From Bacillota bacterium (lineage in GTDB: Bacteria; Bacillota; JAAYKD01): a stretch of 64,000 bases of DNA. The stretch is taken from positions 2,808 to 66,807 of the forward strand of contig JAAYKD010000049.1 in assembly GCA_012522585.1 (NCBI GenBank), read 5' to 3'. Both the position numbers and the translations under genes were made by a program. The notes under the pieces are model-generated. The model saw only the letters and a program-made list of their open reading frames with translations, was not told the DNA's origin and did not search any database. Below are positions 1 through 64,000 of this stretch, one piece after another (positions within the stretch are counted from its first letter, which is position 1; every line of letters begins with the position of its first letter).

Positions 1-138
1 GAAGGTATGAAAAAGCATAACAAGAGCAATATTGTAGTAGCCGGTCATATGGCCAGTGACTCCTTAGGCTTCAACCAGATCCTCAAAGTCTGGGAAGAAA
101 AAGGCGTCGAAGTAGTCAGAGTAAGCGGCTTAATCTAA
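1..138 (+). CDS. C-terminal fragment of a gene that starts left of the window (…NIVVAGHMASDSLGFNQILKVWEEKGVEVVRVSGLI*); product not identified
   Basis: Frame 1 is open from the window edge to TAA at 136-138 and is followed by a terminator. Confidence 0.4.
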   Translation, partial: EGMKKHNKSNIVVAGHMASDSLGFNQILKVWEEKGVEVVRVSGLI

Positions 139-150
139 GATTCAACCGAT

Positions 151-190
151 AAAAAAGGCGGGGTGCAAAAGCTTCCCGCCTTTTTTTATA
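151..190. terminator. Bidirectional rho-independent terminator
   Basis: A-run, then stem GGCGGG(157-162)/CCCGCC(175-180) with a 12-nt loop, then a T-run at 181-187. It sits between convergent genes. Confidence 0.7.
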
Positions 191-202
191 GCTTTTCTTA
201 AA

Positions 203-1363
203 TTAGCCGATGACGATTTCTCCGTCAACTATGACTGTAGTCGGTTTGGCTCCATTTTCAAAGGGATGTTTCTTCCAAATGACGATGTCTGCATCCTTAC
301 CCACTGCCAAAGAACCTACACGATCTTCGATACCAATGATTTCAGCAGGATTAATAGTAATAGCTTTCATAGCTTCGTATTCATCCATACCTTCAGCTAC
401 AGCCATACCTGCCATCAAAGGTAAGGTCTCCAGAGGCACTACCGGGCTGTCTGTACAGATCGCTACATTGATACCTGCTTTGTTCAAGACGCCAGGAGTA
501 TTAAAGCCTTTTTCTTTCAACTCAAATTTTGATCTATGACCAAAACTGGGGCCAACGACTGCAGGATAATCGTATTTAGCTAATTTCTCAGCAATTAAAT
601 GACCTTCAGTGCAGTGCTCCATGGTCAAATCAAGATCAAATTCTTTAACAATGCGAATAGAAGTGAAGATGTCGTCAGCTCTGTGAGCATGAATTTTTAA
701 AGGTATTTCTTTTTTCAAAACAGGAATCATCGCTTCATGGGTGAGATTCAGATCGGGAGCAGATTTTCCTTCGGCTGCTGCCTCTTCTTTTTTCTTCATG
801 TAATTTGAAGCGGCTACCAAGGCCTCTCTCATCACTGCAGCTGAACCCATGCGAGTCGATGGCATTTTACGTTGACCACTATAAACTCTTTTGGGGTTTT
901 CACCTAAAGCACATTTCATTGCGATGGGATCTTTTATAACCATTTCATCGACACAATCTCCGTGCAATTTACAGGCGAAGAAGGTTCCACCAATAACATT
1001 AGCAGAGCCGGGACCTGTAGCAACGGAAGTAACACCGGCTGCTAAGGCTTCTTTAACAGTTCGATCCATCGGATTAAAACCGTCAATACCTCTGACTTGA
1101 GCAGTGTTGGGAGCGATTGCTTCGTTGACATCATTGCCTTCAAAACCAATTGCATCTTCCATCATACCGATATGACAGTGAGCATCAATTAAACCGGGAG
1201 TGACCACTCGATTGCGAGCATTGATCACTTTAGCATCGGCAGGTGCGCTAACAGTTTCCCCAACTTCTTTGATTTTGCCAGCTTCTACTAAGATTTCGCC
1301 TTTGATCAGGCCTAAATCGGTCATAGTATAGATGCGAGCATTTTTGATTAAAATCTTTGACAT
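203..1363 (-). CDS. Metal-dependent amidohydrolase family protein
   Basis: 386 aa with amidohydrolase-fold motifs (…DAHCHIGM…, …HAHRADD…). AAGGAG sits 8 nt upstream of the ATG. Confidence 0.7.
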   Translation of the reverse strand: MSKILIKNARIYTMTDLGLIKGEILVEAGKIKEVGETVSAPADAKVINARNRVVTPGLIDAHCHIGMMEDAIGFEGNDVNEAIAPNTAQVRGIDGFNPMDRTVKEALAAGVTSVATGPGSANVIGGTFFACKLHGDCVDEMVIKDPIAMKCALGENPKRVYSGQRKMPSTRMGSAAVMREALVAASNYMKKKEEAAAEGKSAPDLNLTHEAMIPVLKKEIPLKIHAHRADDIFTSIRIVKEFDLDLTMEHCTEGHLIAEKLAKYDYPAVVGPSFGHRSKFELKEKGFNTPGVLNKAGINVAICTDSPVVPLETLPLMAGMAVAEGMDEYEAMKAITINPAEIIGIEDRVGSLAVGKDADIVIWKKHPFENGAKPTTVIVDGEIVIG

Positions 1364-1511
1364 TACTTTACTCCTTTTTTAAGTTTTGCTTAATTTTCGC
1401 ATTCCAGACCCGAAATTCCTTCTTACCTACCCCTTCTCCTAAAGAATAGCAGGATTTTTTAAAGAAAAAGCGAATCTCTTTTATGTTTACTAGAGAAATG
1501 GATTTGAATTT

Positions 1512-2228
1512 ATGAAAATCGACAACAGCAATTATTCTTCGTCAGGCGGCAAAGCTAAGCGTTTAGTTGAAATAGATGCAATCAGAGGCTTGGCTGTTTT
1601 AGCTATGGTCATTTATCATTTTATCTATGATTTAATTGCCTTTTATAATTTAGATTTTTCTTTAAACCATCCGATCATGTTGGTTTTAGCTACGGCTGCT
1701 TATCTTTTCTTCTTTCTATTCGGTTTGAGCAGCAATTTTACTCGCAACCCCTTAAAACGTCTTGGCAGAACTGCTCTGGCAGCTTTGGTCATAACCGTTA
1801 GCACCTATTTTTTCGACCCTAATCTCTATGTAAAATTTGGCACCCTGCATTTTCTCACAGCAGCAGGCTTGATAGTCTATCTCTTAAAAGACCAAGGAGA
1901 TGAAGTCATAGTTTTAATCGCCATGGCTGCCTTTTTAATCGGTAAATTTATCAGGCAGATCCCGGCTCAAAATGACTGGCTTTTTCCTCTGGGATATATT
2001 TCAAGAAGTTTTAACAGCTCCGATTATTATCCCCTTTTCCCAAATTTGACCTATGTGCTTCTAGGCTATATCACAGGACGTAAGTTCTATCAAGATGCCA
2101 AGCCGATATTCCCCAATTTGAAAGCTCCGTTCCTTTCCTTTTTAGGCAGGAACGCCATTATTATCTACTTCGTCCACCAACCCTTGTTTTTGCTGCTCCT
2201 TTCCGGTTCAGCAAGGCTGATCAAATGA
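1512..2228 (+). CDS. DUF1624-like integral membrane protein (heparan-alpha-glucosaminide N-acetyltransferase-like)
   Basis: 238 aa with multiple predicted TM segments. N-terminal 'IDAIRGLAVLAMVIYHF' is typical of DUF1624 membrane acyltransferases. Confidence 0.5.
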   Translation: MKIDNSNYSSSGGKAKRLVEIDAIRGLAVLAMVIYHFIYDLIAFYNLDFSLNHPIMLVLATAAYLFFFLFGLSSNFTRNPLKRLGRTALAALVITVSTYFFDPNLYVKFGTLHFLTAAGLIVYLLKDQGDEVIVLIAMAAFLIGKFIRQIPAQNDWLFPLGYISRSFNSSDYYPLFPNLTYVLLGYITGRKFYQDAKPIFPNLKAPFLSFLGRNAIIIYFVHQPLFLLLLSGSARLIK

Positions 2229-2239
2229 AAGGAGATTCA

Positions 2240-3445
2240 ATGATTTTTGCAACTTATATAAAAGAAAAACTGGAACAATCCTACAAATTATTGCAGAAAC
2301 ACAAATTAGATTGTTGGATTATCTATAGTCAGGGCAGCGACAACCTCGACCCTGCTTTGAATTTTTTTAACGGAGGTTTAAAGCTTAGAGAAGAAGTTTT
2401 AATTCTGATCTTCAAAAATTTCAAAATCAAAATTTTTACAGGGGAAGAAAATTTCTCGGCCTTAAAAAGCTTGGGCTACCGAGCTGAAGAAATCTATCTT
2501 TTAAATGATCTTAAAGTTTTATTAAAAACTCATTTAAAAGAGGAAAATGTAAAAACTCTAGCTTTAAACAAAAGCGAAAGGGGCTATGGCAGCGGAATCA
2601 ACCATGCTTTGTATCAAAAATTGCTGAGCAATCTCAATGGTTTGGATCTAGTCATCGAGGAGGCAGGTCCACTAGTTTATTCTCTGACTCTTGAACAAAC
2701 TCCAGGTGAAAAGCGATTCAATCGAGAACTAGGCTTTGAACTTTTAAAAGTTCATGGGCTGATTACTCAGAATTTAGGACCCGGCTGGACCTTCAAATCA
2801 CTGATCAGTTTGCTCAAGGAAAATTTCCAGCAAGCCAAGTTGGAATTTTCTGAGTTTTTTAGCAACGATTTATTTTTAAGTCATGGCCAACTGAAGCGAG
2901 GGTTTTACAATCTTGCCGACGATCCTCTCTTTGAACCAGGCTATCTATTAAACCTTTTCTTAGGCTTAAAGAATTTAAACACCCATATTTTCTCTGCCAG
3001 AAGTTGGTATATTTTAAAACCGGGAGAAACGAAAGTTCCCCAGGAGCTTGAACAGAGCTTTCAAAAATTACAAGCCCTTTTTAATCAGCTGATTTTAACC
3101 ATACAAAAAGAGCAAGACTATAACCAAGTCCTGATTTCTTTGCTTGAGCAAATAGAAGATCAGCCAAAGCAAATTATTGGAATAAAATATATTGGAGCTC
3201 AAGGTCATTATACCTGGACTAATTCAAAGCCTAGAGAAGCTGATTTGAAACAGATTCTTGATCTAAAGGAGAACCAATTATTTTACCTTGAATTAACCCT
3301 AGAAACTCAATGGGGCCTACTCCAGCAGGGTGAAACAATCTCCATTGAAGGACAAGAGAGCAAGTTTTTAATTCCCCCACAAAAACAAATTTGGGCAGTG
3401 CAATGGTTTGATGACGAACAGATACGCGAGGTCATCGATAAATAG
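2240..3445 (+). CDS. Hypothetical protein; the N-terminus weakly resembles the creatinase/Xaa-Pro aminopeptidase N-domain but no M24 catalytic motifs are present
   Basis: The ORF-track entry begins at 2225. GGAG lies 7 nt before the ATG at 2240, so the start is called at MIFATY…. The upstream stop and the ATG overlap (ATGA). Confidence 0.45.
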   Translation: MIFATYIKEKLEQSYKLLQKHKLDCWIIYSQGSDNLDPALNFFNGGLKLREEVLILIFKNFKIKIFTGEENFSALKSLGYRAEEIYLLNDLKVLLKTHLKEENVKTLALNKSERGYGSGINHALYQKLLSNLNGLDLVIEEAGPLVYSLTLEQTPGEKRFNRELGFELLKVHGLITQNLGPGWTFKSLISLLKENFQQAKLEFSEFFSNDLFLSHGQLKRGFYNLADDPLFEPGYLLNLFLGLKNLNTHIFSARSWYILKPGETKVPQELEQSFQKLQALFNQLILTIQKEQDYNQVLISLLEQIEDQPKQIIGIKYIGAQGHYTWTNSKPREADLKQILDLKENQLFYLELTLETQWGLLQQGETISIEGQESKFLIPPQKQIWAVQWFDDEQIREVIDK

Positions 3446-3459
3446 AGAGGAGTATTTTC

Positions 3460-4458
3460 ATGGAACAAAAGAAGCCTAAAGTATTGCTTTTAGCAACAGG
3501 TGGCACAATAGCCGGTAAGGGAGCACCGGGCAAAACCACCAATTACCGTCCCGGTGAAATCTCAGTTGAAGAACTCATTGAAACTGTACCCGGCTTAGGC
3601 GATCTGGCGGAAATCAAGAGCGTGCAATTTGCTAATGTTGCATCAATCGCTTTGACCCATCAAGATTGGCTCAATTTAGCTAATCTGATCAACTCTGAAT
3701 TTTCAGCAGATCCCGAGCTGAGAGGAGTGGTGGTCACTCACGGTACTGATGTCCTGGAAGAAACTGCATATTTTCTCCACCTGAGCATCAAGGATATCAG
3801 GCCGGTTGTGGTAGTTGGTTCGATGCGTCCGGCAACTGCTCTCTCGGCAGATGGGCCTTTAAATCTGCTCAACGCAGTAAAGATTGCGGTTTCTCAGGAG
3901 GCAGAGGGTAAGGGTGTTCTGGTAGCCCTTAATGACGAAATCCACTGTGCCCGAGACGTTACTAAAGGCAATGCCAACAAGGTAGAAACTTTCCAAAGCC
4001 CCTACTGCGGCCCTTTAGGTTTTGTCAAAGGTGACAATATTCACTTCTATCATCAACCCAGCCGCCTTCACACTTATCAGACAGTCTTTGATACCAGTGG
4101 TTTGAAGGATTTACCCAGAGTCGATCTAGCCTATTCTCATATTATGGCAGATGGTGCCGCTATCGAAGCTTATGTGGAAAGAGGGGCCAAGGGTATCGTC
4201 ATTGCTGCAGCCGGAGCGGGTGCTGTGACAAGGGAGATGTCACAAGCAATGGAAAAAGCTACCCAGGCAGGCGTCGTAATTTTATTGGGAACGCGTTGCG
4301 GTGCAGGTCTGGTCGGACCGGCTCGCCAAGAGATGCTGAAAAGAGGCTATATCACTGCTGATAATTTAAATCCCCAAAAAGCAAGAGTGTTATTAGCCTT
4401 GGCTTTAGCACATACTGATAATTTAGAGACGATTCAAGATTGGTTTAATAATTGCTAA
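3460..4458 (+). CDS. ansA: L-asparaginase (type I-like)
   Basis: 332 aa with the N-terminal 'LLATGGTIAG' threonine motif and 'VVTHGTDVLEETAYFL'. There is a good RBS. Confidence 0.85.
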   Translation: MEQKKPKVLLLATGGTIAGKGAPGKTTNYRPGEISVEELIETVPGLGDLAEIKSVQFANVASIALTHQDWLNLANLINSEFSADPELRGVVVTHGTDVLEETAYFLHLSIKDIRPVVVVGSMRPATALSADGPLNLLNAVKIAVSQEAEGKGVLVALNDEIHCARDVTKGNANKVETFQSPYCGPLGFVKGDNIHFYHQPSRLHTYQTVFDTSGLKDLPRVDLAYSHIMADGAAIEAYVERGAKGIVIAAAGAGAVTREMSQAMEKATQAGVVILLGTRCGAGLVGPARQEMLKRGYITADNLNPQKARVLLALALAHTDNLETIQDWFNNC

Positions 4459-4467
4459 AATAAAGAA

Positions 4468-4513
4468 GAAAGCCCTTAACAGGTATTATATCCTGTTAAG
4501 GGCTCTTTTTTTG
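4468..4513. terminator. Rho-independent terminator downstream of ansA (bidirectional)
   Basis: Stem aagcccttaacagg/tcctgttaagggctc followed by ttttttt. Confidence 0.8.
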
Positions 4514-4589
4514 AGAAATTCATCAACAGATCTTCCTAACAAACGCATTGCATAAACAACGAAGAGAGATCTGGATCTTTCGATTCATT

Positions 4590-4769
4590 TAAAAACGATT
4601 GGCCTTGATCACCTTCGCTTGAGTTTAACGAAAATTTAAATTCAAAATCATCATGAGCTTGATCAGCAGAATATCCCAAGAAAAAAGGGATCTATATTTT
4701 TTGACTTACCTAAAAAACGATTATCCTTGATCACCTCTGCTTGCGCTAAGAGAAAAGTTTAATTCGAAA
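4590..4769. repeat. Two imperfect direct repeats of ~58 bp (4590-4648 and 4712-4769, about 80-85% identical), each containing a TTGATCA core
   Basis: aaaaacgattggccttgatcaccttcgcttgag…tttaa…ttcaaaa versus aaaaaacgattatccttgatcacctctgcttgcg…tttaattcgaaa. They lie between convergent genes. Confidence 0.6.
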
Positions 4770-4802
4770 GGAAGGAAGCATGATAAAAAGCTTTTTCAAA
4801 AA

Positions 4803-5756
4803 TCAATTGCGCCAAGCCACTTGGCTTTCTTCCAAGCGAGTTCGCGCTTCTTTAGTTTCTGCCGGATAGCCAAAGGATATAAGGCTAAAAGGTATCAAAT
4901 TATCTGCCAGTTGCAAGACATTTTTAGCCCCTTCTTTTCTTTCAGCAACGGGATGCTGACCTATCCAAACTCCACCTAGACCTAAAGCTTGAATAGCCAA
5001 AAGAATATTCTGAGTCACCGCCGCACAATCCTGAATCCAAAAATCTCGGCCTGCTCCCTCTCTCATCCGAGTCTGGTCACCGCTGACCAAAATAGCAGCA
5101 GGTGCAAGTTTTAGCATCTTACCATAAGGGTTTGCCTCAGCTAAAGCGTCCAGCTCTTCCCTCTTAGTAATTACGGTCAAATGCCAAGGACGCCTATCCG
5201 AGGCTGAGGGGGCTGCTAAGCCCGCTTCCAAGATAGTCTGCAAAACTTCTCGAGGGATTGCCTCTTCTGTGTATTTTCTGATCGATCTTCTTTCAAAAAG
5301 TAATTTCAACTTCTCCGGATGTTCTTTCATGATAGATCTCCTTTCCATCTGGTACCTTGGCCCTATAACTCTGACCAGGCCCTTTTGTTCTTCTAGTTTT
5401 CTTCTGATTGGTCTTGATTTCTGAGAATAATACAGATGTGAGCTGCAATTACAATCTGAGCTGCCAAATTTATCTACCCAGTTAAAGCTTTCCGATAAAA
5501 TCTGAGCCAGTGAACACTCGCCCATTTTTTCTTGATCAAAGACATAAAGAGCAACGGGCTTAGCTTCTTCCCGCAAATAATCTATATGCCATTTGATTTT
5601 TTTCTCTTCCAACCAATGTCTATTCAATCTTGAATATCCATTCTTCTTAGCACTGCCCACATAGGCATAATAGCCTCTAGCAAAGGACGGAGTGCCCAGT
5701 TTGCCAATTCTGATAGATTTCTTGGCTTTCAGCTTTAAAAGCAACACATAAGTCAA
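4803..5756 (-). CDS. Fusion protein: N-terminal DUF123/GIY-YIG-like (Uri superfamily) domain plus C-terminal nitroreductase-family domain
   Basis: The N-terminus 'GYYAYVGSAKKNGYSRLNRHW' is DUF123-like, followed by a Cys cluster (CNCSSH). The C-terminus 'RRSIRKYTEEAIPREV…GLAAPSASDRRPWH' matches the nitroreductase fold. Confidence 0.6.
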   Translation of the reverse strand: MTYVLLLKLKAKKSIRIGKLGTPSFARGYYAYVGSAKKNGYSRLNRHWLEEKKIKWHIDYLREEAKPVALYVFDQEKMGECSLAQILSESFNWVDKFGSSDCNCSSHLYYSQKSRPIRRKLEEQKGLVRVIGPRYQMERRSIMKEHPEKLKLLFERRSIRKYTEEAIPREVLQTILEAGLAAPSASDRRPWHLTVITKREELDALAEANPYGKMLKLAPAAILVSGDQTRMREGAGRDFWIQDCAAVTQNILLAIQALGLGGVWIGQHPVAERKEGAKNVLQLADNLIPFSLISFGYPAETKEARTRLEESQVAWRN

Positions 5757-5847
5757 GGGGAGCTGATAGAAAGATTCCTTTTTTAACGGCAGAAGCGTGT
5801 CAATCTCCCCCTTCCACTAATCTACACATCAGTTTTTCTCTTGTGCA

Positions 5848-5876
5848 TGGACAAAACCCTGCTTTTAAGCTAAAAT
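5848..5876 (+). promoter_or_regulatory. Sigma-A-type promoter for the flippase-like gene
   Basis: TGGACA, a 17-nt spacer, then TAAAAT, about 35 nt upstream of the start codon. Confidence 0.5.
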
Positions 5877-5908
5877 GAGTTAGTTTTAGGAAAGGCGGTG
5901 TCCGCTAA

Positions 5909-7447
5909 ATGAATTCAAATCTGAACGAACAGAAGCAGGATTTTCTTACCGGAGCTTTGATTTTGAGTTTAGCCGGATTGATCAGCCAATTTTTAGGAGT
6001 TTTCTCCAAGATATTTTTGCTCTGGCGGATCGGTGAAGAAGGTGTAGGCATTTACAATTTCCCTTATCCTTTTTTTGCCATCATCCTTTCCTTTTCTTCA
6101 GTTGGTTTTAATATCGCAATCTCAAAATTAGTAGCCGAAGCTAAGGCAAATAACGACGACCAGAGAGCCCAATTGGTTTTCCAACAAGGTAGGAAAATCA
6201 GCATTAAATTTGGACTTTTAGGGACTCTTTTACTAGCTTTATTGGCCTATCCCATGGCCAATTATGTCCACAACGATGCACGAGCTCTCTTCTCTTATCT
6301 GGCTTTAGCTCCAACTGCTTTTTTAACATCCTTCCAAGCTACTTATCGGGGCTATTTCCAAGGTTTGCAAAATGTCAAACCAAATGCTTATTCCCAATTG
6401 ATTGAACAGACTTTTCGTATCATCATCATGCTTTTACTGGCCTGGCTGCTTCTGCCTCTGGGCTTGACCTATGCTGCAGCCGGCGCAACATTCGGAGCCG
6501 CCGCCGGAGCCCTGGCAGCCTCCTTTTATCTGGCTTACCTTTATAAAAAAAGCACCGTTGCCACTTTGCAACCATGGTCTGGCATAGCTCAAGAAGTAAA
6601 AAGCCTCAATCAAGAGATTATCAAACATGCCTTACCCATCAGCTTTGCCGGGATCGGATTGCCTGCCTTTCTTTTAGCTGATTCTCTTTTGATTACAAAC
6701 CGTTTGCAATCAGCAGGTCATACTTTAAGCCAGGCAACCACTACCTATGGTATGTTCGCCAACAACGCCATGAGTCTGATTACCATGCCAACAATTTTAA
6801 CCGGATCCCTTTTCGTGACCCTGATACCGGCAATTGCCGCAGCGAGAGCCGCTGAGCAAACACAAAAAACCAGAGCTCTTGTCAACAAAGCCCTCTTGAT
6901 AACCTTGGTTTTTGCCCTTCCTGCCGCCATTGGTATGAACAGTGTAGCCTTAGAACTGACCAATATCCTTCGCATGAGCGAAGCAACAGCCCTTGTCTTA
7001 AAAACTTTATCCTACGCTCTTCCTTTCATCGCTTTGCAGCAAGTCAGCTCTGGAATCTTACAGGGAGCAGGTATCCGGATTTTACCGGTCGTCCATATGT
7101 TTTTTGGTGCTTTGATAAAATTACTGGGCAATTTCATTCTGATTCCCAAGCTCGGCATTGACGGAGCTGCCTATTCCACGATTGCCGGCTTCGCCATAGC
7201 GGCTTTGCTCAACCTTTATCAGGTCTATAAAGAAGATGAGCAGAGCTTAAAGTCCTGGTCTTTAATTTTGATCTATACAATCAGTTCAATCTTGATGGGA
7301 TGGGCTTTGAGATTGATCGAACCTTTGACAGCCAATTTTATTTCTTTGGCCGCTTTGATCATCAAAAGCCTTTTGGGCATCATAGTTTATTTTGCCTTGG
7401 TCATTCTCCTGAATTTTGCTATAAAAAATTTTAAAAAAAGGAAATAG
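5909..7447 (+). CDS. MOP-superfamily polysaccharide biosynthesis/flippase protein (SpoVB/Wzx/MurJ-like)
   Basis: 512 aa with about 14 TM helices and the typical polysaccharide-biosynthesis-protein architecture. There is an AGGAAAGG RBS. Confidence 0.7.
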   Translation: MNSNLNEQKQDFLTGALILSLAGLISQFLGVFSKIFLLWRIGEEGVGIYNFPYPFFAIILSFSSVGFNIAISKLVAEAKANNDDQRAQLVFQQGRKISIKFGLLGTLLLALLAYPMANYVHNDARALFSYLALAPTAFLTSFQATYRGYFQGLQNVKPNAYSQLIEQTFRIIIMLLLAWLLLPLGLTYAAAGATFGAAAGALAASFYLAYLYKKSTVATLQPWSGIAQEVKSLNQEIIKHALPISFAGIGLPAFLLADSLLITNRLQSAGHTLSQATTTYGMFANNAMSLITMPTILTGSLFVTLIPAIAAARAAEQTQKTRALVNKALLITLVFALPAAIGMNSVALELTNILRMSEATALVLKTLSYALPFIALQQVSSGILQGAGIRILPVVHMFFGALIKLLGNFILIPKLGIDGAAYSTIAGFAIAALLNLYQVYKEDEQSLKSWSLILIYTISSILMGWALRLIEPLTANFISLAALIIKSLLGIIVYFALVILLNFAIKNFKKRK

Positions 7448-7599
7448 TGAGAGCTTATTTCGGAATCCGGAATAAACCGAAGGTATTTCGATATAATAAG
7501 CTATTTTTTGTCGATTTTTCATCTTTTAAAGAAGGAATTTCGACAGCAAACCTTGAATAATAGCGAAAAATAGCAAAATCTAGGAAAGTGGGGTTCCCT

Positions 7600-9609
7600 A
7601 TGGAGAAAAAGAAACTTTTAGTTGAAGATATGCTAAAAATCAAGGTGGCAGGAGAGGTAGCACTTTCACCTGAAGGAGATTTAGCGGTTTATGTCATGAC
7701 TTCTATTGACAAAAAAAATAACAAGTATTGTCATGTCCTCTATGGAGCCGAAGTTGGCAAAGAACCTTTTCCATTGACCAATGGCCCCAGTGATACCAAA
7801 CCGAAATTCAGCCCCGACGGTAAAGAGCTGGCCTTTTTGTCCAACCGGTCAGGGAGCAGCCAAATCTGGATTCTTCCGGTCAGTTTAGGCGAGGCCAAAC
7901 AGTACACTCAAATTAAAGGTGGAGTCAGTGATTTCATCTGGCTGCCTGAAGGCAATGGCTTTGTCTATCTTGCCAGCTTAAACGAACAGGGATTACAAAA
8001 GGAAAAAGACCCTGATCCGGAAACAAATCTTTATGACAAACACACAAAAGAGGTCCGAGTCATTGAAAACCTCTATTATAAAATGGACGGAATGGGTTAT
8101 TTGAGTCGGAACAGACCCCAGTTGGTCTATCAAGAACGAGAGCAAAAGCCCGTTCAATTGACCCAAGGGCCTCAATTCGTCTACAGACTTTGCGATGTTG
8201 ATGAAACGGGCAGAAAGATTCTCTTCACCAGCCGTCAGGACGATGATTGGGATAGAAATGCTTGGTCCAGCTATCTCTATGAATACGATATGGAAAAAGC
8301 CAGAGTCAAATCAATGATCACCAAGGATTTGGATGTACAACAGGCTGCTTACAGTCCCAAAGGGGATAGAATCGCCTTACTGGCTACCCTTTCCGACCTG
8401 ACCGGCGGCAACACAAAACTCTATACCATGCCAATTGAGGGTGGAGAGCCAGAACTGGCCTTACCCAATCTGGATAAGACTCTAGGCAATTTGGCTTTAA
8501 GCGACTTGCCTCTGCGCTCCAGCACCCCGATAGTTTGGGGCTGGGGAGCTAAATCCGTCTACCTGCCTTTGAGCGAAGGGGGAAAAGTAAGTTTAGTTAA
8601 AATTTTCGTCGATACCGAGAAGATAGAGACAATCGTCGAAGGCAACAGAGTCGTATACAGCTATAGTTTAAGTGCTAATTGTAAAAAGATTGCTTTTGCA
8701 GCCAGTTATATGACAAATCCCTCTGATCTTTTTTATTTGGATACAGAAAACGATAATCCCAGAACCAGGGAGCGTCAGCTGACCGAGCTCAACCCATGGC
8801 TAGAAGAGTATTTTCTAAGCACTCCGGAAATTTTAAAAGCCAGAGCCTCCAGAAAGTCACCGGAAGTTGACCTTTGGGTGATGAGGCCTAAGGGGTTCAA
8901 AGCCCACGAAAGCTACCCGGCTATCCTCCAGATTCATGGGGGCCCCATGTTGATGTATGGATATTCCTTCTTCTTCGAGTTTCAATTGATGGCCAATATG
9001 GGAATGGGTGTAATCTTCTCCAATCCCCGAGGTTCACAAGGCTACGGGGAAGAATTTTGCACAGCAATTGCCAAAGAATGGGGAAAGCTGGACTACAATG
9101 ATCTTTTGGCAGTCAGAAAGAGAGCTTTGCGTCGACACAAATGGATTGACGACAATCGCATTTCGGTGGCAGGTGGCTCCTATGGCGGTTTTATGACCGC
9201 TTGGATAATTGGCCACACCGACATCTTCAAAGCTGCTATTTGTAGCAGACCGGTAATTCACTGGACCAGCATGTCAGGGACCTCCGATGGCAATTGGTCT
9301 TGGTACCGCAGGTTTGATTTTGTCTTACCTTGGGAAGATGAAAAGGCTTACCGTCAGCAATCACCTTTCACCTATGTGGACAAAGTTAAAACACCGGTCC
9401 TCATAGAAATTCAGGAAGGGGACTTGCGCTGCCCAATTGAACAAGGTCAGATGTATTTCTCAGCTCTGAAATATTTAAATAAAGCTCCTGTAAAACTGGT
9501 CTCCTATCCCAATGAATTCCACGGTATGAGCCGTAACGGCAAACCTTGGAACAAGGTTCACCGCCTCGATCAAATTGTCGATTGGCTAGTGACTTACGGA
9601 ATTGATTGA
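7600..9609 (+). CDS. S9 family serine peptidase (prolyl oligopeptidase/acylaminoacyl-peptidase-like) with an N-terminal beta-propeller
   Basis: The C-terminal 'GGSYGGFMTAW' nucleophile-elbow motif is present, and the propeller carries TolB-like repeats. The ATG at 7600 is preferred over the GTG at 7588. Confidence 0.8.
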   Translation: MEKKKLLVEDMLKIKVAGEVALSPEGDLAVYVMTSIDKKNNKYCHVLYGAEVGKEPFPLTNGPSDTKPKFSPDGKELAFLSNRSGSSQIWILPVSLGEAKQYTQIKGGVSDFIWLPEGNGFVYLASLNEQGLQKEKDPDPETNLYDKHTKEVRVIENLYYKMDGMGYLSRNRPQLVYQEREQKPVQLTQGPQFVYRLCDVDETGRKILFTSRQDDDWDRNAWSSYLYEYDMEKARVKSMITKDLDVQQAAYSPKGDRIALLATLSDLTGGNTKLYTMPIEGGEPELALPNLDKTLGNLALSDLPLRSSTPIVWGWGAKSVYLPLSEGGKVSLVKIFVDTEKIETIVEGNRVVYSYSLSANCKKIAFAASYMTNPSDLFYLDTENDNPRTRERQLTELNPWLEEYFLSTPEILKARASRKSPEVDLWVMRPKGFKAHESYPAILQIHGGPMLMYGYSFFFEFQLMANMGMGVIFSNPRGSQGYGEEFCTAIAKEWGKLDYNDLLAVRKRALRRHKWIDDNRISVAGGSYGGFMTAWIIGHTDIFKAAICSRPVIHWTSMSGTSDGNWSWYRRFDFVLPWEDEKAYRQQSPFTYVDKVKTPVLIEIQEGDLRCPIEQGQMYFSALKYLNKAPVKLVSYPNEFHGMSRNGKPWNKVHRLDQIVDWLVTYGID

Positions 9610-9640
9610 TTTTAAAAGCTAATAATTAAATAAATGATTG

Positions 9641-9719
9641 TCCCGGGTTAGGCAGACACATCTTTTCCTATTAATTCAAGGAAAAGGCCAATATGACTTG
9701 CCAAATCCGGGACTTTTTT
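9641..9719 (+). terminator. Structured element or terminator downstream of the S9 peptidase gene
   Basis: Outer stem gtcccgg(9641-9647)/ccgggac encloses the inner hairpin cttttcc…ggaaaag and is followed by TTTTTTG. Confidence 0.45.
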
Positions 9720-9955
9720 GTTATTATTATTAAGTTAGAACAAAACCAAGATCGTTCAGTGTGGTTTAGGTGTTTTCCTTTTCGCAAATTTTTATTATTG
9801 AGGATTTGAGGCATGTGAAATCATTCTTAATTGATAGTATTGCTAATTCCAATCTAACTTGAAATTTATCTGATGGCTTTTCATTTTAGCCTTGATTGGC
9901 TAACTTGATGATAAAATGTAACACGAAATCAATGTCGACCAGAAGGAGTAAAAAA

Positions 9956-11245
9956 ATGAAATCCCAAGAAAGAACCTACCAAATTGGCTTTTATGGTTAT
10001 ATGCTCAGCGTTAACTTTCTGTTTTTAGCTGCAGCATTAGTCTTCAATCAGGATGGTCAGATGCTTTCAGGTCTAGCAAAAACCCTAACATCTTTTGCCG
10101 GTTCCACCATGGATTATTTTTCTGCCGGAGGTCTATCTGCTGCCCTTTTAAATGTCTCCCTGAGTGGCTTTTTAGCCTTTTTAGTATTTTTATCCGGGAA
10201 GACGAAAGCCAGCGGCTCAGGACTCATGGCTTACATGATAACTCTGGGATTCTCCTTTTATGGAAAAACATTTTTAACATCCCTGCCCATAGTTGTAGGA
10301 GTTTATCTCTATTCACGTTTGAACAAAATAAAATGGACTCAAAATACCGCCATGGCTCTTTTCGCCTGTTCTCTAGACCCTACAGTCAGTCTCTTCGCTT
10401 TTCATCCCCTGCATTTAAAATACCCTCTTTTTCTGCGCTCAATAGTAGCCCTTTCCGTTGGTCTTCTGATCGGCTTGATTGTTCCTATCGTCTCCAAACA
10501 CAGCAGCAAGATCCACAAGGGGTTCAATATTTATAATGTGGGTTTATCCGGAGGCTTGACCGCCTGGTTCATCTTTCAAATCTACCGCAGCACCTTTCTG
10601 GCCCAGCAAAACTTGGACAGCCAGGGGTTTTTACAAAGTGTCTTCAGCAGCGGAGAGAAAACTCCTATTCTGATACTTTACTCGCTGCTCTTCCTCTTAT
10701 TATTCCTCTGGGGTCTCTATATAAAAACCTACGGGGAAGATAAGCCTTCACTGAGCAGCTTGTTCAAAAGAAGCGGTCATAACTGTGATTTTGTTAAGGA
10801 AGAAGGGTTGGCAGCCACCTTTTGGAACATGGCCATCATCGGCATTATCTTTCTCACCTTTTATTATCTGGTGGGAGCGCCCTTTACCGGACCCACGGTC
10901 GGTGCTCTGCTCTGTGCGATTTGCCTGAGCAGCAATGGAGTCAGTCTGACAAACGCCTGGCCTAGTTTTGCCGGATACTTTTTGGCTTCCTTAGTCATGC
11001 CCTTTTCCCTCGGTTCACAAGCACAAGCTGTAACCCTCTCCTTTGCCTTAGCCCTTGCCCCAATCAGCGGAGTCTATGGCTGGTTCTGGGGTATAATTGG
11101 AGGATTCGCTCACGCTGCCATCGCTCCCTACTCAGCAGCCGTTCACGGCGGCCTAACTCTCTATAATGGAGGTTTTGCGGCCGGTATTATCGCCGCTGTT
11201 TTAGTTCCCATCATGGAACATTTTAAAGAACAAAGAGCAAATTAG
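9956..11245 (+). CDS. DUF1576-like polytopic membrane protein
   Basis: Highly hydrophobic protein of about 430 aa. AAGGAG sits 8 nt upstream of the ATG at 9956; the ORF-track start at 9896 has no RBS. Confidence 0.5.
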   Translation: MKSQERTYQIGFYGYMLSVNFLFLAAALVFNQDGQMLSGLAKTLTSFAGSTMDYFSAGGLSAALLNVSLSGFLAFLVFLSGKTKASGSGLMAYMITLGFSFYGKTFLTSLPIVVGVYLYSRLNKIKWTQNTAMALFACSLDPTVSLFAFHPLHLKYPLFLRSIVALSVGLLIGLIVPIVSKHSSKIHKGFNIYNVGLSGGLTAWFIFQIYRSTFLAQQNLDSQGFLQSVFSSGEKTPILILYSLLFLLLFLWGLYIKTYGEDKPSLSSLFKRSGHNCDFVKEEGLAATFWNMAIIGIIFLTFYYLVGAPFTGPTVGALLCAICLSSNGVSLTNAWPSFAGYFLASLVMPFSLGSQAQAVTLSFALALAPISGVYGWFWGIIGGFAHAAIAPYSAAVHGGLTLYNGGFAAGIIAAVLVPIMEHFKEQRAN

Positions 11246-11387
11246 ACAAAAGAAAACATTGGATAAGAGAGGCCCTATTTTAAGTTTTTTAAAGCTTAAA
11301 ATAGGGCTTTTATTAATCTAAGAAGGTTTTTAAAAGGTTAAGGGAGAAATTCTTAATGAATAATTTTATTTTAAAGGAGTTGTTTCA

Positions 11388-13178
11388 ATGCTAGAAAATC
11401 TTAATCCCGTCTGGAATTTAGAAACTATTTTCCCGGGTGGCAGTTCTTCCCCTGAATTAAAAGAGGAAATGGAAAAATTAGCTGCTGAATTAAAACAATT
11501 TGATCAAGGTTTAAACAAAAATCCGCCCCTTTCTTTAGAGGATTGGCTAGAGTGCTTAAACCAAGTTCAGGCCATCGGTGCTCGCCTTCGGGAAGCAGGA
11601 GCTTTTTTAGGCTGCTTAAATGCCGCTAACACCAATGATATCCAAGCTCAAATGCTCTCTGGAGCTTTCTTCCCTATCTTTGCTGGTTTCGATCAGATCA
11701 GAACAAAGATCATGGTTTTTTTAAGCCAAATGGATCAAGAAGCCTTTAACAATCTGATCGCTGCTCCCCAATTGCAGGAATACAATTTTGTCATCAAAGA
11801 GATGAGAAGCCTCTCCAAACAGAGATTACCCTTAGAACAGGAACAATTGATCAGCAATTTGAGCATCAACGGCTTAAACGCTTGGGGCACCCTCTATCAA
11901 CGCTTGGTCTCCAGAGTTAAAATTGAATTGGTCGAAAAAGACGGTAGCATCTCCGAGCTTTCAGCCGGTCAAGCCTACAACAGATTGTCCGATCCGGACA
12001 GATCGATTCGGGAGCAATTGATGCCTAAATGGGAAGAAGCATGGAGTGATTTAGCTGAAATTGCAGCCCATGAACTCAATTCTCTGATTGGTTTCAGATT
12101 GGAAGTTTACAAAGCCCGAGGCTGGTCAGATCCCTTGACTCAAGCCCTGCAACAAAACCGCATTGAACGCAAAACCATCGAGACCATGTGGTCAACCATC
12201 GATAAAAACAAGGATGCTCTCCTCGATTATCTCAATGCCAAGAAAAAGCTTTTAGGTGTTGAAGAATTATCCTGGCACGATTTTTCCGCCCCGGTGGGCA
12301 ATCAAGATGAAGCTTGGACCTATACCCAAGGAGCCAATTTCATCATCGAGCAATTCCAAAGATTCAGCCCCAAAATGGCCGAATTTGCCCAACATGCTTT
12401 TGAAAATCGCTGGGTCGAAGCAGAAAACAGAAGTGGAAAAGGAGTTGGTGCCTTCTGCACAACTTTGCCGGTCAGCAAGGAAACTCGTATTTTCACCACT
12501 TTCTCGGGAACGATCAACAATGTCACTACTTTGGCTCACGAATTAGGCCATGGTTTCCATGCTTATGCCATGAAGGACATGTCTCTGATCAACCAAGAAA
12601 TTGGCATGTGCTTGGCTGAAACTGCTTCAACCTTTTCCGAATTAGTCGTTTCCGATGCCGCTATTAAAAGCGCTCAGAACGATCAGGAAAAATTATCTCT
12701 ATTGGAAGATAAAATGCAAAGAGCAGCCAACCATATGATGAACATCCATAGCCGCTTCATCTTTGAAACCAATTACTATGCTGCCCGCCAAAAAGCACCT
12801 CTTTCCTTACAACAAATCAATGAGATGATGGTCGAGGCACAAAAAGAAGCTTATTGCGATGCTTTAGGAGAATGGCATCCCACCTTCTGGTTCTCCAAAG
12901 GGCATTTCCATGGCACCTCAGTTCCCTTCTACAATTTCCCCTATACCTTTGGTTTCCTCTTCGCTACCGGAGTCTATGCTAAAGCTCAAGAAATGGGCGA
13001 TGACTTCGAAGATATGTATGTAGAGTTATTGCAAAACACAGGAGTCATGACCGTTGAAGAGTTGGCCAAAGCTTATTTAGATGTGGATCTAAGAGAAGAA
13101 GAGTTCTGGCAAAGAGCTATTGACTTGGCTTTAAACGATTTAGACGAATACTTGAGACTGGCCGAAAAATTCAGCTAG
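11388..13178 (+). CDS. pepF: Oligoendopeptidase F (M3B family)
   Basis: 596 aa with the HELGHGFH zinc motif and length and context typical of PepF. There is an AAGGAG RBS. Confidence 0.85.
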   Translation: MLENLNPVWNLETIFPGGSSSPELKEEMEKLAAELKQFDQGLNKNPPLSLEDWLECLNQVQAIGARLREAGAFLGCLNAANTNDIQAQMLSGAFFPIFAGFDQIRTKIMVFLSQMDQEAFNNLIAAPQLQEYNFVIKEMRSLSKQRLPLEQEQLISNLSINGLNAWGTLYQRLVSRVKIELVEKDGSISELSAGQAYNRLSDPDRSIREQLMPKWEEAWSDLAEIAAHELNSLIGFRLEVYKARGWSDPLTQALQQNRIERKTIETMWSTIDKNKDALLDYLNAKKKLLGVEELSWHDFSAPVGNQDEAWTYTQGANFIIEQFQRFSPKMAEFAQHAFENRWVEAENRSGKGVGAFCTTLPVSKETRIFTTFSGTINNVTTLAHELGHGFHAYAMKDMSLINQEIGMCLAETASTFSELVVSDAAIKSAQNDQEKLSLLEDKMQRAANHMMNIHSRFIFETNYYAARQKAPLSLQQINEMMVEAQKEAYCDALGEWHPTFWFSKGHFHGTSVPFYNFPYTFGFLFATGVYAKAQEMGDDFEDMYVELLQNTGVMTVEELAKAYLDVDLREEEFWQRAIDLALNDLDEYLRLAEKFS

Positions 13179-13183
13179 TTCAA

Positions 13184-13230
13184 CAAAAAACCCGCCTTGA
13201 TTTTAAAAATCAAGACGGGTTTTATTTATT
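13184..13230. terminator. Bidirectional rho-independent terminator between pepF and chrA
   Basis: aaaaaacccgccttgatttt-aaaaatcaagacgggtttt followed by atttattt. Confidence 0.75.
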
Positions 13231-13796
13231 TAGCCTAGAAAGTAATATAAGACGGCTCCAACGACTCCATTGGCCAACATCATCTTAATGGGACCTACCC
13301 TTCTTATTCTCATGATGGCCAGAGAGGTGACAAAAAGCACTACACCTATACCGTTAAAATTAGCAGCGCTCATACCCAATTCAGGGTCATGCCAAAGAGT
13401 CAGTGCTACTATAGAAGTACCGGCCGAAGCGATTAAAGCCACGACAGCAGGTCTTAAACCAGACAAAATAGCCTGCACCACTGATAAATTTTTATACCGT
13501 TTGTATAAAAAGGCTAAAATCAAAACTATGATACAGGATGGCGTCACACAACCTAATGTGGCTACTACCGCTCCAGGAAAACCAGCCATACGGGTTCCCA
13601 CAAAAGTAGAGGTATTGAGGGCTATGGGCCCTGGTGTCATCTGTGAAATGGTGATTATATCGACAAAGTCTGCCATGCTGAGCCACTTGTGCTTGAGCAC
13701 CACCTGCTCTTGAATTAAAGGCAAGCTGGCGTAGCCACCGCCAAAACTCAAGGAGCCGACATGGAAAAAGGTTAAAAACAATTGCAAATAAATCAA
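13230..13796 (-). CDS. chrA: Chromate transporter ChrA family protein (one half-size paralog)
   Basis: 188 aa with 6 TM and ChrA-like motifs (GGGYASLPL). Its start is an ATGA overlap with the upstream paralog's stop. Confidence 0.75.
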   Translation of the reverse strand: MIYLQLFLTFFHVGSLSFGGGYASLPLIQEQVVLKHKWLSMADFVDIITISQMTPGPIALNTSTFVGTRMAGFPGAVVATLGCVTPSCIIVLILAFLYKRYKNLSVVQAILSGLRPAVVALIASAGTSIVALTLWHDPELGMSAANFNGIGVVLFVTSLAIMRIRRVGPIKMMLANGVVGAVLYYFLG

Positions 13797-14371
13797 GAAG
13801 TGCTCACTCTCCGCTCTCTTTTTTTCATATAATACATGTTTAAAAGTGAAGTCAGAGCACTGATTGCTAGGACTAAAAGAATATTCATTTTAAAAACTAA
13901 GATAGCCAGAAGAGCGAAAAACATGATGGCCACATAGAGTATTCTTTTTTGCCCAAAAACAGTACCCGCCATTTTCAAAGAGACATCGACAACGACGGCC
14001 GCTACCCCCGCTTGCATACCTCGCAAAACCAAGGAAACCACAGTACTGCTCTTAAACCAAGTATAGATAGAAGAGACAAGTGTCAGGATAAACAAAGGAG
14101 GCATGATGGTTCCTAAAATACTAAAAAAAGCACCGGGCAAGCCGGCTAAATGATAGCCCAAAAGAATAGAAACATTGACCGCCATAGGGCCGGGCGCTGA
14201 TTGAGCTATTGCGCACAAGTTCAACATTTCTTCTTGTTCCAACCAGCCTAATTCATTGACGAATTTTTGCTGCATCAAGGGAACTATGACCGTACCACCG
14301 CCGAAAGTAAAAGCGCTTAAGGTGAAGGTTGATTGAAATAATTTCCGATAAAATTTGGAATCACGCTGCAT
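13793..14371 (-). CDS. chrA: Chromate transporter ChrA family protein (one half-size paralog)
   Basis: FTFGGGTVIVPLM motif. GGAGG sits 8 nt before the ATG at 14371 (MQRDSKF…); the ORF-track start at 14425 is TTG and has no RBS. Confidence 0.7.
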   Translation of the reverse strand: MQRDSKFYRKLFQSTFTLSAFTFGGGTVIVPLMQQKFVNELGWLEQEEMLNLCAIAQSAPGPMAVNVSILLGYHLAGLPGAFFSILGTIMPPLFILTLVSSIYTWFKSSTVVSLVLRGMQAGVAAVVVDVSLKMAGTVFGQKRILYVAIMFFALLAILVFKMNILLVLAISALTSLLNMYYMKKRERRVSTS

Positions 14372-14452
14372 TATATCGCCTCCAAGAGCCATTATACACC
14401 TGCCAGATATTAAAGTAAAGACCAATCAGGCTAGTCTAAACCTTTGCTTTGG

Positions 14453-15937
14453 CTAGTTTAAAATCCACTGTAAAGAACCGATGATAAAACCTAAAAGAGC
14501 CCCCAATTGAGTGATGGCCCGAAGCTCTCTGCCCACCACATCCATGGTCAATTCTTCCAGCTCAGCTAAGGGAAATTCATTGAGCCTTCTTTCCACGGTT
14601 TTCGCAATATCCAGAGTTTTTAAAGCCGAAGGTAAAACTTTAGCAATACCCTCTTTCAAAGCTGAAAATATATCATCTTGCCAGCTATCGGATAAATTGA
14701 CCATCAGATAGGCCAGAGGGATTTCCTTGTTCAACAAGCTCCTACCTAAGAGCAAGACTCTTTCGGTCAAGAACTCTTCCTGCTCTGCTAAAGACAGGAA
14801 AAGGGACTGCCAAAAAGCTGAAAAATCAATTTCTTCAGGGCCTGAATGAGATTCCAAGCCGCTCAAACTGGGCCCCTGAGCTTCCAAATCAAGATTTGTT
14901 TGATCTGGAGAAGTCAGAAGAGAAGGTATAATCCTGATAGATTTTTCCAGAAGAGTATTCAACCTCTCCGCTGAAAGAAAACCATTTTCACTAAAGCCCA
15001 ATTGGGTCAGAGGAATTTTTACGACTTCATCGCTCAATTCCAGAAGATGAGCGATCACACTTTCTCTGTTCTGCTCCAGCTCATGGGCGGCATTGCTCAG
15101 CTGATTGCGGATAAATTCAAATAAGCTGGCTTCGCTCATCATATTTGAGAGCAAGCTCAAAGACCAGTGTTTTTGCATCAGATTTTGAACGATCGGTAAG
15201 ATGAACTTAGGCAAGGATTCAAAAAGTAGAATCGATTGTAAAATTCTGCTAATCTGCTCAGGGTTTTGTTCTATCAAGCTACTCAAAGCTAGGTAATTGT
15301 CCTGCCCCATGATATCAAGCAGAGTTGTTTCATCTCTTTCGAATTCTTGCAATTTATTACTGTAGATCTTTTTCAAGATTTGATTCGTCTCTTCTTGGGA
15401 AAAAACTTTAATTATAAAATCGAAAATCTCCTGATTGGAGCCGATCTTGCTAAAATTGAATTTCTTGCCGTCCAGAAGATTTGAAAATTTCTGACCCCAG
15501 GCCTTTGCCTCAATCGCTTGGGGCAATTCCTCAATCAGTTTCTCTGCTCTTATTCTTAAAGCTTGGATTAAACTCAGAGTTAAATTCTCTCCCAAAACGG
15601 ATTCCAAGGCTCTTCTTAAAGTTGTGTTTTCTTTTTTGGTTTGAGCCAAGCTGACCCACAATTGCTTATAATAATTGTAAAATTCCGGGTCTTGTAAGGA
15701 TTTTTTCAATTCCTTTTCATTAATCAATTCCTGAGCGATAACTTCTCCGACTTTAACGGCTATTTCACCTCGACGGGCAGGAAGTAGTCCGGGAGTAAAG
15801 GGCAATTTGAGCCCTAGAATTCGGTATTCCCGATAAGGACGGAAGAGCATGCGAATAGCTATCCAGTTTGTGATGTAGCCAATTACCGCCCCTAAAAGAG
15901 GAGGTAAAAGCCATTTATATTGAAAATTGGCCAGCAT
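14453..15937 (-). CDS. DUF445 family protein (YheB-like) with an N-terminal membrane anchor
   Basis: The N-terminus 'LLPPLLGAVIGYITNWIAIRMLFRPY' is the DUF445 signature. 494 aa. Confidence 0.65.
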   Translation of the reverse strand: MLANFQYKWLLPPLLGAVIGYITNWIAIRMLFRPYREYRILGLKLPFTPGLLPARRGEIAVKVGEVIAQELINEKELKKSLQDPEFYNYYKQLWVSLAQTKKENTTLRRALESVLGENLTLSLIQALRIRAEKLIEELPQAIEAKAWGQKFSNLLDGKKFNFSKIGSNQEIFDFIIKVFSQEETNQILKKIYSNKLQEFERDETTLLDIMGQDNYLALSSLIEQNPEQISRILQSILLFESLPKFILPIVQNLMQKHWSLSLLSNMMSEASLFEFIRNQLSNAAHELEQNRESVIAHLLELSDEVVKIPLTQLGFSENGFLSAERLNTLLEKSIRIIPSLLTSPDQTNLDLEAQGPSLSGLESHSGPEEIDFSAFWQSLFLSLAEQEEFLTERVLLLGRSLLNKEIPLAYLMVNLSDSWQDDIFSALKEGIAKVLPSALKTLDIAKTVERRLNEFPLAELEELTMDVVGRELRAITQLGALLGFIIGSLQWILN

Positions 15938-16027
15938 AATAAGACCACCTTGTTTCTATTTACTATTTGTGAGACTAACACAGAGAGGGAAAAATATCAA
16001 GTCGTTTGCTGATTAAGCTGATCGAAT

Positions 16028-16075
16028 AAAAAATCCGGAAGCCTTGATCAAGGCTTCCGGATTTTTATTTTATTT
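16028..16075. terminator. Rho-independent terminator downstream of pckA
   Basis: aaaatccggaagcc-ttgatcaa-ggcttccggatttttatttt. Confidence 0.8.
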
Positions 16076-16095
16076 AACTGATTACAACTTGCTAT

Positions 16096-17676
16096 CTAGG
16101 GCTTATGCACGTAGTAGCTGTTTTTATAATCTGGTACTTCCAATTTTTCGTAGTTCTTTTCGAACATAGCTACTAATTCCCAGGCTTGCTCATCATATTC
16201 TTCTTTGTTTTCCCAAGTATTCTTAGGATTGAGAATTTCTGCAGGTACATTGGGGCAGCTGGTGGGAACACTGACTTTGAAAATTTCGTCTTCTCTATAT
16301 TCAACATCATCCAAATCGCCGTTGAGAGCAGCAGTTACCATAGCTCTGGTGTATTTCAAGGAGATGCGTTCGCCTACTCCAAATTTGCCGCCGGTCCAAC
16401 CTGTATTGAGCAAGAAGACACGAGTGTCATGCTTATCGATCAATTCACCTAATAAATCTCCGTAAACATGGGGTGAACGAGGTAGGAAGGGAGCGCCAAA
16501 GCAAGAGCTAAAGGTTGCTTCAGGAGAAACAATGCCTCTTTCAGTACCGGCTAATTTAGATGTGTAACCGGACAGGAAGTAGTACATGGCCTGCTCTTTA
16601 TTGAGTCGGGCGATGGGGGGCATAACACCAAAAGCATCTGCGGTCAGCAGGAAGATAGTCTTGGGATGGCCACCCTTGGAAGGTACTATAGCACCGGGAA
16701 TATATGTGATGGGATAAGCTGAACGAGTATTTTCAGTCAGTGTATCATCGGTATAATCAGGCTCTCTGGTAATGGGATCAATGACAACGTTTTCTAAAAC
16801 ACTGCCAAATTTAATTGAGTCAAAAATTTGAGGCTCATGTTCTCTAGTCAAATTGATGCATTTAGCATAGCAGCCACCTTCAAAATTGAAGACGCCTTCG
16901 TCTGTCCAACCATGCTCATCGTCGCCGATTAGGCTGCGCAGAGGATCTGCTGAGAGAGTAGTTTTACCTGTTCCGGATAAGCCAAAGAAGAGAGCTACAT
17001 CGCCGTCTTGGCCTACGTTGGCTGAGCAGTGCATGGGGCAAACGCCGCGGTCAGTTAAGAGGAAGTTCATAATGGAGAAGACTGATTTTTTGATTTCGCC
17101 GGCATAATGAGTGCCGCCAATCATGACAACTTTTTTTCCAAAATGAACCATGACGAAAGCTTCACTATTGGTCCGGTCTAATTCGGGGATTGCTTCAAAA
17201 CCAGGAGCTGAAATTATTGTAAAACCAGCTAAATGCTCGGCCAGCTCTTCTTCTGTCGGTCTGATGAACAATTGATGGGCAAACATATTCTGCCATGCTT
17301 TTTCTGTGACGACGCGAATAGGAAGACGATAAGTATGATCGGCACCACAGAAACCATCAAAGACAAACAAATCACGATTTTGCAAGTATGCGGCAAAACG
17401 ATTGAAGAGACGATCGAAATGTTTTTCTTCTATGGGGACGTTAACCTCACCCCAAGCGATTTCATCGTGAATTTCCGGTAAATCGACAATGAATTTGTCC
17501 TTGGGTGAACGACCCGTATATTTACCTGTTTCCACTACCAGGGCTCCAGTGTTGGATAAAACCCCTTCTCCTCTTTCTAAAGCATGCTCCAATAATTGAA
17601 CCGGGGATAAGTTGCGATAAACTTCACCATGGTTATGAATTCCTAAATAACCTAAGTCCACTTTGTTTTCAGGCAT
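16096..17676 (-). CDS. pckA: Phosphoenolpyruvate carboxykinase (ATP)
   Basis: 526 aa with '[11 protein letters not shown]' and a full-length match to the PckA architecture. There is a GGAGG RBS. Confidence 0.95.
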
Positions 17677-17705
17677 ATTTTTGTCCTCCTATCTTGTTTG
17701 TGACT

Positions 17706-17734
17706 ATTTTAACGCATAGAGCCAATTAAGTCAA
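17706..17734 (-). promoter_or_regulatory. Near-consensus sigma-A promoter of pckA
   Basis: On the minus strand: TTGACT, a 17-nt spacer, then TAAAAT. An AT-rich (ATATAT) region lies upstream. Confidence 0.55.
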
Positions 17735-17818
17735 CAATATTACACATTTAATATACAATCGACAGAATATTATTTGAGCAATAAACATATATGATATTAC
17801 ATATAGATATATGAGTGT

Positions 17819-18994
17819 TTAATCTGGCAAGCCCATTATCTTTTTGATATCTTTTTCTAGGATTCGGTACATGGCCCAATTCTCCAGACCATATGTGGCG
17901 AGTAAACTCTCTAAGTTTTTAAAAGAGGTTTTTGGTTTTGTTGTTTTTCCTTGCTGAACAGCCTTGATCAACAGGTTTTTAGGCGTATGCTCTAAAGATA
18001 TAAATTCCATAATATCGGTTTTATAACCAAATACTTCTAAAAGCTCCCCTCTCAAAGCATCGGTAATCAAGGCGGCCAGGCGTTCTTTGAGTATGCCGTG
18101 GCGGAGAAAAGCCTTTTGTTCCTCAGATTTAATCTTGTCCATAAGCTCGTGCTGACAGCAAGGCGCTGCCAAAATCACCCGGGCATCCCATTCAATTGCT
18201 TTGGCTAAGGCTGCATCAGTGGCAGTATCGCAAGCATGTAGGGAAATTACCAAATCAATTTTGCCCTGACTCTGCCAGTCGGCAATATCCCCCAGGGCAA
18301 ATTTTAAATTATGATAATTCAATTTTTCAGCCGTTTTCTGACAAAAACTGACCACATCTTCTTTCAAATCCAAGCCTAGAACATCCGGTTCATAGCCTTG
18401 TTCTGTCAGGTATTTATAGAGGGCAAAGGTCAAATAGGCCTTGCCGCTGCCAAAATCGATGATCTTCAAAGATTTTTTAGGTAAATACTGCAAAACATCT
18501 GCCACAATCTCTAAATAGCGATTGATCTGACGAAACTTATCGTACTTGGCAGCATAGACCTTACCTGCTTTATTCATCACTTTAAGTTCAACTAAAAAGT
18601 CATGAGGTATGCCCTCAGCAAAGATGTAATTCTTTTTGCGGTTATGAGATTCTATTTTAGCCTCTTTGGGAGCAGTTTGAACCCGGATTTTAGTTCTCTT
18701 CTGCCCTAAGAGCAGTTGGTAATCAGTCTCCTCGATTCTGATCAGAGCTTGAACATACTGCTCTTTATGTTGCTCAAACCAAGCTTCTACTTCTTCTTTC
18801 TTTTTAAAGTTTTTGTGGAAAACTTGATTGCCAAAAAAGGCCTCTTCTTGCCAGAAAAAGAAGCCTTGGTTTTTTATTGTCAGAACCCGCCTTTTAAACT
18901 CATTGCCTTTTTTGGGCTGGCTGAAGATGATTTTTATCGGCTGATATTCCTCTAAAGCATTTGTGATCAACTCGGCAATTTTTTTCAAATCCAT
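17819..18994 (-). CDS. Class I SAM-dependent methyltransferase (Methyltransf_32-like)
   Basis: 'KIIDFGSGKAYLTFALY' glycine-rich SAM motif plus 'LHACDTATD…APCCQHEL'. The ATG at 18994 lies downstream of the GTG at 19003. Confidence 0.6.
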   Translation of the reverse strand: MDLKKIAELITNALEEYQPIKIIFSQPKKGNEFKRRVLTIKNQGFFFWQEEAFFGNQVFHKNFKKKEEVEAWFEQHKEQYVQALIRIEETDYQLLLGQKRTKIRVQTAPKEAKIESHNRKKNYIFAEGIPHDFLVELKVMNKAGKVYAAKYDKFRQINRYLEIVADVLQYLPKKSLKIIDFGSGKAYLTFALYKYLTEQGYEPDVLGLDLKEDVVSFCQKTAEKLNYHNLKFALGDIADWQSQGKIDLVISLHACDTATDAALAKAIEWDARVILAAPCCQHELMDKIKSEEQKAFLRHGILKERLAALITDALRGELLEVFGYKTDIMEFISLEHTPKNLLIKAVQQGKTTKPKTSFKNLESLLATYGLENWAMYRILEKDIKKIMGLPD

Positions 18995-19009
18995 TTTCTT
19001 CACTTCTTT

Positions 19010-19639
19010 TCAAAGCCCAATTTTCGGACAGACATCCTCCAAACAACAGCCCTCACACATGGGGTTTCGGGCTTTACAGCGATATCTGCCGTGGTGAATA
19101 AACCAATGATGAGCGGCTGCCCATTTTTTTTCCGGGATAAATGAACAGAGTTGGCTTTCCGTTTGACCGGGATTTTTAGCTGCAGCTAAACCGGTACGAT
19201 TGGCAACTCGAAAGACATGGGTATCGACTGCCAGAGCCGGCAAATCGAAGGCAACAGATAAAACCACATTGGCTGTTTTACGGCCGACTCCGGGGAGTTT
19301 TTCTAATTCCTCCCTGGTTTGAGGCACCTGACCCTCAAAATCTTGTAAAAGCATTTGGGCCATGGCTTTCAAATTCTTAGCTTTATTCCGATACAAGCCG
19401 ACACCCTTGATCAGATCCTCTATCTTAGATCTTTCCAATTGACTTAAAGTCTCTGGATCCGGAGCCTCAAGAAACAATTTTTTAGTCACCTGGTTGACCT
19501 GGATGTCCGTAGTTTGAGCGGATAGTATTACGGCTACCAGAAGTTGAAAATCATTGACAAAATCCAATTCAGGGCCGGCGTCTGCATAGTGTTTTTCCAA
19601 GCGTCTTAATATTTCCAATTTGCGCTCTAAATCAGTCAA
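19010..19639 (-). CDS. nth: Endonuclease III
   Basis: HhH-GPD motif 'LPGVGRKTANVVL' and a C-terminal 4Fe-4S cluster CX6CX2CX5C. TTG start with a GAGGAGG RBS. Confidence 0.9.
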   Translation of the reverse strand: MTDLERKLEILRRLEKHYADAGPELDFVNDFQLLVAVILSAQTTDIQVNQVTKKLFLEAPDPETLSQLERSKIEDLIKGVGLYRNKAKNLKAMAQMLLQDFEGQVPQTREELEKLPGVGRKTANVVLSVAFDLPALAVDTHVFRVANRTGLAAAKNPGQTESQLCSFIPEKKWAAAHHWFIHHGRYRCKARNPMCEGCCLEDVCPKIGL

Positions 19640-19670
19640 AAAAGAACCTCCTCAAATTCAAAAATTGATA

Positions 19671-21119
19671 TCATTTATACTTCAAATAGATTTGCAAAGC
19701 AATCAGGATAAAAAAGGCTAGGGATATTAAGATTGTGGTAAATCGATACAAGACTGCTTGCTTTCTGGGGTTTTCCTTGAAGGGCAGTATTTTAATCCCC
19801 TGATTGATCCTTTCTATTTCAACCTCTTCCAGATTTTCTGCATCTAGATCCCAATAATCTAAAAGGCGTTTCTGAGCGATCGCTCCGCTTCCTAAAACTA
19901 AATTCTTTTCCTGCTCAGATTCCAAAATCTCTGCTTCGTCTCTTTCTTCCGGAAATGGGTCTATGGTGGCAAAAGGCATCCTTTCCTCTTGCTCCAACTC
20001 CTGAGCTTTGATTCTCTCCAACAAAAGTCTTTCCCGCTCCTGCTCCTGCAAAAACAGCATGCCCTCGACGGAAGTTCTGGGGACTCTTCGAGTCAAGCTT
20101 TCTTGAGTGACCGGATGAATATAGGGAACTTCAAGATAGAGCTCCGGATTTTGCTGCCAATCCCTAGGCTCAGAAGATGCTACTTCAGCCTCGGGTTCTT
20201 TGGAAGTTTGACCAATTTGAAGGGGATGATCTTCCTGGTCTTCTGACTGCCCCTCCGGGTAGATATAAATACTTGTCGGGTCGTATTCTTCAATTTCTTG
20301 AAAACCCGATGCTTCTATCACTGAAAAATCAGCTGTCTCCTTATTTAAACCAGACGGATTATCCTGATCGAAAAAATCAGCTGCACCGGTAATGTCATCT
20401 TCGACAGCCAAAACCTGTTGATTCAAGGCCTTGGCTAAATCGATTGAATTTTCCAGACCAACTCGATTTTGAATTTCTTCTGCCAAATCTTCTGTCTGAA
20501 CAATCTCCTCGAGCAAGGCTTCATCAGATTCAGCTGTTTGATCTCTATCGATTGAATTTCCGAGACCGACCTGAGCTTGAATTTCCTCTGCTAAATCCTC
20601 TGTCTGAACAATCTCTGCAGGCAAAGCAGCTTGAGCTTCAATTGTTGGAACAGGCTCGATTAGAGGATCCGGGTCAACAGATTCATGATCAAGAGATTCT
20701 AAATCGGCATTAATCAAAGCAGCTTTGAGCTGATCCGAATCTTCCACATGGAAATGGGATTTCAAATCATTCGTATCTTCCGAGTCAGAAAATTCTACTT
20801 TCCCCTTCGACAAACTTTTTTCTTCGGATGAGAAAGGATCCGGCATGATCAAACCGGCATATTCCAACTTTGCTTGCCAGGACTCTCTTCGCAAATCAGC
20901 TGATCTGGGGCGAAATCTTTTCTTTTTACTTTCGACTAAAGGTGTTCTTCTAGGTCTTTCAATCTTTTTCTGGCCGGCACTTCCCGATTGATATGAAGCT
21001 AAAATTCTCTTGCAAGTATCGCATTTTTGAACATGTTCTTGAAAACGAATTAGCTCAGCCGGAGTAAGCTGATCATTTAGATAGGCCGGAATTTTACTTC
21101 TGATCCAAGCACATTGCAT
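19671..21119 (-). CDS. Zinc-finger (HC2-type, anti-sigma-like N-terminus), highly acidic, C-terminally tail-anchored protein
   Basis: N-terminus 'HVQKCDTCKRIL'. About 350 aa are rich in D/E/Q with an internal 36-aa tandem repeat. A single TM helix lies at the extreme C-terminus (FTTILISLAFFILIALQIYL). Confidence 0.55.
   Translation of the reverse strand: MQCAWIRSKIPAYLNDQLTPAELIRFQEHVQKCDTCKRILASYQSGSAGQKKIERPRRTPLVESKKKRFRPRSADLRRESWQAKLEYAGLIMPDPFSSEEKSLSKGKVEFSDSEDTNDLKSHFHVEDSDQLKAALINADLESLDHESVDPDPLIEPVPTIEAQAALPAEIVQTEDLAEEIQAQVGLGNSIDRDQTAESDEALLEEIVQTEDLAEEIQNRVGLENSIDLAKALNQQVLAVEDDITGAADFFDQDNPSGLNKETADFSVIEASGFQEIEEYDPTSIYIYPEGQSEDQEDHPLQIGQTSKEPEAEVASSEPRDWQQNPELYLEVPYIHPVTQESLTRRVPRTSVEGMLFLQEQERERLLLERIKAQELEQEERMPFATIDPFPEERDEAEILESEQEKNLVLGSGAIAQKRLLDYWDLDAENLEEVEIERINQGIKILPFKENPRKQAVLYRFTTILISLAFFILIALQIYLKYK
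20439..20615. repeat. Two tandem copies of a 108-bp unit, 69 bp nearly identical (20439-20507 and 20547-20615), inside the acidic-protein gene
   Basis: atcgattgaatt…ctgtctgaacaatctc occurs twice. The unit encodes EIVQTEDLAEEIQ..VGL.NSID twice. Confidence 0.8.
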
Positions 21120-21133
21120 CGAGCCTACCTCCT

Positions 21134-23503
21134 TTAATCGTCTAGACCTTGTGGTCGAATTCTAATAGTTTCATTATTAGCCAAGGACCTGCGCACAATA
21201 TTGCCCGGAACCACAGTGCGCAATTCTCTGTGAGCTTCCGGTTCTCCGTGAACAAAAAGAGCAACCCTGGGATTGAGCAATTCTAAAGCTTTCAAAACAT
21301 CACTGCGGGCAGCCATGCCCGGCCATTGATAATAGAGCAACTCTGCTTTTCTGGCCGGAATGACCCTCCAGTGATTCTCCAACTCGCTTCTCAAATCAAC
21401 AAAACCGTCGTTCATGGCAGGTAAGAAGATAGCTGAAGCAGGGTCAGCCAAGATTTCCTTTAAGTACTGAAAACCAGGAGCCGCTTCTTTGAGCATCGAG
21501 CTATTGACAATCAGACAAGCCGCTTGGTCGCCTAAGCGATAACGATTATTTTCTGTCAATTTAGAATAGGACCATTGCAAGCTATAGGCAGCATCTAGGC
21601 TGGGCTCTTTGGGAGAATCGGGGGGGCTGATTTCTTCAATGATCTTTAAATATTTTTCGATTCTGCCATCGATATAAAAGGGGACCTTGGAGATCAGGCC
21701 ATCGCTGACGCCTCGGCGCAACATTGCCAAAATAGAGCTTTCACGCCCTATTTCGTTGACCGGAAAGAGTGCGATTCCCCCTCGCAACAAGACTTCTTCA
21801 ATTTTCTCCAACATGACTTCTTCCATCTCAAATCGATTGAATTTCGAATACTGAGCCAAAGTCAGGTTGAGCAAGGCCACATCGTAATCCTTTTGAGGCC
21901 AAGCAGCGGCTTTGGCGATCCTCTCCTCGTGGAGAGCAAAATCCGCGCTAATGAAAATAGAGTTTTCAGAGCTGTCCAAAGAGAAACTAGCTGCCCCGGG
22001 TAAATATCCGGCGGGGTATAAGGTAACACTGAAATCGTCTCGAAAGGGGTAATGGGCTTCTTGCCAAGGAATACCTCTGTAGACTACATTCTTTATCTCT
22101 TCTTCTGTATAAATCGGACCGTCAGCCAATTCCCCCTGTTGGCTCATGGCCTTGAACAAATGGGGTAAGAGTTTGGCCGTTTCAATGGAAGTCCAAACCG
22201 GAACTCCCGGCCATAGCTTGCTCAAATAGGGCAAGGCTCCAATATGGCGATAATTTGCCCTGCTGAGTAAGATCAAATCGGGCCTGGGTGCTGAAGCATA
22301 ATCAGGAAAGCGCTCTACCCCTTGATCTAGTCTGAGGCCTGCATCGATCAAGATTCTCTTATTGTTTTCAACTATTTCTAAAATATAGGCAGCTGCATCA
22401 TTGTCGTTTCCTCCGGCTATAGCCTTGACTAAAACATGGCTGCTTCCGGCTGAATTTGAAGTTTTTCCAGTCTGAGGGTAGAGATAATGGTGCCAATCAG
22501 TGTAATCAGTTTGATCCACCATCAAAAGGGGCACATTGTTGACCATAGGTCTGCCGGGTATGGGGTCTTTAGGCTGTCGTCTTAGAGTCAGCCTAGGGTC
22601 TCGAGCAATTTTATCGCCGTCGATAGTCTTCTTTATCGGTTCGACTTTTTCAATCGGCTCTTCCGTTTTAACTTCCGCTTGGGCAATCTCGGCTGCTTCA
22701 TCCTGAGCCAATTTTTCCACCTGATTTTCCGGCTCTTCTTCTACTGCTTGAGGCTCGATAGAATCGAAAAGAGCAATTTGATTCTCCTGAGGATTTCTTC
22801 TGGCATGAAGCTCCTCTTCCAACCAAGGATACTTCGCTTTGGCCTCGGCAATCAATTTTTGCTGTCTTTTCATGGCTTCTTTAATACCGTTTTGTAAGGC
22901 TAAGGCTCTTATTTTGATCTCTTCTTCAGCATATTCGGCTAAAAGATCGAAGTTTTCCCAAAGCAATTGCAGATGCTCTGACTCGATTTCCAAGTTTTCA
23001 TAATCGTCAATTAGACCTGAATGCTTGGCTGAGCGAAGAATTTTATTTTCGTAACGCAAGCGCAAATACAGGACCAGAAGCTGATCGGAAAAAAGAGCAT
23101 CTTCATAGATAATGGATTTTATTTTTTCATTTTCTTCCAGGGGCTGATCATCCGCCTCTTGATCCTCTGTGTCTACAGCTTTCGGCACAGGCTCTTCTTG
23201 GGGAGCTGGGGATTTTATCACTTCGCCTTTTCCATTTTCCTTGGACCAACGGAAATTTTTTCCATCTTGAAAATTGTTTTGCAAAAGATTCTGCAAATAG
23301 AGATCAGCATTTTCATTTCTTTCAAAAATCTCCATGGCTTGTTGCAGAGTAACATCGGCTTTAGTCAAATTAACCTGTTCTTTAGGATCAATGATCTTTT
23401 TCTTCCCTTTGCTACTTTGGGCAGACCTGTTATTCTTTTGCGATCTGGCTTCGATTATCTCAGCAAATTTTTGATTCCTGGACCGTTTCTTGCTGTTTGC
23501 CAT
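21134..23503 (-). CDS. Large multidomain protein: K/R-rich N-terminus, acidic coiled-coil middle, and a C-terminal degenerate beta-CASP/MBL-fold domain (predicted pseudo-nuclease)
   Basis: The C-terminus has 'ILIDAG', 'FISADF' and the terminal 'ALFVHGEPEAH' of the MBL/beta-CASP fold, but HxHxDH is replaced by 'SRANYRH'. A GGGGTGGT RBS precedes the ATG at 23503. Confidence 0.5.
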   Translation of the reverse strand: MANSKKRSRNQKFAEIIEARSQKNNRSAQSSKGKKKIIDPKEQVNLTKADVTLQQAMEIFERNENADLYLQNLLQNNFQDGKNFRWSKENGKGEVIKSPAPQEEPVPKAVDTEDQEADDQPLEENEKIKSIIYEDALFSDQLLVLYLRLRYENKILRSAKHSGLIDDYENLEIESEHLQLLWENFDLLAEYAEEEIKIRALALQNGIKEAMKRQQKLIAEAKAKYPWLEEELHARRNPQENQIALFDSIEPQAVEEEPENQVEKLAQDEAAEIAQAEVKTEEPIEKVEPIKKTIDGDKIARDPRLTLRRQPKDPIPGRPMVNNVPLLMVDQTDYTDWHHYLYPQTGKTSNSAGSSHVLVKAIAGGNDNDAAAYILEIVENNKRILIDAGLRLDQGVERFPDYASAPRPDLILLSRANYRHIGALPYLSKLWPGVPVWTSIETAKLLPHLFKAMSQQGELADGPIYTEEEIKNVVYRGIPWQEAHYPFRDDFSVTLYPAGYLPGAASFSLDSSENSIFISADFALHEERIAKAAAWPQKDYDVALLNLTLAQYSKFNRFEMEEVMLEKIEEVLLRGGIALFPVNEIGRESSILAMLRRGVSDGLISKVPFYIDGRIEKYLKIIEEISPPDSPKEPSLDAAYSLQWSYSKLTENNRYRLGDQAACLIVNSSMLKEAAPGFQYLKEILADPASAIFLPAMNDGFVDLRSELENHWRVIPARKAELLYYQWPGMAARSDVLKALELLNPRVALFVHGEPEAHRELRTVVPGNIVRRSLANNETIRIRPQGLDD

Positions 23504-23516
23504 TTTACCACCCCAT

Positions 23517-24395
23517 TTAAATATCGGCTTTTTCATTTAGAATCAGTCGCAGTTCCTCCGGTGTAAATTCATAACGTTGTCGACAGAAATGGCAAATCAT
23601 CTCAGTCTCTTCTTCCTTGGCAATCATGTCTTCCAATTCGGATACTTCCAAGGTTCCTAAAAGATCCTTCAATCTTTCTCGATTGCAAGTGCATCTAAAT
23701 TCCACATCCCTTTTCTCTAGGATCTCAAATTCATCAGGATTGAAGATCTTTGAGAGAAGATACTCGGGTCTGTCGTTTTCTTTTAAAAGAGTCGTCACAT
23801 TGGGAAAATCGGTCAGCCTTCTTTCGATATCAGGAACAATCTCGTCAGGCGCCCCGGGTAAAAGCTGGATCAAATAGCCTCCTGCAACTTCAACCTGGCT
23901 ATCAGTTCCCACTAAAACACCCAAAGCTAAGACAGTTGGAGTCTGTTCTGAGACAGCATAATAATAAGCTAAATCGGTGGCGATTTCTCCGCTTTGAATA
24001 GGCACCTGACCTACATAAGGTTCGCCTAAGCCTAAATCCTTGCTGACAATTAAATTGCCTTGACCAACCGCTCCACCCACATTCAATTTGCCATCAAAGG
24101 TTGGAGGCAGATGAACTTGAGGTTCTTGAACATAGCCCCTGACTTGTTGTTCGGCGTTAGCGTCGACTATAACTGCACCAACAGGCCCATCCCCTAAAAA
24201 GCGAATGGTCAGTTTCTGTTCGTCCTGCAAAGAAGCGGACATCAACAATCCACCGATTAAAGCTCGACCTAAAACAGCAGTTGCTGTGGGCCAAGTTTCA
24301 TGACGCATTCGGGCTGTTTCAACGGTTCCCTTGGCGCTTATGGCAATTATTCGCAAATTATTGTCCAGAGCAGTTCCTATGATCATTTTATCCAT
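23517..24395 (-). CDS. hslO: Redox-regulated chaperone Hsp33
   Basis: 292 aa with C-terminal CxC…CxxC zinc centres (CTCNRE…CHFCRQ) and an Hsp33-like N-domain. Confidence 0.9.
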   Translation of the reverse strand: MDKMIIGTALDNNLRIIAISAKGTVETARMRHETWPTATAVLGRALIGGLLMSASLQDEQKLTIRFLGDGPVGAVIVDANAEQQVRGYVQEPQVHLPPTFDGKLNVGGAVGQGNLIVSKDLGLGEPYVGQVPIQSGEIATDLAYYYAVSEQTPTVLALGVLVGTDSQVEVAGGYLIQLLPGAPDEIVPDIERRLTDFPNVTTLLKENDRPEYLLSKIFNPDEFEILEKRDVEFRCTCNRERLKDLLGTLEVSELEDMIAKEEETEMICHFCRQRYEFTPEELRLILNEKADI

Positions 24396-24507
24396 ATTTT
24401 TGATTCCTTTCGATTAAAGAAAATTTTTTATTAATAATCTTACTTCCTCTTTTTACCCTAAAAAACCTTCAGAGCCACTCTCAATTATTGAAAATGACTC
24501 TGTTTTA

Positions 24508-25893
24508 TTATTCATATTCTAAAATTATTTCGTTTTTCCCTGGCAACCAATGAACTTCTATGCCAAATGCCTCAGCCACTGCCCGCAAAGGAATCATGGT
24601 GCGCCAAGTTTGCTGATCGATATAAGGGGCCATATCCAATTGGACTTCTTCTTCATCGACCAGCATGCTGGTGGAATCTATAGCCAGTTCAATGACTTTG
24701 TTTTTATAAGAGGAGATTATTTTTTGATCTTCCTCTTGATAGACTACTCTGGCTCCCAAAGCTTGGAAAATCATCCGCAAAGGGACGAAAGTTCTATTTA
24801 CATCGGTAATAATCGGTTTTGCATCCGGAAATAGAACCCTGGAATTTTTATTTAAGAGAACGAATATTTCATCATTTAAATGTCGGTGATTGAAGACAAA
24901 AGCATCGGCACTGGTTCCGCTTAAAGCTGTACCACCAAAATGCTCTGTCCTGATCCTGTATTGGCTGGCTTCAACACCATAAGAAGTGATCACATAACCC
25001 CAATCGTTTAAGGCTGCAAAAAAGTTTGAGGCAACTACGCGCTCCTGATCTGTGTAGACAAAATGGGTCGGATCGGCCGGTAACCAACCGATACCGTCAA
25101 CAAAAAACTCTACCCAGGCATGAGCTACCTCATTGCCGTTGACATTGGGCTTGCCCTGATGTTCATTTAAAATATAACCGCCGATCATCCGGGAGGGAAT
25201 ACCGCTGGCTCGCATGAGTGCGACTGTCAAGGAGGCAAAATCGGTACAAATGCCCCGCTGATTGTAAAAAGCTGAAATACTTCCCTTTCTGGCATATTGA
25301 TTGGATTCGTCATATTCCATCTGGGTATTCACATAAGAAAATATATTATAGGCCTGATTCAATACATCTTGCTGATCATTGCTCAAAGCAAGAGCTAATT
25401 CTTTGATCCCCTGATGATTAGGTTCAATATACTTCTCTTCTTTTAAATACTCTTTTTTTATTTCCGCAGGAAGAAATTTTTGAGAATTATCGCCACTCTT
25501 TTTTATTTCTTGTTCTAATCGGTTCATTGAATACTTTTTATTTGTCTTGCTGAGCAAATTGCACTCATAAATAATATCTATACTTTGACCCTTCTCTAAG
25601 CTAGGCAATTTGATCAAAGCATATCTGTTTCCCCTTTGGTCACAAAAGATTTTTTCCGGTCTGGGTGTAATTCTCTCTTCGAAGATGTCCTGATATTCTG
25701 CAGAATAGGCAGACAATAATAAAATCTCTATTTCGCCAACAAAATCCTCTTCAACTCCCGTATTCAAGACCCGGGTTATCCTACGATAATGGAGTATTTG
25801 CTCTCCTCCTTGGGCTGCCTTGATAATTTGAGGAAAAGCAGAACTGATTATAACAATTATTAAAAGAATGAGAAAAAAACGAGAATGTTTCAT
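24508..25893 (-). CDS. Secreted transglutaminase-like cysteine protease domain protein with C-terminal copper-amine-oxidase N-domain-like repeats
   Basis: Signal peptide, transglutaminase core 'GICTDFASLTVALMRASGIPSRMIGGY', and two C-terminal 'PLR…A..G' repeats. Confidence 0.7.
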   Translation of the reverse strand: MKHSRFFLILLIIVIISSAFPQIIKAAQGGEQILHYRRITRVLNTGVEEDFVGEIEILLLSAYSAEYQDIFEERITPRPEKIFCDQRGNRYALIKLPSLEKGQSIDIIYECNLLSKTNKKYSMNRLEQEIKKSGDNSQKFLPAEIKKEYLKEEKYIEPNHQGIKELALALSNDQQDVLNQAYNIFSYVNTQMEYDESNQYARKGSISAFYNQRGICTDFASLTVALMRASGIPSRMIGGYILNEHQGKPNVNGNEVAHAWVEFFVDGIGWLPADPTHFVYTDQERVVASNFFAALNDWGYVITSYGVEASQYRIRTEHFGGTALSGTSADAFVFNHRHLNDEIFVLLNKNSRVLFPDAKPIITDVNRTFVPLRMIFQALGARVVYQEEDQKIISSYKNKVIELAIDSTSMLVDEEEVQLDMAPYIDQQTWRTMIPLRAVAEAFGIEVHWLPGKNEIILEYE

Positions 25894-25909
25894 CTATACC
25901 CCCTGTATG

Positions 25910-26890
25910 CTATTGCAAAATTTCTGCTTGAGTAAAAAGAGCGCCATAGCCACCTGTGTGGAAAATGCAGATCTTTTGATCGCCAGAAATCTCACCTAGC
26001 TTGGCTTTTTCTAAAAGCCCGGCCAGAGTTTTACCCCCATAAACCTGCTCAAGAAAAATCCCTTCTCTGGCTGCTAAAGATCTGATCGCAGCCCTGCTTT
26101 GGGCTGTGGGTTCTGCGTAGCCTGAGCCTAGAGTGTCGTCGCTGAGCAGAGCAAATCGGGAATAGTGTTTTTGGGGTTCGATTCCGGTCAACTCAATCAA
26201 CTGCAACCAGATTTCTTCAATCTTTTTTTCCATAATCTTGAGGGGATATTCTACCGAGATCACATGAACTTTAAAAGGTGCATCGAGCAGAGCCGTTCCA
26301 TATAAAAAACCTGTTGCTGTAATATTCATGGCTCCGACTATGAAGACATGATCAAACTTTAATCCTAAGGATTGTGCTTGTTCCACCAATTCAAAAGCAC
26401 TGTCAGCATAGCCCAGTGCTCCTAAAGCTGGGTCTCCAATCAAATAAGGTCTAAAGCCTTGCTCCCGCAATCTATTCACTTCTTGAGCAACCTGGATATT
26501 TCTTTCCTCTTCACTGATCGCTCCTAAAAAGACAGCTTGAGCTCCTAGCAAATCGTTGAGTAAAAGATTACCTTCCAACTTTTCAGGTTTCTGATCATTG
26601 TGGTAGATGCGACAATTTAAATTCAATTTTGCACAGGCCGCAGCCGTCAAACGGCACTGATTGCTCTGTAAACCTCCTGCTGCAATGATTAAATCTGCTC
26701 CTTCCTTTTTAGCTTGGGCCAACCAATATTCCAAATTCCTCAATTTGTTGCCGCCTAAGCCTAAGAGCATAGAATCGTCTCTTTTCATATAGAGGTTATC
26801 AAAACCATGATGCCGGCCAAAATTTTCCAGCTTTTGCAAAGGGGTTGGCTTCTCAAAAAGCTTTACCTTATCAAACTGATAGAACTGCAT
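25910..26890 (-). CDS. PLP-dependent D-cysteine desulfhydrase/ACC deaminase family protein
   Basis: 'GGNKLRNLEYWL' lysine motif. 326 aa. Confidence 0.8.
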   Translation of the reverse strand: MQFYQFDKVKLFEKPTPLQKLENFGRHHGFDNLYMKRDDSMLLGLGGNKLRNLEYWLAQAKKEGADLIIAAGGLQSNQCRLTAAACAKLNLNCRIYHNDQKPEKLEGNLLLNDLLGAQAVFLGAISEEERNIQVAQEVNRLREQGFRPYLIGDPALGALGYADSAFELVEQAQSLGLKFDHVFIVGAMNITATGFLYGTALLDAPFKVHVISVEYPLKIMEKKIEEIWLQLIELTGIEPQKHYSRFALLSDDTLGSGYAEPTAQSRAAIRSLAAREGIFLEQVYGGKTLAGLLEKAKLGEISGDQKICIFHTGGYGALFTQAEILQ

Positions 26891-26918
26891 TGTCTTTTCC
26901 GCCTCTTTTTCTTTATTT

Positions 26919-27572
26919 TTAAAAATCTTTAGGAAGAAGTCCCTGCCATATTAACAAGAGCAAGCCAGTTTCAAAGCTAATCTGGGCCTGCTCCTCTAAA
27001 AATTGATTGGACAAACCGCGGCTAGCCCCGATATAGAGGTTTTCCTGCTCCAGTGGATAAAACAATCCCTCTGTTTTTATATTTGTGACCACCGAAGTGA
27101 GAGGGATCAGCGAAACTATACCTTTACCTAAAATCCGATAATTTCCCGGCCCACAGAGGCGCAGAAAAAAACCATCTGCATAAATTAGAGCATCGATATT
27201 TATCTCTAAAAGCCGATGTAAAAGAGCTAAATTACCCAGGCTATGATCAGGCCTATTGCCCCCCCAAGCGCCTAAAAAAAGCAGGGATTGACAGCCTTCT
27301 TTCAAGGCCAAGTCCAGGGCAATTTCAGCATCAGTCAGATCCTTTTGCTCAGGCCAATTCTCAATGACAACCTGCCAATCTGTTGCAATTTTTAATAAGG
27401 ATTGGTCTAAGGAATCAAAATCACCCACCAAAAAATCCGGTTTGATCTGTAAATCGACTAAATTCTTAAAGCCTCCGTCGGCGGCGATAATCAAATCATC
27501 ACTGCGAAACTCAAAGTTTGGTGGCAATTTTTCAAATTCCCCGGCCAAAAAAACAATTGCTCTTTTCTTCAT
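26919..27572 (-). CDS. Thiamine pyrophosphokinase
   Basis: 'GDFDS' motif and a C-terminal thiamine-binding-like domain. AGGAG sits 6 nt before the ATG at 27572; the ORF-track start at 27635 has no RBS. Confidence 0.75.
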   Translation of the reverse strand: MKKRAIVFLAGEFEKLPPNFEFRSDDLIIAADGGFKNLVDLQIKPDFLVGDFDSLDQSLLKIATDWQVVIENWPEQKDLTDAEIALDLALKEGCQSLLFLGAWGGNRPDHSLGNLALLHRLLEINIDALIYADGFFLRLCGPGNYRILGKGIVSLIPLTSVVTNIKTEGLFYPLEQENLYIGASRGLSNQFLEEQAQISFETGLLLLIWQGLLPKDF

Positions 27573-27647
27573 ATGCGGACTCCTAAAAAACCTGTGATCA
27601 AAAAAGGAGATATTTTCCCCAAGTTTTGAAACCACAGGCTTGATTTA

Positions 27648-28514
27648 TTAAAATTCTTCTCTTTGGCTGACTTGTATGATATTTTCCATTTCTAAATCTT
27701 CGATCTCTTCCATGGATTTTTCCAAAGCCATGAGTTCTTGGGTCAATTGACTCAATTCGAAACGCAGGCTTTCCTGACCCCAAGTCGTGGTATTGATCAG
27801 TCTGGCTCTTAAACTGGAAAGGGCACTCTCCAGGGTATCTAAATGAGCTTGCAAGAGAATACTGCTTTGACGGACTCTTTCCAGAGCTTTCAATTCCTGC
27901 TCCTTAAATTCAGCCGCTCGCCTGTATTGCAGCCCTGCTTCAAAACTGACAGCATGCTCAGCTTGGCGCAAAAGCCGGTCTGCTTCTTCTCTGATGGCTT
28001 GTAAATTTGAACTTTCCAAAAGAGAAGCGAGCCTTTGGTCTCGGTTTAAAAGCTCATAATAGCCTAGAAAACCGTTGATTGACTGAGTTAAAACTTCTTG
28101 GGTCAGAGGTTCATGCAAATCTTCGATGCGATTGAAATCAGCAAACATTTCCCTTTCCAGTTTGCGAATTCTATCGTAACGATTGCGCTGATAATTTGGC
28201 CTGGTTCGCTGCCTTTCGTATTTTCTCGAAGCTTCTCTTAAAGTTTTTTGTAAATCCGTTAGATTTTTTATGGTCCATTCTTTTTGGACCTTTTCCTTAA
28301 ATTCTTCTGAGAAAAGTGTTTTTAACCAAATCGAAATAAGGCCTATGCCTCCCGCTGCCAAAATAGCCAATCTCAGGGGCAAAAAAATCCAGGGGAGGCT
28401 AATGCCTCCACTGAAATTAATTACACCAATGATGGTTGCGATGACAATTAGAAAGGTCGCAGGCCTTAAAATCAAGGATTTTAAGTAATACGAAACCGGC
28501 GGCGATTTAATCAC
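27648..28514 (-). CDS. Membrane-anchored coiled-coil protein, partner of PspA (product unknown)
   Basis: Two N-terminal TM helices followed by about 200 aa of coiled coil. Its GTG start overlaps the pspA stop by 8 nt. Confidence 0.5.
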   Translation of the reverse strand: MIKSPPVSYYLKSLILRPATFLIVIATIIGVINFSGGISLPWIFLPLRLAILAAGGIGLISIWLKTLFSEEFKEKVQKEWTIKNLTDLQKTLREASRKYERQRTRPNYQRNRYDRIRKLEREMFADFNRIEDLHEPLTQEVLTQSINGFLGYYELLNRDQRLASLLESSNLQAIREEADRLLRQAEHAVSFEAGLQYRRAAEFKEQELKALERVRQSSILLQAHLDTLESALSSLRARLINTTTWGQESLRFELSQLTQELMALEKSMEEIEDLEMENIIQVSQREEF

Positions 28515-29289
28515 TGGGCCCCATCTCCTGCTTAATTTTCTCTAAGCGTTCTTTTACTTGTTCTTCTTCCAGAGTTCCGGCTTTTTCCAAGACTTCGGTC
28601 TCACTGATTTCAGCTAAGCCCATCTGAGCTTTTAATTGGGTTAGGCGCTCTTGAGCCTGCAGGCTCTTCAGATCATCCTGTAAGTTTGTAAATTCTGCAT
28701 TTAAATTGATGCTACCCATTTCTGTCAGAGCTTCTGCCCTAGCTTGCTTTTCTTGTATCTTTTCTCTGGCTCTCTCCCATGAATCTTCTGTTGTTTCAAA
28801 GGAAATACCACTCAAGGCTTCGTTCAACTTTTCTGTAATCTGAGCTTGCTTCCATTGAGTTTGTAATTGCAATTTTTCTCTGTATTTTGCCTGAACCTGA
28901 GCCTCAAAAGCTTTGACCTGCTTTTTGACCAGTTCACTGGCTTCTGTAGCTTTTTCAAATTGAGCTTGCAAAGAAGCAACAGTATCTTCCGATGCGATCA
29001 TCTGTTGCATGACTTGTTCAGCTAAATCATCTCGGCCCATTTGCAGAGCTTGCTTGACTTGAGCTTCCATTGTTTTGTATTTTTGTTCCTCGTCCCGCAA
29101 CATCAATTCAACCTGATTCTTTTGTTGAATCACCTGGATTGCCTGTTTGCGCACTTGGCCTTGTTTAGCCCGCAATTCATTTTGGGCTGCTTCCAAAATT
29201 GCATTGGGATCTTCAATAGCACTGATCCCCATACCGAACCACCCTTTTATGGTAATCCATAAACGGTTTAATAAACCCATATTCTTCAC
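28507..29289 (-). CDS. pspA: PspA/IM30 (phage shock protein A / LiaH-like) family protein
   Basis: N-terminal amphipathic helix followed by coiled coil in the PspA/IM30 arrangement. There is an AAGGAG RBS. Confidence 0.8.
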   Translation of the reverse strand: MKNMGLLNRLWITIKGWFGMGISAIEDPNAILEAAQNELRAKQGQVRKQAIQVIQQKNQVELMLRDEEQKYKTMEAQVKQALQMGRDDLAEQVMQQMIASEDTVASLQAQFEKATEASELVKKQVKAFEAQVQAKYREKLQLQTQWKQAQITEKLNEALSGISFETTEDSWERAREKIQEKQARAEALTEMGSINLNAEFTNLQDDLKSLQAQERLTQLKAQMGLAEISETEVLEKAGTLEEEQVKERLEKIKQEMGPSD

Positions 29290-29376
29290 TCCTTAAATCA
29301 ATATATCCCTGTTAATATTTCTCTTTGAGCCTTGAATGTCCTTCTTCAATCTTAATTTTCTTGATTTAAATCTCAT

Positions 29377-29415
29377 AAAAAAAGAGCTCCGAGTCAATCG
29401 GAGCTCTTTTTTCTT
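29377..29415. terminator. Rho-independent terminator at the end of the FtsX/ABC operon
   Basis: aaaaaagagctccg-agtcaat-cggagctcttttttc. Confidence 0.8.
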
Positions 29416-29418
29416 TAT

Positions 29419-30957
29419 TTATTTGCTTGTCTGAACCGAATTCTCCAATCGCGCTCTTCTTCGGCCCTGTTCCAAGTTTTTCTGATGTCGGATTTCATCT
29501 TGCAGAATATGAGCAGGATAAGGATAGCGACCGGCTTCAGGATCATCCGGCTTGATGGCCATATGCCCGCTGTCTCGGTTATACTCAACGACTTCCCCAT
29601 CACAAGGTGAACGCCATTCGTGATAACGCAAGCCTAAGTACATTTCCTGAGTGGCTACAACTTCTCCCTCTTTGACCCGGTCTCCAACTTCTTTCAAGAG
29701 GATTCCTTCGATCCGCCCATCTACTACATCAAATTTAAGGAATCGCAAATTTTCTTTGTCCTCACGCATTAAAATCCAACCGGTAGGTTTGGCCAGATGA
29801 TCGATATCCGTCCGAACAATCGGTATATTGCGGGCGAAGAGCAATTGGTTGACCGTTGCTACCTTGGCCAAGATGGTGGGGAAAGAAATAGCTGCGATCA
29901 TCACAGCCAAGGTGTAAAAGGAACCTTGCAAAACAAATTTAGCTAACTCAGAAGAAGGTATGGCACTAAACCAGCTGATTCTTTGGCCTAAAAGCATGAC
30001 AATGATCATCCCGGCAATAACACCGACTAATCCGGCTGAACCTTGTTCTAAGCCAAGAGCATAGACAATTTGACCGTTGGAAACACCAATCGACTTCATA
30101 ATGGCCAGTTCTCGCCTTCTTTCTAGGAAGGTTATAAAGGCAACGGTTAAAACACCGATTCCCATAAACATAAAAATCAAAACCAAAAGCCAGCGTCCCG
30201 GCTGAAAAATCTGTTGGAGTAAGGCTGTGCCCATATCCGTCGTCACCGTCGGATAGATTAAAACAGCGTCGGGATAAGCTGCCCTCATCCATTCCACCAG
30301 ATGAGGCAACTCTGATTCTGCCCTGTTATATTGAATGAAAAAACGGTTAGGAGCAGCATCCTGTCTGATCAGGGCTGCGCTTTCTGTTTTGATCAAGGGG
30401 AGATCAAGATCGTAATCTGTTTGATAAAAACCGGAAATAATAAATTTATATTGAACTTGGACTCCATCTTGCAAAATATTGTAGACATAAAATTCGTCGC
30501 CTAAGCTCAAGTCGAATTGATCAGCCATCTGACTGGGCAAAACAATATCATCTTCATCGACCAGCCAGTTGCCCTCGATCAAAAAATCAGACTTAAAAAA
30601 GTGACTATTCTCTTCTATACCTAACAGTTCTATTTGCCCAGTTTCACTTTTGACAATTATTGAACTGCCTGTTTCTGCTTTTTTCAGAATCGGTCTTCTG
30701 AATTTGGGAGTGGGCAATTGGCTTTCCGGTATAATCGGGCTGTTCTGATCTCCCATGACCATTAAATCATAGGGCAAGTTTAGCTCTACTGTTTGAGCAA
30801 CTCCAATTTGCGAAGAAACAGTCAGCATGCCGCTGTATAAGACGAAAAGGGCAAAGGAACCTGCTACCAAGATAAAAATTGTCAATAAACGCCAGCGCCA
30901 ACGCCAAATATTTTTCAAAGCCAATTGGGTGGTTGCAACGAAGGAAATCATGTTCAT
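29419..30957 (-). CDS. FtsX-like ABC permease (type B) with a ~135-aa cytoplasmic C-terminal barrel-sandwich/biotin-lipoyl-like domain
   Basis: 4 TM in FtsX topology with about 200 aa of extracytoplasmic loop after TM1. The C-terminus reads '…VGDRVKEGEVV…SPCDGEVVEY'. Its start overlaps the ATPase stop (ATGA). Confidence 0.7.
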   Translation of the reverse strand: MNMISFVATTQLALKNIWRWRWRLLTIFILVAGSFALFVLYSGMLTVSSQIGVAQTVELNLPYDLMVMGDQNSPIIPESQLPTPKFRRPILKKAETGSSIIVKSETGQIELLGIEENSHFFKSDFLIEGNWLVDEDDIVLPSQMADQFDLSLGDEFYVYNILQDGVQVQYKFIISGFYQTDYDLDLPLIKTESAALIRQDAAPNRFFIQYNRAESELPHLVEWMRAAYPDAVLIYPTVTTDMGTALLQQIFQPGRWLLVLIFMFMGIGVLTVAFITFLERRRELAIMKSIGVSNGQIVYALGLEQGSAGLVGVIAGMIIVMLLGQRISWFSAIPSSELAKFVLQGSFYTLAVMIAAISFPTILAKVATVNQLLFARNIPIVRTDIDHLAKPTGWILMREDKENLRFLKFDVVDGRIEGILLKEVGDRVKEGEVVATQEMYLGLRYHEWRSPCDGEVVEYNRDSGHMAIKPDDPEAGRYPYPAHILQDEIRHQKNLEQGRRRARLENSVQTSK

Positions 30958-31655
30958 CTGGGCCGCACCTCAATGTCCTCGATTTTACCGTCCATCATTG
31001 AAATTACCCGATGAGCATAAGAAGTAAGGCTCGTATCATGGGTAATCAGGACAAATGTCTGCTTCTCCGTTTCGTTAAAGCGACAGAATAATTCAATTAC
31101 CATGTCCCTGGTCTTGCTATCCAGATTTCCTGTCGGTTCATCGGCTAAAACGACGGCAGGTTTATTGGCCAAAGATCTGGCAATCGCCACTCTCTGTTGT
31201 TCACCCCCGGAAAGTTGATCGGGACGGTGATGGGATCGGGGAGTCAGACCGACTTCATCCAATAAAAATCTGGCTCTTTCTCTCGCTTCGTTCCTGGCCA
31301 TCCCGGAAATCGACATGGGTAATTCCACATTTTCCAAAGCACTCAAATGAGGTATCAGATTGAAAAACTGGAAGACATAGCCGATATTTTTACGTCGCAT
31401 CAAAGCCAATTCATCTTCATTTAATTTGACGATGGATTTGTCATTGATCAGAATATCTCCACTGATCGGTCGATCCAATCCGCCCAAAAGGCTGAGCAAG
31501 GTACTCTTACCGCTGCCTGAAGGGCCGACGATTATGGCAATTTCTCCCGGCATAACTTGGATGTTGACATTGTTAACGGCATAAACCGCTTCACCTAAAT
31601 AGAAGGCTTTGTTTAAATTTACAGTCTCGAGAATTGGGCGCTTAGTATTTTCCAT
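30954..31655 (-). CDS. ABC transporter ATP-binding protein (MacB/LolD-type NBD)
   Basis: Walker A 'GPSGSGKSTLL', signature 'LSGGEQQRVAIAR', Walker B 'VVLADEPT'. Confidence 0.9.
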   Translation of the reverse strand: MENTKRPILETVNLNKAFYLGEAVYAVNNVNIQVMPGEIAIIVGPSGSGKSTLLSLLGGLDRPISGDILINDKSIVKLNEDELALMRRKNIGYVFQFFNLIPHLSALENVELPMSISGMARNEARERARFLLDEVGLTPRSHHRPDQLSGGEQQRVAIARSLANKPAVVLADEPTGNLDSKTRDMVIELFCRFNETEKQTFVLITHDTSLTSYAHRVISMMDGKIEDIEVRPR

Positions 31656-31665
31656 ATTTATCCTC

Positions 31666-33120
31666 CTATTCGTTGCGCAAAACAGTCATGACCGACATAC
31701 CGGCCATCTTCAAAGCGGGCACTAAACCAAAAATTAAAGAAACAATACCAGTTGCCAATAAGACCTTGATCAAGTCTTCGCCAACTGAAGTCATCACAGT
31801 TAAAAACTTCTGACCATTGGTAAACTGATTCAAAGCTCCCGGTAGACGGAAAACCAGAAAACCGATTAAAGCTCCAAATAAAGCTAAGATCAAAGCTTCG
31901 GTCAAGGCCATGATGGTAATATCCAGACGCTTAGCGCCCACAGATTTTAAAATAGCCATCTCTCTTTTTCGCTCGTTGATCATGATCAGCATATTGGCTG
32001 CGACCAGCAAGGCTGCATTGAGTAGAACCAGGCCCATAATGGGCAAGCGCAAGTCCATTGCCATGCCTTGCTGAGTTGCTTTATGCTCGCTTGCTTCAAC
32101 CACCTGAGTAGGCACCGTGATAAACTTCTCAATCAGCTGCCTCTGCATAGCCATCAGGGCTTGATTGGGAACGCTCACGAAACTATAATCAGAAAATTCT
32201 TTGACTAAATTCAAGACCGTATCCTCTAAATAAGTTAGGTCATCGGCTTGCACAAGTACCTGAGAAATCGGATAAGCCAAATCGCCGGCACTTTCCTGCC
32301 AAATCTCCTGCCAAGTGCTCAAGGGGATCTGAATTTCATTGTTCCACCAGTATAGTCTCTCCGTCTGAGTATCCATTTCACCTTGCCAGCTAAATTCTCT
32401 GGTCGGGGCGACGAAGTTGCCAATCACTTTAAATTCTCGACGAATAGTATTGATATAATCGATTCTTATATCTTGATTTTTATCGAGTTTAAAAGTTGGA
32501 AATTCCAAATAAAAAACACTTCCCGGCTCAGGAGCCGCCATGCCTTGGGGCAGATCCATCATTCTTGAGATTATAGCGACATTTTGACCCTGGTCCCCTT
32601 CTTCAAAATAACGACCGCTATAGATCAAATCCTGCAAGGAATTGAGACGGTATTCCTCAGAAAAATCTCGCCCTCGGATGGGGGTTTCGACACGAAACTG
32701 CTCACTCAAAAGAGTAAAAGCAGGCAATCTATAATAAGGACTAACTGAGCTGACCCCTGAAGCTTGAGCCATCTCGACCAGATCTTCAGACTTAAAGTTG
32801 ACAGTTTGGGAACTGTTCAAATAACCTTGAGTAAAAATTTCCGGATGAAAAACATCAAGGTCAGTAAAAGGCTCCTCCGTTGGACGGTTAAATTCCCAAA
32901 AAGCATCGTCTTGGGGCATTTCACCCTGAATTTTTGAAGCATAGGCGATGGCTTCACCGCCTAAAACTTGACGAAACACGCTATAGGCTTCATGAGAATA
33001 GCCTCTGCTCAAACTGATTGTATAAGTTAAAAATGCAGCTGCCACTGCCATGGATGCTATTGCCAACACACTTCTGGCTAAATTTCTCCAAGCATTGACA
33101 GCGCCTAGACGAAAGAACAT
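31666..33120 (-). CDS. FtsX-like ABC permease (type A) with a large extracytoplasmic domain
   Basis: 484 aa with TM1, a ~330-aa extracytoplasmic domain, then 3 C-terminal TM helices. The N-terminus 'MFFRLGAVNAWRNL' matches its paralog at 35751. There is a GGAGG RBS. Confidence 0.75.
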   Translation of the reverse strand: MFFRLGAVNAWRNLARSVLAIASMAVAAAFLTYTISLSRGYSHEAYSVFRQVLGGEAIAYASKIQGEMPQDDAFWEFNRPTEEPFTDLDVFHPEIFTQGYLNSSQTVNFKSEDLVEMAQASGVSSVSPYYRLPAFTLLSEQFRVETPIRGRDFSEEYRLNSLQDLIYSGRYFEEGDQGQNVAIISRMMDLPQGMAAPEPGSVFYLEFPTFKLDKNQDIRIDYINTIRREFKVIGNFVAPTREFSWQGEMDTQTERLYWWNNEIQIPLSTWQEIWQESAGDLAYPISQVLVQADDLTYLEDTVLNLVKEFSDYSFVSVPNQALMAMQRQLIEKFITVPTQVVEASEHKATQQGMAMDLRLPIMGLVLLNAALLVAANMLIMINERKREMAILKSVGAKRLDITIMALTEALILALFGALIGFLVFRLPGALNQFTNGQKFLTVMTSVGEDLIKVLLATGIVSLIFGLVPALKMAGMSVMTVLRNE

Positions 33121-33123
33121 AGA

Positions 33124-34077
33124 TTAACCTCCGATTATTTCTGCCATTGTACCTATTTCAATATTACCTCCACTGAGCAAACAGACACAATTTTTATCAG
33201 CGATCTCCTGGTCATACTTCCAGTATGCTGCTAAAGTAATTGCCGCTGAAGGCTCAGCCCAGAGTTTCGTTGCTTCGATTAAGGCTCTTGTAGCCTCTCT
33301 GATTTCCTCTTCTTCAACAGAGATGACTTGATCGACATATTTTTTGGCTTGATGATAAGCTATTTGTCCGATCTTTTTAGATCTGATGCCATCGGCAATA
33401 CTGGGTTGCCATCTTTCCAACTCCCAAGGCTCTCCTTTAGCCAAGGCTAAGCGCAAACGAGAGCTTAGAACAGGCTCAACCCCAACTATTTTAGCTGAAC
33501 TTCCCAATTCTTTCAAGGCTGTAGCCACACCGGATAAGAGGCCTCCTCCACCGACCGGAACAAAAACATAATCCACTTGAGGCAAGGAGCGGAAAATCTC
33601 TAAACCGATGGTGCCTTGACCGGCCACTACATGGGGATGGTCATAGGGATGAATCAGGGTCATTCCTTGTAGGGCAAACTCTTCTGCTTTAGCCAATCTT
33701 TCCGTGGTGGTCAAACCATGAAAGACTACTTCAGCTCCATATTTTTGACAGGCTTTTACTTTAGCCGCTGAAGCGTCTTGGGGAACAACGATAACTGCTT
33801 TGGTTTGCAAAAGAGAAGCGGCATAGGACACGGCGATACCATGATTGCCGGAAGAGCCGGTGACTAAACCCTTTTTTAAATCTTCTTGAGTTAATTGTAC
33901 TGCACAATTGTAGGCCCCTCTAATTTTAAAAGACCCGGTCTTTTGCAAATTTTCGCATTTAAAATAGAGGCGACCTCTTTTCTCGCGACTCAAACTTTCG
34001 TTTTTTAGCAAGGGAGTTTCCAGGACAATATCTTCCAGATTCTTTTTGGCTTGATAGATCTCTTTGAGCCCCAGCAT
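33124..34077 (-). CDS. PLP-dependent threonine/serine dehydratase family enzyme
   Basis: 'FKCENLQKTGSFKIRGAYN' PLP-lysine motif. AGGAGG sits 7 nt before the ATG at 34077; the ORF-track start is a TTG. Confidence 0.8.
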   Translation of the reverse strand: MLGLKEIYQAKKNLEDIVLETPLLKNESLSREKRGRLYFKCENLQKTGSFKIRGAYNCAVQLTQEDLKKGLVTGSSGNHGIAVSYAASLLQTKAVIVVPQDASAAKVKACQKYGAEVVFHGLTTTERLAKAEEFALQGMTLIHPYDHPHVVAGQGTIGLEIFRSLPQVDYVFVPVGGGGLLSGVATALKELGSSAKIVGVEPVLSSRLRLALAKGEPWELERWQPSIADGIRSKKIGQIAYHQAKKYVDQVISVEEEEIREATRALIEATKLWAEPSAAITLAAYWKYDQEIADKNCVCLLSGGNIEIGTMAEIIGG

Positions 34078-34252
34078 AAATTCGCCTCCTAATTTTTCTT
34101 TCAATGTAAAATGTTTCGCTGAACGAAGAATTTTTCCTGCTTAATTTCCTCTTATCTCCTTTGAATTACCAGATTAAACAGAAAACGGCCAAATACAATA
34201 AAAAAATCTCTCTCTAAAACTCAAAACATTGAGATTTCAGAAAAAACAGATT

Positions 34253-35758
34253 TTAATCTCTCTTATTAAAACGAGGATAATTATGACGAGGGGCATCTTT
34301 ATCTGCAGGATCGATAATATATTTGCCATTGGCTTCATTATAGGATAAAACCCTTCCGTCAACAGGGGCCAGCCATTCTTCATAGACCAAGCCTCCCAAG
34401 GAATACTTAAAAGCTATAGTTTCACCTTTTTTGACCAGTTCATCGGGCCAGCGCAGGAGCACCGAGAGAGATCTTCCATCAACCACACTTAGTTTCAAGA
34501 TATGGGTGTTCTCCTCTTCCATCTCTCTGAGCCAATCTCCAGACGGATTGACTATATGATCATAAGAGCGTTTGAGCAAGGGGATTTCTCTTGAATATAA
34601 TAATTGATTTACTCCAGCCGCTTTGGCCAAGAGCAAAGGATAGATGATGGCCAGAATATAGAAAAACAAAACCAAAAGGATATTGATTAGAGAGAGCTGC
34701 AGAAACTTGTCCCAGGACAAGCTGGAGCTGGTCAAAGTGCCAAAAAGCAAAGCTGAACCCAGAAGACCAACAGCCAAACCAAAAACACCTGCAGCTCCGG
34801 CTTCGGCCAGAAAAAGCCCTAAGGCTTGATTGTTTCTGATTCCCAAAGTTTTGAAAATAGCCAATTCTTGTTTGCGCTCCAGGAAAGCCAAGAGGTTGAG
34901 GGTTAAAACTGCCACAGCCATAAAGATAAAGACCAGAAAAATCACCCAATTACCCGGACTTTGAATCACTCTGTTCAGTTCTTGAAAGCGTAAGAGGGGT
35001 GTTTCTTTTAAAATGAATTCTGCTCCGGGATAGAGCCGGGCCAGGGTGTTGTTAAAAAAGGTAAAATCCCTTAAATTATCAAAGCCACTGACTTGCAAAA
35101 ACTGACGATTGAGGTTTTTTTGCCCGCTTATTTTCTGAGCTGCTCCTAAACTGATTTGAGCTTGATCCAAATCGTAATGCTCTAAACCGATGGCGCTGAC
35201 AGTCAGGTTCAAACTTTCCTTAATACCCAGATCGTTTTTATAGAGAGCCACAAACTCATAGCCCAAGGCTAAATCGTATTGCTCGGCTAAGTTTTTAGGC
35301 AGATAAATTTCATCATCCTTTTCAGGCCAGCTACCCATGATCTTTCCTTGACGTAAAAATATGCTTTCCTCGGACACTCCCAAGACCTCAAACTCGCTCA
35401 AAGGAGTCTGAAGCTTCAAGGCTAAAGCGCTGTCACTGGCACTAACAGTCACAGGAATACTGGCACTGCGGCCCCGACTATACCCGGAAATATTGGCAGC
35501 ATAGGAAGCCAAGACGGGAAAATCCGTCAGGGGCCTTTGTCTTCCGGTCATTTGGATTTGCACATCATAGGGAATATTCAAAGGTCGAATCAAATCTGTT
35601 TTTCCTAGCCCTTGACTCTCCATCATACTGCCGTAGAGCAAAGCAACACTGACGCTGCCCGCTACCAAAGTTGCCATGAGCAGAAATCGCCAGCGCCAGC
35701 GCTTGATATTTCTGATTATTAAGCCACCAAGTGATAATGTGTCGAACCTCTTAATCAA
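34253..35758 (-). CDS. FtsX-like ABC permease (type B', paralog of 29419..30957) with the same C-terminal barrel-sandwich-like domain
   Basis: Same topology. N-terminal 'RNIKRWRWRF' matches 'KNIWRWRWRL'. The C-terminus reads 'KKGETIAFKYSLGGLVYEEWLAPVDGRVLSY'. Confidence 0.7.
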   Translation of the reverse strand: MIKRFDTLSLGGLIIRNIKRWRWRFLLMATLVAGSVSVALLYGSMMESQGLGKTDLIRPLNIPYDVQIQMTGRQRPLTDFPVLASYAANISGYSRGRSASIPVTVSASDSALALKLQTPLSEFEVLGVSEESIFLRQGKIMGSWPEKDDEIYLPKNLAEQYDLALGYEFVALYKNDLGIKESLNLTVSAIGLEHYDLDQAQISLGAAQKISGQKNLNRQFLQVSGFDNLRDFTFFNNTLARLYPGAEFILKETPLLRFQELNRVIQSPGNWVIFLVFIFMAVAVLTLNLLAFLERKQELAIFKTLGIRNNQALGLFLAEAGAAGVFGLAVGLLGSALLFGTLTSSSLSWDKFLQLSLINILLVLFFYILAIIYPLLLAKAAGVNQLLYSREIPLLKRSYDHIVNPSGDWLREMEEENTHILKLSVVDGRSLSVLLRWPDELVKKGETIAFKYSLGGLVYEEWLAPVDGRVLSYNEANGKYIIDPADKDAPRHNYPRFNKRD

Positions 35759-37283
35759 GTCTGAGCACCTCCATCACCGGTAATTTGGCATATTTTCGGG
35801 CTGGCATCCAACCAAAGAGCAGAGCTGCCGCGAGAGAAACCGTCAGGACGGTCAGGAAATCTCTAAAAAACAGGAGCAGCAGATAAAACAGACCCATGGG
35901 ATTGGTCAGCTGATTGAGCACTGCCTGAATTCTGATAAAGAGAAAGCCGAAGGAAGCACCCAAAGCTGTAATCAAAGCGGCCTCAGCCAAAATCATCAAA
36001 ATTATTTCCTTTTCTCTGGCTCCGATCGCTTTCAAAATAGCAATTTCATCCTTGCGTTCGGAAACTAATATTAAAATATTGGCAGCCACTAACAAACCTG
36101 CATTGATCATGACTAAAAGGGTTATGGGTTTGCGTAAATCAGCCTGGATTACTGTTTGTTGAACTAAGGAGCTGCGCTCCTGTAACATGGCCCTGGCTCC
36201 GGCTGGAATCTTGGGCTCCAAGCTGAGATTGTCGTGGATTTGTTTTTGATATTCGGGCAAGCCATGAAAGCTGAACTGGGGAAATTCTCTTTGTAAATCG
36301 TAAACTATATCCTGGAGATAACTCAAATCCTTGACTTCTAATAAAACTTCAGCCGGCTTAAAATCAGCATAGGGGCTTAAAGATTGCCAAATCTCCAACC
36401 AAGTCTCTTGAGGCAAATAGAATTCATTAAAATAGACGTAAATCTCCTCGGTCACCCAGCCGTCTATGCCCACTTCGTAATCGACAGTCCGACTGACCAC
36501 ACTCAAATGGCCGATGATTTCCACTTCAATTTCTTCAGCATCAGTAAAATCAACATTCCACTTGTGCCCTAGATCATTGATTTTTGGTAATTTTATTCGC
36601 ACCTTTTGACCTACAGCGGGGGTTTTAGCCAGGCCCTGTAAATTCATGTTTTCAGAAATCACAGCCACATATTTACCCTGATCTTCAGGGGAGAACCAAC
36701 GACCTTGAACTATCGAACTCTCCAGGGAGTAACGGTCCTCTTCCTGACAAGCCTTGGCTTGCAGACCAATTGCAGTCAAAACGTCGGGGCCTTGAGTGGA
36801 ACCATCTTCCCCTTGCACCAACAAATGAGGAGGCAAAGGTGTCTTCAAAGCGTCTAAATCAACCTGCTGAGCCATTTCAGCCGGCAGCCTATATAAGGGC
36901 TTGGCTGCAACAACAAAAGGCTGCTCAGCCAGTTTTTCTAAATCTGTTAAATCAAACTCCCTGAGAGCTTGGCTGGGCTTTAAAAAGCCTGTTTGGGCTA
37001 ATTGGGGCTGAAGATAATTGAGGCTGGCAAAAGGGCTCACTGCCCCTTGTTCGAATTCCCATTCTTCCTGCTGAGAAGAAAAATCAGCCGTTGTTTTCAT
37101 CGCCTGAACCAGTATTTCCCCACCTAACATAGAACTCAGCGGTTGACCGGCATGTTGGGCATAGCCTTTGCTCAAGCTGACGGTAAAGGTAAAGAACGAG
37201 GCGGCTAAAGCCATCGCTAAAATAGCTAAAATGCTGCGTTGCAGATTTCTCCAGGCATTTTGAAAACCGAGTCTTATAAACAT
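35751..37283 (-). CDS. FtsX-like ABC permease (type A', paralog of 31666..33120)
   Basis: N-terminus 'MFIRLGFQNAWRNLQRS'. Its stop and the next gene's start overlap by 8 nt. Confidence 0.7.
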   Translation of the reverse strand: MFIRLGFQNAWRNLQRSILAILAMALAASFFTFTVSLSKGYAQHAGQPLSSMLGGEILVQAMKTTADFSSQQEEWEFEQGAVSPFASLNYLQPQLAQTGFLKPSQALREFDLTDLEKLAEQPFVVAAKPLYRLPAEMAQQVDLDALKTPLPPHLLVQGEDGSTQGPDVLTAIGLQAKACQEEDRYSLESSIVQGRWFSPEDQGKYVAVISENMNLQGLAKTPAVGQKVRIKLPKINDLGHKWNVDFTDAEEIEVEIIGHLSVVSRTVDYEVGIDGWVTEEIYVYFNEFYLPQETWLEIWQSLSPYADFKPAEVLLEVKDLSYLQDIVYDLQREFPQFSFHGLPEYQKQIHDNLSLEPKIPAGARAMLQERSSLVQQTVIQADLRKPITLLVMINAGLLVAANILILVSERKDEIAILKAIGAREKEIILMILAEAALITALGASFGFLFIRIQAVLNQLTNPMGLFYLLLLFFRDFLTVLTVSLAAALLFGWMPARKYAKLPVMEVLRLD

Positions 37284-37379
37284 CTTTCAACCTCCAGCCT
37301 TTTAATAACTAATTCTGAAAGTAAAAGCTCAGAACACCTTAGACTTGTTCTAAAAAAAGGTAACCAAATCCTTTAATTT

Positions 37380-37431
37380 AACAATTAAATATAAATAACA
37401 AGAGGAAAAGAAAAAATCTTTTCCTCTTGTT
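37380..37431. terminator. Bidirectional rho-independent terminator at the 3' end of the lysine-fermentation operon
   Basis: aacaagaggaaaag-aaaaaatc-ttttcctcttgtt, flanked by A/T runs. Confidence 0.8.
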
Positions 37432-37448
37432 ATGAGAGTATTTGCTTT

Positions 37449-38114
37449 TTAAGATTGGAGAGGCGGACCAAAATCCTTCAAATCATGGCTGACCTGGAAT
37501 TCCGCTTCCGTCTTTTCTCTGATTTCGTCAACTGTAACTCCCTTGCGTTTTTCAATTAAGAGCAATCCGCCTTTAGTGATATCGAAAACGGCAAGTTCGG
37601 TCACAATTTTATGAACCTTTTTGTAAGCGGTTAAAGGCAACTTACAAGTTTTCAGGATTTTTTTAGCGTCCCCTCGAGCCGTATGAGTCGTTACAACGAT
37701 GACCTTTTTAGCTCCGGCGACTAAATCCATAGCGCCTCCCATGCCGGGCACCATTTTTCCCGGAATGATATGGCTGGCCAAGGAACCTTCTTGGTCTATT
37801 TCCAGAGCACCTAAAATAGTCAGATCAAGATGCCCGCCTCTGATGATGGCAAAAGACAAGGCGCTGTCGAAGAAGCTGGCATAGTCTTTAACTGTGACCA
37901 TGGCTGCTCCGGCATTGACGATGTCCGGATTTTGCTCTTCCGGGGAGGCCATTTTATCCATGCCCATAATACCGTTTTCCGATTGAAAGACTGCATGCAC
38001 ATCTTCGGGAATAAAATTGGCGACCATGGTGGGGATGCCGATTCCTAGATTGACTACATCACCATCTTTAATTTCTAAGGCTGCCCTTCTGGCAATGACT
38101 TCTCTCGCGTCCAT
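37449..38114 (-). CDS. ctfB: 3-oxoacid (butyrate-acetoacetate) CoA-transferase subunit B
   Basis: 221 aa, CoA-transferase family I beta subunit. Adjacent to subunit A. Confidence 0.85.
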   Translation of the reverse strand: MDAREVIARRAALEIKDGDVVNLGIGIPTMVANFIPEDVHAVFQSENGIMGMDKMASPEEQNPDIVNAGAAMVTVKDYASFFDSALSFAIIRGGHLDLTILGALEIDQEGSLASHIIPGKMVPGMGGAMDLVAGAKKVIVVTTHTARGDAKKILKTCKLPLTAYKKVHKIVTELAVFDITKGGLLLIEKRKGVTVDEIREKTEAEFQVSHDLKDFGPPLQS

Positions 38115-38116
38115 AA

Positions 38117-38770
38117 TCAGTCTCCTTTCACGATATAATCGACAAAGATACCGGGTGTCGCTACATCTTCCGCTTTGATTTCTCCAATATTGACGTAACT
38201 ATCAGCAGTAGCTAAAACTAAATCTGCAGCCATAGCCATTAGAGGATTGAAATTTCTGGTCGTTCCGTGATAGTAAAGATTGCCAAAGGGATCGATTTTA
38301 CTGCCGTGGATCAGAGCAATATCGGCTCTTAAGGGAGTTTCTAAAAGATAATTTTGGCCATCCACCTCAATTACTCTTTTCCCTTCAGCCACGTGAGTGT
38401 TCATGCCGGTAGCTGTTAAGACACCACCTAGACCGGAACCGCCGCAACGAATTTGCTCGGCTAAGGTGCCTTGAGGCACTAACTCCACTTCCAATTCACC
38501 GGCCCCCATCTGACGACCGGTTTCCGGATTGGTACCGATATGGGAAACTATGACTTTTTTAGCTTTTTGATCAGCGATCAAGCGGGAAATACCTATTTCC
38601 GGCAAGGCTGTGTCGTTGGCTATGATGGTGTAATCTTTTACACCCGAAGCGAGAATTGCATCGATTAAAAGTTCCGGTGTACCATTACCTAAAAAGCCAC
38701 CAATCATGATGGTCATGCCATCACAGAAATGTCTTTGCGCCTCTTCAAGAGAAATTATCTTGTTTATCAT
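38117..38770 (-). CDS. ctfA: 3-oxoacid (butyrate-acetoacetate) CoA-transferase subunit A
   Basis: 217 aa with N-terminus 'MINKIISLEEA…GMTIMIGGF'. Confidence 0.85.
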   Translation of the reverse strand: MINKIISLEEAQRHFCDGMTIMIGGFLGNGTPELLIDAILASGVKDYTIIANDTALPEIGISRLIADQKAKKVIVSHIGTNPETGRQMGAGELEVELVPQGTLAEQIRCGGSGLGGVLTATGMNTHVAEGKRVIEVDGQNYLLETPLRADIALIHGSKIDPFGNLYYHGTTRNFNPLMAMAADLVLATADSYVNIGEIKAEDVATPGIFVDYIVKGD

Positions 38771-38788
38771 TTCATCTCCCCCTCATGA

Positions 38789-39631
38789 TCAGCTATATTG
38801 ATAAAAGCCCTCGTTGGATTTTCGACCCAGTTTTCCAGCCCGCACCATTTTCTTCAAGAGCAGATGAGGACGATATTTAGGATCGAGAGTTTCATCGTGC
38901 AGCACATTTAAAATATCTAAAACTATATCCAGACCGATAAAATCTGCCAGAGCTAAGGGTCCCATAGGATGATTAGCTCCCAATTTCATGGCTGTATCTA
39001 TGTCCTCGGGAGTGGCAACTCCTTCGGCTAAGACTGCCACCGCTTCGTTGATCATGGGAATCAGCAAACGATTGACCACAAAGCCGGGTGCTTCTTCAAC
39101 CTGCACCGATGTTTTCCCCAGAGCTTCAACTATCTTTTGACATTGAGCCAGGGTTTCATCGGAGGTACGCTCCCCTTTGATCAGTTCGACTAATTTCATC
39201 ACCGGTGCCGGGTTGAAAAAGTGCATCCCGATAAAAGCAGTGGGGTCAGGTGAGTGAGCAGCCAATTCGGTTATGGATAGACTGGATGTGTTGCTGGCCC
39301 AGATAGGTTGACCCAAGTTCAGTTCTTTTAATTCTTGGAAGAGCTTTTTCTTGATCTCCGCTCTTTCCGCTACAGCCTCGATGACCAAATCAACTTGACC
39401 CGGCAGCTCCCTTAAATCTTCTAAGAGGTTGAGGTTGTTCAAAATAAGATCTTTATCAGCAACAGTCATCCGCTCTCTGGATACTTGACGTTCTAAGATT
39501 TTCTCAATAGCCACTTTAGCCTTGATTGTAACTTCATTGTTGACATCGTAAAGATAAGTTGGGCCGATACCTGCAAAGCATTGGGCTATACCACTGCCCA
39601 TGGTGCCGGCTCCGATGACCAAAACACGCAT
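38789..39631 (-). CDS. hbd: 3-hydroxybutyryl-CoA dehydrogenase
   Basis: 'MRVLVIGAGTMGSGIA' Rossmann N-terminus. GGAGGGG sits 6 nt before the ATG at 39631; the longer ORF-track entry would overlap crt. Confidence 0.9.
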   Translation of the reverse strand: MRVLVIGAGTMGSGIAQCFAGIGPTYLYDVNNEVTIKAKVAIEKILERQVSRERMTVADKDLILNNLNLLEDLRELPGQVDLVIEAVAERAEIKKKLFQELKELNLGQPIWASNTSSLSITELAAHSPDPTAFIGMHFFNPAPVMKLVELIKGERTSDETLAQCQKIVEALGKTSVQVEEAPGFVVNRLLIPMINEAVAVLAEGVATPEDIDTAMKLGANHPMGPLALADFIGLDIVLDILNVLHDETLDPKYRPHLLLKKMVRAGKLGRKSNEGFYQYS

Positions 39632-39647
39632 ATTAGCCCCTCCTCGT

Positions 39648-40421
39648 TTATTTTGCATTCTGTTTGTCCAAAAAGGATTGCATTCTTTCCTTCTGGTCAG
39701 GATGAGCAAAGCAAGCTTTAAAATGTTCGGCTTCCTGCAAGAAATCAGCAGCCGATGCGTCGGCATGAGCATAGGCAAAGATATTGGTCAGTTTATCAAT
39801 GGCGACTTGGCTGTTGTTGAGGATGCGTTTCAAAGTATCGTCTAACATTTCTTCCAATTCCTCAGGCTGAGCTAAGAGCTCAACTAAACCAATGCGATAA
39901 GCCTCTTCGCCACCGACTGTTTTTCCTGTGTACATCATATATTTAGCTCTGCCTTCACCGATTAAACGGCCTAAACGAAAGACTCCGCCAAAACCTGGGA
40001 TGATGCCTAAGCCTGTTTCCGGTAAAGCAAAACGGGCATTAGGAGTAGCAATCCGAATATCACAGGCTATAGCCAATTCCATACCGCCCCCTAGAGCATA
40101 ACCGTGGACCACAGCTATGGTCGGGATAGGCAGTTGCTCCAATTGAGCAAAGACTCGATTGCCAAACATGGAAAAATCAAAAGCTTGTTCAGGGGTATAA
40201 TCGACCATTTCAGAAATATCCGCTCCGGCAACAAAAGCTCTGTTGCCTGAACCTCTGATCACTAGGCAGCGATAGTCGGGATGCTCTCCCACTTCTCTGA
40301 TCGCTGTGCTGAGTTCTGAAAGCACTTCGGTGTTCAAAGCATTTAAAGCTTGGGGACGAGTAATCGTCAAGGTTATAACATTGTTTTCTACTGAGGTTTT
40401 AATATACTTCATTTTAAACAC
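39648..40421 (-). CDS. crt: Short-chain enoyl-CoA hydratase (crotonase)
   Basis: 257 aa, crotonase fold (…[15 protein letters not shown]…). Confidence 0.85.
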
Positions 40422-41607
40422 ACCTTTCGTCTCTTTTAACGATCAGAGCTTCACCCATGCCACCGCCGATACAGAGGGTGGCCAAGCCGATTTTAGCATC
40501 TCTTTTTTCCATTTCGTGTAAGAGTGTGACTAAAATTCTAGTGCCGGAGGCTCCGATAGGATGACCTAGAGCAATAGCTCCTCCGTTAACATTGACTATT
40601 TCAGGATTAAATCCCAATTCTTTGTTGACTGCCAAGGATTGGGCTGCAAAAGCTTCGTTGGCTTCAATTAAATCTATATCTTCCAAATTCAATTTTGCTT
40701 TAGCCAAAGCTTGTTTGACCGAAGGAACAGGACCTATTCCCATGATGGAAGGATCGACGCCAACGGAACCGGAGGCTAGGATAACCGCCATGGGCTGCAA
40801 ATTGTTTTCGACCAAAAAGGATTCGCTACAGACGATCACTGCCGCTGCTCCATCATTGATACCGGAAGCATTACCGGCGGTGACGCTGCCGTCTCTTTTA
40901 AAGGCAGGACGTAATCTGGCCAAACCTTCGATGGTGCTACCGGCTCTGGGATGTTCATCCTGATTGAAAATAGTGACATTTTTTCTCCTGTCGACCAGGG
41001 ATACATCGACAATTTCAGCATCGAAACGCCCACTGTTTTGAGCTGCTTCTGTTTTTAACTGAGAATTTAAGGCAAATTCATCTTGCTCTTCTCTGCTCAA
41101 ATTATATTGCTCAACTAAATTTTCTGCTGTGATGCCCATATGATATTGATTGAAGACGTCGGTCAAGCCGTCATAGACCATCAAATCCACGGCTTCTCGA
41201 TTGCCCATTCTGGCACCGTAGCGCAAATCTTTGAGAACATAAGGAGCTTGGTTCATGTTTTCCATGCCCCCAGCAACCACACACTCAGCTTCTCCTGCTA
41301 AAATACTGCGACGAGCATATTCAACTGCATTGAGGCCGGAACCACAGACTTTGTTTAAAGTCATAGCCGGACGCTCGATGGGAATACCGGCAGCAATAGC
41401 CGCTTGTCTGGCTGGGTTTTGCCCATTAGCTGCCTGCAAAACCTGACCCATGACTATTTCATCCACTTTTTCCGGGGCTACACCGGCTCTGTTTAAGGCT
41501 TCTTTGATGACAATAGCACCTAAATCCTTGGCTGCTGTATCCTTGAGGCTACCGCCCAAGGCTCCAATAGCTGTCCTGCATGCTCCCAAAAGATAGACTT
41601 TTTCCAT
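40414..41607 (-). CDS. thl: Acetyl-CoA C-acetyltransferase (thiolase II)
   Basis: 397 aa with thiolase N- and C-terminal signatures (…NKVCGSGL…, …CIGGGMGEA…). Confidence 0.9.
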
Positions 41608-41636
41608 TTTCTTTTCCCCTTCCTCATATTTAAATC

Positions 41637-42386
41637 TTAAAAATTGCTCTCTTTTCTCCTGATCAATTCTTTGACCATAAAGGTTGCCACATCGTCGGCA
41701 TATTTACCGCTGCCAAACCCGGCATCGTAACCCAACTCTTTAGCCAACTCATGGGTAATGCGAGCTCCTCCACAAATGAAGACCATTTTATCTCGCAAAC
41801 CTTCAGCTTCGGCCATTTCGATTAATTCGGTTAAATTATGTATATGTATATCCTTTTGAGTGACCGTTTGAGAAACCAAAATAACATCGGCATTTTCTTG
41901 AACCGCTTTTTGCAAGAGAGTTTCGTTTAAAACCTGACTGCCTAAATTATGAGTGATCAACATGTCGTAGCGTTCCAAACCAAAACGGCCATTGAAGCCC
42001 TTGCGATTCATGATAGCATCGATGCCTACAGTGTGAGCATCTGTGCCTGTCGAAGCTCCGATGACGGTGAGCTTTCGGCCCAATTCTCTTTTGATCAGCT
42101 CGTCGGTTTCTTCAATGGTCAAAGCTTTTTGCTCGTTTTCCAGCACGACAATTGTATCTAAGTCGATGGCAGCTTTGAAAGAACCATAAGCAACATAGAA
42201 TGTAAAGCCTGGGCTCAGACTCTGTTCTTGAGCTATGACAATATCCTCTAAACCCAGCTTCTCCATGATTTGACTGGCAGCAGCTTGAGCTTTCGCTCCT
42301 GCATCCAGAGGCAGAGTAAAACTGATTTGAATTTTACCGTCATTGAGAGTATCTCCATAGGGTTTGATAAAATTTTTATCCTGCAT
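41637..42386 (-). CDS. kamE: Lysine 5,6-aminomutase beta subunit (B12-binding)
   Basis: 249 aa with the B12-binding DxHxxG motif 'TDAHTVG'. Adjacent to kamD. Confidence 0.85.
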
Positions 42387-42405
42387 TTTTCACACCTCTT
42401 TTTCC

Positions 42406-43950
42406 TTAAGACCAGATTTGGCTAAAAGGATTTTCATAGCGCTCATCTTTTTTAGCAACCCCGTCTAATCCTTTGCCTCCCTGGGAAGAACGAGAGATAT
42501 CAGCGAAGACTCCCTTTTCCAAAGCATGAAAGAGTTTGTTTTGATCGATCTCTTCCAGCAATTCCAGGGCCTTTTCTAAAACCAGCTGGGCTCTCTTTTC
42601 AATCTTGCCTCCCGATTTTATTTCCAATTCTTCGGCCAATCCTGCCATGGAAGTAAAGACCATCAGGGCATTTTCTATACTGAGAGCACGATCGGACATG
42701 AAGGGTGTATGAATTGCTTCGGTCAACATGCCTAAGAGGTGGATGTTCTGTCCAGTCAAATATGAAGCGATGTTGAACATGGTGTTTTGGCTCTGACCTT
42801 TAAAAATATTCCCGGTCATGAATTTTGTCGGGGGCATATATTTTAAAGGAGCTTGGGGAAAGAGGCTGCGGGACAGAAGAGCGTGAGCCAATTCCAAGAC
42901 AAATCCACCCTGAACATTTGGGTCGATTTCAAAAGCATGGCCTAAACCCATCTGCTCCGAGGGCAAACCGGCAGCTAAAGCCAATTGTTCATTTAAAATT
43001 TGAGAGGCAATGACGGTATGGGCTTCCTCCACGGCATCGGCAGTGGTCAGATAATTATCTTCGCCGGTGTTGATGATAATACCGGCAACTGCGTTGATTT
43101 GCCTGGAGAAATGCTGGTCGATTAAAGTCCGCTGCATATTGATGTCCCTAAAAAGTATACCATAGAGTGCGTCATTGAGCATCATGTCCAGACGCTCCAA
43201 AGCCCCCATGGCTGCAATTTCAGGCATGCATAAGCCGGAACAATAATTGGTCAGACGGATATAGCGGCCTAACTCCTCTCCCACTTGATCCAGGGCTTGC
43301 CGCATCAGACGAAAATTCTCTTGGGTGGCATAGGTGCCGCCAAAGCCTTCTGTGGTAGCACCATAGGGAACATAGTCTAAAAGACTCTGTCCGGTGGTGC
43401 GAATGACGGCAATGATATCAGCTCCCTGACGGGCCGCTGCCACACTCTGGGTAATATCCTCATAGATATTGCCGGTAGCCACAATACAATAGATCAAAGG
43501 CCTGTCTTTTTTAGGTTCAGCTGCAATTTTCTCTTCCCGTTTTGCTCTTTGTTCAGCGATTTTTTTCAAGCTTTGATTAATATAAGGAGCCAAAACATCA
43601 GAAGCTGTAACTCCCGGGGGAAGAGCAAAGCTGCCCAGCTGAAGCTGGCCTTGATCCACCGCTTCGGCTATTTCCTGAGGGCTCATTTTAGTCTCAAGAT
43701 GAGCTGCTGCAATAAAATAGGCGGCCCCTATGGATAAAAGTCCCCACTCCTTTAAATGTTCAACCAGCACATTGGCATAAGGAGCATAGACTTGATTGAC
43801 CCCGTCGATGCCTAAAAGGCGACAGATGGTCCGTTCAACTGCAACAGTTGTGTGTCCTTGGACAAAAGCCAAAACATCAGAGGCTATACTGGCCCCATGG
43901 GCTTTGGCTTGGGCTACCAGATTTTCATCCAGTTTGATTTGATCGATCAT
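42406..43950 (-). CDS. kamD: Lysine 5,6-aminomutase alpha subunit (PLP-binding TIM barrel)
   Basis: 514 aa. Its start overlaps the kamA stop (ATGA). Confidence 0.85.
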   Translation of the reverse strand: MIDQIKLDENLVAQAKAHGASIASDVLAFVQGHTTVAVERTICRLLGIDGVNQVYAPYANVLVEHLKEWGLLSIGAAYFIAAAHLETKMSPQEIAEAVDQGQLQLGSFALPPGVTASDVLAPYINQSLKKIAEQRAKREEKIAAEPKKDRPLIYCIVATGNIYEDITQSVAAARQGADIIAVIRTTGQSLLDYVPYGATTEGFGGTYATQENFRLMRQALDQVGEELGRYIRLTNYCSGLCMPEIAAMGALERLDMMLNDALYGILFRDINMQRTLIDQHFSRQINAVAGIIINTGEDNYLTTADAVEEAHTVIASQILNEQLALAAGLPSEQMGLGHAFEIDPNVQGGFVLELAHALLSRSLFPQAPLKYMPPTKFMTGNIFKGQSQNTMFNIASYLTGQNIHLLGMLTEAIHTPFMSDRALSIENALMVFTSMAGLAEELEIKSGGKIEKRAQLVLEKALELLEEIDQNKLFHALEKGVFADISRSSQGGKGLDGVAKKDERYENPFSQIWS

Positions 43951-45209
43951 TTATCCAATCTCCGGTTTCTATCATGACGTTTTAAATCCTGAGGTTCTAG
44001 AGATAAGCCTTTGCCTTGGAGCAGAGCCGAAACACCAATTTCCATCTCTTCTCCTTCTTGACGGCAATCCTCACATTCACATTCGAAGACATAATCGCGA
44101 GGCTGGGTGTAAGCGGAGATAACCCCTTCAAAGTTCCTCAAAACGATTCTTTCCGGGCTCTGACTGATCAGATAGTTGGGCATGACCGGTATTTTACCGC
44201 CGCCTCCGGGTGCATCAACGACGAAGGTGGGTACGGCAAAGCCGGAAGTATGGCCTCTTAAGGCCTCGATTATTTCAATACCTTTGCTGACCGGAGTTCT
44301 AAAGTGCTCTAAGCCTTGAGAGAGGTCACATTGGTAAATATAATAGGGTCGTACTCTGATGTCGACTAAATCCTGGACCAGCTGTTTCATCACATGAGTG
44401 CAATCATTGATGCCCGCTAAGAGAACGCTTTGATTTCCCACAGGAATACCAGCGTCTGCTAAAAGTTCGCAGGCTTTGGTGGCTTCCGGAGTAACCTCGG
44501 CCGGATGGTTGAAGTGGGTATTGAGCCAGATAGGATGATACTTTTTCAACATAGCAGTCAACTCAGGAGTGATTCTCTGAGGACAGACCACCGGGGTGCG
44601 GCTGCCTATGCGAATAATTTTGACGTGGGGAATTTCTCGTAAAGCTTTGATAATCTCTTCTAGGCGATTATCCGAGAGGAGTAAGGGGTCTCCACCTGAT
44701 AAGAGGACATCGCGAATTTCCGGATGGGCTGCAATATATTCAATGGCTTTGGCAATTCTGTCCTTGGCCATGGGTTGATCCGACTGACCGGCAAAGCGTC
44801 TGCGGGTGCAATGACGACAGTACATGGAGCATTGATCGGTGACTAAAAGCAAGACCCTGTCGGGATAGCGATGAGTCAGTCCGAAAACAGGGGCATCCTC
44901 ATCTTCACTGAGAGGATCGAGTAAATCTGCAGGAGATTGGATCAATTCCATTAGTGAAGGAACTGCTTGCCTGCGAACCGGGCATTTCGGGTTATTCTCA
45001 TCGATTAAAGAAAGATAGTAAGGGGTGATAGCCATGCGCAGATGGCCTAAACACTGTTTTATTCCTTCTTCCTCATCCTCGGTTAAATTTAAGTACTCTT
45101 TCAACTGTTCCACTGTCTCGATGCGATTGCGCACCTGCCAGTGCCAATCCTGCCAATCTTCATCTTTAACTGAAGCAAAATATTTATCCTTCAAAGACAA
45201 AGCAAACAC
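43947..45209 (-). CDS. kamA: L-lysine 2,3-aminomutase (radical SAM)
   Basis: 420 aa with the radical-SAM 'CSMYCRHCTRRR' motif and a C-terminal Zn-Cys cluster. Confidence 0.9.
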   Translation of the reverse strand: MFALSLKDKYFASVKDEDWQDWHWQVRNRIETVEQLKEYLNLTEDEEEGIKQCLGHLRMAITPYYLSLIDENNPKCPVRRQAVPSLMELIQSPADLLDPLSEDEDAPVFGLTHRYPDRVLLLVTDQCSMYCRHCTRRRFAGQSDQPMAKDRIAKAIEYIAAHPEIRDVLLSGGDPLLLSDNRLEEIIKALREIPHVKIIRIGSRTPVVCPQRITPELTAMLKKYHPIWLNTHFNHPAEVTPEATKACELLADAGIPVGNQSVLLAGINDCTHVMKQLVQDLVDIRVRPYYIYQCDLSQGLEHFRTPVSKGIEIIEALRGHTSGFAVPTFVVDAPGGGGKIPVMPNYLISQSPERIVLRNFEGVISAYTQPRDYVFECECEDCRQEGEEMEIGVSALLQGKGLSLEPQDLKRHDRNRRLDK

Positions 45210-45221
45210 TCCTTTCGATAG

Positions 45222-46256
45222 CTAGACATAGCGTTGGTTAAAATATTCTTTGAGTTCTTCATTTTCTCTCAATTCCCACAGGGTGATTTCCGCATGACCT
45301 TTGGTATAACCGTTGCCGATGATCATGGTCACGTCCTTACCCACACCTTCAGCCCCCAAAGCTGCTTTGGTAAAGCTGGTCGCCATGGAAAAGAAATAGA
45401 CTATACCCTCCTGGCGCACAGGTAAAATACAGGACATCTCAGCATCAGGAGCATTGACACAGCTGATTGCGATATCCACTTCCTGGTTGTCATTGGCTTC
45501 CAGTGTTTTTTCCAAAACTTCCAGAGCATTGGTCGCATCTGCTACGATGATCTGATGGGCTAAGCCTAAAGCTCTGATCTTCTCCACATCTTTTTCGCTG
45601 CGATCGAGAGCGATTACATTGCCTGTAGGCCCGACCCTTTTCTTAGCTTCATAGAGACAGAGCAAGCCTGATTTGCCTCCGGCTCCCAAGATCAAGACGG
45701 AATCACCGGGCTTGACCAATTTAGCCGTTTGAGCCGGAGCTCCTGCCACATCTAGAGCAGCCAAGCTCAGGTTTTCGCTCAAATCTGTAGGCAATTTAGC
45801 ATAGATTCCACTGGCAAATAAAACTGCTTGTCCTTTAATATCCACCCGGTCAATCTCCGGATGAATGGCTATGATTTCTTCAATGTAGAGAGGAGTCAAG
45901 GATAAGGAGACCAAGGAAGCTATTTTATCCCCGATTTTTAAATCCTTGAGTTTTAAAGCGGAACCAAAGGCCGCCACAGTGCCGATGAACATACCGCCTG
46001 AACCTGTGACGGGATTTTGCATTTTACCTCTGTCAGCGACAATCTTCAGAATCTGTTCTTTGATCTTTTCCGGATCCCCTTGGGCGGCCTGCTTCAATTG
46101 AGCAAAGGAAGCAGAGTCAATATTCAATGAATGGACATCCACTAAAATCTCATTATCATAGAGTTTAGAAAAATCATTGTCCAATTTTTGCGCCCCTTGG
46201 GGCAGTTTGCCTTGGGGCTCTAGTACCCTGTGGCTGCCGTATTTGTTGCCTTGCAT
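45222..46256 (-). CDS. kdd: L-erythro-3,5-diaminohexanoate dehydrogenase
   Basis: 344 aa NAD(P)-dependent dehydrogenase in the canonical position between kce and kamA. Confidence 0.8.
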   Translation of the reverse strand: MQGNKYGSHRVLEPQGKLPQGAQKLDNDFSKLYDNEILVDVHSLNIDSASFAQLKQAAQGDPEKIKEQILKIVADRGKMQNPVTGSGGMFIGTVAAFGSALKLKDLKIGDKIASLVSLSLTPLYIEEIIAIHPEIDRVDIKGQAVLFASGIYAKLPTDLSENLSLAALDVAGAPAQTAKLVKPGDSVLILGAGGKSGLLCLYEAKKRVGPTGNVIALDRSEKDVEKIRALGLAHQIIVADATNALEVLEKTLEANDNQEVDIAISCVNAPDAEMSCILPVRQEGIVYFFSMATSFTKAALGAEGVGKDVTMIIGNGYTKGHAEITLWELRENEELKEYFNQRYV

Positions 46257-46277
46257 AAGAATCTTCCTTTCAAGGAT

Positions 46278-47105
46278 TTATTTAGGATTTAAGCCTAAAA
46301 TCTCTCGAGCTTGTTGGGGAGTGGCGATTTCTCGGCCTAATTCCTTGGCTATCCGCACCACTTTTTCCACCAATTCACCGTTGCTTTGAGCTTTTAAGCC
46401 TCGGGCTAAATAGACATTGTCTTCAAAGCCTACTCGAACATGGCCACCTAAGATCATCGCCATGGTGGCAATGGGAAAAGCCGCTCGGCCTATGCCGGTA
46501 GCTGTATAAGTGGAATCGGCAGGTAAGCTCTCAACCATGAAAAGAAGATCGCGGGGCTCAGCACTGATGCCGCCATTGACCCCTAAAACTAAATTGAAAT
46601 GCATGGGACCGGGGATCTGGCCTCTGGCATTCAGCCTTTTGGCTAAATCAATCATGCCCTTGTCAAAAACCTCTACTTCCGGCTTGACATTGCGCTCCAT
46701 CATCTGACGGGCAAACTCAATAATCATATTCTCAGTATTGACGAAAATTTCATCTCCGCCGAAATTTAGGGTCCCACAATCTAAAGTAGCCATCTCAGGA
46801 TTTAAGCGCAAAGGCTGCAGACGCTCTTCAGCACTCATGCCGGTGGCTCCACCAGTGGAAGGTTGAACGATCAACTCAGGAGGACAAAGCCGGTAAATTT
46901 CTTCCATACAAGCTTTAAATCGATCATAGCTCTGAGTCGGGGTGCCATCGTCTTCTCTGACATGGAGATGAATGATGGAAGCTCCTGCCCGATAAGCGCT
47001 TAAAGCCTCTCGGCCAATTTCTTCAACGGTATAAGGGACAGCCGGGTTATGTTCTTTGGTCACTTCCGCCCCACAAATGGACGCTGTGATGATTAAAGGT
47101 TCCAT
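46278..47105 (-). CDS. kce: 3-keto-5-aminohexanoate cleavage enzyme (BKACE/DUF849)
   Basis: 275 aa with N-terminus 'PLIITASICGAEVTKEHNPAVPYTVEEI'. Confidence 0.85.
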   Translation of the reverse strand: MEPLIITASICGAEVTKEHNPAVPYTVEEIGREALSAYRAGASIIHLHVREDDGTPTQSYDRFKACMEEIYRLCPPELIVQPSTGGATGMSAEERLQPLRLNPEMATLDCGTLNFGGDEIFVNTENMIIEFARQMMERNVKPEVEVFDKGMIDLAKRLNARGQIPGPMHFNLVLGVNGGISAEPRDLLFMVESLPADSTYTATGIGRAAFPIATMAMILGGHVRVGFEDNVYLARGLKAQSNGELVEKVVRIAKELGREIATPQQAREILGLNPK

Positions 47106-47121
47106 TCTTTCACCTCAATTA

Positions 47122-47505
47122 TTATTTGTTTCTTTGCCTGTCTTTGGGCACTATACAGGTACCCACAGCTTTACAGACTACTATCGGTTCAGCTAAAACT
47201 TCACAGGCAGAATCTCTAATATCAGGCCTGGGTTGAATCACTTTGCGAGCTTCAAATTCCATCTTTCTGGATGTGTTTCCGGCAGATGTGATTCTTCCGA
47301 CGATTTCAAGAAAATCTCCGGCATAGACTGGAGCTAAAAAATCTATCGACTCGTAAGCTCTAAACAAGCCTTCGTCTCCATCGTGACGAATCAGCAATTC
47401 TGTGGCTACATCTCCAAAAAGCTGCAGCAGCTTGGCTCCGTCCACCATCTGGCCTCCGTAATGAGCATCGGCCGCACTCATCCGCAATCTCAGCATAACT
47501 TCCAT
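47122..47505 (-). CDS. kal: 3-aminobutyryl-CoA ammonia-lyase (hot-dog fold)
   Basis: About 128 aa. AAAGGGGA sits 7 nt before the ATG at 47505; the ORF-track start at 47523 is a TTG inside the RBS. First gene after the riboswitch. Confidence 0.8.
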
Positions 47506-47520
47506 GAAAATTTCCCCTTT

Positions 47521-47574
47521 CAAATAAAAAAATAAGAGCCCTTTAAAAATCAGTTAAACTGTTTTTAAAGCGCT
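47521..47574 (-). terminator. Intrinsic terminator (expression platform of the lysine riboswitch)
   Basis: On the minus strand: GAGCGCTTTAAAAA-cagtttaactga-TTTTTAAAGGGCTC followed by TTATTTTTTTATTT. The 5' arm overlaps the riboswitch's 3' P1 strand. Confidence 0.65.
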
Positions 47575-47727
47575 CCATGATTTACCTTCATCATGACAGA
47601 AAGACCGCACTGAGCAATCTTCCCAAAGCTAAAGAAGACACGTTTCTTTGCTTTTCGGCAGCTGCACATTCCATCGATTCATCAAGAACGTTCTCCCTCC
47701 CCGATGTACCTTGACAACTGCGCCTCT
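47569..47727 (-). promoter_or_regulatory. Lysine riboswitch (L-box) aptamer in the leader of the kal-kce-kdd-kamADE… operon
   Basis: On the minus strand the element has 5' AGAGGCGC, …GTGCAGCTGCCGAAAAG…, …CTGTCATGATGAAGG… and a 3' GGAGCGCT. These are the L-box hallmark blocks, in the canonical order and at the expected length of about 160 nt. Confidence 0.7.
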
Positions 47728-47750
47728 AATCAGATATTAAGTTCAAGAAT

Positions 47751-47779
47751 AATATAACAATCTTTCATGCTAATGTCAA
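47751..47779 (-). promoter_or_regulatory. Near-consensus sigma-A promoter driving the riboswitch and lysine operon
   Basis: On the minus strand: TTGACA, a 17-nt spacer, then TGT-TATATT (extended -10). The -35 box overlaps the stop codon of the upstream gene. Confidence 0.6.
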
Positions 47780-49242
47780 TGTTTTTTTCGTTTTTTAGCC
47801 ATTTCTTTGGCAAAATTCTCCATTATCTCCTGATCCAAGCCTAAAAGACCAGCAACCAAGCGGGCTTCTTTGGGTACTGTTTTTTCTGAAGCGGAAATTT
47901 CCCAACTATAGTTCATCTTTTCCTGCAAGAAAAGGGTGGGATCTTTGCCTGAATTCAATTGCTTCCTCAAAGCCTTTAAATCCAATTGACTCAAACCTAT
48001 GATCTGCCAATGAGCCTCAGCCTCTTGAGCAATTTCATCATAATGGCTGGCAATAATAGTCAGGCCCTTTTGTTTTTTTCTTTTCTTTAAAATCGCTTTG
48101 AGCAGGGCTGCCCCTTCTGTCGGATTGGTGCTGCGAGCAAATTCATCCAGGATTAAAAAAGCTTTGCTCTTTTGATTTTGGGCAATGAAGTTTTGCAGAG
48201 CTATGATCTCAGCAGCAAAACTGCTCAAGCCCTTCTGTAAGGATTGTTTGATCTCATCGATCATGGTTAAAGAATCGAAAAGAGTCAGACAAGCTCTTTC
48301 AGCAAAAACGAAAAATCCTGTCTGAAAGAGATATTGGTTGAGCATCAGGCTCTTTAAAGCTATGCTTTTACCGCTCATATTGGCTCCGGTCAAAACGCTT
48401 GTGCCCAAGGGCAGTTTTAAATCCAGACTCTGATAGGCCTTGTGCTGGGATTGCAAATTCCACTGGAGCAGAGGATGCCTGAGCTTCATATAATCGAGCT
48501 TGTCTGTCTGGCTTATTTGAGGGCTGACCATTTTAAATTGAATGGCCATATGAGCCTTGGCCTGCAAAAAATCCAGACGCCCCAAGAGCTGACAGAGCTC
48601 TTCAATCTCCTCAGTCCAAACTCTCAGCTGCAGTGAGAGCTCTTGGTAAATACTCTCCTCTTCCTTCGTCTCTTCTTGGTTTTTCCTTTTCAGCTCTGCT
48701 TTAATCTGGTCATTCTCTTCATCTTGAAAGAGAGATTTTAACAATTGAGCCTTGTCTTGACGAATCAGAGCTAATTCTCGGGAAAAATTCCCATCTAAAA
48801 AAAAGGAAGGCAAGCGATTGCTTTGAGGATCGAGGATTTTTAAGACCTGCTCAATTAAAATAACCCTTACTTCAGAGCCTTGCAGCCGGCTCAATTCGAT
48901 TAAAATTTCCAAATCCTTCTCCAGAGCTATGAAGAATCGTTTTATTTTCAAAAAGCCTTCAGCATAGAGTGAATGACCGTTCTTCAGACTTTCAAGCTCC
49001 GATTTTAAATCAGGCAAGCTTTGCAAAAAAGAATTGAGAGGGGCTTTTAAATCTGGGCGCTGAACAAAATAATTGTAAAAGGATTGAACTTTCTCCAGCT
49101 CCTGAACCAGCTCTGCTTCCTCAGCGGAGGAATAAAACTTGAGCCGGAAAGCCCGCTGACCATAGACGGAGCCTAAAGGCAATTGAGCCAAAACCTCATC
49201 CAACTCCTCCGACCACTGCCAATTTATACCGGGATATTGCAA
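47776..49242 (-). CDS. MutS2-like protein lacking the Smr domain (MutS core/clamp region plus domain V ABC ATPase)
   Basis: 'LGRLDFLQAKAHMAIQF…KLRHPLLQ' matches MutS domain IV/connector. Walker A 'GANMSGKS' and Walker B 'LILDEFARST' are present. There are no mismatch-binding domains. Confidence 0.65.
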   Translation of the reverse strand: MQYPGINWQWSEELDEVLAQLPLGSVYGQRAFRLKFYSSAEEAELVQELEKVQSFYNYFVQRPDLKAPLNSFLQSLPDLKSELESLKNGHSLYAEGFLKIKRFFIALEKDLEILIELSRLQGSEVRVILIEQVLKILDPQSNRLPSFFLDGNFSRELALIRQDKAQLLKSLFQDEENDQIKAELKRKNQEETKEEESIYQELSLQLRVWTEEIEELCQLLGRLDFLQAKAHMAIQFKMVSPQISQTDKLDYMKLRHPLLQWNLQSQHKAYQSLDLKLPLGTSVLTGANMSGKSIALKSLMLNQYLFQTGFFVFAERACLTLFDSLTMIDEIKQSLQKGLSSFAAEIIALQNFIAQNQKSKAFLILDEFARSTNPTEGAALLKAILKKRKKQKGLTIIASHYDEIAQEAEAHWQIIGLSQLDLKALRKQLNSGKDPTLFLQEKMNYSWEISASEKTVPKEARLVAGLLGLDQEIMENFAKEMAKKRKKH

Positions 49243-50291
49243 GCCAAACCCTCCTTAATATCAAAAACCGCACATTTTGCCTGAAAGCACAATTCTTTAA
49301 AAAATTGCCTTTCCGGCGAAATCAAACCATATTGGTCCTGTTGGTTGACGAAAATACCGCCAACAGTAAAATTGTTGAAAGCGTAAACTCTCAGTCCTCT
49401 CTCCTGCCAAAAGGTCCACTGCTTTGAGTCCAACATGATCTTGCTTCCGTTGGGGATGATCAGAGAAAATCCTTGATCGAACTTTGTATTTTGATTGAGC
49501 TCAGTCAAAAAAGCATTGGTAATGGCTCCCTGAAAATAAAAGCCATCGCAGAGCTGCTCATGGAAAAGATTCCAAGGCAGATCATTTTGATAGATTTGCT
49601 CCAAGCTAAATTCTCTGATTATTTCTTGGCCTTTGACAAAGGCAGCATGAGCCGCTGAATCAAGATCGATTCTTAAAGGCAGGTTGGCCAACAAGTCATA
49701 GAGAAAAAGAGTTTCAGCCAGGGCATCCTCTTCCCTTTGAAAACAAAAAGGAGCGGTGGCCAGGAGCAGGGTCTGCTCTTTTTGCCAATCCATGACTCGC
49801 CGATTGATACTGCCATCGATTATCACCCTCTCGGCTCCATGCGCTTGCAGAGCCTGGATAACCCTTTCGGTCTGACGACGAGAAGATGGCCCCGACAACT
49901 GAATATAGCCGGCACTGCGGGCCCGAATCAAGAGATAGGAGCCTAGGGCACCCCCAGGCCCCAGAATATCAACAAGCTCCTTGGTTACTTCCGATTGAGA
50001 CCAAAGAGCTGTTTGACTGATAAATAGAGTTCCTGCCGTGACAAGGATTCGAGGTTTGGCTTTTGTGCCGGCCCGATCCAGGCTTTCTCCATCCAAACCG
50101 ATGGACAACAAACCTAAGACCAGATCTTTTTTTTCTTCCCTAGCCGCTTGCAAAAAAGCATTGAGCACGGTTGTCTTGCCGGCATTTTTACAAAAACCGA
50201 TTAAGGAGAGAACTTGATTTTTATCCAGTATTTCCATGAGCTGGCTATTTTTCAAACCTATGGGCACAGGATCATCCTCCTCGAGAATCAA
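49224..50291 (-). CDS. P-loop NTPase of unknown family
   Basis: 'GFCKNAGKTT' Walker A near the N-terminus. 355 aa. Its stop and the MutS-like start overlap by 19 nt. Confidence 0.45.
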   Translation of the reverse strand: MILEEDDPVPIGLKNSQLMEILDKNQVLSLIGFCKNAGKTTVLNAFLQAAREEKKDLVLGLLSIGLDGESLDRAGTKAKPRILVTAGTLFISQTALWSQSEVTKELVDILGPGGALGSYLLIRARSAGYIQLSGPSSRRQTERVIQALQAHGAERVIIDGSINRRVMDWQKEQTLLLATAPFCFQREEDALAETLFLYDLLANLPLRIDLDSAAHAAFVKGQEIIREFSLEQIYQNDLPWNLFHEQLCDGFYFQGAITNAFLTELNQNTKFDQGFSLIIPNGSKIMLDSKQWTFWQERGLRVYAFNNFTVGGIFVNQQDQYGLISPERQFFKELCFQAKCAVFDIKEGLACNIPV

Positions 50292-50306
50292 AAATAATCA
50301 CTTAGC

Positions 50307-50660
50307 TTAGAGTAAAATAAAGGTAACGCCATGATTGTGTCTCTCTAAATCCCTGTCTTGGCGCAATTCAGGTGCTGCCTGCAAAATTTCCCTGGCTGTC
50401 TGATCAAAAATGGAAAAATCTTCTCCACTAACAAAAGCTTTAATTTTATCCTGCTTCTGCAAGGATTTTAAATAACTGCGCAGACCAATCCGCAAATTGC
50501 CCCCTTTACCACTGGAGCCATAGCCGTGAATGATTTTTAAAACCGAAAGCTTTTGCCTTCGGCAGTTTTTCATTTCTTGATCCAACAATTGTCTGCCTAG
50601 CTGAACCGTAGGGAAATAGCTTTCTAAATTAAAAACTGTGCTGTTCGTCTTTTTCTTCAT
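50307..50660 (-). CDS. Stand-alone Smr-domain protein
   Basis: 'LKIIHGYGSSGKGGNLRIGL' is the Smr-domain core. Its ATG at 50660 forms an ATGA overlap with the lepB stop; the ORF-track start at 50690 lies inside lepB. Confidence 0.6.
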   Translation of the reverse strand: MKKKTNSTVFNLESYFPTVQLGRQLLDQEMKNCRRQKLSVLKIIHGYGSSGKGGNLRIGLRSYLKSLQKQDKIKAFVSGEDFSIFDQTAREILQAAPELRQDRDLERHNHGVTFILL

Positions 50661-51181
50661 TTTAAAGCCCTCAGCTTGTTCAAAGGCCACATGATGGCGA
50701 CAGCCCGACCAATGACTTTTTTCTCACTGACAAAGGGAGTCGTCACCCAAAATCTGGCATCTTCAGAATTATTGCGGTTGTCCCCCATGAAAAAGAGCAT
50801 GCCCTCAGGCACTTCAAACTTCTCCTGATAGCTAAAGGTCTGCCCCATTGTATAGCCTTCTTCAAGCAATTGCCCATTCAAAAAGACTTGGCCTTCTTTG
50901 AACTCGATGGTGTCTCCACCTTTGGCAATCAGCCTTTTTATATAGGGGAAAGTACCGGGCTTGGAGTCCGGGCAGGGAAAGACCAGAATGTCACCGTATT
51001 CAGGTTTGCGGAAAAACCGGGTGAATTTTTCTACTACCACCCTTTCTCCCGGCATGATGGTAGGAGTCATGGAAGCTGAGGGAACCAAGGGAAAGACCAC
51101 TACAAAAAAATATATGAAGGCCACAATGGCGGCTGAAATCAAAAACTCAGATAGAAATTCCTTTATCCATTTTAAATCCAA
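50657..51181 (-). CDS. lepB: Signal peptidase I
   Basis: 'SASMTPTIMPGERVVVEKF' with the catalytic Ser, and 'GDNRNNSEDARFW' box E. 174 aa. Confidence 0.85.
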   Translation of the reverse strand: MDLKWIKEFLSEFLISAAIVAFIYFFVVVFPLVPSASMTPTIMPGERVVVEKFTRFFRKPEYGDILVFPCPDSKPGTFPYIKRLIAKGGDTIEFKEGQVFLNGQLLEEGYTMGQTFSYQEKFEVPEGMLFFMGDNRNNSEDARFWVTTPFVSEKKVIGRAVAIMWPLNKLRALK

Positions 51182-51301
51182 TTATAAAACCCTCTTTCAT
51201 CATTAGCCACAAGATCAGATAAATTATAACACAATTGAAAAACCTTGACCAGATAAGCCTGAATTTAACAGAATTGTTTGACAACAAGAGGGAAAGGGCT
51301 G

Positions 51302-51330
51302 TTTACAGAAAGAGAACTTTTTGTTATATT
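51302..51330 (+). promoter_or_regulatory. Sigma-A-type promoter for the hemolysin-III-family gene
   Basis: TTTACA, a 17-nt spacer, then TGT-TATATT. Confidence 0.5.
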
Positions 51331-51362
51331 AGTTCTAACCATTGAAAGATTGGAGGGATATT

Positions 51363-52031
51363 TTGAATTTAAAAAAGATTAAAGAGGATTACGACCCAAT
51401 CCGCATTGTTTCTGCGGCCAGCCATGGCTTTGGCGCTCTTTTCTTTTTAGGGGGTACCATCGCTTTGGTTGTCAAGGCAACCCTTTTCCGTCAATCCTTT
51501 TTACACTATCTGGCCTTCATCCTCTATGGGCTCTCGGCAATCTCCTTATATTCAGCCAGTACCCTCTATCATTCAGTCAAATCATCGATCAAGATCAGAG
51601 AAATCCTGAAAAAAATAGACCATTCCATGATCTACGTCCTGATCGCAGGCACTTATACGCCCATCTGCCTTTTAGCCGTCTGGCAGGAGGGAGGAAAAAT
51701 CATGTTGCCGCTGATCTGGGTTTTAGCTTCCTTAGGAGTGGTCAGCAGCATCATTTGGATCAAAAAGCCCAATTGGTTGTCTGCTCTTCTTTACCTGGGT
51801 ATGGGTTGGTTAGCCTTGACCATCATCAAGCCCCTTTGGCAAAACCTTTCCGGTCCGGCTTTGTTCCTTCTGATTCTGGGCGGTGCCCTCTATAGTTTAG
51901 GAGCAGTTTTGTATGCTCTGCGCTGGCCCGGGCGCAATCATCCAGTTTTTGGCTTCCATGAAATCTTTCATTTTTTTGTTTTAGCAGGAAGTTTTTGCCA
52001 CTTCTTTCTAATCTTTGCATTTTTAAATTAA
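51363..52031 (+). CDS. Hemolysin III / PAQR-family (TrhA-like) membrane protein
   Basis: 7 TM with conserved His residues (HSVK…, HEIFH). GGAGGG sits 5 nt upstream of the TTG start at 51363. Confidence 0.7.
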   Translation: MNLKKIKEDYDPIRIVSAASHGFGALFFLGGTIALVVKATLFRQSFLHYLAFILYGLSAISLYSASTLYHSVKSSIKIREILKKIDHSMIYVLIAGTYTPICLLAVWQEGGKIMLPLIWVLASLGVVSSIIWIKKPNWLSALLYLGMGWLALTIIKPLWQNLSGPALFLLILGGALYSLGAVLYALRWPGRNHPVFGFHEIFHFFVLAGSFCHFFLIFAFLN

Positions 52032-52126
52032 AGGAAGATTTTATAATCAAGTTAGCCGGTCACGGCTAAAACAAAAAGACGTCACCTGAATTTCATGGTA
52101 AGTTGAAATTCTTGTTTTAAATTGAA

Positions 52127-52170
52127 TAAAAAAAAGAGCGGAGTCAATTTAACTTCGCTCTTTTTATTCT
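52127..52170. terminator. Bidirectional rho-independent terminator between the hlyIII-like gene and ppiB
   Basis: aaaaaaaagagcggagt-caatttaa-cttcgctctttttatt. Confidence 0.8.
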
Positions 52171-52599
52171 TTAAAGAATCTTGACCTCTTTCATCTTATC
52201 CCCTTGTTTGATTGCATCGACAACATCCATGCCAGAAGTTACCTGGGCAAAAACTGTATGAAGCCCATCCAAATGGGGGAAAGAGTCGTAACAGATGAAG
52301 AACTGACTGCCTCCCGTATCCGGTCCGGCGTGAGCCATAGAAATAGCTCCCCTGACATGCTTATTAGGATTATCCTTGGTTTCGCATTTAATGGTATAAC
52401 CGGGACCACCTGTACCGGTGCCTAGGGGGCATCCACCCTGGGCAACGAAGCCGGGTATGACTCGGTGAAAGGCCAAGCCATCGTAAAAACCTTTTTCTGC
52501 CAAGCTGACGAAATTTTCCACCGTCTTAGGCGCCTGCTCTTGGAAAAACTCAATTTCGATGAGCCCGCCATTTTCCATTTCAATTGTTGCTTTTTTCAT
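52171..52599 (-). CDS. ppiB: Peptidyl-prolyl cis-trans isomerase, cyclophilin type
   Basis: 142 aa with cyclophilin motifs '[13 protein letters not shown]' and '[11 protein letters not shown]'. Confidence 0.9.
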
Positions 52600-52663
52600 A
52601 AATATGCCTCCAAAAAATATATTTAGTTAAATCTCAATTCGAACAAAATTTCCCATCCTTGAA

Positions 52664-53533
52664 TCAAATCAAACCCTCATCTTTTAGGGGGATCTCAATT
52701 CTCTCTAGGCGGCAAAAATTGACCAGGTAGTTCAATCCTAAATCCTGGCTGAGACGATGAAAATATGCCAGTCCTCGGCCACAATCTTCTGCCTTGTGGG
52801 CATCGGAGCCCAAACTGAAATCGCAAGCCAATTGGCTGCCCTTGAGAAGCAAGCCGATCGGGGGTGTGATCCGTTTAAAAGGATAGCGATAAGCCAAACC
52901 ACTATTCATTTCAATTGCCACCTGATTGGCTTTGGCAGCCAAAGCAATTTTCAGAAAAGCTTGATCCCAGTCGAAATTTTTCGGCTCAGCTCCAAAAACC
53001 TGACAGGAAAAAGGATGAGCGACTGTCTGGAACAATCTGCTCTCGATACTCTGGACAAAATGATCCAGATATTGGGAAAAAACAGCATCTACATCTTTGC
53101 CTTGCCAGAGTTCAGCTTTCATATCAAAGGCCCAACCGTCGAGCCAATGAACGGAACCGATAATATAATCAAAGGGGTATTTTGCTAATAGATTTTTTAA
53201 AAATTCCTCTTCACCGGGAAAATAGCAAACTTCAATGCCTAATTTAATGGGATGGCCTTTGGATTTTTCCGTTTCAATCAATTCCACATAGTCATCCAGA
53301 TCATAGATAAAGGATTTTTCTCCTTGATTGAGCCATCTTTGCTGAAATTCTCCAATTTCACTTTCATCTAAAATAGCATTTCTAAAGTACATATCTTTGA
53401 ACTGCTTAAAATGATGACTGTGTTCACTAAAGCCAAATTCACTAATTCCTCTTTCCGACCCATGCAAAAGAAATTGAGCTATGGATTGAGGTGTATATTC
53501 ATAATTTTCTAAATGCAAATGCAAATCTACCAC
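52664..53533 (-). CDS. PHP-domain histidinol-phosphatase family (HisJ-like) protein
   Basis: N-terminal 'VDLHLHLENYEY' metal-binding motif. 289 aa. Confidence 0.65.
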   Translation of the reverse strand: MVDLHLHLENYEYTPQSIAQFLLHGSERGISEFGFSEHSHHFKQFKDMYFRNAILDESEIGEFQQRWLNQGEKSFIYDLDDYVELIETEKSKGHPIKLGIEVCYFPGEEEFLKNLLAKYPFDYIIGSVHWLDGWAFDMKAELWQGKDVDAVFSQYLDHFVQSIESRLFQTVAHPFSCQVFGAEPKNFDWDQAFLKIALAAKANQVAIEMNSGLAYRYPFKRITPPIGLLLKGSQLACDFSLGSDAHKAEDCGRGLAYFHRLSQDLGLNYLVNFCRLERIEIPLKDEGLI

Positions 53534-53600
53534 ATTATCATTCCTTTTAACTGCTCAAGGAAAAAAAGCCTCGCCTTAAAAAGCGAGGCTTAAATTTTTT

Positions 53601-54722
53601 CTATTCTTCAATCAATTCGACGTTGGCCCTGGGCACAGTTACGATTTCACCATTGCGCAAACGCACGTTCATGATTCTTACTCGAGCACCAGTTTCGATA
53701 ACAAACAGCTCAGGTGGTAAGTCCACAACTTCTGCCAATTGACCAAAATAGGGTTCACGGATGCAACGAACCAAAGTTCCAGCGTCCATGCTGCCGTCCA
53801 AAGCTGCTTCAATTTCATCTACATCGATGGACTCATCGGGTACAATGATTTCCGGACGCATAACACCGGCACGAATTTGAGTAGCACCGTTGATCGAAGC
53901 ATGCTTTCCGTCTAAAGCAGTGAGGAGTTCAAAGGTCTTGTGAGCCATATTGATTTCACCAAAACCTTCGGTTGTGATTAAAGTAAAGGGTACATCTTCG
54001 TGACCTGTGATGGCAACACCAATATCATAACCTAAGAATTTAACCAAGTCGCTATCGATGATTCCACCGACAACAATACCGCGTGCTCCAACTTGAGCTG
54101 CTTTTTGAATAGCTTCATAGGTTACTAAGCTGCCGCCGACGAGGATACAACCTTCGTGAGAATCATTGATATGATGAGCATCTAAAACTGTGTTTTCGTC
54201 TTCTACAACAACTTTTAAGATGCCTTCACGTTCGCCGCCGACCCCGAAGATACCCTGAATAAAGGCACCCTTGGTTTCAACTGTAACGCCTTCCCGTTCG
54301 ATAATATCGACAACTGTGCCTTCAATATAGGCATGCATTGTAATAGGCATGGCGGGTTCACGAATGATTACCTGACCGGTAACTTCAGAGATATGCTCAA
54401 CTGTTCCTGAAACAGGTGATTTTACTTCAGTTTTAAAGAGGCCAAAGAATGATTTAGCCAATGCCAGTGTTTCATCTTTTTCGACTGTGTCACCAGCTTT
54501 TTTCTGCATGAAGGGTTCAATATCTTCAGCTTCGACGCCTAAGATATTAGCAACGTTAATAGATTGAGGGTTACCAGGGATGTACGCCTTAGCAACGGGA
54601 GTATCGGGGTGCACTCTGGCACCTTTTTGAACCAAAACTTCACCGGGGATAGGAAGACGACGAACCTTGGATATTCTTGAGGCAGAAGTTACCTTCAGAC
54701 CCGGAGTATATGCACTAGCCAT
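53601..54722 (-). CDS. Hypothetical protein, partner of the GlmL-like ATPase
   Basis: 373 aa. Its start lies 30 nt downstream of the preceding gene's stop. No family recognised. Confidence 0.4.
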   Translation of the reverse strand: MASAYTPGLKVTSASRISKVRRLPIPGEVLVQKGARVHPDTPVAKAYIPGNPQSINVANILGVEAEDIEPFMQKKAGDTVEKDETLALAKSFFGLFKTEVKSPVSGTVEHISEVTGQVIIREPAMPITMHAYIEGTVVDIIEREGVTVETKGAFIQGIFGVGGEREGILKVVVEDENTVLDAHHINDSHEGCILVGGSLVTYEAIQKAAQVGARGIVVGGIIDSDLVKFLGYDIGVAITGHEDVPFTLITTEGFGEINMAHKTFELLTALDGKHASINGATQIRAGVMRPEIIVPDESIDVDEIEAALDGSMDAGTLVRCIREPYFGQLAEVVDLPPELFVIETGARVRIMNVRLRNGEIVTVPRANVELIEE

Positions 54723-54751
54723 TGAGTAACGCTCCTTTCATTTTCAAGTCT

Positions 54752-56626
54752 TTATTGCGCTGTGTTCATGTAGCGTTCCAATACATCCATCGGATAGATG
54801 TCCAACGCCTTGAACCATTCAACGAGCTTGGCAATCCGTGTTTGTTTATCAGTAGGTAAGTTGAAGGGACGGCGACCGCGAGCATCTATGATGATACCGC
54901 CGGCTGCTCCGCCTCTGATTTTTTTATGAACGGCACGTCCTTTGCCATTACCCATATCAAACATATTGGTTGGAATAACTTCTACTTCAGCATAATCATC
55001 ATGTCCCAGCGGGATGGTATCCATAGCACCGTAGGGAACTTCTCTTGTTACAGTTTCGCCATTGGGCATTTTAGCTTTGACAGTTACACATTTGTCGCCG
55101 TCTTTTTGAGCATTGCCAATGGGAACAATAGCAGTAGCCAAGAAAATCAGGCAGTCACGGGCAAAAACTTCTGCAGCTGCTGTAGGGTGAACGTCAGAAA
55201 GTACGCCCAATTGAGGTGTCATAAAGATAGAGTCAACTGTCAACTCAGTAAAGCCTTCCAATTGGAAAGCATCCAACATCATCAAAGCAGTTTGTTGACG
55301 ACGAGGAGCATGAGATAAAACTCCGCCGGAGCCAACGATCATGCCCAGTTTATCCAATTCAATGATGGAGTCGCTGGAAGAGCTTTGATCGAATGCTTCT
55401 GCAATATCACGAACTTTTTGGACACCTTTGAGGCCTGTGGCCAAGGATTTGTGGTGAATGAAAGACAAGCGCAGGGCTTCTCTGGCAACGCTTTGTTCGA
55501 TGACCAATTCTTCCAATGTCTGGGGAACTGTAGTCGGACGAATCATCTTATTACGGATACGGTTGCGCAAATCACCTTCATCAATATCAAAGGGGACCCA
55601 TTGCATGATATTATCTACGCCTGCTTCAAGCAAGACGTTACAGATGGAATAGCTCATACCTAAGTTAGCTGAAACTGTTCTGTTGAAATATTCATGATCA
55701 TCACCGAAAACGGAGAAGATGTCAGTAGTAGCTCCGCCAATATCAACACCGATAATATGAATGTTGTATTGTTCAGCAGTTGTTTGGATGATACGACCAA
55801 CTGCACCGGGTGTGGGCATGATGGGCACTTCAGTCCATTGCATCAACTTGTTGTAACCGGGAGCTTGAGCCATAACGTGTTCCATAAAGAGGTTATGAAT
55901 CTCTTCACGAGCCGGTCCTAGAACTTCAACTTCCAGAACAGGACGAAGGTTGTCGACAATTCTCAAGTCAACTTTCTTTTCTAAGATGTCACTGATATAT
56001 TTGCGAGCATCTTTGTTACCTGCGAAGATAATAGGCAGATTATAACCAATCCCCAAACGAGGTCTCGGTTCGGCTGCAGAAATCAATTCTCCAATTTCAA
56101 CAACGTGGGTGATTGTTCCGCCATCGATACCACCGGATAAGAGAATCATATCCGGACGCAATTGGCGAATACGCTCGATTTTTTCGTAAGGTTTACGACC
56201 GTCATCAATTGAAATGGCGTCCATAACGATAGCACCTGCACCCAAAGCTGCACGTTGAGCGGATTCGGCGGTCATTGTTTTAACGACGCCTGCTACCATC
56301 ATCTGTAAGCCTCCGCCGGCTGATGAGGTGGACAAATAAATATCTACACCTGTGCCGTCGGGTTGACGCGGGGTGATGACACCGTCAGGTCCTAGGAAAG
56401 TGTTACCAACTAATTCTTCAAGTTCGTGTACCGCATTGCGGACACCGGCAGTAACGTCTTCAAAGGGGGCTTCGACGGTTGTCGGAGATTCTCCACGGTT
56501 AATCAAACGATAGACTCCATCAATCTTTTCAATCAAGATTGCTTTGGTCGTTGTTGATCCACAGTCCGTGGCAATAATGGAATTAATTTCGCGAGTTATA
56601 GGGGCTCGCTTTACTTCATGAGCCAT
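54752..56626 (-). CDS. GlmL/MutL-family (hydantoinase-A-like, ASKHA) ATPase
   Basis: Two ASKHA phosphate motifs: N-terminal 'IATDCGSTTTKAIL' and internal 'IIGVDIGGATTDIFSV'. 624 aa. Confidence 0.55.
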   Translation of the reverse strand: MAHEVKRAPITREINSIIATDCGSTTTKAILIEKIDGVYRLINRGESPTTVEAPFEDVTAGVRNAVHELEELVGNTFLGPDGVITPRQPDGTGVDIYLSTSSAGGGLQMMVAGVVKTMTAESAQRAALGAGAIVMDAISIDDGRKPYEKIERIRQLRPDMILLSGGIDGGTITHVVEIGELISAAEPRPRLGIGYNLPIIFAGNKDARKYISDILEKKVDLRIVDNLRPVLEVEVLGPAREEIHNLFMEHVMAQAPGYNKLMQWTEVPIMPTPGAVGRIIQTTAEQYNIHIIGVDIGGATTDIFSVFGDDHEYFNRTVSANLGMSYSICNVLLEAGVDNIMQWVPFDIDEGDLRNRIRNKMIRPTTVPQTLEELVIEQSVAREALRLSFIHHKSLATGLKGVQKVRDIAEAFDQSSSSDSIIELDKLGMIVGSGGVLSHAPRRQQTALMMLDAFQLEGFTELTVDSIFMTPQLGVLSDVHPTAAAEVFARDCLIFLATAIVPIGNAQKDGDKCVTVKAKMPNGETVTREVPYGAMDTIPLGHDDYAEVEVIPTNMFDMGNGKGRAVHKKIRGGAAGGIIIDARGRRPFNLPTDKQTRIAKLVEWFKALDIYPMDVLERYMNTAQ

Positions 56627-56815
56627 GAACGTTCCTCCTTCTTACCTAATGGCTGTCTGCCTTAAAATAAACCTCAGTTCATTTGCTACAGATGCCGTTA
56701 AATACTGGTCATAATTCTCGTTTCAAAAGAAAAAACCTTCCTGTTTAAGAAAAGTAACCAATTAAATCAAAAATCAGTCTGTTTCACCGTATAAAACGAT
56801 ATATTACTACTCAAA

Positions 56816-57244
56816 TCACCAGAACTTCCACCAAGGTTTTTTTCCCTCAGCTAGAGCTCTTTTTTTGGCTTCTTGCTTAGCGATTTTTTCTCTTGCAACT
56901 CGGTCATACTCTAAAGATTCTATTTTTTCTATGAGTATCTCGATATTTTTTCTATCTTCTAAAAACAAGGCGATCTCTTTGGTATAGCGGTCATTGATAA
57001 ATATATCCAGAAAGGGTGCTGCTCCCCACATCAGAGAACCACCGATAAAGCTCAGTGGTCTGGCAGCTTCCAGGAAAACTATGGCGGGTGTTCCCATGGC
57101 AAATTTATCAATTTTTTCGGCCATATAATTTACGATGAAGTCCCGGCGTTCCGGGTCCAATTCAAAATAGTTTGGTTCCAGCATAGGTTGGGGACTGGCT
57201 GGTAGTTCTTCTATCTTCTTTTTATCTTCATTGTCTTTGTTCAT
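56816..57244 (-). CDS. Hypothetical small protein (142 aa)
   Basis: ATGA overlap with the upstream membrane-protein gene. No recognisable motif. Confidence 0.4.
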   Translation of the reverse strand: MNKDNEDKKKIEELPASPQPMLEPNYFELDPERRDFIVNYMAEKIDKFAMGTPAIVFLEAARPLSFIGGSLMWGAAPFLDIFINDRYTKEIALFLEDRKNIEILIEKIESLEYDRVAREKIAKQEAKKRALAEGKKPWWKFW

Positions 57245-57825
57245 TCTTCTTTCTCACTCTCCTTATCCAGCTCGGCTATGACTTCGGCTCTGATTCTATC
57301 TTCTATAGCCTTTTTCTCAGCCCAAGCCTTAGCATGTAAGTCCTTGACATTTTGCTCAATTTCTTCTTTGTTATCCTGATAATAAATGGGCATGTTTCTT
57401 TGAATCCGAGACCTCATGTTGCTTTTCTCAAAGAACAACTCGCCCATCTCTTCCTCAAAAATAAAATTTTCGATCTCTGACCATCGTTTAAATATCTGGT
57501 TCATAAAATTACGCCAATAAATACCCTGATCAGTGATTACGTATTGACTGTTGACCAGATGGGCAGAGGCACTGCCAAAGAGCAAAAGGGGAATCAGTAA
57601 TAAAAAGAAGCCTGCATCCGGCATCAGATAAAGGAAAATGGCGAAAAGAAGCACATAGATGCCAACCAACATAGCTAGTTTTTTCGGCCTGCTTTCCCAG
57701 GGTTTGCCATTCCAGACCTGAAGAATTTCACCCGGCACTTCTAAATATCCGATTTTTCCATTTTCATCACGAATGGTTTCTAAAAGATCTTTTTGATTGA
57801 GATTTTTCTTATCCTTTTTTGCCAT
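57241..57825 (-). CDS. Hypothetical membrane protein (two central TM helices)
   Basis: 194 aa with 'LAMLVGIYVLLFAIFLYLMPDAGFFLLLIPLLLFG'. Co-operonic with the TPR gene. Confidence 0.45.
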   Translation of the reverse strand: MAKKDKKNLNQKDLLETIRDENGKIGYLEVPGEILQVWNGKPWESRPKKLAMLVGIYVLLFAIFLYLMPDAGFFLLLIPLLLFGSASAHLVNSQYVITDQGIYWRNFMNQIFKRWSEIENFIFEEEMGELFFEKSNMRSRIQRNMPIYYQDNKEEIEQNVKDLHAKAWAEKKAIEDRIRAEVIAELDKESEKEE

Positions 57826-57864
57826 AATATGCCTCTTTTCTTTTAGAAAACAATAAATAAACGT

Positions 57865-59292
57865 CTATTTAAACATCTGTTTTAATTTGTCTAAGAGGCC
57901 CTTCTTCTCCTCTTTTTGCACTGCTGCCTGCACTTTGGCTGCTTCGATTATTTGCTGGACAGCTTGGCCACTGTTGATCTCCTGTAATCTGGTCAAGAAA
58001 TCTTGATCTTGATCGCCTGCTGCTGCCATGATCTGTTCAAATTTACCATCTTTGAGCATTTCTTGAATAGCAGTTGCATAGCTGACTAAAATTTCAGAGT
58101 TTTGTGATTCAGCTTTTTGCCAAAAGCTCAGAGTATCTTTCAATCTATTCTGCCCCAAAGCCAAAACTCCTTGCAAATAAGTGAATCTGGCTTCTTCAGG
58201 ATGCTTTTCTATTGCATCTTCCAAGGCTTTTTCAGCTTCTTCTATTCTATTCAACTGCTGATTGATTTCAACTATATTGCCTAAGGATTGTTGGTGCAGA
58301 GGGTCAATAGTCAATACTTTTTGCCAGCGCTCCAAGGATTCTTCCATTTTCCCATCAGTATAGTATTGAATGCCCTGATTGGCAATAGCGGGAACATAGA
58401 GAGGATCGATTGCCAGGGTTTTCTCATAATAATCGAGAGCTTCCTGACCACTGCCCTCTTGAGCCGCAGCCAGGCCTAAATTATACATGGCATCGGCTGA
58501 ATTGGGCTCTTTTTCTAGGAGTTCCAGCCATTCTGCTTTAGCGGCTTCCCGATCACCTGAGGCAATATAGGCTTCACCTAAAGATAGCCTGGTGGCATGA
58601 TCTTCCGGATCCGCTTCTTTAGCTAATTTCAAATACTTTAAGCTATCTTCTTGCAAGCCTATAAAGAGATAGGCCATTCCTAAATTGTAATAGACGATGG
58701 GGGAAGCAACACCCAGACTCAAAGCGATGGTACCGTGTCTGATCGAGCTTTCCATATAATTAGCATCAAGATAAGCTGCACTCAAGTTGACATGGGCTTG
58801 AGCATCTTGCTCGTTAAAAGTCAAGATTTTATGCCACTGCTTGATGGCCTCGGCTAAATCCCCTTTACCTAAATACATCTCAGCTAAACCGGAATAATAT
58901 TGAGGCATTTCATCGTTGATTTTGATAGCCTGATTGAATTGATGAATAGCCATGTCCCACATGCCCTTCATCCCATAAATTTTACCGATAAAGTAGATGG
59001 CATTGTCGTGGCGCTTATTCAATTCAACAGTTTTCTTCCACATATCGACTGCTTCGTCTGGTTTGCCCAACTCTGCGTAGCAAATGCCGGCTAAATAGGC
59101 GGCGCTAACAAAACGGGGATCCAATTCGAAAGCACGCAAAAATCCAGAAAGAGCCTGATCAAATTGGCCTAATTCCATTCGGGCCACTGCCAAATCGTGA
59201 TGGGCCTCCTTGCTGCGAGGATTTTTGGCAATTTGTCTTTCCATATCTTCTATGATTTTTTGAATCTGTTCTCTGGTTAATCTCATGGACAT
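57865..59292 (-). CDS. Tetratricopeptide (TPR) repeat protein
   Basis: 475 aa with more than 10 tandem TPR units (…LG..DEA…Y.KAL.LDP…). Confidence 0.75.
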   Translation of the reverse strand: MSMRLTREQIQKIIEDMERQIAKNPRSKEAHHDLAVARMELGQFDQALSGFLRAFELDPRFVSAAYLAGICYAELGKPDEAVDMWKKTVELNKRHDNAIYFIGKIYGMKGMWDMAIHQFNQAIKINDEMPQYYSGLAEMYLGKGDLAEAIKQWHKILTFNEQDAQAHVNLSAAYLDANYMESSIRHGTIALSLGVASPIVYYNLGMAYLFIGLQEDSLKYLKLAKEADPEDHATRLSLGEAYIASGDREAAKAEWLELLEKEPNSADAMYNLGLAAAQEGSGQEALDYYEKTLAIDPLYVPAIANQGIQYYTDGKMEESLERWQKVLTIDPLHQQSLGNIVEINQQLNRIEEAEKALEDAIEKHPEEARFTYLQGVLALGQNRLKDTLSFWQKAESQNSEILVSYATAIQEMLKDGKFEQIMAAAGDQDQDFLTRLQEINSGQAVQQIIEAAKVQAAVQKEEKKGLLDKLKQMFK

Positions 59293-59404
59293 GATGAAGC
59301 CTCCTTACAAGCATTATATATTCAAGATATAGATGCTTGTTCCTCTAAAGATATATAAACATACATAATATAACACATAAGGGTTCCTTTGGCAAAAGAA
59401 TAAA

Positions 59405-60391
59405 TCACCTTTCTCCTTGATCATAAGGTTGCCCGGCAGCCTGAGGAGCTGAAGATGATTGGCTGGAAAAAATCAGAACAATCAGGGTCGCTATATAGGG
59501 CACCATTTTGTAAACCTCGCTGGAAATCGGCAGTTTGGCTAAGAACAAAACTGAAGATGAGGAGGCTGAAATGGTTTTCATAAAACCGAAGAAAATAGCA
59601 GCTGCAAAGACTTTGAGAGGATTCCATTGGCCGAAGATTAAAACAGCCAAGGCCAAAAAGCCATAGCCTCCCACAGTGGCGTTGAAATTGGTTGAAGTGG
59701 GTATGACCAAGACTAATCCGCCAATCCCGCCTAGGATTCCTGAAATCAAAACACCGGCGTAGCGCATCTTATAGACATTGATTCCGACGGAATCGGCCGC
59801 TTGCGGATGTTCACCACAAGCCCTTAAACGCAGACCAAAGCGAGTTTTATAAAGTAAAACCCAGGAGACTATCAATAACAACAAACACAAATAGGAAGTA
59901 ATATAGGTGTTTTTAAAAAACATCGGGCCAAGCAAAGGCAGATCGCCTAAAAGAGGCACTGAAGCTATGCGAAATTGATTTTTAAAAGGTATTTGTTGAA
60001 CTGTTCGGCCGATCACTTTGGTTGTAGCCAGTCGACCTACGAAGATGGCAAAAGGGGTTGATGCCAGGTTTAAGGCGGTGCCACTGATCACCTGGTCGGC
60101 CTTTAAGTGAATCGCGGCATAAGCATGAAAGAGAGAATAGACTAAGCCCGCCAGGCCGGCTACCAAAACAGCCGCCAGCAAAAGAAGATGGCCGGCAAAC
60201 TCAGTGTAATTTTGCATATAAAAGATGAAGAGAACCCCGGCCAGAGCCCCCATGACCATGATGCCTTCTAGAGCTATATTGACGACACCACTGCGTTCGG
60301 AAAACAAACCGCCTAAAGCTACGATTAAAAGAGGCATGGAAAAATACATCATCTGCTGAAAAAGGAAAAAGAGTAAATCTAGACCAGTCAC
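59405..60391 (-). CDS. ABC transporter permease (nucleoside/BMP-type, NupQ-like)
   Basis: 328 aa, about 8 TM, branched-chain-type permease. ATGA overlap with the upstream permease gene. Confidence 0.8.
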   Translation of the reverse strand: MTGLDLLFFLFQQMMYFSMPLLIVALGGLFSERSGVVNIALEGIMVMGALAGVLFIFYMQNYTEFAGHLLLLAAVLVAGLAGLVYSLFHAYAAIHLKADQVISGTALNLASTPFAIFVGRLATTKVIGRTVQQIPFKNQFRIASVPLLGDLPLLGPMFFKNTYITSYLCLLLLIVSWVLLYKTRFGLRLRACGEHPQAADSVGINVYKMRYAGVLISGILGGIGGLVLVIPTSTNFNATVGGYGFLALAVLIFGQWNPLKVFAAAIFFGFMKTISASSSSVLFLAKLPISSEVYKMVPYIATLIVLIFSSQSSSAPQAAGQPYDQGER

Positions 60392-61542
60392 TTTTCTATC
60401 CCCTCCTCTATTTTGTTCTCAGCACTTTCTGCTAAGTCGGCTTCCACAAACCCTTCGCTGACTATTTTTTCCCGCCCGGAAAAGAGATTGAGCAAACGAG
60501 TGCGGAAGAGCAGAGCAAAAGCACTGAAATAGATGATAGCTGCTATGATAATATTAATGATTTCCTGGTCATAATTGAGCAATTGCAGATTGAAGCCTCC
60601 GACCTTGATATAGGCAATAAAAATACCTGCGGCCAGAATACCAAAGGGCTGACTCATGCCTAAGAGAGCTACGGAGATACCGTCAAAACCTTCGTTGGCG
60701 ATCAGGTCAATCACTTTAATGTATTTACCAGAACCGGACAGATAAAGAAGACCGCCACCTAAGCCGGACAAAGCTCCGGAAATCATCATGGAATAGACAA
60801 TATTCCTTTTGGCATTGATACCGGCATAGAGACCTGCATCCAAATTAAAGCCACAGGCTTTTAATTCGTAACCGAAGGTTGTCTTTTCTAGGATAACATA
60901 GACTAAGACGACGAAAATCAGGACAATCAGGATTCCCCCGTTCATGCTCGAATAGGGAAAAATTTTATCCAAGCCCCATTTAGGCACATTGGCCGAGGCC
61001 ATGACGGGCAAACTTTCATTTTTATACTTATTGTAAACAGTGGCCTTGACCAGCATATTGACGGCACTCATGCTAATATAATTCATCATGATCGAGGTTA
61101 TGACTTCGTTAACATTGCGCACAGCTTTTAAAAAGCCGGGTAAAAAGCCCCAAATGGCCCCAGCCAGCAGGGAAGCCAAGAGAGCCACCATCCAATGAAT
61201 GGAGGCGGGCAGGCCTTTTAAATTTACCCCCACATAGACAGCCGCAAAAGCTCCGATGCTAAACTGACCTGAGGCACCGATATTAAAGAGCCCCGTCTTA
61301 AAAGCAAAGCCTACAGCCAAACCTGTCATGATAATTGGTGTGGCATAATAAAGAACTTGCCCCATTCCGGCCAAGCCCTTGTTTAAACCACCCTTGAAGA
61401 TTATCAGAATACCAGCCAGAGCTTGCTGGTAATTTACTGTCAGCAAGATCAAGAAGCCTAAAATGAAACCGGCCATGATAGCCATGATAGAAGGTGCAAC
61501 AGCTAACAGAAAGTTCTTAGATTTATCTCGCAAATTCTGCAC
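60388..61542 (-). CDS. ABC transporter permease (NupP-like)
   Basis: 384 aa polytopic protein. Overlaps the ATPase gene by 20 nt. Confidence 0.8.
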   Translation of the reverse strand: MQNLRDKSKNFLLAVAPSIMAIMAGFILGFLILLTVNYQQALAGILIIFKGGLNKGLAGMGQVLYYATPIIMTGLAVGFAFKTGLFNIGASGQFSIGAFAAVYVGVNLKGLPASIHWMVALLASLLAGAIWGFLPGFLKAVRNVNEVITSIMMNYISMSAVNMLVKATVYNKYKNESLPVMASANVPKWGLDKIFPYSSMNGGILIVLIFVVLVYVILEKTTFGYELKACGFNLDAGLYAGINAKRNIVYSMMISGALSGLGGGLLYLSGSGKYIKVIDLIANEGFDGISVALLGMSQPFGILAAGIFIAYIKVGGFNLQLLNYDQEIINIIIAAIIYFSAFALLFRTRLLNLFSGREKIVSEGFVEADLAESAENKIEEGIEK

Positions 61543-63055
61543 CCACTTTCAAACCGGCCATATAAAGGCCCAATTCTTCCACCGTAACCTCTTTGGGATC
61601 CAGGTCAGCCACCAAAGCTCCTTCGAAAATTACCAGAATACGGTCGCTCACATCCAAAACTTCGTCCAATTCCAAAGACACCAAGAGCACGCCCTTATCA
61701 GCACTGCGCTGTCTGATCAGCTGCTCGTGAATGAATTCTATGGCTCCCACATCCAAACCTCGAGTGGGTTGAACAGCAATTAAAAGTTCTGGGTCTAAAT
61801 CCAATTCCCTGGCCAAGATTGCTTTTTGCTGATTACCTCCGGACATGCTGCGAGCCTTGGTCCGCCCTCCGAGGGCAGATCGTATGTCGTATTTACCGAT
61901 TAACTCTCGGGCATAATTTTCAATCACGGAAAATTTTAAAAAGCCACGATTGGAAAAGGGCTCCCTGTTATAACTATGTAAGACTAGATTCTCATCGAGG
62001 CGGTAATCCAAGACCAGCCCGTGTTTATGTCTGTCTTCAGGGATATGAGCAAAGCCCAGCTCCGTCTTCCTCTTGGTAGGCAAATTGGTCACATCCTGGC
62101 CTTTGTAATAGATGCGCCCCCCATCTATGGAGAGCAAGCCGGTCAAAGCGTAAACCAAAGGGCTTTGACCGTTCCCGTCAATACCGGCAATGCAGACAAT
62201 TTCTCCTTTAGCGACTGAAAAGGAAATATCGTTGACTAAATTTTTACCTGTGGTCGGGCTTTTCACCACCAAGTTTTCCACCCTTAAAATTTGCTCACCT
62301 AATTCTTGCTCGGGTTTGGCAACTTGGAAATTGACAGTTCGCCCTACCATGAGGCGGGACATCTCAGTTTTATCTGTTGTAGGCACGTCGACAGTGGCTA
62401 CTTTAACACCTTTTCGTAAGATGGTACAGCGGTCTGCCACTTCTTTGATTTCATTTAATTTGTGAGTGATAAAGAGAATGGTTTTACCTTCAGCCGTCAA
62501 CTCTCTCATGATCTTCATCAATTCTCGAATTTCTTGAGGCGTCAAGACGGCAGTCGGTTCATCAAAAATCAGTATTCTATTATCCCGATAGAGCATCTTC
62601 AAGATTTCTACTCTTTGCTGCATGCCAACTGTAATCTCCGAAATTAAGGCATCTGGGTCGATTCTCAATTGATATTTTTGACTCAACTCCAAAACCTTTT
62701 CCTTGGCTTCCTCCATTTTTAGAAATCCTCGGCTGGTAGTTTCCACTCCCAGAACGATATTTTCCAAAACGGTGAAATTGTGGACCAGCTTGAAATGCTG
62801 ATGCACCATACCAATACCCAAAGCGTTGGCATCGTTAGGATTGCGAATTTCCACCGGCTCATTGTCAATTAGAATCTGACCTGAATCAGGCTTATAGAGA
62901 CCGAATAAAATGCTGACTAAAGTCGATTTACCGGCACCATTCTCGCCTAAAAGAGCGTGGATCTCCCCTGGCTTCAATTGCAGGGTGACATCATCATTGG
63001 CTACTATACCGGGAAAACTCTTTGTTATCTGGCGCATCTCTATGATATAACTCAC
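61523..63055 (-). CDS. ABC transporter ATP-binding protein with duplicated NBDs (NupO-like)
   Basis: Two Walker A motifs (GENGAGKST and GIDGNGQS). AAGAGGTG sits 5 nt before the GTG at 63055; the ORF-track start at 63103 has no RBS. Confidence 0.8.
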   Translation of the reverse strand: MSYIIEMRQITKSFPGIVANDDVTLQLKPGEIHALLGENGAGKSTLVSILFGLYKPDSGQILIDNEPVEIRNPNDANALGIGMVHQHFKLVHNFTVLENIVLGVETTSRGFLKMEEAKEKVLELSQKYQLRIDPDALISEITVGMQQRVEILKMLYRDNRILIFDEPTAVLTPQEIRELMKIMRELTAEGKTILFITHKLNEIKEVADRCTILRKGVKVATVDVPTTDKTEMSRLMVGRTVNFQVAKPEQELGEQILRVENLVVKSPTTGKNLVNDISFSVAKGEIVCIAGIDGNGQSPLVYALTGLLSIDGGRIYYKGQDVTNLPTKRKTELGFAHIPEDRHKHGLVLDYRLDENLVLHSYNREPFSNRGFLKFSVIENYARELIGKYDIRSALGGRTKARSMSGGNQQKAILARELDLDPELLIAVQPTRGLDVGAIEFIHEQLIRQRSADKGVLLVSLELDEVLDVSDRILVIFEGALVADLDPKEVTVEELGLYMAGLKVGAEFAR

Positions 63056-63089
63056 GAATTCACCTCTTTTAACCCATATATTCTGATTA

Positions 63090-63136
63090 AAAGTATAAAG
63101 CACTAAGAGCAGTTTGGCAACTGCTCTTAGTGCTTG
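63090..63136 (-). terminator. Intra-operon hairpin (partial terminator) between the substrate-binding-protein gene and the ATPase gene
   Basis: aagcactaagagcag-tttggcaa-ctgctcttagtgctt, a perfect 15-bp stem followed by a weak T-tract. Confidence 0.5.
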
Positions 63137-63156
63137 AACTTTTAAATTTTAATTTT

Positions 63157-64000
63157 CTATTCTATAACAATGACCTTGGTGCGGGCTGTGCTCAGCTCAG
63201 CAGGAGAATCAGCATCCATATCTGTTAAGATTTCAATTTCCTCGTCGACTAACTTAGCATAGATTGCATCGTAATCTTCTTGAGTGAAGTTTTCAAATTT
63301 GGATGTTTCCATGGGAATGCCTACGCCAACTGATTTGGCATCGACAATTAAAGTTGCACCGCCGGCAAACTCTTCATTATAGAACTCAGTCAAAGAATCG
63401 TAGACGGATTTGGTCAGATTCTTGGTGGCAGAAGTGATTACTGTTTCCGATTCGCTGGATTGGTCTACGTCAACACCGACAACATATTTTTCGGTTGCTT
63501 CGGCAGCTGCCATAACGGAATCACCTAAAGCACCGCCACAAGCGAAGATAACGTCGGTTCCGGCTGAATACCAACCGGATGCCATGGTTTGAGCTTCGGG
63601 GGTTGCTTCAAATTTACCGGTATAATTATAATTGACTTCAATTGCATTGTCTTCTAAACCTAGAATTTCGGCAGCATAATCAGCACCTTGGACAAAGCCA
63701 TAACCAAAACGAACAACTGCAGGAACTGCTTGTCCGCCCATGAAGCCTAAATTACGATGACCGTCCAGGACGGTGGCATAACCGGCTAAGAAACCGGCTT
63801 CATGCTCAGCATAGAGAATCGGTTTTACATTTTCGTTGGTCTCAAATGTTTCCCAATCTTCAGTGTGAGGTTCCCCATCTAGCAAAACAAAATAGATATC
63901 TGGATATGTATTCTGTGCTTCATAAATTGCTACTTCAAAGTTAAAGCCCGGGCAGATGATAATTTCTGCTCCACCCTCTATTGCTAAATCGATTGAAGCT
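63157..64000 (-). CDS. BMP-family (Med/PnrA/NupN-like) nucleoside-binding lipoprotein; the 5' end of the gene lies beyond the window edge
   Basis: The frame stays open to position 64000 (…IICPGFNFEVAIYEAQNTYPDIYFVLLDGEPH…). The ORF-track 'start' at 63885 is an internal TTG. Confidence 0.75.
   Translation of the reverse strand, partial: ASIDLAIEGGAEIIICPGFNFEVAIYEAQNTYPDIYFVLLDGEPHTEDWETFETNENVKPILYAEHEAGFLAGYATVLDGHRNLGFMGGQAVPAVVRFGYGFVQGADYAAEILGLEDNAIEVNYNYTGKFEATPEAQTMASGWYSAGTDVIFACGGALGDSVMAAAEATEKYVVGVDVDQSSESETVITSATKNLTKSVYDSLTEFYNEEFAGGATLIVDAKSVGVGIPMETSKFENFTQEDYDAIYAKLVDEEIEILTDMDADSPAELSTARTKVIVIE

Follow-up and report, generated by a model that had tools for sequence, protein, structure and literature searches.

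A predicted lysine-inducible, riboswitch-controlled catabolic operon without a butyryl-CoA-forming step in an uncultured Bacillota bacterium from an anaerobic digester

Gene content of the operon

The DNA analysed in the current study is a 64-kb stretch (referred to below as the window) of an anaerobic digester metagenome, and belongs to an uncultured Bacillota bacterium. An ORF check of the window located 11 ORFs at 37449-47505, all on the (-) strand, in agreement with an initial annotation that had described 11 co-directional genes there. From kal to ctfB, the genes are:

47122..47505, (-) strand: kal; NF052388, 194.7 bits (cut-off 160); 4HBT hot-dog fold
46278..47105, (-) strand: kce; NF052387, 431 bits (cut-off 382)
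45222..46256, (-) strand: kdd, L-erythro-3,5-diaminohexanoate dehydrogenase; NF052381, 266.6 bits (cut-off 200)
43947..45209, (-) strand: kamA, lysine 2,3-aminomutase (radical SAM); TIGR03820, 623 bits (cut-off 525)
42406..43950, (-) strand: kamD, lysine 5,6-aminomutase subunit; NF052384, 837 bits (cut-off 600)
41637..42386, (-) strand: kamE, lysine 5,6-aminomutase subunit; NF052385, 367.5 bits (cut-off 280)
40414..41607, (-) strand: thl, acetyl-CoA C-acetyltransferase (acetoacetyl-CoA thiolase); TIGR01930, 474.6 bits (cut-off 240.6); Thiolase_N and Thiolase_C domains
39648..40412, (-) strand: crt, short-chain enoyl-CoA hydratase (crotonase); top match PRK05809, 269.9 bits, under the cut-off of 394; ECH_1, 193 bits
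38789..39631, (-) strand: hbd, 3-hydroxybutyryl-CoA dehydrogenase; top match PRK05808, 381 bits, under the cut-off of 408; 3HCDH_N and 3HCDH domains
38117..38770, (-) strand: ctfA/atoD, CoA-transferase subunit A; TIGR02429, 221 bits (cut-off 128.5); PRK09920, 304.9 bits (cut-off 315)
37449..38114, (-) strand: ctfB/atoA, CoA-transferase subunit B; TIGR02428, 289.7 bits (cut-off 243.6)

The identities originally proposed for these 11 genes held when they were compared with family models. The six lysine-specific proteins (Kal, Kce, Kdd, KamA, KamD and KamE) were judged by NCBIfam equivalog cut-offs, and all six scored above them; this includes Kce, Kal and Kdd, for which membership of other families had been considered. 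Comparison with characterised enzymes, as suggested in the initial annotation, gave full-length matches to solved, named proteins for five of the six: Kce (2Y7D, 286 bits; HLH and FED Zn-ligand motifs kept), Kdd (7DL3, 355 bits), KamA (2A5H, 674 bits; CSMYCRHC cluster motif and GGGGK motif kept), KamD (1XRS_A, 720 bits; also 8T0V and 9Q1A) and KamE (9Q1A, 1XRS_B and 8T0V; DAHTVG, i.e. DxHxxG, motif present). Only Kal had no full-length match to a solved namesake, its closest solved relative being a paralogous structure, the beta-alanyl-CoA ammonia lyase 4MTU.

Since Crt and Hbd scored under the cut-offs of their best-matching NCBIfam models, their substrate specificity can be assigned at family level only. 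For crt, the ATG at 40412 is a more likely start than the GTG at 40421, and the start of hbd was reassigned to the ATG at 39631. The CtfAB subunits showed 51-71% identity to transferases located within the clusters of other lysine loci.

The genes are tightly packed, with intergenic distances from kal to ctfB of 16, 21, 12, -4, 19, 29, 1, 16, 18 and 2 nt. The sole overlap, of 4 nt, is of the ATGA type, and the remaining gaps are 1-29 nt.

Predicted control of transcription

The operon is flanked by the following elements and genes:

50307..50690, (-) strand: Smr-domain ORF (127 aa) preceding kamB; PF01713, E = 2.2e-6
49224..50291, (-) strand: kamB candidate, reactivase subunit of lysine 5,6-aminomutase; NF052386, 187.6 bits, under the cut-off of 210
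47776..49242, (-) strand: kamC, MutS2-like reactivase ATPase of lysine 5,6-aminomutase; NF052383, 398.8 bits (cut-off 300); PF00488 MutS_V
47751..47779, (-) strand: sigma-70-type promoter, TTGACA-17-TATATT with TG extension, 11/12 matches
47560..47734, (-) strand: lysine riboswitch aptamer; RF00168, 64.8 bits (gathering score 30), E = 1.2e-14, full model length
47522..47576, (-) strand: expression platform, an intrinsic terminator hairpin (47576-47535) with U-tract; fold -22.2 kcal/mol, z = -4.7
37385..37433, (-) strand: operon-ending intrinsic terminator with a 17-bp stem, 5-nt loop and T-rich tail; perfect hairpin 37433-37395

The initial annotation had placed a promoter and a riboswitch at one end of the operon, and both were found. 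The promoter (47779-47751) was the top-scoring sigma-70-like site across the 14.5 kb scanned, with its -35 hexamer bordering on the stop codon of kamC. Sites of the form TTGACT-17-TATATT occur at the equivalent position in three related Bacillota loci (L001-L003). At the other end, a strong bidirectional terminator had been proposed at 37380..37431. A terminator is present there (17-bp hairpin 37433-37395), but bidirectionality was not supported: the plus-strand tail is not T-rich and the next gene lies on the same strand. These boundaries support a single riboswitch-to-terminator unit, from which the 11 genes would be read as one transcript. Promoter-like matches within the operon numbered 37, compared with 20 +/- 4.2 expected from shuffles, and internal transcription starts are therefore possible as well.

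The aptamer matched RF00168 clearly, with a P1 helix that the Rfam alignment shows to be weak or irregular (two non-canonical positions). The 5' arm of the leader terminator is built from the conserved 3' core of the aptamer (GGAGCGCU) and the P1 3' strand; in the hairpin 47576-47535 this arm reads GGAGCGCUUUAAAAACAG. The terminator stem thus shares P1/core nucleotides and there is no separate anti-terminator, as in the ON subtype, so that ON logic is predicted from the structure. According to this model, transcription would start at the strong promoter and enter the leader, where the terminator forms when lysine is lacking. When lysine is bound, the aptamer would sequester one terminator arm, and RNA polymerase would read through into the 11 genes. 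Of 30 leaders, drawn from several families, 22 showed the same terminator-overlapping-aptamer design with covarying arms. Among the 80 related loci, 29 have a lysine riboswitch ahead of kal or kce, always on the operon strand and 32-191 nt upstream.

ON-type lysine riboswitches have been reported (Rodionov 2003, in the account of Barrick & Breaker 2007, PMC2258182), as have riboswitches upstream of kal-kce (PMC5584792). As far as that account describes them, the ON-type switches control lysine catabolic genes, and part of their terminator stem is hidden inside the aptamer when ligand is bound. The present leader does not differ from them in kind, and is another example in a new lineage.

Located immediately upstream of the riboswitch, the genes for the aminomutase reactivase are not part of the riboswitch-controlled unit. 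The ORF at 49224..50291 is probably kamB: NF052386 was its only match, over the full model length, and it adjoins kamC, as in most related loci. KamBC would be provided to the B12 aminomutase by a separate unit directly upstream. Membership of the Smr ORF in the lysine locus is uncertain; a homologue occurs at the equivalent position in L001-L003 only.

Pathway encoded by the operon

Canonical lysine fermentation via 3,5-diaminohexanoate comprises ten reactions (Perret 2011, PMC3149608), of which the operon covers reactions 1-5, 7 and 8. Reaction 1 is assigned to KamA (radical SAM CxxxCxxC, PLP) and reaction 2, the B12-dependent lysine 5,6-aminomutase with alpha and beta subunits, to KamD and KamE. 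Judging from homology, these enzymes would shift the amino groups of lysine, giving beta-lysine and then 3,5-diaminohexanoate. Reactions 3-5 are covered by Kdd, Kce and Kal. Kdd would oxidise and deaminate 3,5-diaminohexanoate, releasing NADH and NH3; Kce would cleave the product with acetyl-CoA, yielding acetoacetate plus 3-aminobutyryl-CoA; and Kal would remove the second NH3 to give crotonyl-CoA. AtoAD and acetoacetyl-CoA thiolase account for reactions 7-8, and from their enzyme class CtfAB would form acetoacetyl-CoA from acetoacetate, which Thl would cleave to two acetyl-CoA. Either butyryl-CoA or acetyl-CoA may be the acyl-CoA donor for CtfAB.

For reaction 6 (butyryl-CoA dehydrogenase/EtfAB), Pfam detected no acyl-CoA dehydrogenase or ETF domain in window ORFs of at least 300 aa. 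The window yielded no homologue (best E 0.18) when searched by tblastn with Bcd, EtfB and EtfA of a related locus (L043), and the called genes directly beyond either end of the window included no Bcd-Etf. These searches cover about 70 kb of the genome. No PTA_PTB (Pta) or acetate kinase (Ack) domain for reactions 9-10 was found in the window; in other organisms as well, the genes for these enzymes usually lie unlinked (PMC4697335).

According to the initial annotation, a single transcription unit carried every step from lysine to butyrate, acetate and ammonia. The riboswitch and terminator do enclose the thiolase, the CoA-transferase and each of the lysine-specific steps. However, reactions 6, 9 and 10 are absent from the operon and the window, no Bcd-Etf was found just past the window ends, the KamBC reactivase is encoded outside the unit, and other genomes place bcd-etfBA inside the cluster. 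As worded, a self-contained butyrate unit was therefore rejected, being highly improbable. Bcd-EtfAB, which converts crotonyl-CoA to butyryl-CoA, is the step at which all butyrate pathways merge (Vital 2014, PMC3994512). Since the enzyme forming the butyrate precursor is missing, the operon is not complete. On the encoded steps, it alone would suffice for the conversion of lysine to 2 acetyl-CoA, acetate, 2 NH3 and 2 NADH; it is insufficient for butyrate, which requires Bcd-EtfAB from elsewhere. Were that enzyme present, crotonyl-CoA could be split between reduction to butyrate and oxidation to acetate. The locus is best read as a lysine-inducible, riboswitch-controlled catabolic operon of an uncultured digester Bacillota that lacks the butyryl-CoA-forming step, a reading to which we assign a probability of about 85%.

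Crt and Hbd fall outside the steps of the canonical lysine route, and from their enzyme class they would link crotonyl-CoA with acetoacetyl-CoA. With Thl they represent the acetyl-CoA butyrate module (thl-hbd-crt-bcd-etfAB), Crt and Hbd at family level; Bcd-EtfAB in synteny was not detected by domain scans or tblastn of the window. If the genome carries Bcd-EtfAB at another site, Crt and Hbd could act reductively, from acetoacetyl-CoA to crotonyl-CoA, and feed Bcd-Etf in a canonical butyrogenic fermentation. We give this an even chance. The same logic ("cross-feeding") was applied to Porphyromonadaceae operons that co-locate lysine and acetyl-CoA-pathway genes (Vital 2014, PMC3994512), and Intestinimonas converts lysine to butyrate although its bcd-etf genes, too, lie apart from the lysine operon (PMC4697335). 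Moreover, bcd-etfBA occurs in 8 of the 36 loci bearing all six core lysine genes. On the other hand, no bcd-etf was found over a distance of roughly 30-40 kb, and none adjoins the operon in the relatives L002 and L003. As judged from the stoichiometry in PMC3149608, the conversion of lysine to butyrate and acetate would also already be redox-balanced, and a second C4 reduction would need reductant beyond what lysine provides.

In the opposite direction, crotonyl-CoA would be hydrated and oxidised via Crt, Hbd and Thl, giving three acetate equivalents, 2 NH3 and 2 NADH per lysine, with electrons leaving as H2 or formate to digester syntrophs. Such a butyrate-independent fermentation, which in function would parallel the Kat variant of Cloacimonas, is possible, if somewhat unlikely. 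The encoded steps close this route without an outside enzyme. AtoAD can take acetyl-CoA as donor, catalyzing acetoacetate + acetyl-CoA -> acetoacetyl-CoA + acetate (Perret 2011, PMC3149608), and the same study offers a precedent for a variant route in which lysine is degraded without reduction of crotonyl-CoA. The conservation of a bcd-less thl-crt-hbd-ctfAB module in the lineage and the anaerobic-digester habitat also fit. Against this, the absence of bcd-etf covers only about 70 kb of genome, loss of the energy-conserving Bcd-Etf step would be costly (Perret 2011, PMC3149608), and neither a hydrogenase nor a formate dehydrogenase turned up in the window. It is doubtful that the operon is a self-sufficient, lysine-switched and butyrate-independent module, i.e. 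a third pathway variant beside the canonical and Kat routes. If it were, lysine would yield three acetate equivalents and two ammonia, with four reducing equivalents handed to syntrophic partners.

Comparison with known lysine fermentation loci

The operon was initially described as more complete than known arrangements. It is more consolidated than that of Intestinimonas AF211, but the claim does not extend to public clusters bearing bcd-etfBA, nor to the Porphyromonadaceae, in which lysine genes and acetyl-CoA-pathway genes sharing one operon have already been described (Vital 2014, PMC3994512). Bcd and/or etf genes stand beside lysine genes in 12 of the 80 related loci, ten of which have the full bcd-etfBA trio (e.g. 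Alistipes, Ancylomarina); five such clusters (L033, L055, L059, L060 and L043) are more complete than the present operon. The operon is a further example of an already known lysine-degradation operon type. Its exact gene order recurred in no more than two or three related Bacillota MAGs, namely L002, L003 and, up to the contig end, L001; in L002 and L003 an aldo-keto reductase, not bcd, follows ctfB.

The clusters of Fusobacterium nucleatum and Clostridium/Acetoanaerobium sticklandii resemble the present one in KamA, KamDE, Kdd, Kce, Kal, AtoAD and thiolase, as far as Kreimeyer 2007 is cited in PMC3149608, and in a lysine riboswitch upstream of kal(-kce) (PMC5584792). In the fusobacterial loci L015 and L057 the order is kal-kce-kdd-kamA-kamB-kamC-kamD-kamE, with a riboswitch. 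The present locus differs in that kamB-kamC lie upstream of the riboswitch, not between kamA and kamD, and in the appended thl-crt-hbd-ctfAB.

Intestinimonas butyriciproducens AF211, also a member of the Firmicutes, has six genes in one operon, with atoDA-thl and bcd-etf elsewhere (Bui 2015, PMC4697335), the latter likewise unlinked to the lysine operon. The order kamB-kamC-[riboswitch]-kal-kce-kdd-kamA-kamD-kamE is the same in the Intestinimonas loci L004 and L006 as in the present locus. Whereas atoDA and thiolase form a separate cluster in AF211, in the present operon they are joined to the lysine genes, along with crt and hbd. The conversion of lysine to butyrate is proven in AF211; in the present organism it would depend on a Bcd-EtfAB encoded elsewhere.

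Bacteroidales clusters (Porphyromonadaceae, Alistipes, Ancylomarina; PMC3994512; L033, L055, L059 and L060) share co-directional lysine genes, CoA-transferase and crt-hbd or thl. They carry bcd-etfB-etfA, have ctfA and ctfB split around the lysine genes and show no riboswitch match, whereas the present operon is without bcd-etf and riboswitch-controlled. 'Candidatus Cloacimonas acidaminovorans' (PMC3149608), also an anaerobic-digester organism, has an AtoAD using acetyl-CoA and a route able to form acetoacetyl-CoA from 3-aminobutyryl-CoA without crotonyl-CoA reduction. There, a beta-transaminase (Kat) replaces Kal, whereas the present operon keeps Kal and a bypass would use Crt and Hbd.

In guts and in digesters fed with protein, lysine fermentation is a source of ammonia, acetate and butyrate, and correct pathway calls therefore matter for product prediction. 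The present operon leaves the current understanding of the lysine pathway unchanged; in practice, Bcd-EtfAB should be checked for before a lysine fermentation operon is counted as butyrogenic. The thl-crt-hbd-ctfAB genes within the operon hint, in a testable way, that lysine carbon may be routed to acetate in some digester Bacillota. In addition, the compact leader, with promoter, ON riboswitch and terminator, could act as a lysine-inducible genetic part.

Operon genes and their products

On the sequence evidence, positions 37449-47505 are best read as a genuine, intact lysine fermentation operon, predicted to be activated by a riboswitch. Eleven minus-strand ORFs are found here in the transcription order kal-kce-kdd-kamA-kamD-kamE-thl-crt-hbd-ctfA-ctfB. 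A curated family model exists for every component, and identities were tested against the curated cut-off of the respective NCBIfam equivalog model. All six lysine-specific proteins scored above their own cut-off.

NCBIfam equivalog scores of the lysine-specific proteins (all minus strand; bits against cut-off)
Kal, 194.7 against 160
Kce, 431 against 382
Kdd, 267 against 200
KamA, 623 against 525
KamD, 837 against 600
KamE, 367.5 against 280

Full-length alignments with named enzymes of solved structure were also obtained for five of these proteins: Kce with structure 2Y7D, Kdd with 7DL3, KamA with 2A5H, and KamD and KamE with 1XRS, 8T0V and 9Q1A. The exception is Kal, for which the closest structure is that of a paralogue, beta-alanyl-CoA ammonia lyase (4MTU). 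Cofactor motifs were present in KamA (CSMYCRHC and GGGGK), KamE (DAHTVG) and Kce (HLH...FED), and the assignment of the thiolase, the crotonase, the 3-hydroxybutyryl-CoA dehydrogenase and both CoA-transferase subunits was clear at the family level. The minus-strand ORFs, cut-offs, structure matches and family assignments bear out the eleven identities proposed in the initial annotation, including Kce, Kal and Kdd, for which it had called for comparison with characterised enzymes and which pass their own equivalog models. A biosynthetic role for KamA (beta-lysine or the osmolyte N-epsilon-acetyl-beta-lysine, or modification of EF-P) was rejected, because kamDE-kdd-kce-kal belong to the same unit, and because model TIGR03820 scores above the models for EpmB and for glutamate or arginine aminomutases.

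Limits of the transcription unit

From kal to ctfB the intergenic distances are 16, 21, 12, -4, 19, 29, 1, 16, 18 and 2 nt, and a purine-rich, Shine-Dalgarno-like stretch lies 5' of every gene start. The following elements bound the unit:

47779-47751, minus strand, promoter TTGACA-17-TATATT, the top-scoring sigma-70-like match within the 14.5 kb scanned; start of the unit
47560-47734, minus strand, lysine riboswitch, 64.8 bits
37433-37385, minus strand, terminator, 17-bp hairpin with T-rich tail; end of the unit

The packed, co-directional unit that had been described, enclosed by promoter, riboswitch and terminator, was confirmed by the spacing, the promoter scan, the riboswitch match and the hairpin. 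Three same-strand genes directly upstream of the riboswitch were absent from the initial annotation:

47776-49242, minus strand, kamC (NF052383, 399 bits against 300)
49224-50291, minus strand, probable kamB (sole NCBIfam match, over the full model length, 187.6 bits, below the cut-off of 210)
50307-50690, minus strand, Smr-domain ORF of 127 aa, directly upstream of kamB-kamC

Together, kamB and kamC are the predicted genes for the reactivase that serves the B12-dependent aminomutase. They lie upstream of the riboswitch, and therefore the accessory factor for reaction 2 falls outside the riboswitch-controlled unit. KamC is a MutS2-like ATPase without an Smr domain; MutS2 normally bears one, and the smr ORF together with kamC looks like a split MutS2. 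The order lepB-smr-kamB-kamC is kept only in the three closest relatives (loci L001-L003).

Butyrate steps and proposed pathway

It had been claimed that every step from lysine to butyrate, acetate and ammonia is encoded in one unit. This does not hold: Bcd-EtfAB, Pta and Ack are absent from the window and the reactivase lies outside the unit. The canonical lysine pathway comprises ten reactions, in the sixth of which butyryl-CoA dehydrogenase reduces crotonyl-CoA (Perret 2011, PMC3149608), and Bcd-EtfAB is the central step at which all butyrate pathways merge (Vital 2014, PMC3994512). In window ORFs of at least 300 aa, Pfam gave no match to the domains of acyl-CoA dehydrogenase, ETF, phosphotransacetylase or acetate kinase. 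When Bcd, EtfB and EtfA from a related locus were used as tblastn queries against the 64-kb window, the best E value was 0.18, and no bcd or etf was present among the called genes in the few kilobases past both window ends. The operon is incomplete for butyrate. It does contain crt and hbd, which have no place among the steps of the canonical lysine route.

As assigned, KamA, KamDE, Kdd, Kce and Kal would convert lysine and acetyl-CoA to acetoacetate, crotonyl-CoA, two NH3 and one NADH. With the operon's other four enzyme classes, the carbon balance could then be closed without outside enzymes. CtfAB might activate acetoacetate, a reaction for which Cloacimonas AtoAD uses acetyl-CoA as the donor (PMC3149608), and Thl would cleave the acetoacetyl-CoA. 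Crt and Hbd could take crotonyl-CoA to acetoacetyl-CoA with a second NADH, for a net conversion of lysine to 2 acetyl-CoA, acetate, 2 NH3 and 2 NADH. A strictly oxidative, syntrophic lysine route of this kind is considered rather unlikely. Butyrate would require Bcd-EtfAB encoded elsewhere; if such a distal set exists, as in Intestinimonas, crotonyl-CoA would be divided between reduction and oxidation, and this butyrogenic or mixed regime is given a probability of about one half. A butyrate-independent route, if true, is the only mildly novel possibility that the operon offers.

Comparison with related loci

The window KamD is identical to NLN83152.1 (NCBI, Firmicutes MAG) and was found on contigs of anaerobic-digester metagenomes; the second-closest KamD shows 77% identity. 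Eighty loci from species-representative genomes were retrieved via KamD alignment, and 14 window proteins together with Bcd, EtfB and EtfA were mapped onto them. Among these, the exact order smr-kamB-kamC-kal-kce-kdd-kamA-kamD-kamE-thl-crt-hbd-ctfA-ctfB was found again in just two MAGs of Bacillota (L002 and L003), and L001 agrees up to its contig end. The 372-374-aa product of the gene that follows ctfB in the closest relatives is not Bcd: in L002 and L003 it is an aldo-keto reductase bearing a 4Fe-4S domain.

All six core genes were present in 36 loci, 16 with the core only and 20 with extra butyrate-pathway genes, 8 of these 20 carrying bcd-etfBA. Overall, bcd and/or etf lay near the lysine genes in 12 of the 80 loci, with the full bcd-etfB-etfA trio in 10. 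Unlike the window operon, the Alistipes cluster (L033; ctfA-kal-kce-kdd-kamA-kamB-kamC-kamD-kamE-ctfB-crt-hbd-bcd-etfB-etfA) includes bcd-etf, as do two similar Ancylomarina clusters (L059 and L060), which also have thl; public genomes therefore already contain fuller one-cluster versions. In 2014, Porphyromonadaceae were reported to carry the lysine and acetyl-CoA pathways together in one operon (PMC3994512). The claim of greater completeness than known split arrangements thus stands only in part: the window operon is more consolidated than that of Intestinimonas AF211, where six genes form one operon and atoDA-thl and bcd-etf lie elsewhere, but it is surpassed by the public clusters with bcd-etfBA. 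The operon is a lineage-specific fusion of known modules.

It was also found that three Bacteroidetes loci (L038, L041 and L064) have a tandem kdd pair inside the lysine cluster (~60% and 56% identity to the window Kdd). Three loci from Promethearchaeia, Hodarchaeota and uncultured archaeon MAGs (L016, L034 and L061) carry kce-kdd-kamA-kamB-kamD-kamE on Asgard-archaeal contigs, with KamD ~62% identical to bacterial proteins. These contigs point to the existence of lysine fermentation genes in Asgard archaea, or to their transfer into them, contamination of the bins being the alternative.

Riboswitch design and distribution

In the leader, the aptamer's 3' end (GGAGCGCU and the P1 3' strand UUUAAAAACAG) doubles as the 5' arm of a ~19-bp hairpin (-22.2 kcal/mol, z = -4.7), the 3' arm of this terminator being AAAGGGCUC. 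A UUAUUUUUUUAUUU tract follows, and the start codon of kal lies 17 nt further on. In the folding model, aptamer closure and terminator formation exclude each other and a separate anti-terminator is absent; ON logic is therefore predicted. The alternative of an OFF switch retained from a biosynthetic gene was rejected, because in several lineages the aptamer supplies the terminator 5' arm from its own 3' end.

A custom covariance model, seeded with six leaders of the same design from catabolic operons, was used to scan the 80 loci. It found the riboswitch in 29, always co-oriented with the operon; the distance to the gene downstream of it, kal in 23 loci and kce in 6, was 32-191 nt, and in 17 of the 29 it came directly after kamB-kamC. 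By a simple automated test, 22 of 30 leaders had an equivalent terminator containing the aptamer core, and across leaders the arms vary in sequence with complementarity kept. Matches were restricted to Clostridia and Fusobacteria, with none in the Bacteroidetes loci among the 80. A gathering-mode Rfam scan did not report the lysine riboswitch in the Intestinimonas locus (L004) or in L007; the custom model places it in L004 at 5213-5401 (82 bits), directly upstream of kal, and also recovers it in many other loci, including Oscillospiraceae. Default Rfam filters may under-call ON-type lysine riboswitches of catabolic operons.

This ON-type design is already in the literature, having been predicted since 2003. 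Barrick and Breaker 2007 (PMC2258182) cite Rodionov 2003 on ON-type lysine riboswitches in which parts of the terminator stem are buried, and riboswitches upstream of kal-kce have been noted in C. sticklandii, F. nucleatum and Thermoanaerobacter (PMC5584792).

Neighbouring genes

29419-37283, minus strand, three paralogous FtsX/MacB-type permeases (~500 aa), an ABC ATPase and a 512-aa ORF without family, directly downstream of the operon terminator
53601-56626, minus strand, GlmL/MutL-family protein (624 aa, PF13941) and a 373-aa partner
3460-4458, 7588-9609, 11388-13178, 16096-17676, 25910-26890 and 33124-34104, peptide and amino-acid catabolism genes
4803-5756, minus strand, fusion of DUF123 (GIY-YIG-like) and nitroreductase in one 317-aa ORF

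The permease block is lacking at this place in L002 and L003, where the aldo-keto reductase gene is found instead. The GlmL/MutL-family protein scored far under the NCBIfam cut-offs for GlmL and the ornithine Or-4 protein, its partner had no Pfam or NCBIfam match, and no B12 mutase lies beside the pair; the protein may be another mutase chaperone or reactivase. The catabolism genes (asparaginase, S9 peptidase, M3 oligopeptidase, PEP carboxykinase, a D-cysteine desulfhydrase-family PLP enzyme and threonine/serine dehydratase) are consistent with an amino-acid-fermenting lifestyle.

Follow-up and report, generated by a model that had tools for sequence, protein, structure and literature searches.

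The locus examined here occupies the minus strand of a 64-kb stretch of DNA (64,000 nucleotides, hereafter the window) from an uncultured Bacillota anaerobe (assembly GCA_012522585.1, contig JAAYKD010000049.1). Eleven genes in the same orientation, from kal to the gene coding for subunit B of a CoA-transferase, are placed behind a structured leader (Table 1). The first six of these genes all exceed the NCBIfam equivalog cut-offs and, together with the butyrate-branch genes that follow, they bear out the lysine-catabolic operon that the initial annotation of this DNA had located downstream of the leader. Based on these family matches, the kal-to-atoA set is predicted to be a complete route for the fermentation of lysine to acetate and butyrate. 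The open reading frame listed for hbd (38789-39778, 329 aa) starts at a TTG codon and overlaps the crotonase gene by approximately 130 nt; its true start is probably near 39630, as the family match begins only at residue 50.

The genes kamB and kamC, corresponding to the lysine 5,6-aminomutase reactivase, lie 5′ of the riboswitch described below and, being upstream of the switch, are not gated by it. No terminator was evident between kamC and the riboswitch, so that transcripts reading through from kamC would be gated as well. A signal peptidase gene (51181-50657) and a gene coding for an Smr-domain protein (50690-50307) precede kamB and kamC in the same orientation, with a TGTTATAAT-like -10 element near 51230, ahead of all four genes. 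KamC resembles MutS2, and its C-terminal domain could have split off as the Smr protein. Approximately 7 kb upstream of the lysine cluster, the minus strand also codes for a 624-aa mutase accessory protein of the GlmL/MutL family (54752-56626; Pfam PF13941, 411.8 bits), for which the NCBIfam GlmL and ornithine-degradation models both score under their cut-offs; no mutase was matched among the neighboring open reading frames scanned.

Table 1. Features of the kal leader, the operon behind it and the adjacent reactivase genes (positions within the window; bits are followed by the model cut-off).
Feature	Positions	Strand	Details
Sigma-70-type promoter	47751..47779	minus	-35 TTGACA 47779-47774; 17-nt spacer; extended -10 TGT-TATATT 47759-47751
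Lysine riboswitch (L-box) aptamer	47560..47734	minus	P1-P5 around a five-way junction; RF00168
P1 5′ strand CUGAUUAG	47726..47733	minus	only AG 47727-47726 pairs contiguously with CU (family register)
P1 3′ strand CUUUAAAAACAG	47559..47570	minus	common to the terminator 5′ arm
Intrinsic terminator stem-loop	47535..47576	minus	GGAGC-G-CUUUAAAAACAGU / UUA / ACUG-A-UUUUUAAAG-G-GCUCU
U-rich tract UAUUUUUUUAUUUG	47521..47534	minus	seven consecutive U at 47532-47526
RBS and kal start codon	47503..47520	minus	AAAGGGG 47520-47514; ATG 47505-47503; both outside the terminator stem
Controlled operon, 11 genes (kal to CoA-transferase subunit B)	37449..47505	minus	NCBIfam
kal, 3-aminobutyryl-CoA ammonia-lyase	47505-47122	minus	KAL 194.7 bits / 160
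kce, 3-keto-5-aminohexanoate cleavage enzyme	47105-46278	minus	KCE 431.3 / 382
kdd, 3,5-diaminohexanoate dehydrogenase	46256-45222	minus	KDD 266.6 / 200
kamA, lysine 2,3-aminomutase	45209-43947	minus	623.1 / 525
kamD, lysine 5,6-aminomutase alpha	43950-42406	minus	837.2 / 600
kamE, lysine 5,6-aminomutase beta	42386-41637	minus	367.5 / 280
Thiolase	41607-40414	minus	NCBIfam
Crotonase	40421-39648	minus	NCBIfam
hbd, 3-hydroxybutyryl-CoA dehydrogenase	~39630-38789	minus	NCBIfam
atoD, CoA-transferase subunit A	38770-38117	minus	NCBIfam
atoA, CoA-transferase subunit B	38114-37449	minus	NCBIfam
kamB	50291-49224	minus	KamB 187.6 bits, slightly under the cut-off of 210
kamC	49242-47776	minus	KamC 398.8 bits / 300

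Read on the minus strand from 47950 to 47300, the region contains in order the end of the kamC open reading frame, a promoter, a 175-nt structured leader, a long hairpin with a U tract, a ribosome-binding site (RBS) and the kal start codon. All strings quoted in the initial annotation are found on this strand, including its sigma-A promoter (TTGACA, 17 nt, TGnTATATT), which scores 11/12 with a TG extension in a promoter scan. The TGA stop codon of kamC (47778-47776) falls within the -35 hexamer, and transcription is predicted to start at about 47744-47743, i.e., approximately 10 nt 5′ of the aptamer. Only two sites reach at least 11/12 on both strands of the whole 64-kb window, while block shuffles lead to an expectation of 1.8, or of 0.12 for such sites that also have the TG extension. 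As 11/12 matches are about as frequent as in the shuffles, the promoter is notable mainly for its position: the match alone is unremarkable in 64 kb, and it is the location of the site 17 nt 5′ of the aptamer and on the correct strand that makes it convincing. On the plus strand, a promoter-like TTGACA-16-GATATT (47711-47738, 10/12) lies antisense within the aptamer; its TTGACA is the complement of UGUCAA in P2 and it is probably a chance match.

The leader is a member of the lysine riboswitch family, as had been proposed from its L-box motifs. An Rfam scan aligned 47734-47560 with the full RF00168 model (positions 1-182, not truncated) at 64.8 bits, well over the gathering threshold of 30 (E = 1.2e-14), and this is the sole Rfam match above threshold in the whole 64-kb window. 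The motifs AGAGGCGC (47727-47720) and GGAGCGCU (47576-47569) are found together with GCCGAAAAG and CUGUCAUGAUGAAGG, and minimum-free-energy folding of the leader recovers P2, P3, P4 and P5 (z = -4.0 relative to shuffles). When the aptamer was aligned with those of 30 kal loci from other genomes (31 members in total), 28 columns were invariant, all of them in or beside the junction strings AGAGGNGC, GCCGAA, UGG, CUGYCA and GGAGNGCU, and the window has the invariant nucleotide in 28/28. RNAalifold detected compensatory double changes in 39 of the 51 consensus pairs of these 31 members. In the structure of the T. maritima riboswitch (PDB 3DIL), the conserved nucleotides of the pocket and of the top of P1 are G9, A10, G11, G12, G14, C15, G77-A81, G114, U140, G141, G163 and C166 (PMC3764141, section 17), and all of these positions are present in the window according to our own mapping. 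A162, G163 and C166, which belong to the conserved pocket floor and the top of P1 (PMC3764141, section 17), map onto A47574, G47573 and C47570, respectively; A162 and G163, the floor of the lysine pocket, fall in the junction core, and all three nucleotides are taken up by the terminator.

The peripheral contacts depart more from the canonical form and count against the reading favored below. The kissing complementarity between L2 and L3 amounts to 4 bp in the window (ACGU/ACGU), and the family mean is 4.97 bp for a member's own loops vs. 3.77 for mismatched partners. L4 (CUCAG) and the P2 internal loop or loop-E (AAG-GUA / GAA-UG) depart from the Rfam consensus, and these departures are common to L037, L055, L063, L074 and L119, so they look like a trait of a sub-lineage. 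In the alignment, the variant columns are 27-33, 77-83 and 139-147: the window and these five loci combine the P2 internal-loop strand GAAUGUG with CUCAG or CCUAG in L4, where the usual kal-linked aptamers have GAAGG and an A-rich L4. This pattern hints that L4 may covary with its P2 receptor in the sub-lineage.

The expression platform is reduced to a single hairpin, the 5′ arm of which consists of the junction core GGAGCG (47576-47571) followed by the P1 3′ strand (GGAGCGCUUUAA...); the terminator stem thus starts 6 nt before the P1 3′ strand. Folding of the leader bears out the overlap between P1 and the terminator that the initial annotation had put forward, with a correction to its extent, as in the Rfam register the P1 3′ strand is CUUUAA (47570-47565) and the preceding GAGCG is junction core. 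The hairpin GAGCGCUUUAAAAA...UUUUUAAAGGGCUC has 18 pairs, including an apical CAGU/ACUG extension, a predicted energy of -19.4 to -19.5 kcal/mol, and the sequence UUAUUUUUUUAUUU (also written UAUUUUUUUAUUU) downstream of it. It is indeed a strong intrinsic terminator just 5′ of the kal RBS, and as a further correction its stem contains one G/G mismatch and one bulged A, owing to which an automated terminator scan of the window missed the hairpin that folding recovered.

Folding of truncated transcripts outlines how the two structures succeed each other. In transcripts ending at 47566-47545, the junction is closed by a P1-like helix; in those reaching 47540 or below, which include the 3′ arm, the terminator replaces this helix. 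The full leader folds at -72.6 kcal/mol with the terminator and at -58.7 kcal/mol when the native AG/CU pairs are enforced, and this gap of approximately 14 kcal/mol implies that termination would be the default state and that lysine would have to act kinetically. When GGAGCGCU is blocked, only an A/U hairpin of -5.2 kcal/mol is left, 9 nt from the U run. Likewise, in partition-function folds, terminator occupancy drops from 0.97 in the free leader to 0.22 when the core and the P1 3′ strand are sequestered. Because the 5′ arm is made of the junction core and the P1 3′ strand, the closed state of the aptamer and the terminator are mutually exclusive. Furthermore, the leader (47734-47521) contains no antiterminator between the aptamer and the terminator, and no nucleotides are left for one. 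Since the P1 3′ strand doubles as the terminator arm and there is no space for an antiterminator, the logic can only be ON. The proposal that this element works opposite to the usual OFF switches is hence supported by the overlap, by the missing antiterminator and by the catabolic genes downstream, from which lysine-dependent read-through would be expected. A translational reading in which the RBS is masked was rejected, as the RBS lies outside any stable structure.

We favor, with a probability of roughly 0.8, a transcriptional ON-type lysine riboswitch that mediates lysine-induced antitermination of the lysine-fermentation operon. Transcription would begin approximately 10 nt 5′ of the aptamer from the promoter at 47779-47751, and could also enter by read-through from kamC. 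The aptamer (47734-47560) would be finished before the terminator 3′ arm (47549-47535) is made, and it is in the interval before this arm emerges that lysine would act. With lysine bound, the core GGAGCG and the closing C-G and U-A pairs of P1 would be kept within the aptamer, leaving the GGGCUC segment (47541-47536) without a partner and only the weak A/U hairpin, 9 nt from the U tract, so that the polymerase would go on to transcribe the six genes from kal to kamE and then the butyrate branch. When lysine is absent, GAGCGCUUUAAAAA would be paired by the 3′ arm to form the 18-bp terminator directly 5′ of the seven U, and transcription would stop before the kal RBS. In vivo, the operon would be expected to respond to lysine accordingly.

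The association of lysine riboswitches with kal is common. RF00168 was found upstream of kal and on the same strand in 30 of 80 kal loci collected from one-genome-per-species contigs, with scores of 60.8-103.1 bits. Among 80 further kal loci from metagenomes, nhmmer detected the riboswitch in 24, and an Rfam recheck of 12 of these nhmmer-positive loci confirmed 11 above threshold, the exception being L088. Overall, about one third of the 160 kal loci sampled have the switch. All 30 riboswitch-bearing genome loci, like the window, have a hairpin whose start lies at -6 to +3 nt relative to the first C of the P1 3′ strand. At least 11 of the genome loci (L002, L007, L024, L037, L055, L056, L063, L070, L071, L074, and L075) have a P1-overlapping hairpin with a U tract directly after it, as do many metagenome loci; this direct overlap is also found in L100, L107, L119, L134, L161, and others. 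The design of the window is thus conserved in other taxa.

Near relatives are scarce. No sequence in the two collections scanned (genomes and metagenomes) exceeds 79% identity to the kal product of the window. An exact-protein look-up returned six copies, in samples that include SRR8925801 and JGI 3300038805, and the five leaders aligned, all from metagenomes, are 100% identical, for which reason they give no covariation for the sequence of the window. The nearest intact homolog is L119, the sole informative near relative for P1/terminator covariation in the genome and metagenome scans. It scores 64.2 bits with RF00168, its aptamer closely resembles that of the window, and its -10 region (TTGTTATATT) is the same. 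Its terminator reads GGAGCGCUGAGAUAUCA / UCUUAU / UGAUAUUUCAGCGCUCU: the aptamer core dictates the lower stem, and the upper stem is wholly different from that of the window, where four or more pairs differ on both sides without loss of pairing. The comparison of these two leaders is the best available evidence that the hairpin is under selection as a structure.

The feature that most tempers our confidence in the ON switch is P1. This helix is weak rather than strong, as only AG/CU (47727-47726 with 47570-47569) is contiguous in the family register; beyond a UU bulge it continues through UU/AA, then a 1x3 internal loop, then CUG/CAG. With 2 contiguous native pairs vs. 3-11 in the 30 genome relatives, the window has the weakest P1 of the 31, and RNAfold prefers a helix shifted in register by 2 nt (UUAGAG/CUUUAA), which would use up the pocket nucleotides A10 and G11. 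Together with the 14 kcal/mol advantage of the terminator conformer, these properties would be consistent with a decaying or inefficient switch, in which the interrupted P1 no longer lets lysine compete, the hairpin acts approximately as a constitutive terminator or attenuator after kamC, and kal is expressed through leakage or other factors. The fate of the closest kal relative (79% identical) also speaks for an element that is evolutionarily labile in this lineage. The locus L088:500-706 (metagenome contig Ga0334888_1000084) shares with the window its promoter and the 5′ portion of the aptamer, from the P1 5′ strand through P4. It lacks P5, the 3′ junction core, the P1 3′ strand and the terminator, its kal RBS and ATG come directly after P4, and it gives no RF00168 match at the gathering threshold. 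L088 looks like a riboswitch remnant in which the deletion of the terminator would make kal constitutive, and the kal-linked switch can be lost by deletion of its 3′ half. However, in the window the junction and pocket nucleotides are all intact, including the 28 invariant columns, and P2-P5 are well formed. Moreover, L119, L074, and L149 share a similarly short or interrupted P1 and core-invading terminators, and have full RF00168 scores, because of which the weak P1 looks like a design variant of the lineage rather than a sign of decay. Nor would it make much sense to place a constitutive 18-bp terminator before a catabolic operon of 11 genes that has a strong promoter of its own. On balance, decay is an unlikely account of the leader, albeit the one that deserves most attention after the ON switch.

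It is considerably less probable that the L-box fold responds to a pathway compound other than L-lysine, for instance beta-lysine or 3,5-diaminohexanoate. The catabolic setting, which differs from the usual biosynthesis or transport, and the deviant L4 and GAAUGUG loop of the sub-lineage formed by the window, L037, L055, L063, L074, and L119 could be taken as signs of a changed specificity. Yet these deviations sit in peripheral tertiary contacts and not in the pocket, the strings of which (AGAGGNGC, GCCGAA, UGG, CUGYCA, and GGAGNGCU) are unchanged, and lysine is the natural inducer of the pathway. An ordinary OFF switch by which lysine represses the operon, as in most characterized lysine riboswitches (PMC2258182, section 8), was rejected as scarcely credible, since it requires an antiterminator between the P1 3′ strand and the terminator where there is no spacer and the strand is itself the terminator arm, since sequestering this strand lowers terminator occupancy instead of raising it, and since the repression by lysine of its own degradation would be physiologically backwards.

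Returning to the ON-type riboswitch, a more speculative extension concerns the sub-lineage that comprises the window, L119, and L074/L149. Here P1 might be nearly dispensable, and the terminator might compete directly for the pocket-floor nucleotides (the equivalents of A162, G163, and C166), so that the decision would be taken within the ligand-binding junction and not by strand exchange in P1. The element might at the same time insulate the catabolic genes, in a lysine-gated manner, from a reactivase unit (lepB-smr-kamB-kamC) that would be transcribed constitutively. This combined proposal is tentative, and we consider it doubtful as it stands.

Activating L-boxes in front of lysine-utilization genes had been predicted earlier, as the initial annotation correctly stated. 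ON-type lysine riboswitches have been predicted from 2003 onward (Rodionov et al., 2003, as cited in PMC2258182), and Barrick and Breaker described certain glycine, adenine, and lysine riboswitches with ON genetic logic in which pieces of the terminator are buried in the aptamer (PMC2258182, section 8). Mukherjee et al. listed lysine riboswitches ahead of kal/kce (C. sticklandii), of kal (F. nucleatum) and of a regulator-kal-kce operon (Thermoanaerobacter), and termed the kal-linked genes positively regulated (PMC5584792, section 13). No experimental test of any kal-linked lysine riboswitch was found in the searchable literature. The kind of element is therefore already known, and the window adds to it a new host lineage, control of the full pathway by a single switch and, next to a minimal P1, a terminator that invades the core to an extreme degree.

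The predicted switches of Clostridium (Acetoanaerobium) sticklandii, Fusobacterium nucleatum, and Thermoanaerobacter resemble that of the window in their RF00168 aptamer, in the kal pathway and in an ON logic with a terminator piece buried in the ligand-bound aptamer. A position of kal as the first gene is common to the window and the predicted ON-type lysine riboswitches before kal, and the Fusobacterium loci L056, L070, L075, and L077 have the same overlap between P1 and the terminator. In contrast to these known systems, the host of the window belongs to a different uncultured Bacillota lineage with a kal at most 79% identical, the whole 11-gene pathway is placed behind one switch, P1 is interrupted, the terminator extends 6 nt into the junction core, and kamB and kamC lie upstream of the switch. 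The L-box of Bacillus subtilis lysC is of the same aptamer family and also exerts its control at transcription termination. In lysC, the P1 3′ strand is also part of an antiterminator, which competes with a terminator located separately downstream, whereby lysine turns the gene off. This corresponds to the general OFF scheme (PMC2258182, section 8), whereas the window has no extra element, an inverted logic and a target in catabolism instead of biosynthesis. The wiring principle of the window is also that of the adenine (pbuE/ydhL) and glycine (gcvT) ON riboswitches, in which the ligand buries part of the terminator stem in the closing helix, and a substrate thereby switches on the genes for its own removal or degradation (PMC2258182, section 8), although they belong to other aptamer families and bind other ligands.

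Nearly all lysine riboswitches studied are OFF switches, and the sequence-based inference of an activating form goes back to 2003. The window offers a compact test case, with one strong promoter, one aptamer, one terminator overlapping pocket nucleotides and a complete lysine-to-butyrate/acetate operon. Once validated, a lysine ON switch would serve lysine biosensing and would help explain the induction of lysine fermentation in anaerobes of the gut and of sludge.

The kal-linked switch has at least two expression-platform designs. Besides the direct overlap described above, many leaders of the Clostridium type fold the P1 3′ strand into a long hairpin (H1) that lacks a clear U tract; a canonical terminator (T), separate from H1, follows after another 10-50 nt and is still 70-250 nt away from kal. 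Such pairs of hairpins, located approximately 0-110 nt after the aptamer, were found in L013, L019, L025, L029, L035, L036, L038, L039, L040, L041, L051, L058, L060, L066, L069, L072, L076, and L012; further loci of this type are L120, L135, L128, L154, L130, and L105. Visual inspection shows complementarity between the loop plus 3′ arm of H1 and the 5′ arm plus loop of T, and the two loops match each other and covary, e.g., AAAAGUUCA/UGAACUUUU in L060 and AAAUAUUCA/UGAAUAUUU in L029, and also in L066. An antiterminator relay from H1 to T was considered and is not supported thermodynamically, as P(T) stays at approximately 0.95 in most loci when the core and the P1 3′ strand are sequestered. 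In constrained partition-function folding, P(T) flips under this sequestration only in L040, and it shifts partly in L060 and L066.

Follow-up and report, generated by a model that had tools for sequence, protein, structure and literature searches.

Why are a MutS-like ATPase and a P-loop protein encoded back to back just ahead of a set of lysine-fermentation genes, and does a stand-alone Smr-fold protein encoded beside them belong to the same machinery? The question is raised by a stretch of 64,000 nucleotides from a Bacillota genome, here called the window, in which these genes lie in a compact unit.

Organization of the locus

The unit consists of four tandem minus-strand genes, lepB, an Smr-like gene, kamB and kamC, recognised from the ORF list and by reading the sequence. 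The first gene, lepB (50657..51181), encodes a signal peptidase I of 174 aa (TIGR02227, 135.6 bits against a cut-off of 47; Peptidase_S26, 135.9 bits), and its stop codon overlaps the start of the Smr-like gene (50307..50660, 117 aa) in an ATGA. There is no overlap at the next junction, the gap to kamB being 39 nt with a GTG start, or 15 nt with a TTG start. The kamB gene, for the P-loop protein, spans 49224..50267 (347 aa; the longest ORF extends to 50291, 355 aa), its likely start being the GTG at 50267 behind GAGGAGG; a public entry with the identical sequence, which comes from the MAG of a 'Firmicutes bacterium' and is labelled 'hypothetical protein', likewise has 347 aa. The gene for the MutS-family ATPase, kamC (47776..49242, 488 aa), begins with a TTG behind AAGGAGG and overlaps the preceding kamB stop by 19 nt. 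The arrangement, including the ATGA and 19-nt overlaps, is present as the initial annotation described it, and since each of the four ORFs has many homologues these are real genes and not chance ORFs.

A candidate promoter for the unit lies at 51223..51251 on the minus strand (TGGTCA-17-TATAAT, with an upstream TG), agreeing with the consensus at 10 of 12 positions, as a pattern match only. From this promoter kamB and kamC would be co-transcribed with lepB and the small Smr-fold gene in this genome; both stand outside the lysine-riboswitch-controlled catabolic operon that comes next. The four genes had been placed directly upstream of the lysine operon, which is correct as to position, except that a promoter and a lysine riboswitch stand in between. 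The candidate operon promoter (47751..47779, minus strand; TTGACA-17-TATATT), which overlaps the kamC stop codon, is near-consensus in the same kind of scan, with 11 of 12 positions and an upstream TG. It is followed by a lysine riboswitch aptamer (47560..47734, minus strand), which matches Rfam RF00168 over model positions 1-182 of 182 (E 1.2e-14) and, with 64.8 bits, clears the gathering score of 30, and by a terminator hairpin with a U-run (47525..47576, minus strand; -20.1 kcal/mol, z -6.1), which also appears in the fold of the full leader. The aptamer's 3' end doubles as the 5' arm of the terminator, so the predicted fold suggests a lysine-ON expression platform, that is, a riboswitch acting as an ON switch.

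This leader belongs to kal (47122-47505; NF052388, 194.5 bits against a cut-off of 160), kce (46278-47105), kdd (45222-46256), kamA (43947-45209), kamD (42406-43950) and kamE (41637-42386), all on the minus strand and, apart from kal, named from their translations. These lysine-fermentation genes (41637..47505) are presumed to encode the client pathway of KamB and KamC.

The KamC and KamB proteins

KamC scores 398.8 bits (cut-off 300) with the NCBIfam equivalog NF052383, 'lysine 5,6-aminomutase reactivase ATPase KamC', its residues 13-479 spanning model positions 2-506 of 508. The Walker A (GANMSGKS) and Walker B (LILDEF) motifs are both intact, and MutS_V is the sole Pfam domain of the protein (75.3 bits). 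With MutS2 (RqcU, or endonuclease MutS2, TIGR01069) KamC shares homology in the ABC-type ATPase of domain V and in the core/clamp helices ahead of it, and the two align across these regions; MutS2 chains in the PDB are matched with E of about 4e-20, 7vuf over residues 78-427. However, KamC has 488 aa compared with about 785 in MutS2, it is without the C-terminal KOW/Smr region, it reaches only 166.9 bits against the TIGR01069 cut-off of 400 (model positions 231-459 of 790), and its neighbours belong to a B12 enzyme pathway and not to translation or recombination. The earlier description of a MutS-like protein without the mismatch-binding domain (domain I) and without a C-terminal Smr domain holds, 488 aa being too short for either. 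The best 120 KamC homologues are 390-542 aa long, and a search with PF01713 (Smr) found the domain in none of them. The possibility that the gene is an ordinary mutS2 with a frameshift, which had been raised as a potential objection, was rejected: the ORF is intact, has its own ribosome-binding site and is of a length typical of the family, whose members usually have 430-540 aa. A public protein identical to KamC is labelled 'dsDNA-specific endonuclease/ATPase MutS2'.

For KamB, the model NF052386, 'reactivase subunit KamB', is matched over positions 1-326 of 326 by residues 28-345 of the 355-aa ORF, or about 20-337 in the numbering of the 347-aa protein, with 187.6 bits (E 2.7e-55), which is 22 bits under the 210-bit cut-off, and by this operational threshold we class it as a divergent member. 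Its gene stands immediately upstream of kamC and is translationally coupled to it by the overlap described above. KamB keeps all the family-invariant motifs (a G..KNAGKT P-loop, S.G.DGE and DG...R) of an alignment of 23 sequences that includes the UniRef-named KamB P0036, so that the ATPase motifs are intact in it as in KamC. In fold searches the N-terminal half of KamB is a SIMIBI-class NTPase, nearest to dethiobiotin synthetase, FlhF and SRP GTPases, and a profile of the alignment run against solved structures gave marginal P-loop matches to Arf-like GTPases alone (E of about 1). The SIMIBI class also holds the G3E metallochaperones, represented in the fold comparison by UreG; the cobalamin chaperone MeaB is a G3E member.

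Conserved pairing and a probable role as reactivase

In order to place the pair in its genomic context we took from GTDB genomes, at least 589 of which carry KamB, the 80 best KamB loci. The gene following kamB is kamC in 76 of the 80 loci; in three of the other four the contig stops at kamB or shortly beyond it, and in the fourth (L074) about 90 nt downstream. Homologues of the lysine-fermentation proteins of the window flank the pair across the sample, and in about 66 of the 80 loci kamB and kamC lie within or beside these genes, the layouts being either kamB-kamC-kal-kce-kdd-kamA-kamD-kamE or kal-kdd-kamA-kamB-kamC-kamD-kamE; a kamA-B-C-D-E layout would explain the gene names. The window follows the first of these, as kamB-kamC-(riboswitch)-kal-kce-kdd-kamA-kamD-kamE. 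A lysine riboswitch is also found 5' of kal in L022, L038, L010, L013 and L002, which documents that kamBC often stand just upstream of the riboswitch and outside the operon that it controls. Compared with known KamB and KamC, the window pair shows the same adjacency, overlap, motifs and neighbouring kal-kce-kdd-kamA-kamD-kamE genes as most of the 80 loci; it differs in the divergence of KamB, in being joined with lepB and the Smr-like gene, as in one other genome, and in lying upstream of a lysine riboswitch and not inside the operon. In the nearest relative, a Eubacteriales MAG (L001), KamB and KamC are 39-40% identical to those of the window, and the pathway enzymes 67-82%.

The conserved neighbourhood of the MutS-like and P-loop genes with kamDE, which had been proposed as a check, is thus strongly supported in these loci, and the accompanying statement that MutS-like genes recur near oraSE clusters was not borne out, no such case occurring among the 80. 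Roughly 10 of the 80 loci have kamBC amid unrelated housekeeping genes. In the five of these that were inspected, the neighbours are clpX-lon-ysxC-ytvI, genes for an aldolase and a PhzF-family isomerase, and xanthine-dehydrogenase-like, amidohydrolase-like and beta-lactamase-like genes. ORFs of 777-784 aa in such non-lysine loci were considered as candidates for ornithine aminomutase and rejected, being Lon protease and a xanthine-dehydrogenase-type subunit. A search for anti-phage defence with PADLOC gave nothing meaningful.

On the basis of these sequence comparisons, kamB and kamC most probably encode a two-subunit accessory factor of the adenosylcobalamin- and PLP-dependent lysine 5,6-aminomutase KamDE, the classical ATP-dependent 'E2'. 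The initial annotation had offered an E2-type reactivating factor as one of its hypotheses, and this agrees with the names of NF052383 and NF052386 and with the synteny with kamDE. Its remark that the P-loop protein and the architecture had not been characterised is out of date, as NCBIfam names both subunits, and RefSeq and UniRef give homologues the same reactivase name; the reading is already present in curated annotation and hence is not new. A full-text literature search found no primary experimental paper on KamB/KamC or on a lysine-aminomutase reactivase, so that the functional name rests on curated annotation and synteny. What the comparisons show directly is that both proteins are homologous to these families and belong to them, that their motifs are intact, and that the pairing and the gene order around it are conserved; from this we infer the reactivase biochemistry and the roles of the subunits.

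Maps of lysine-fermentation clusters with an 'HP' and a 'mutS' gene have already been published (PMC3149608), and biochemical work has documented E2 as an activating protein of about 80 kDa that depends on ATP (PMC3958899); KamB and KamC combined amount to roughly 95 kDa. Recombinant KamDE does not need E2 for activity, yet it undergoes suicide inactivation (PMC3958899). For the classical E2, label was found to move from ATP to E1, an adenosylcobalamin-synthetase activity was reported, and ATP was described as an allosteric activator (PMC3958899). The synthetase activity has no obvious explanation from the fold of KamB or KamC, which counts against the assignment. Also against it are the KamB score below the cut-off, the loci in which kamBC sit among housekeeping genes, and the low identity of KamB and KamC between the window and L001 as compared with the pathway enzymes.

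KamDE inactivates itself during turnover, and oxidised cobalamin stays tightly bound to it. We propose that KamB and KamC would attach as a complex to the enzyme in this inactive state; ATP binding and hydrolysis by KamBC would then open the cobalamin-binding subunit, so that the damaged cofactor may leave and fresh adenosylcobalamin enter. This scheme is drawn by analogy with the diol/glycerol dehydratase reactivases, EutA, GlmL and the MeaB-type G-protein chaperones. The reactivases and chaperones of other adenosylcobalamin enzymes comprise DdrAB/GdrAB, EutA, GlmL (MutL) and MeaB/CblA, of which DdrA, EutA and GlmL have ASKHA/Hsp70-like folds. In contrast, KamC belongs to the MutS-type ABC ATPases, while the nearest folds to KamB are those of the SIMIBI proteins named above, and profile and fold searches found no sequence-level relationship to DdrAB/GdrAB, EutA, GlmL or MeaB/CblA.

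An unlikely alternative is that KamBC act as a cofactor-delivery or loading chaperone, gating adenosylcobalamin into apo-KamDE, perhaps together with an adenosyltransferase, and conferring ATP-dependent allosteric activation, with no ejection of damaged cofactor. The label transfer, synthetase activity and ATP allostery of E2 would fit such a role, as would the SIMIBI fold that KamB shares with the G3E metallochaperones such as UreG, and in many genomes kamBC lie outside the riboswitch-controlled unit, so that the pair could be made before KamDE. However, the curated names are those of a reactivase, and that KamDE works without E2 yet inactivates itself suggests that the missing function is repair and not loading, although one role need not exclude the other.

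The Smr-like protein and lepB

The Smr-like protein passes the PF01713 gathering score and has a genuine Smr fold by structure comparison; a phmmer search against PDB sequences returned only chance-level matches, to uS9 and to the MutS2 Smr domain (E 0.3-1). It belongs to its own widespread family of stand-alone proteins of about 115 aa, with at least 573 members, in which the first motif is an invariant N-x-E. The canonical first motif of Smr domains is D-x-H, so that the protein differs in this respect from E. coli SmrA (YdaL) and SmrB (YfcN), both of which are also much longer. The SmrA model gives 19.2 bits against a cut-off of 180, and the N-terminal extension of SmrB is absent, with only about 10 residues preceding the domain.

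Upstream of kamBC, lepB and the Smr-like gene, the latter searched for with a family HMM as well, were found solely in the window and in L001, two of the 80 loci. That the protein, and possibly LepB, has been recruited in this lineage as a regulator or extra subunit of KamBC seems to us very improbable. It is true that L001 keeps the lepB-smr-kamB-kamC order, including the lepB/smr overlap, despite the low identity of its KamB and KamC; that in L001 no riboswitch was matched and kal follows kamC at a distance of only about 160 nt, which would allow one long operon there; and that the nearest homologues of the Smr-like protein overlap a DAP/ornithine-type decarboxylase gene, a context that may be lysine-related. 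Nevertheless, two genomes amount to one evolutionary event, the Smr-like gene is absent from every other KamB locus of the sample, other members of its family adjoin 2-oxoacid dehydrogenase, amidotransferase or DUF308 genes, and lepB is a housekeeping gene. A related reading, to which we give similarly little credence, would make the N-x-E Smr protein a working partner of KamC in the window genome and in L001, with a MutS2-like ATPase and an Smr protein brought together again in trans for the repair of a B12 enzyme, the wider family of about 115 aa being perhaps non-nuclease and lysine- or diamine-linked. The Smr-like protein is probably a passenger, outside the KamBC reactivase, and it and lepB look like lineage-specific gene-order neighbours and not components.

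The initial annotation had framed the locus as a split MutS2, in which the usually fused Smr nuclease and MutS2 ATPase are encoded separately, and we regard it as extremely unlikely that a stand-alone Smr nuclease, a P-loop protein and an Smr-less MutS2 paralogue jointly act on collided ribosomes or DNA in the manner of MutS2 or SmrB: the closest solved relatives of KamC are indeed MutS2 proteins, including ribosome-bound B. subtilis MutS2, and the genes follow closely on each other on a single strand, but the Smr-like gene accompanies kamBC in so few loci, belongs to an independent family found without a MutS-like or KamB neighbour, and has no counterpart domain on the best 120 KamC homologues, while KamC falls below the mutS2 equivalog cut-off and the pair follows lysine-fermentation genes and not translation or repair genes. 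This reading appears already largely refuted by synteny, and the analysis found nothing in favour of collided-ribosome rescue.

The Smr gene beside kamBC is thus not to be taken for the missing half of a MutS2, and the likely mis-annotation of identical public proteins can be corrected. The locus is an ordinary one of little novelty, and the window adds nothing unique to what is a conserved pair of accessory proteins in the lysine 5,6-aminomutase pathway, one an ATPase derived from MutS2 and the other a P-loop protein of the SIMIBI class; the repair of a B12 enzyme by a MutS-type ATPase would be of biochemical interest.

Gene organization and family identity of KamB and KamC

The ORF listing and the sequence bear out the four consecutive minus-strand ORFs described in the initial annotation, and its domain calls also hold, with Pfam and NCBIfam matches for the lepB product (Peptidase_S26 and TIGR02227), for Smr and for MutS domain V, and with no Pfam domain found in the P-loop protein by the Pfam scan. 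The lepB gene (50657-51181, minus strand; 174 aa) has a TTG start behind an AGAGGG ribosome-binding site, and its TGA stop is overlapped, as ATGA in our reading of the sequence, by the ATG of the Smr-like gene (50307-50660, minus strand; 117 aa). The mechanical ORF list starts the latter at an upstream GTG, and the ATG at 50660, with its own GAGGG site, was preferred. After a gap of 39 nt follows the P-loop gene, kamB, for which the GTG at 50267 (minus strand), with GAGGAGG in front of it, is the most likely start; the resulting 347 aa are also the length of an identical public protein, which comes from a metagenome-assembled genome (MAG) of a "Firmicutes bacterium". The TTG start of the MutS-like gene, kamC, at 49242 (47776-49242, minus strand; 488 aa; AAGGAGG site) overlaps the kamB stop by 19 nt.

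NCBIfam release 20 contains a curated equivalog model for each of the two proteins. The MutS-like protein, with MutS domain V as its sole Pfam match, scored 398.8 bits against NF052383 ("lysine 5,6-aminomutase reactivase ATPase KamC", cut-off 300), but only 166.9 bits against the mutS2 model (cut-off 400). Solved MutS2 structures align with it across the ATPase domain and the core/clamp helices at an E-value of about 4e-20, and the 7vuf alignment spans residues 78-427. Its Walker A (GANMSGKS) and Walker B (LILDEF) motifs are intact. None of the top 120 KamC homologues has an Smr or mismatch-binding domain, and their lengths range from 390 to 542 aa; short proteins are therefore normal in this family, which rules out a frameshifted ordinary mutS2. 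The P-loop protein matches the entire model NF052386 ("lysine 5,6-aminomutase reactivase subunit KamB"; E 2.7e-55), at 187.6 bits, below the 210-bit cut-off, and a 23-sequence alignment revealed the invariant residues G..KNAGKT, S.G.DGE, and DG...R. When 1.84 billion representative proteins were scanned in full with HMMER, about 2000 clusters of KamB were found at E<=1e-10, the best 150 listed being single-domain proteins of about 290-375 aa. RefSeq and UniRef apply the KamB/KamC names to homologues in Haloplasma contractile and Staphylospora marina. One KamC homologue (P0228, 532 aa, 27% identity) is attributed to a Candidatus Lokiarchaeota MAG, which suggests that lysine-aminomutase accessory genes are also found in Asgard archaea.

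Gene neighbourhood and the Smr-like protein

In order to examine the genomic context, one genome per GTDB species was scanned for KamB using the 23-sequence alignment, which gave more than 589 stretches encoding a relative. From these we took the 80 best loci with 10-kb flanks and searched all their ORFs with the proteins of the window. kamB is followed by kamC in 76 of these 80 loci. Of the four remaining loci, three lie on contigs that stop at kamB or shortly after it, and in L074 the contig stops about 90 nt downstream. Lysine-fermentation genes accompany kamBC in about 66 of the 80, in two recurrent layouts: kamB-kamC-kal-kce-kdd-kamA-kamD-kamE, as in the window, and kal-kdd-kamA-kamB-kamC-kamD-kamE, the gene order of which would account for the names. 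Genes labelled "HP" and "mutS" had already been drawn inside lysine-fermentation clusters of Fusobacterium nucleatum and digester contigs (PMC3149608). In about ten loci (L003, L006, L011, L016, L020, L025, L034, L064, L065, and L067) kamBC lies among unrelated genes, with no lysine-fermentation gene inside the 10-kb flanks; the neighbours in the five inspected were clpX-lon-ysxC-ytvI (preceding kamB-kamC in L006), a xanthine-dehydrogenase-type gene, an aldolase, a PhzF-family isomerase, and amidohydrolase-like plus beta-lactamase-like genes.

The small protein gives a marginal match to Smr (28.1 bits) and belongs to an independent, well-conserved family of about 115 aa, with at least 573 members, including Verrucomicrobiales, and the invariant motifs N-x-E, LK.IHGYGSSG.GG, GE.F.IF, and LR.D.DL...N.GVT. 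In this widespread stand-alone Smr-fold family (homologues P0043-P0161) the invariant N-x-E takes the place of the usual first Smr motif. In other genomes its members have neighbours with no relation to kam, MutS or lepB, among them DUF308, 2-oxoacid dehydrogenase genes, an amidotransferase accompanied by a thioesterase and, for the two closest homologues, an overlapping Orn/DAP/Arg decarboxylase gene. This overlap, seen in the closest homologues at 56-57% identity, measures 8 nt and involves the end of the decarboxylase gene, which encodes 420 aa (L085 3746-5369; L086 1434-3045; L088 699-2310). The arrangement may represent a second lysine/diamine-related context, but may also reflect coincidence or a single lineage.

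When the HMM of this family was run on the 80 KamB loci, taking all ORFs of 50 aa or more, only L001, an Eubacteriales MAG and the nearest relative of the window, gave a match, and L001 is also the only locus with lepB beside kamBC. The lepB-smr-kamB-kamC order is therefore a single arrangement specific to this lineage rather than a conserved "split MutS2". Recruitment of the Smr-like protein to KamBC within the lineage would rest on a single evolutionary event, and we consider it very unlikely. The proposal that Smr is a detached half of MutS2, in a split MutS2/SmrB system for ribosome rescue or DNA, is contradicted by both the kamBC synteny and the independence of the Smr family, and is extremely improbable. 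An anti-phage defence role found no support.

KamB and KamC of the window (47776-50267) are just 39-40% identical to those of L001 (9848-12474), whereas Kal, Kce, Kdd, KamA, KamD, and KamE are 67-82% identical and LepB 76%; evolution is thus much more rapid in the accessory proteins than in the client that they presumably serve.

Lysine riboswitch and other loci in the window

Between kamC and kal lie both a near-consensus candidate promoter (TTGACA-17-TATATT, 47779-47751, minus strand), overlapping the kamC stop codon, and a full-length lysine riboswitch (RF00168, 47560-47734, minus strand, 64.8 bits). The leader (47525-47779) ends in a strong hairpin with a U-run (47525-47576, minus strand; -20.1 kcal/mol, z -6.1), the 5' arm of which is the 3' end of the aptamer, so lysine binding should prevent terminator formation. 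The element thus appears to be an ON switch for the catabolic kal-kce-kdd-kamA-kamD-kamE operon, a design that would suit such an operon. Among seven comparison loci the same riboswitch precedes kal in five (L022, L038, L010, L013, and L002), and in four of these it follows kamC as in the window, so that kamBC commonly lies just outside the lysine-controlled unit. No riboswitch was found before kal in L042 or in L001, which has no room for one.

About 3.5 kb upstream of lepB, a gene (54752-56626, minus strand) encodes a divergent GlmL-family protein of 624 aa (Pfam PF13941 "MutL protein", 411.8 bits). It does not reach the NCBIfam thresholds of the GlmL model, the GlmL family model or the model for the Or-4 protein of ornithine degradation. 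The B12-dependent glutamate mutase has GlmL as its accessory-protein family; no mutase gene was seen beside this gene and the following ORF (53601-54722, minus strand; 373 aa; no family match). Three ABC-transporter genes (59405-63103, minus strand) have as best NCBIfam matches the "putative B6 ABC transporter" permease and ATPase models, all below cut-off.

Proposed function of KamBC

Lysine 5,6-aminomutase is made up of a KamDE core (E1) and E2, an auxiliary activating protein of about 80 kDa that depends on ATP; recombinant KamDE on its own is active but undergoes suicide inactivation, with cob(III)alamin left bound (PMC3958899). The biochemistry of E2, combined with the curated families, the synteny and the protein anatomy, makes it likely that KamB and KamC together are this accessory factor. 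The reactivase hypothesis of the initial annotation was probably right, with KamC above its cut-off, KamB matching all of its model at a score below the cut-off, and kamBC syntenic with the lysine genes. On the model of other reactivases and chaperones of B12 enzymes, KamBC would bind and hydrolyse ATP to open the cobalamin-binding subunit, and the damaged cofactor could then be exchanged for adenosylcobalamin. In a close variant, KamBC would act mainly as a loading or allosteric chaperone. Our literature search found no primary experimental paper behind the curated KamB/KamC names. The architecture, regarded as uncharacterised in the initial annotation, is in fact a system already known and curated, of which the window holds an ordinary, though divergent, copy.
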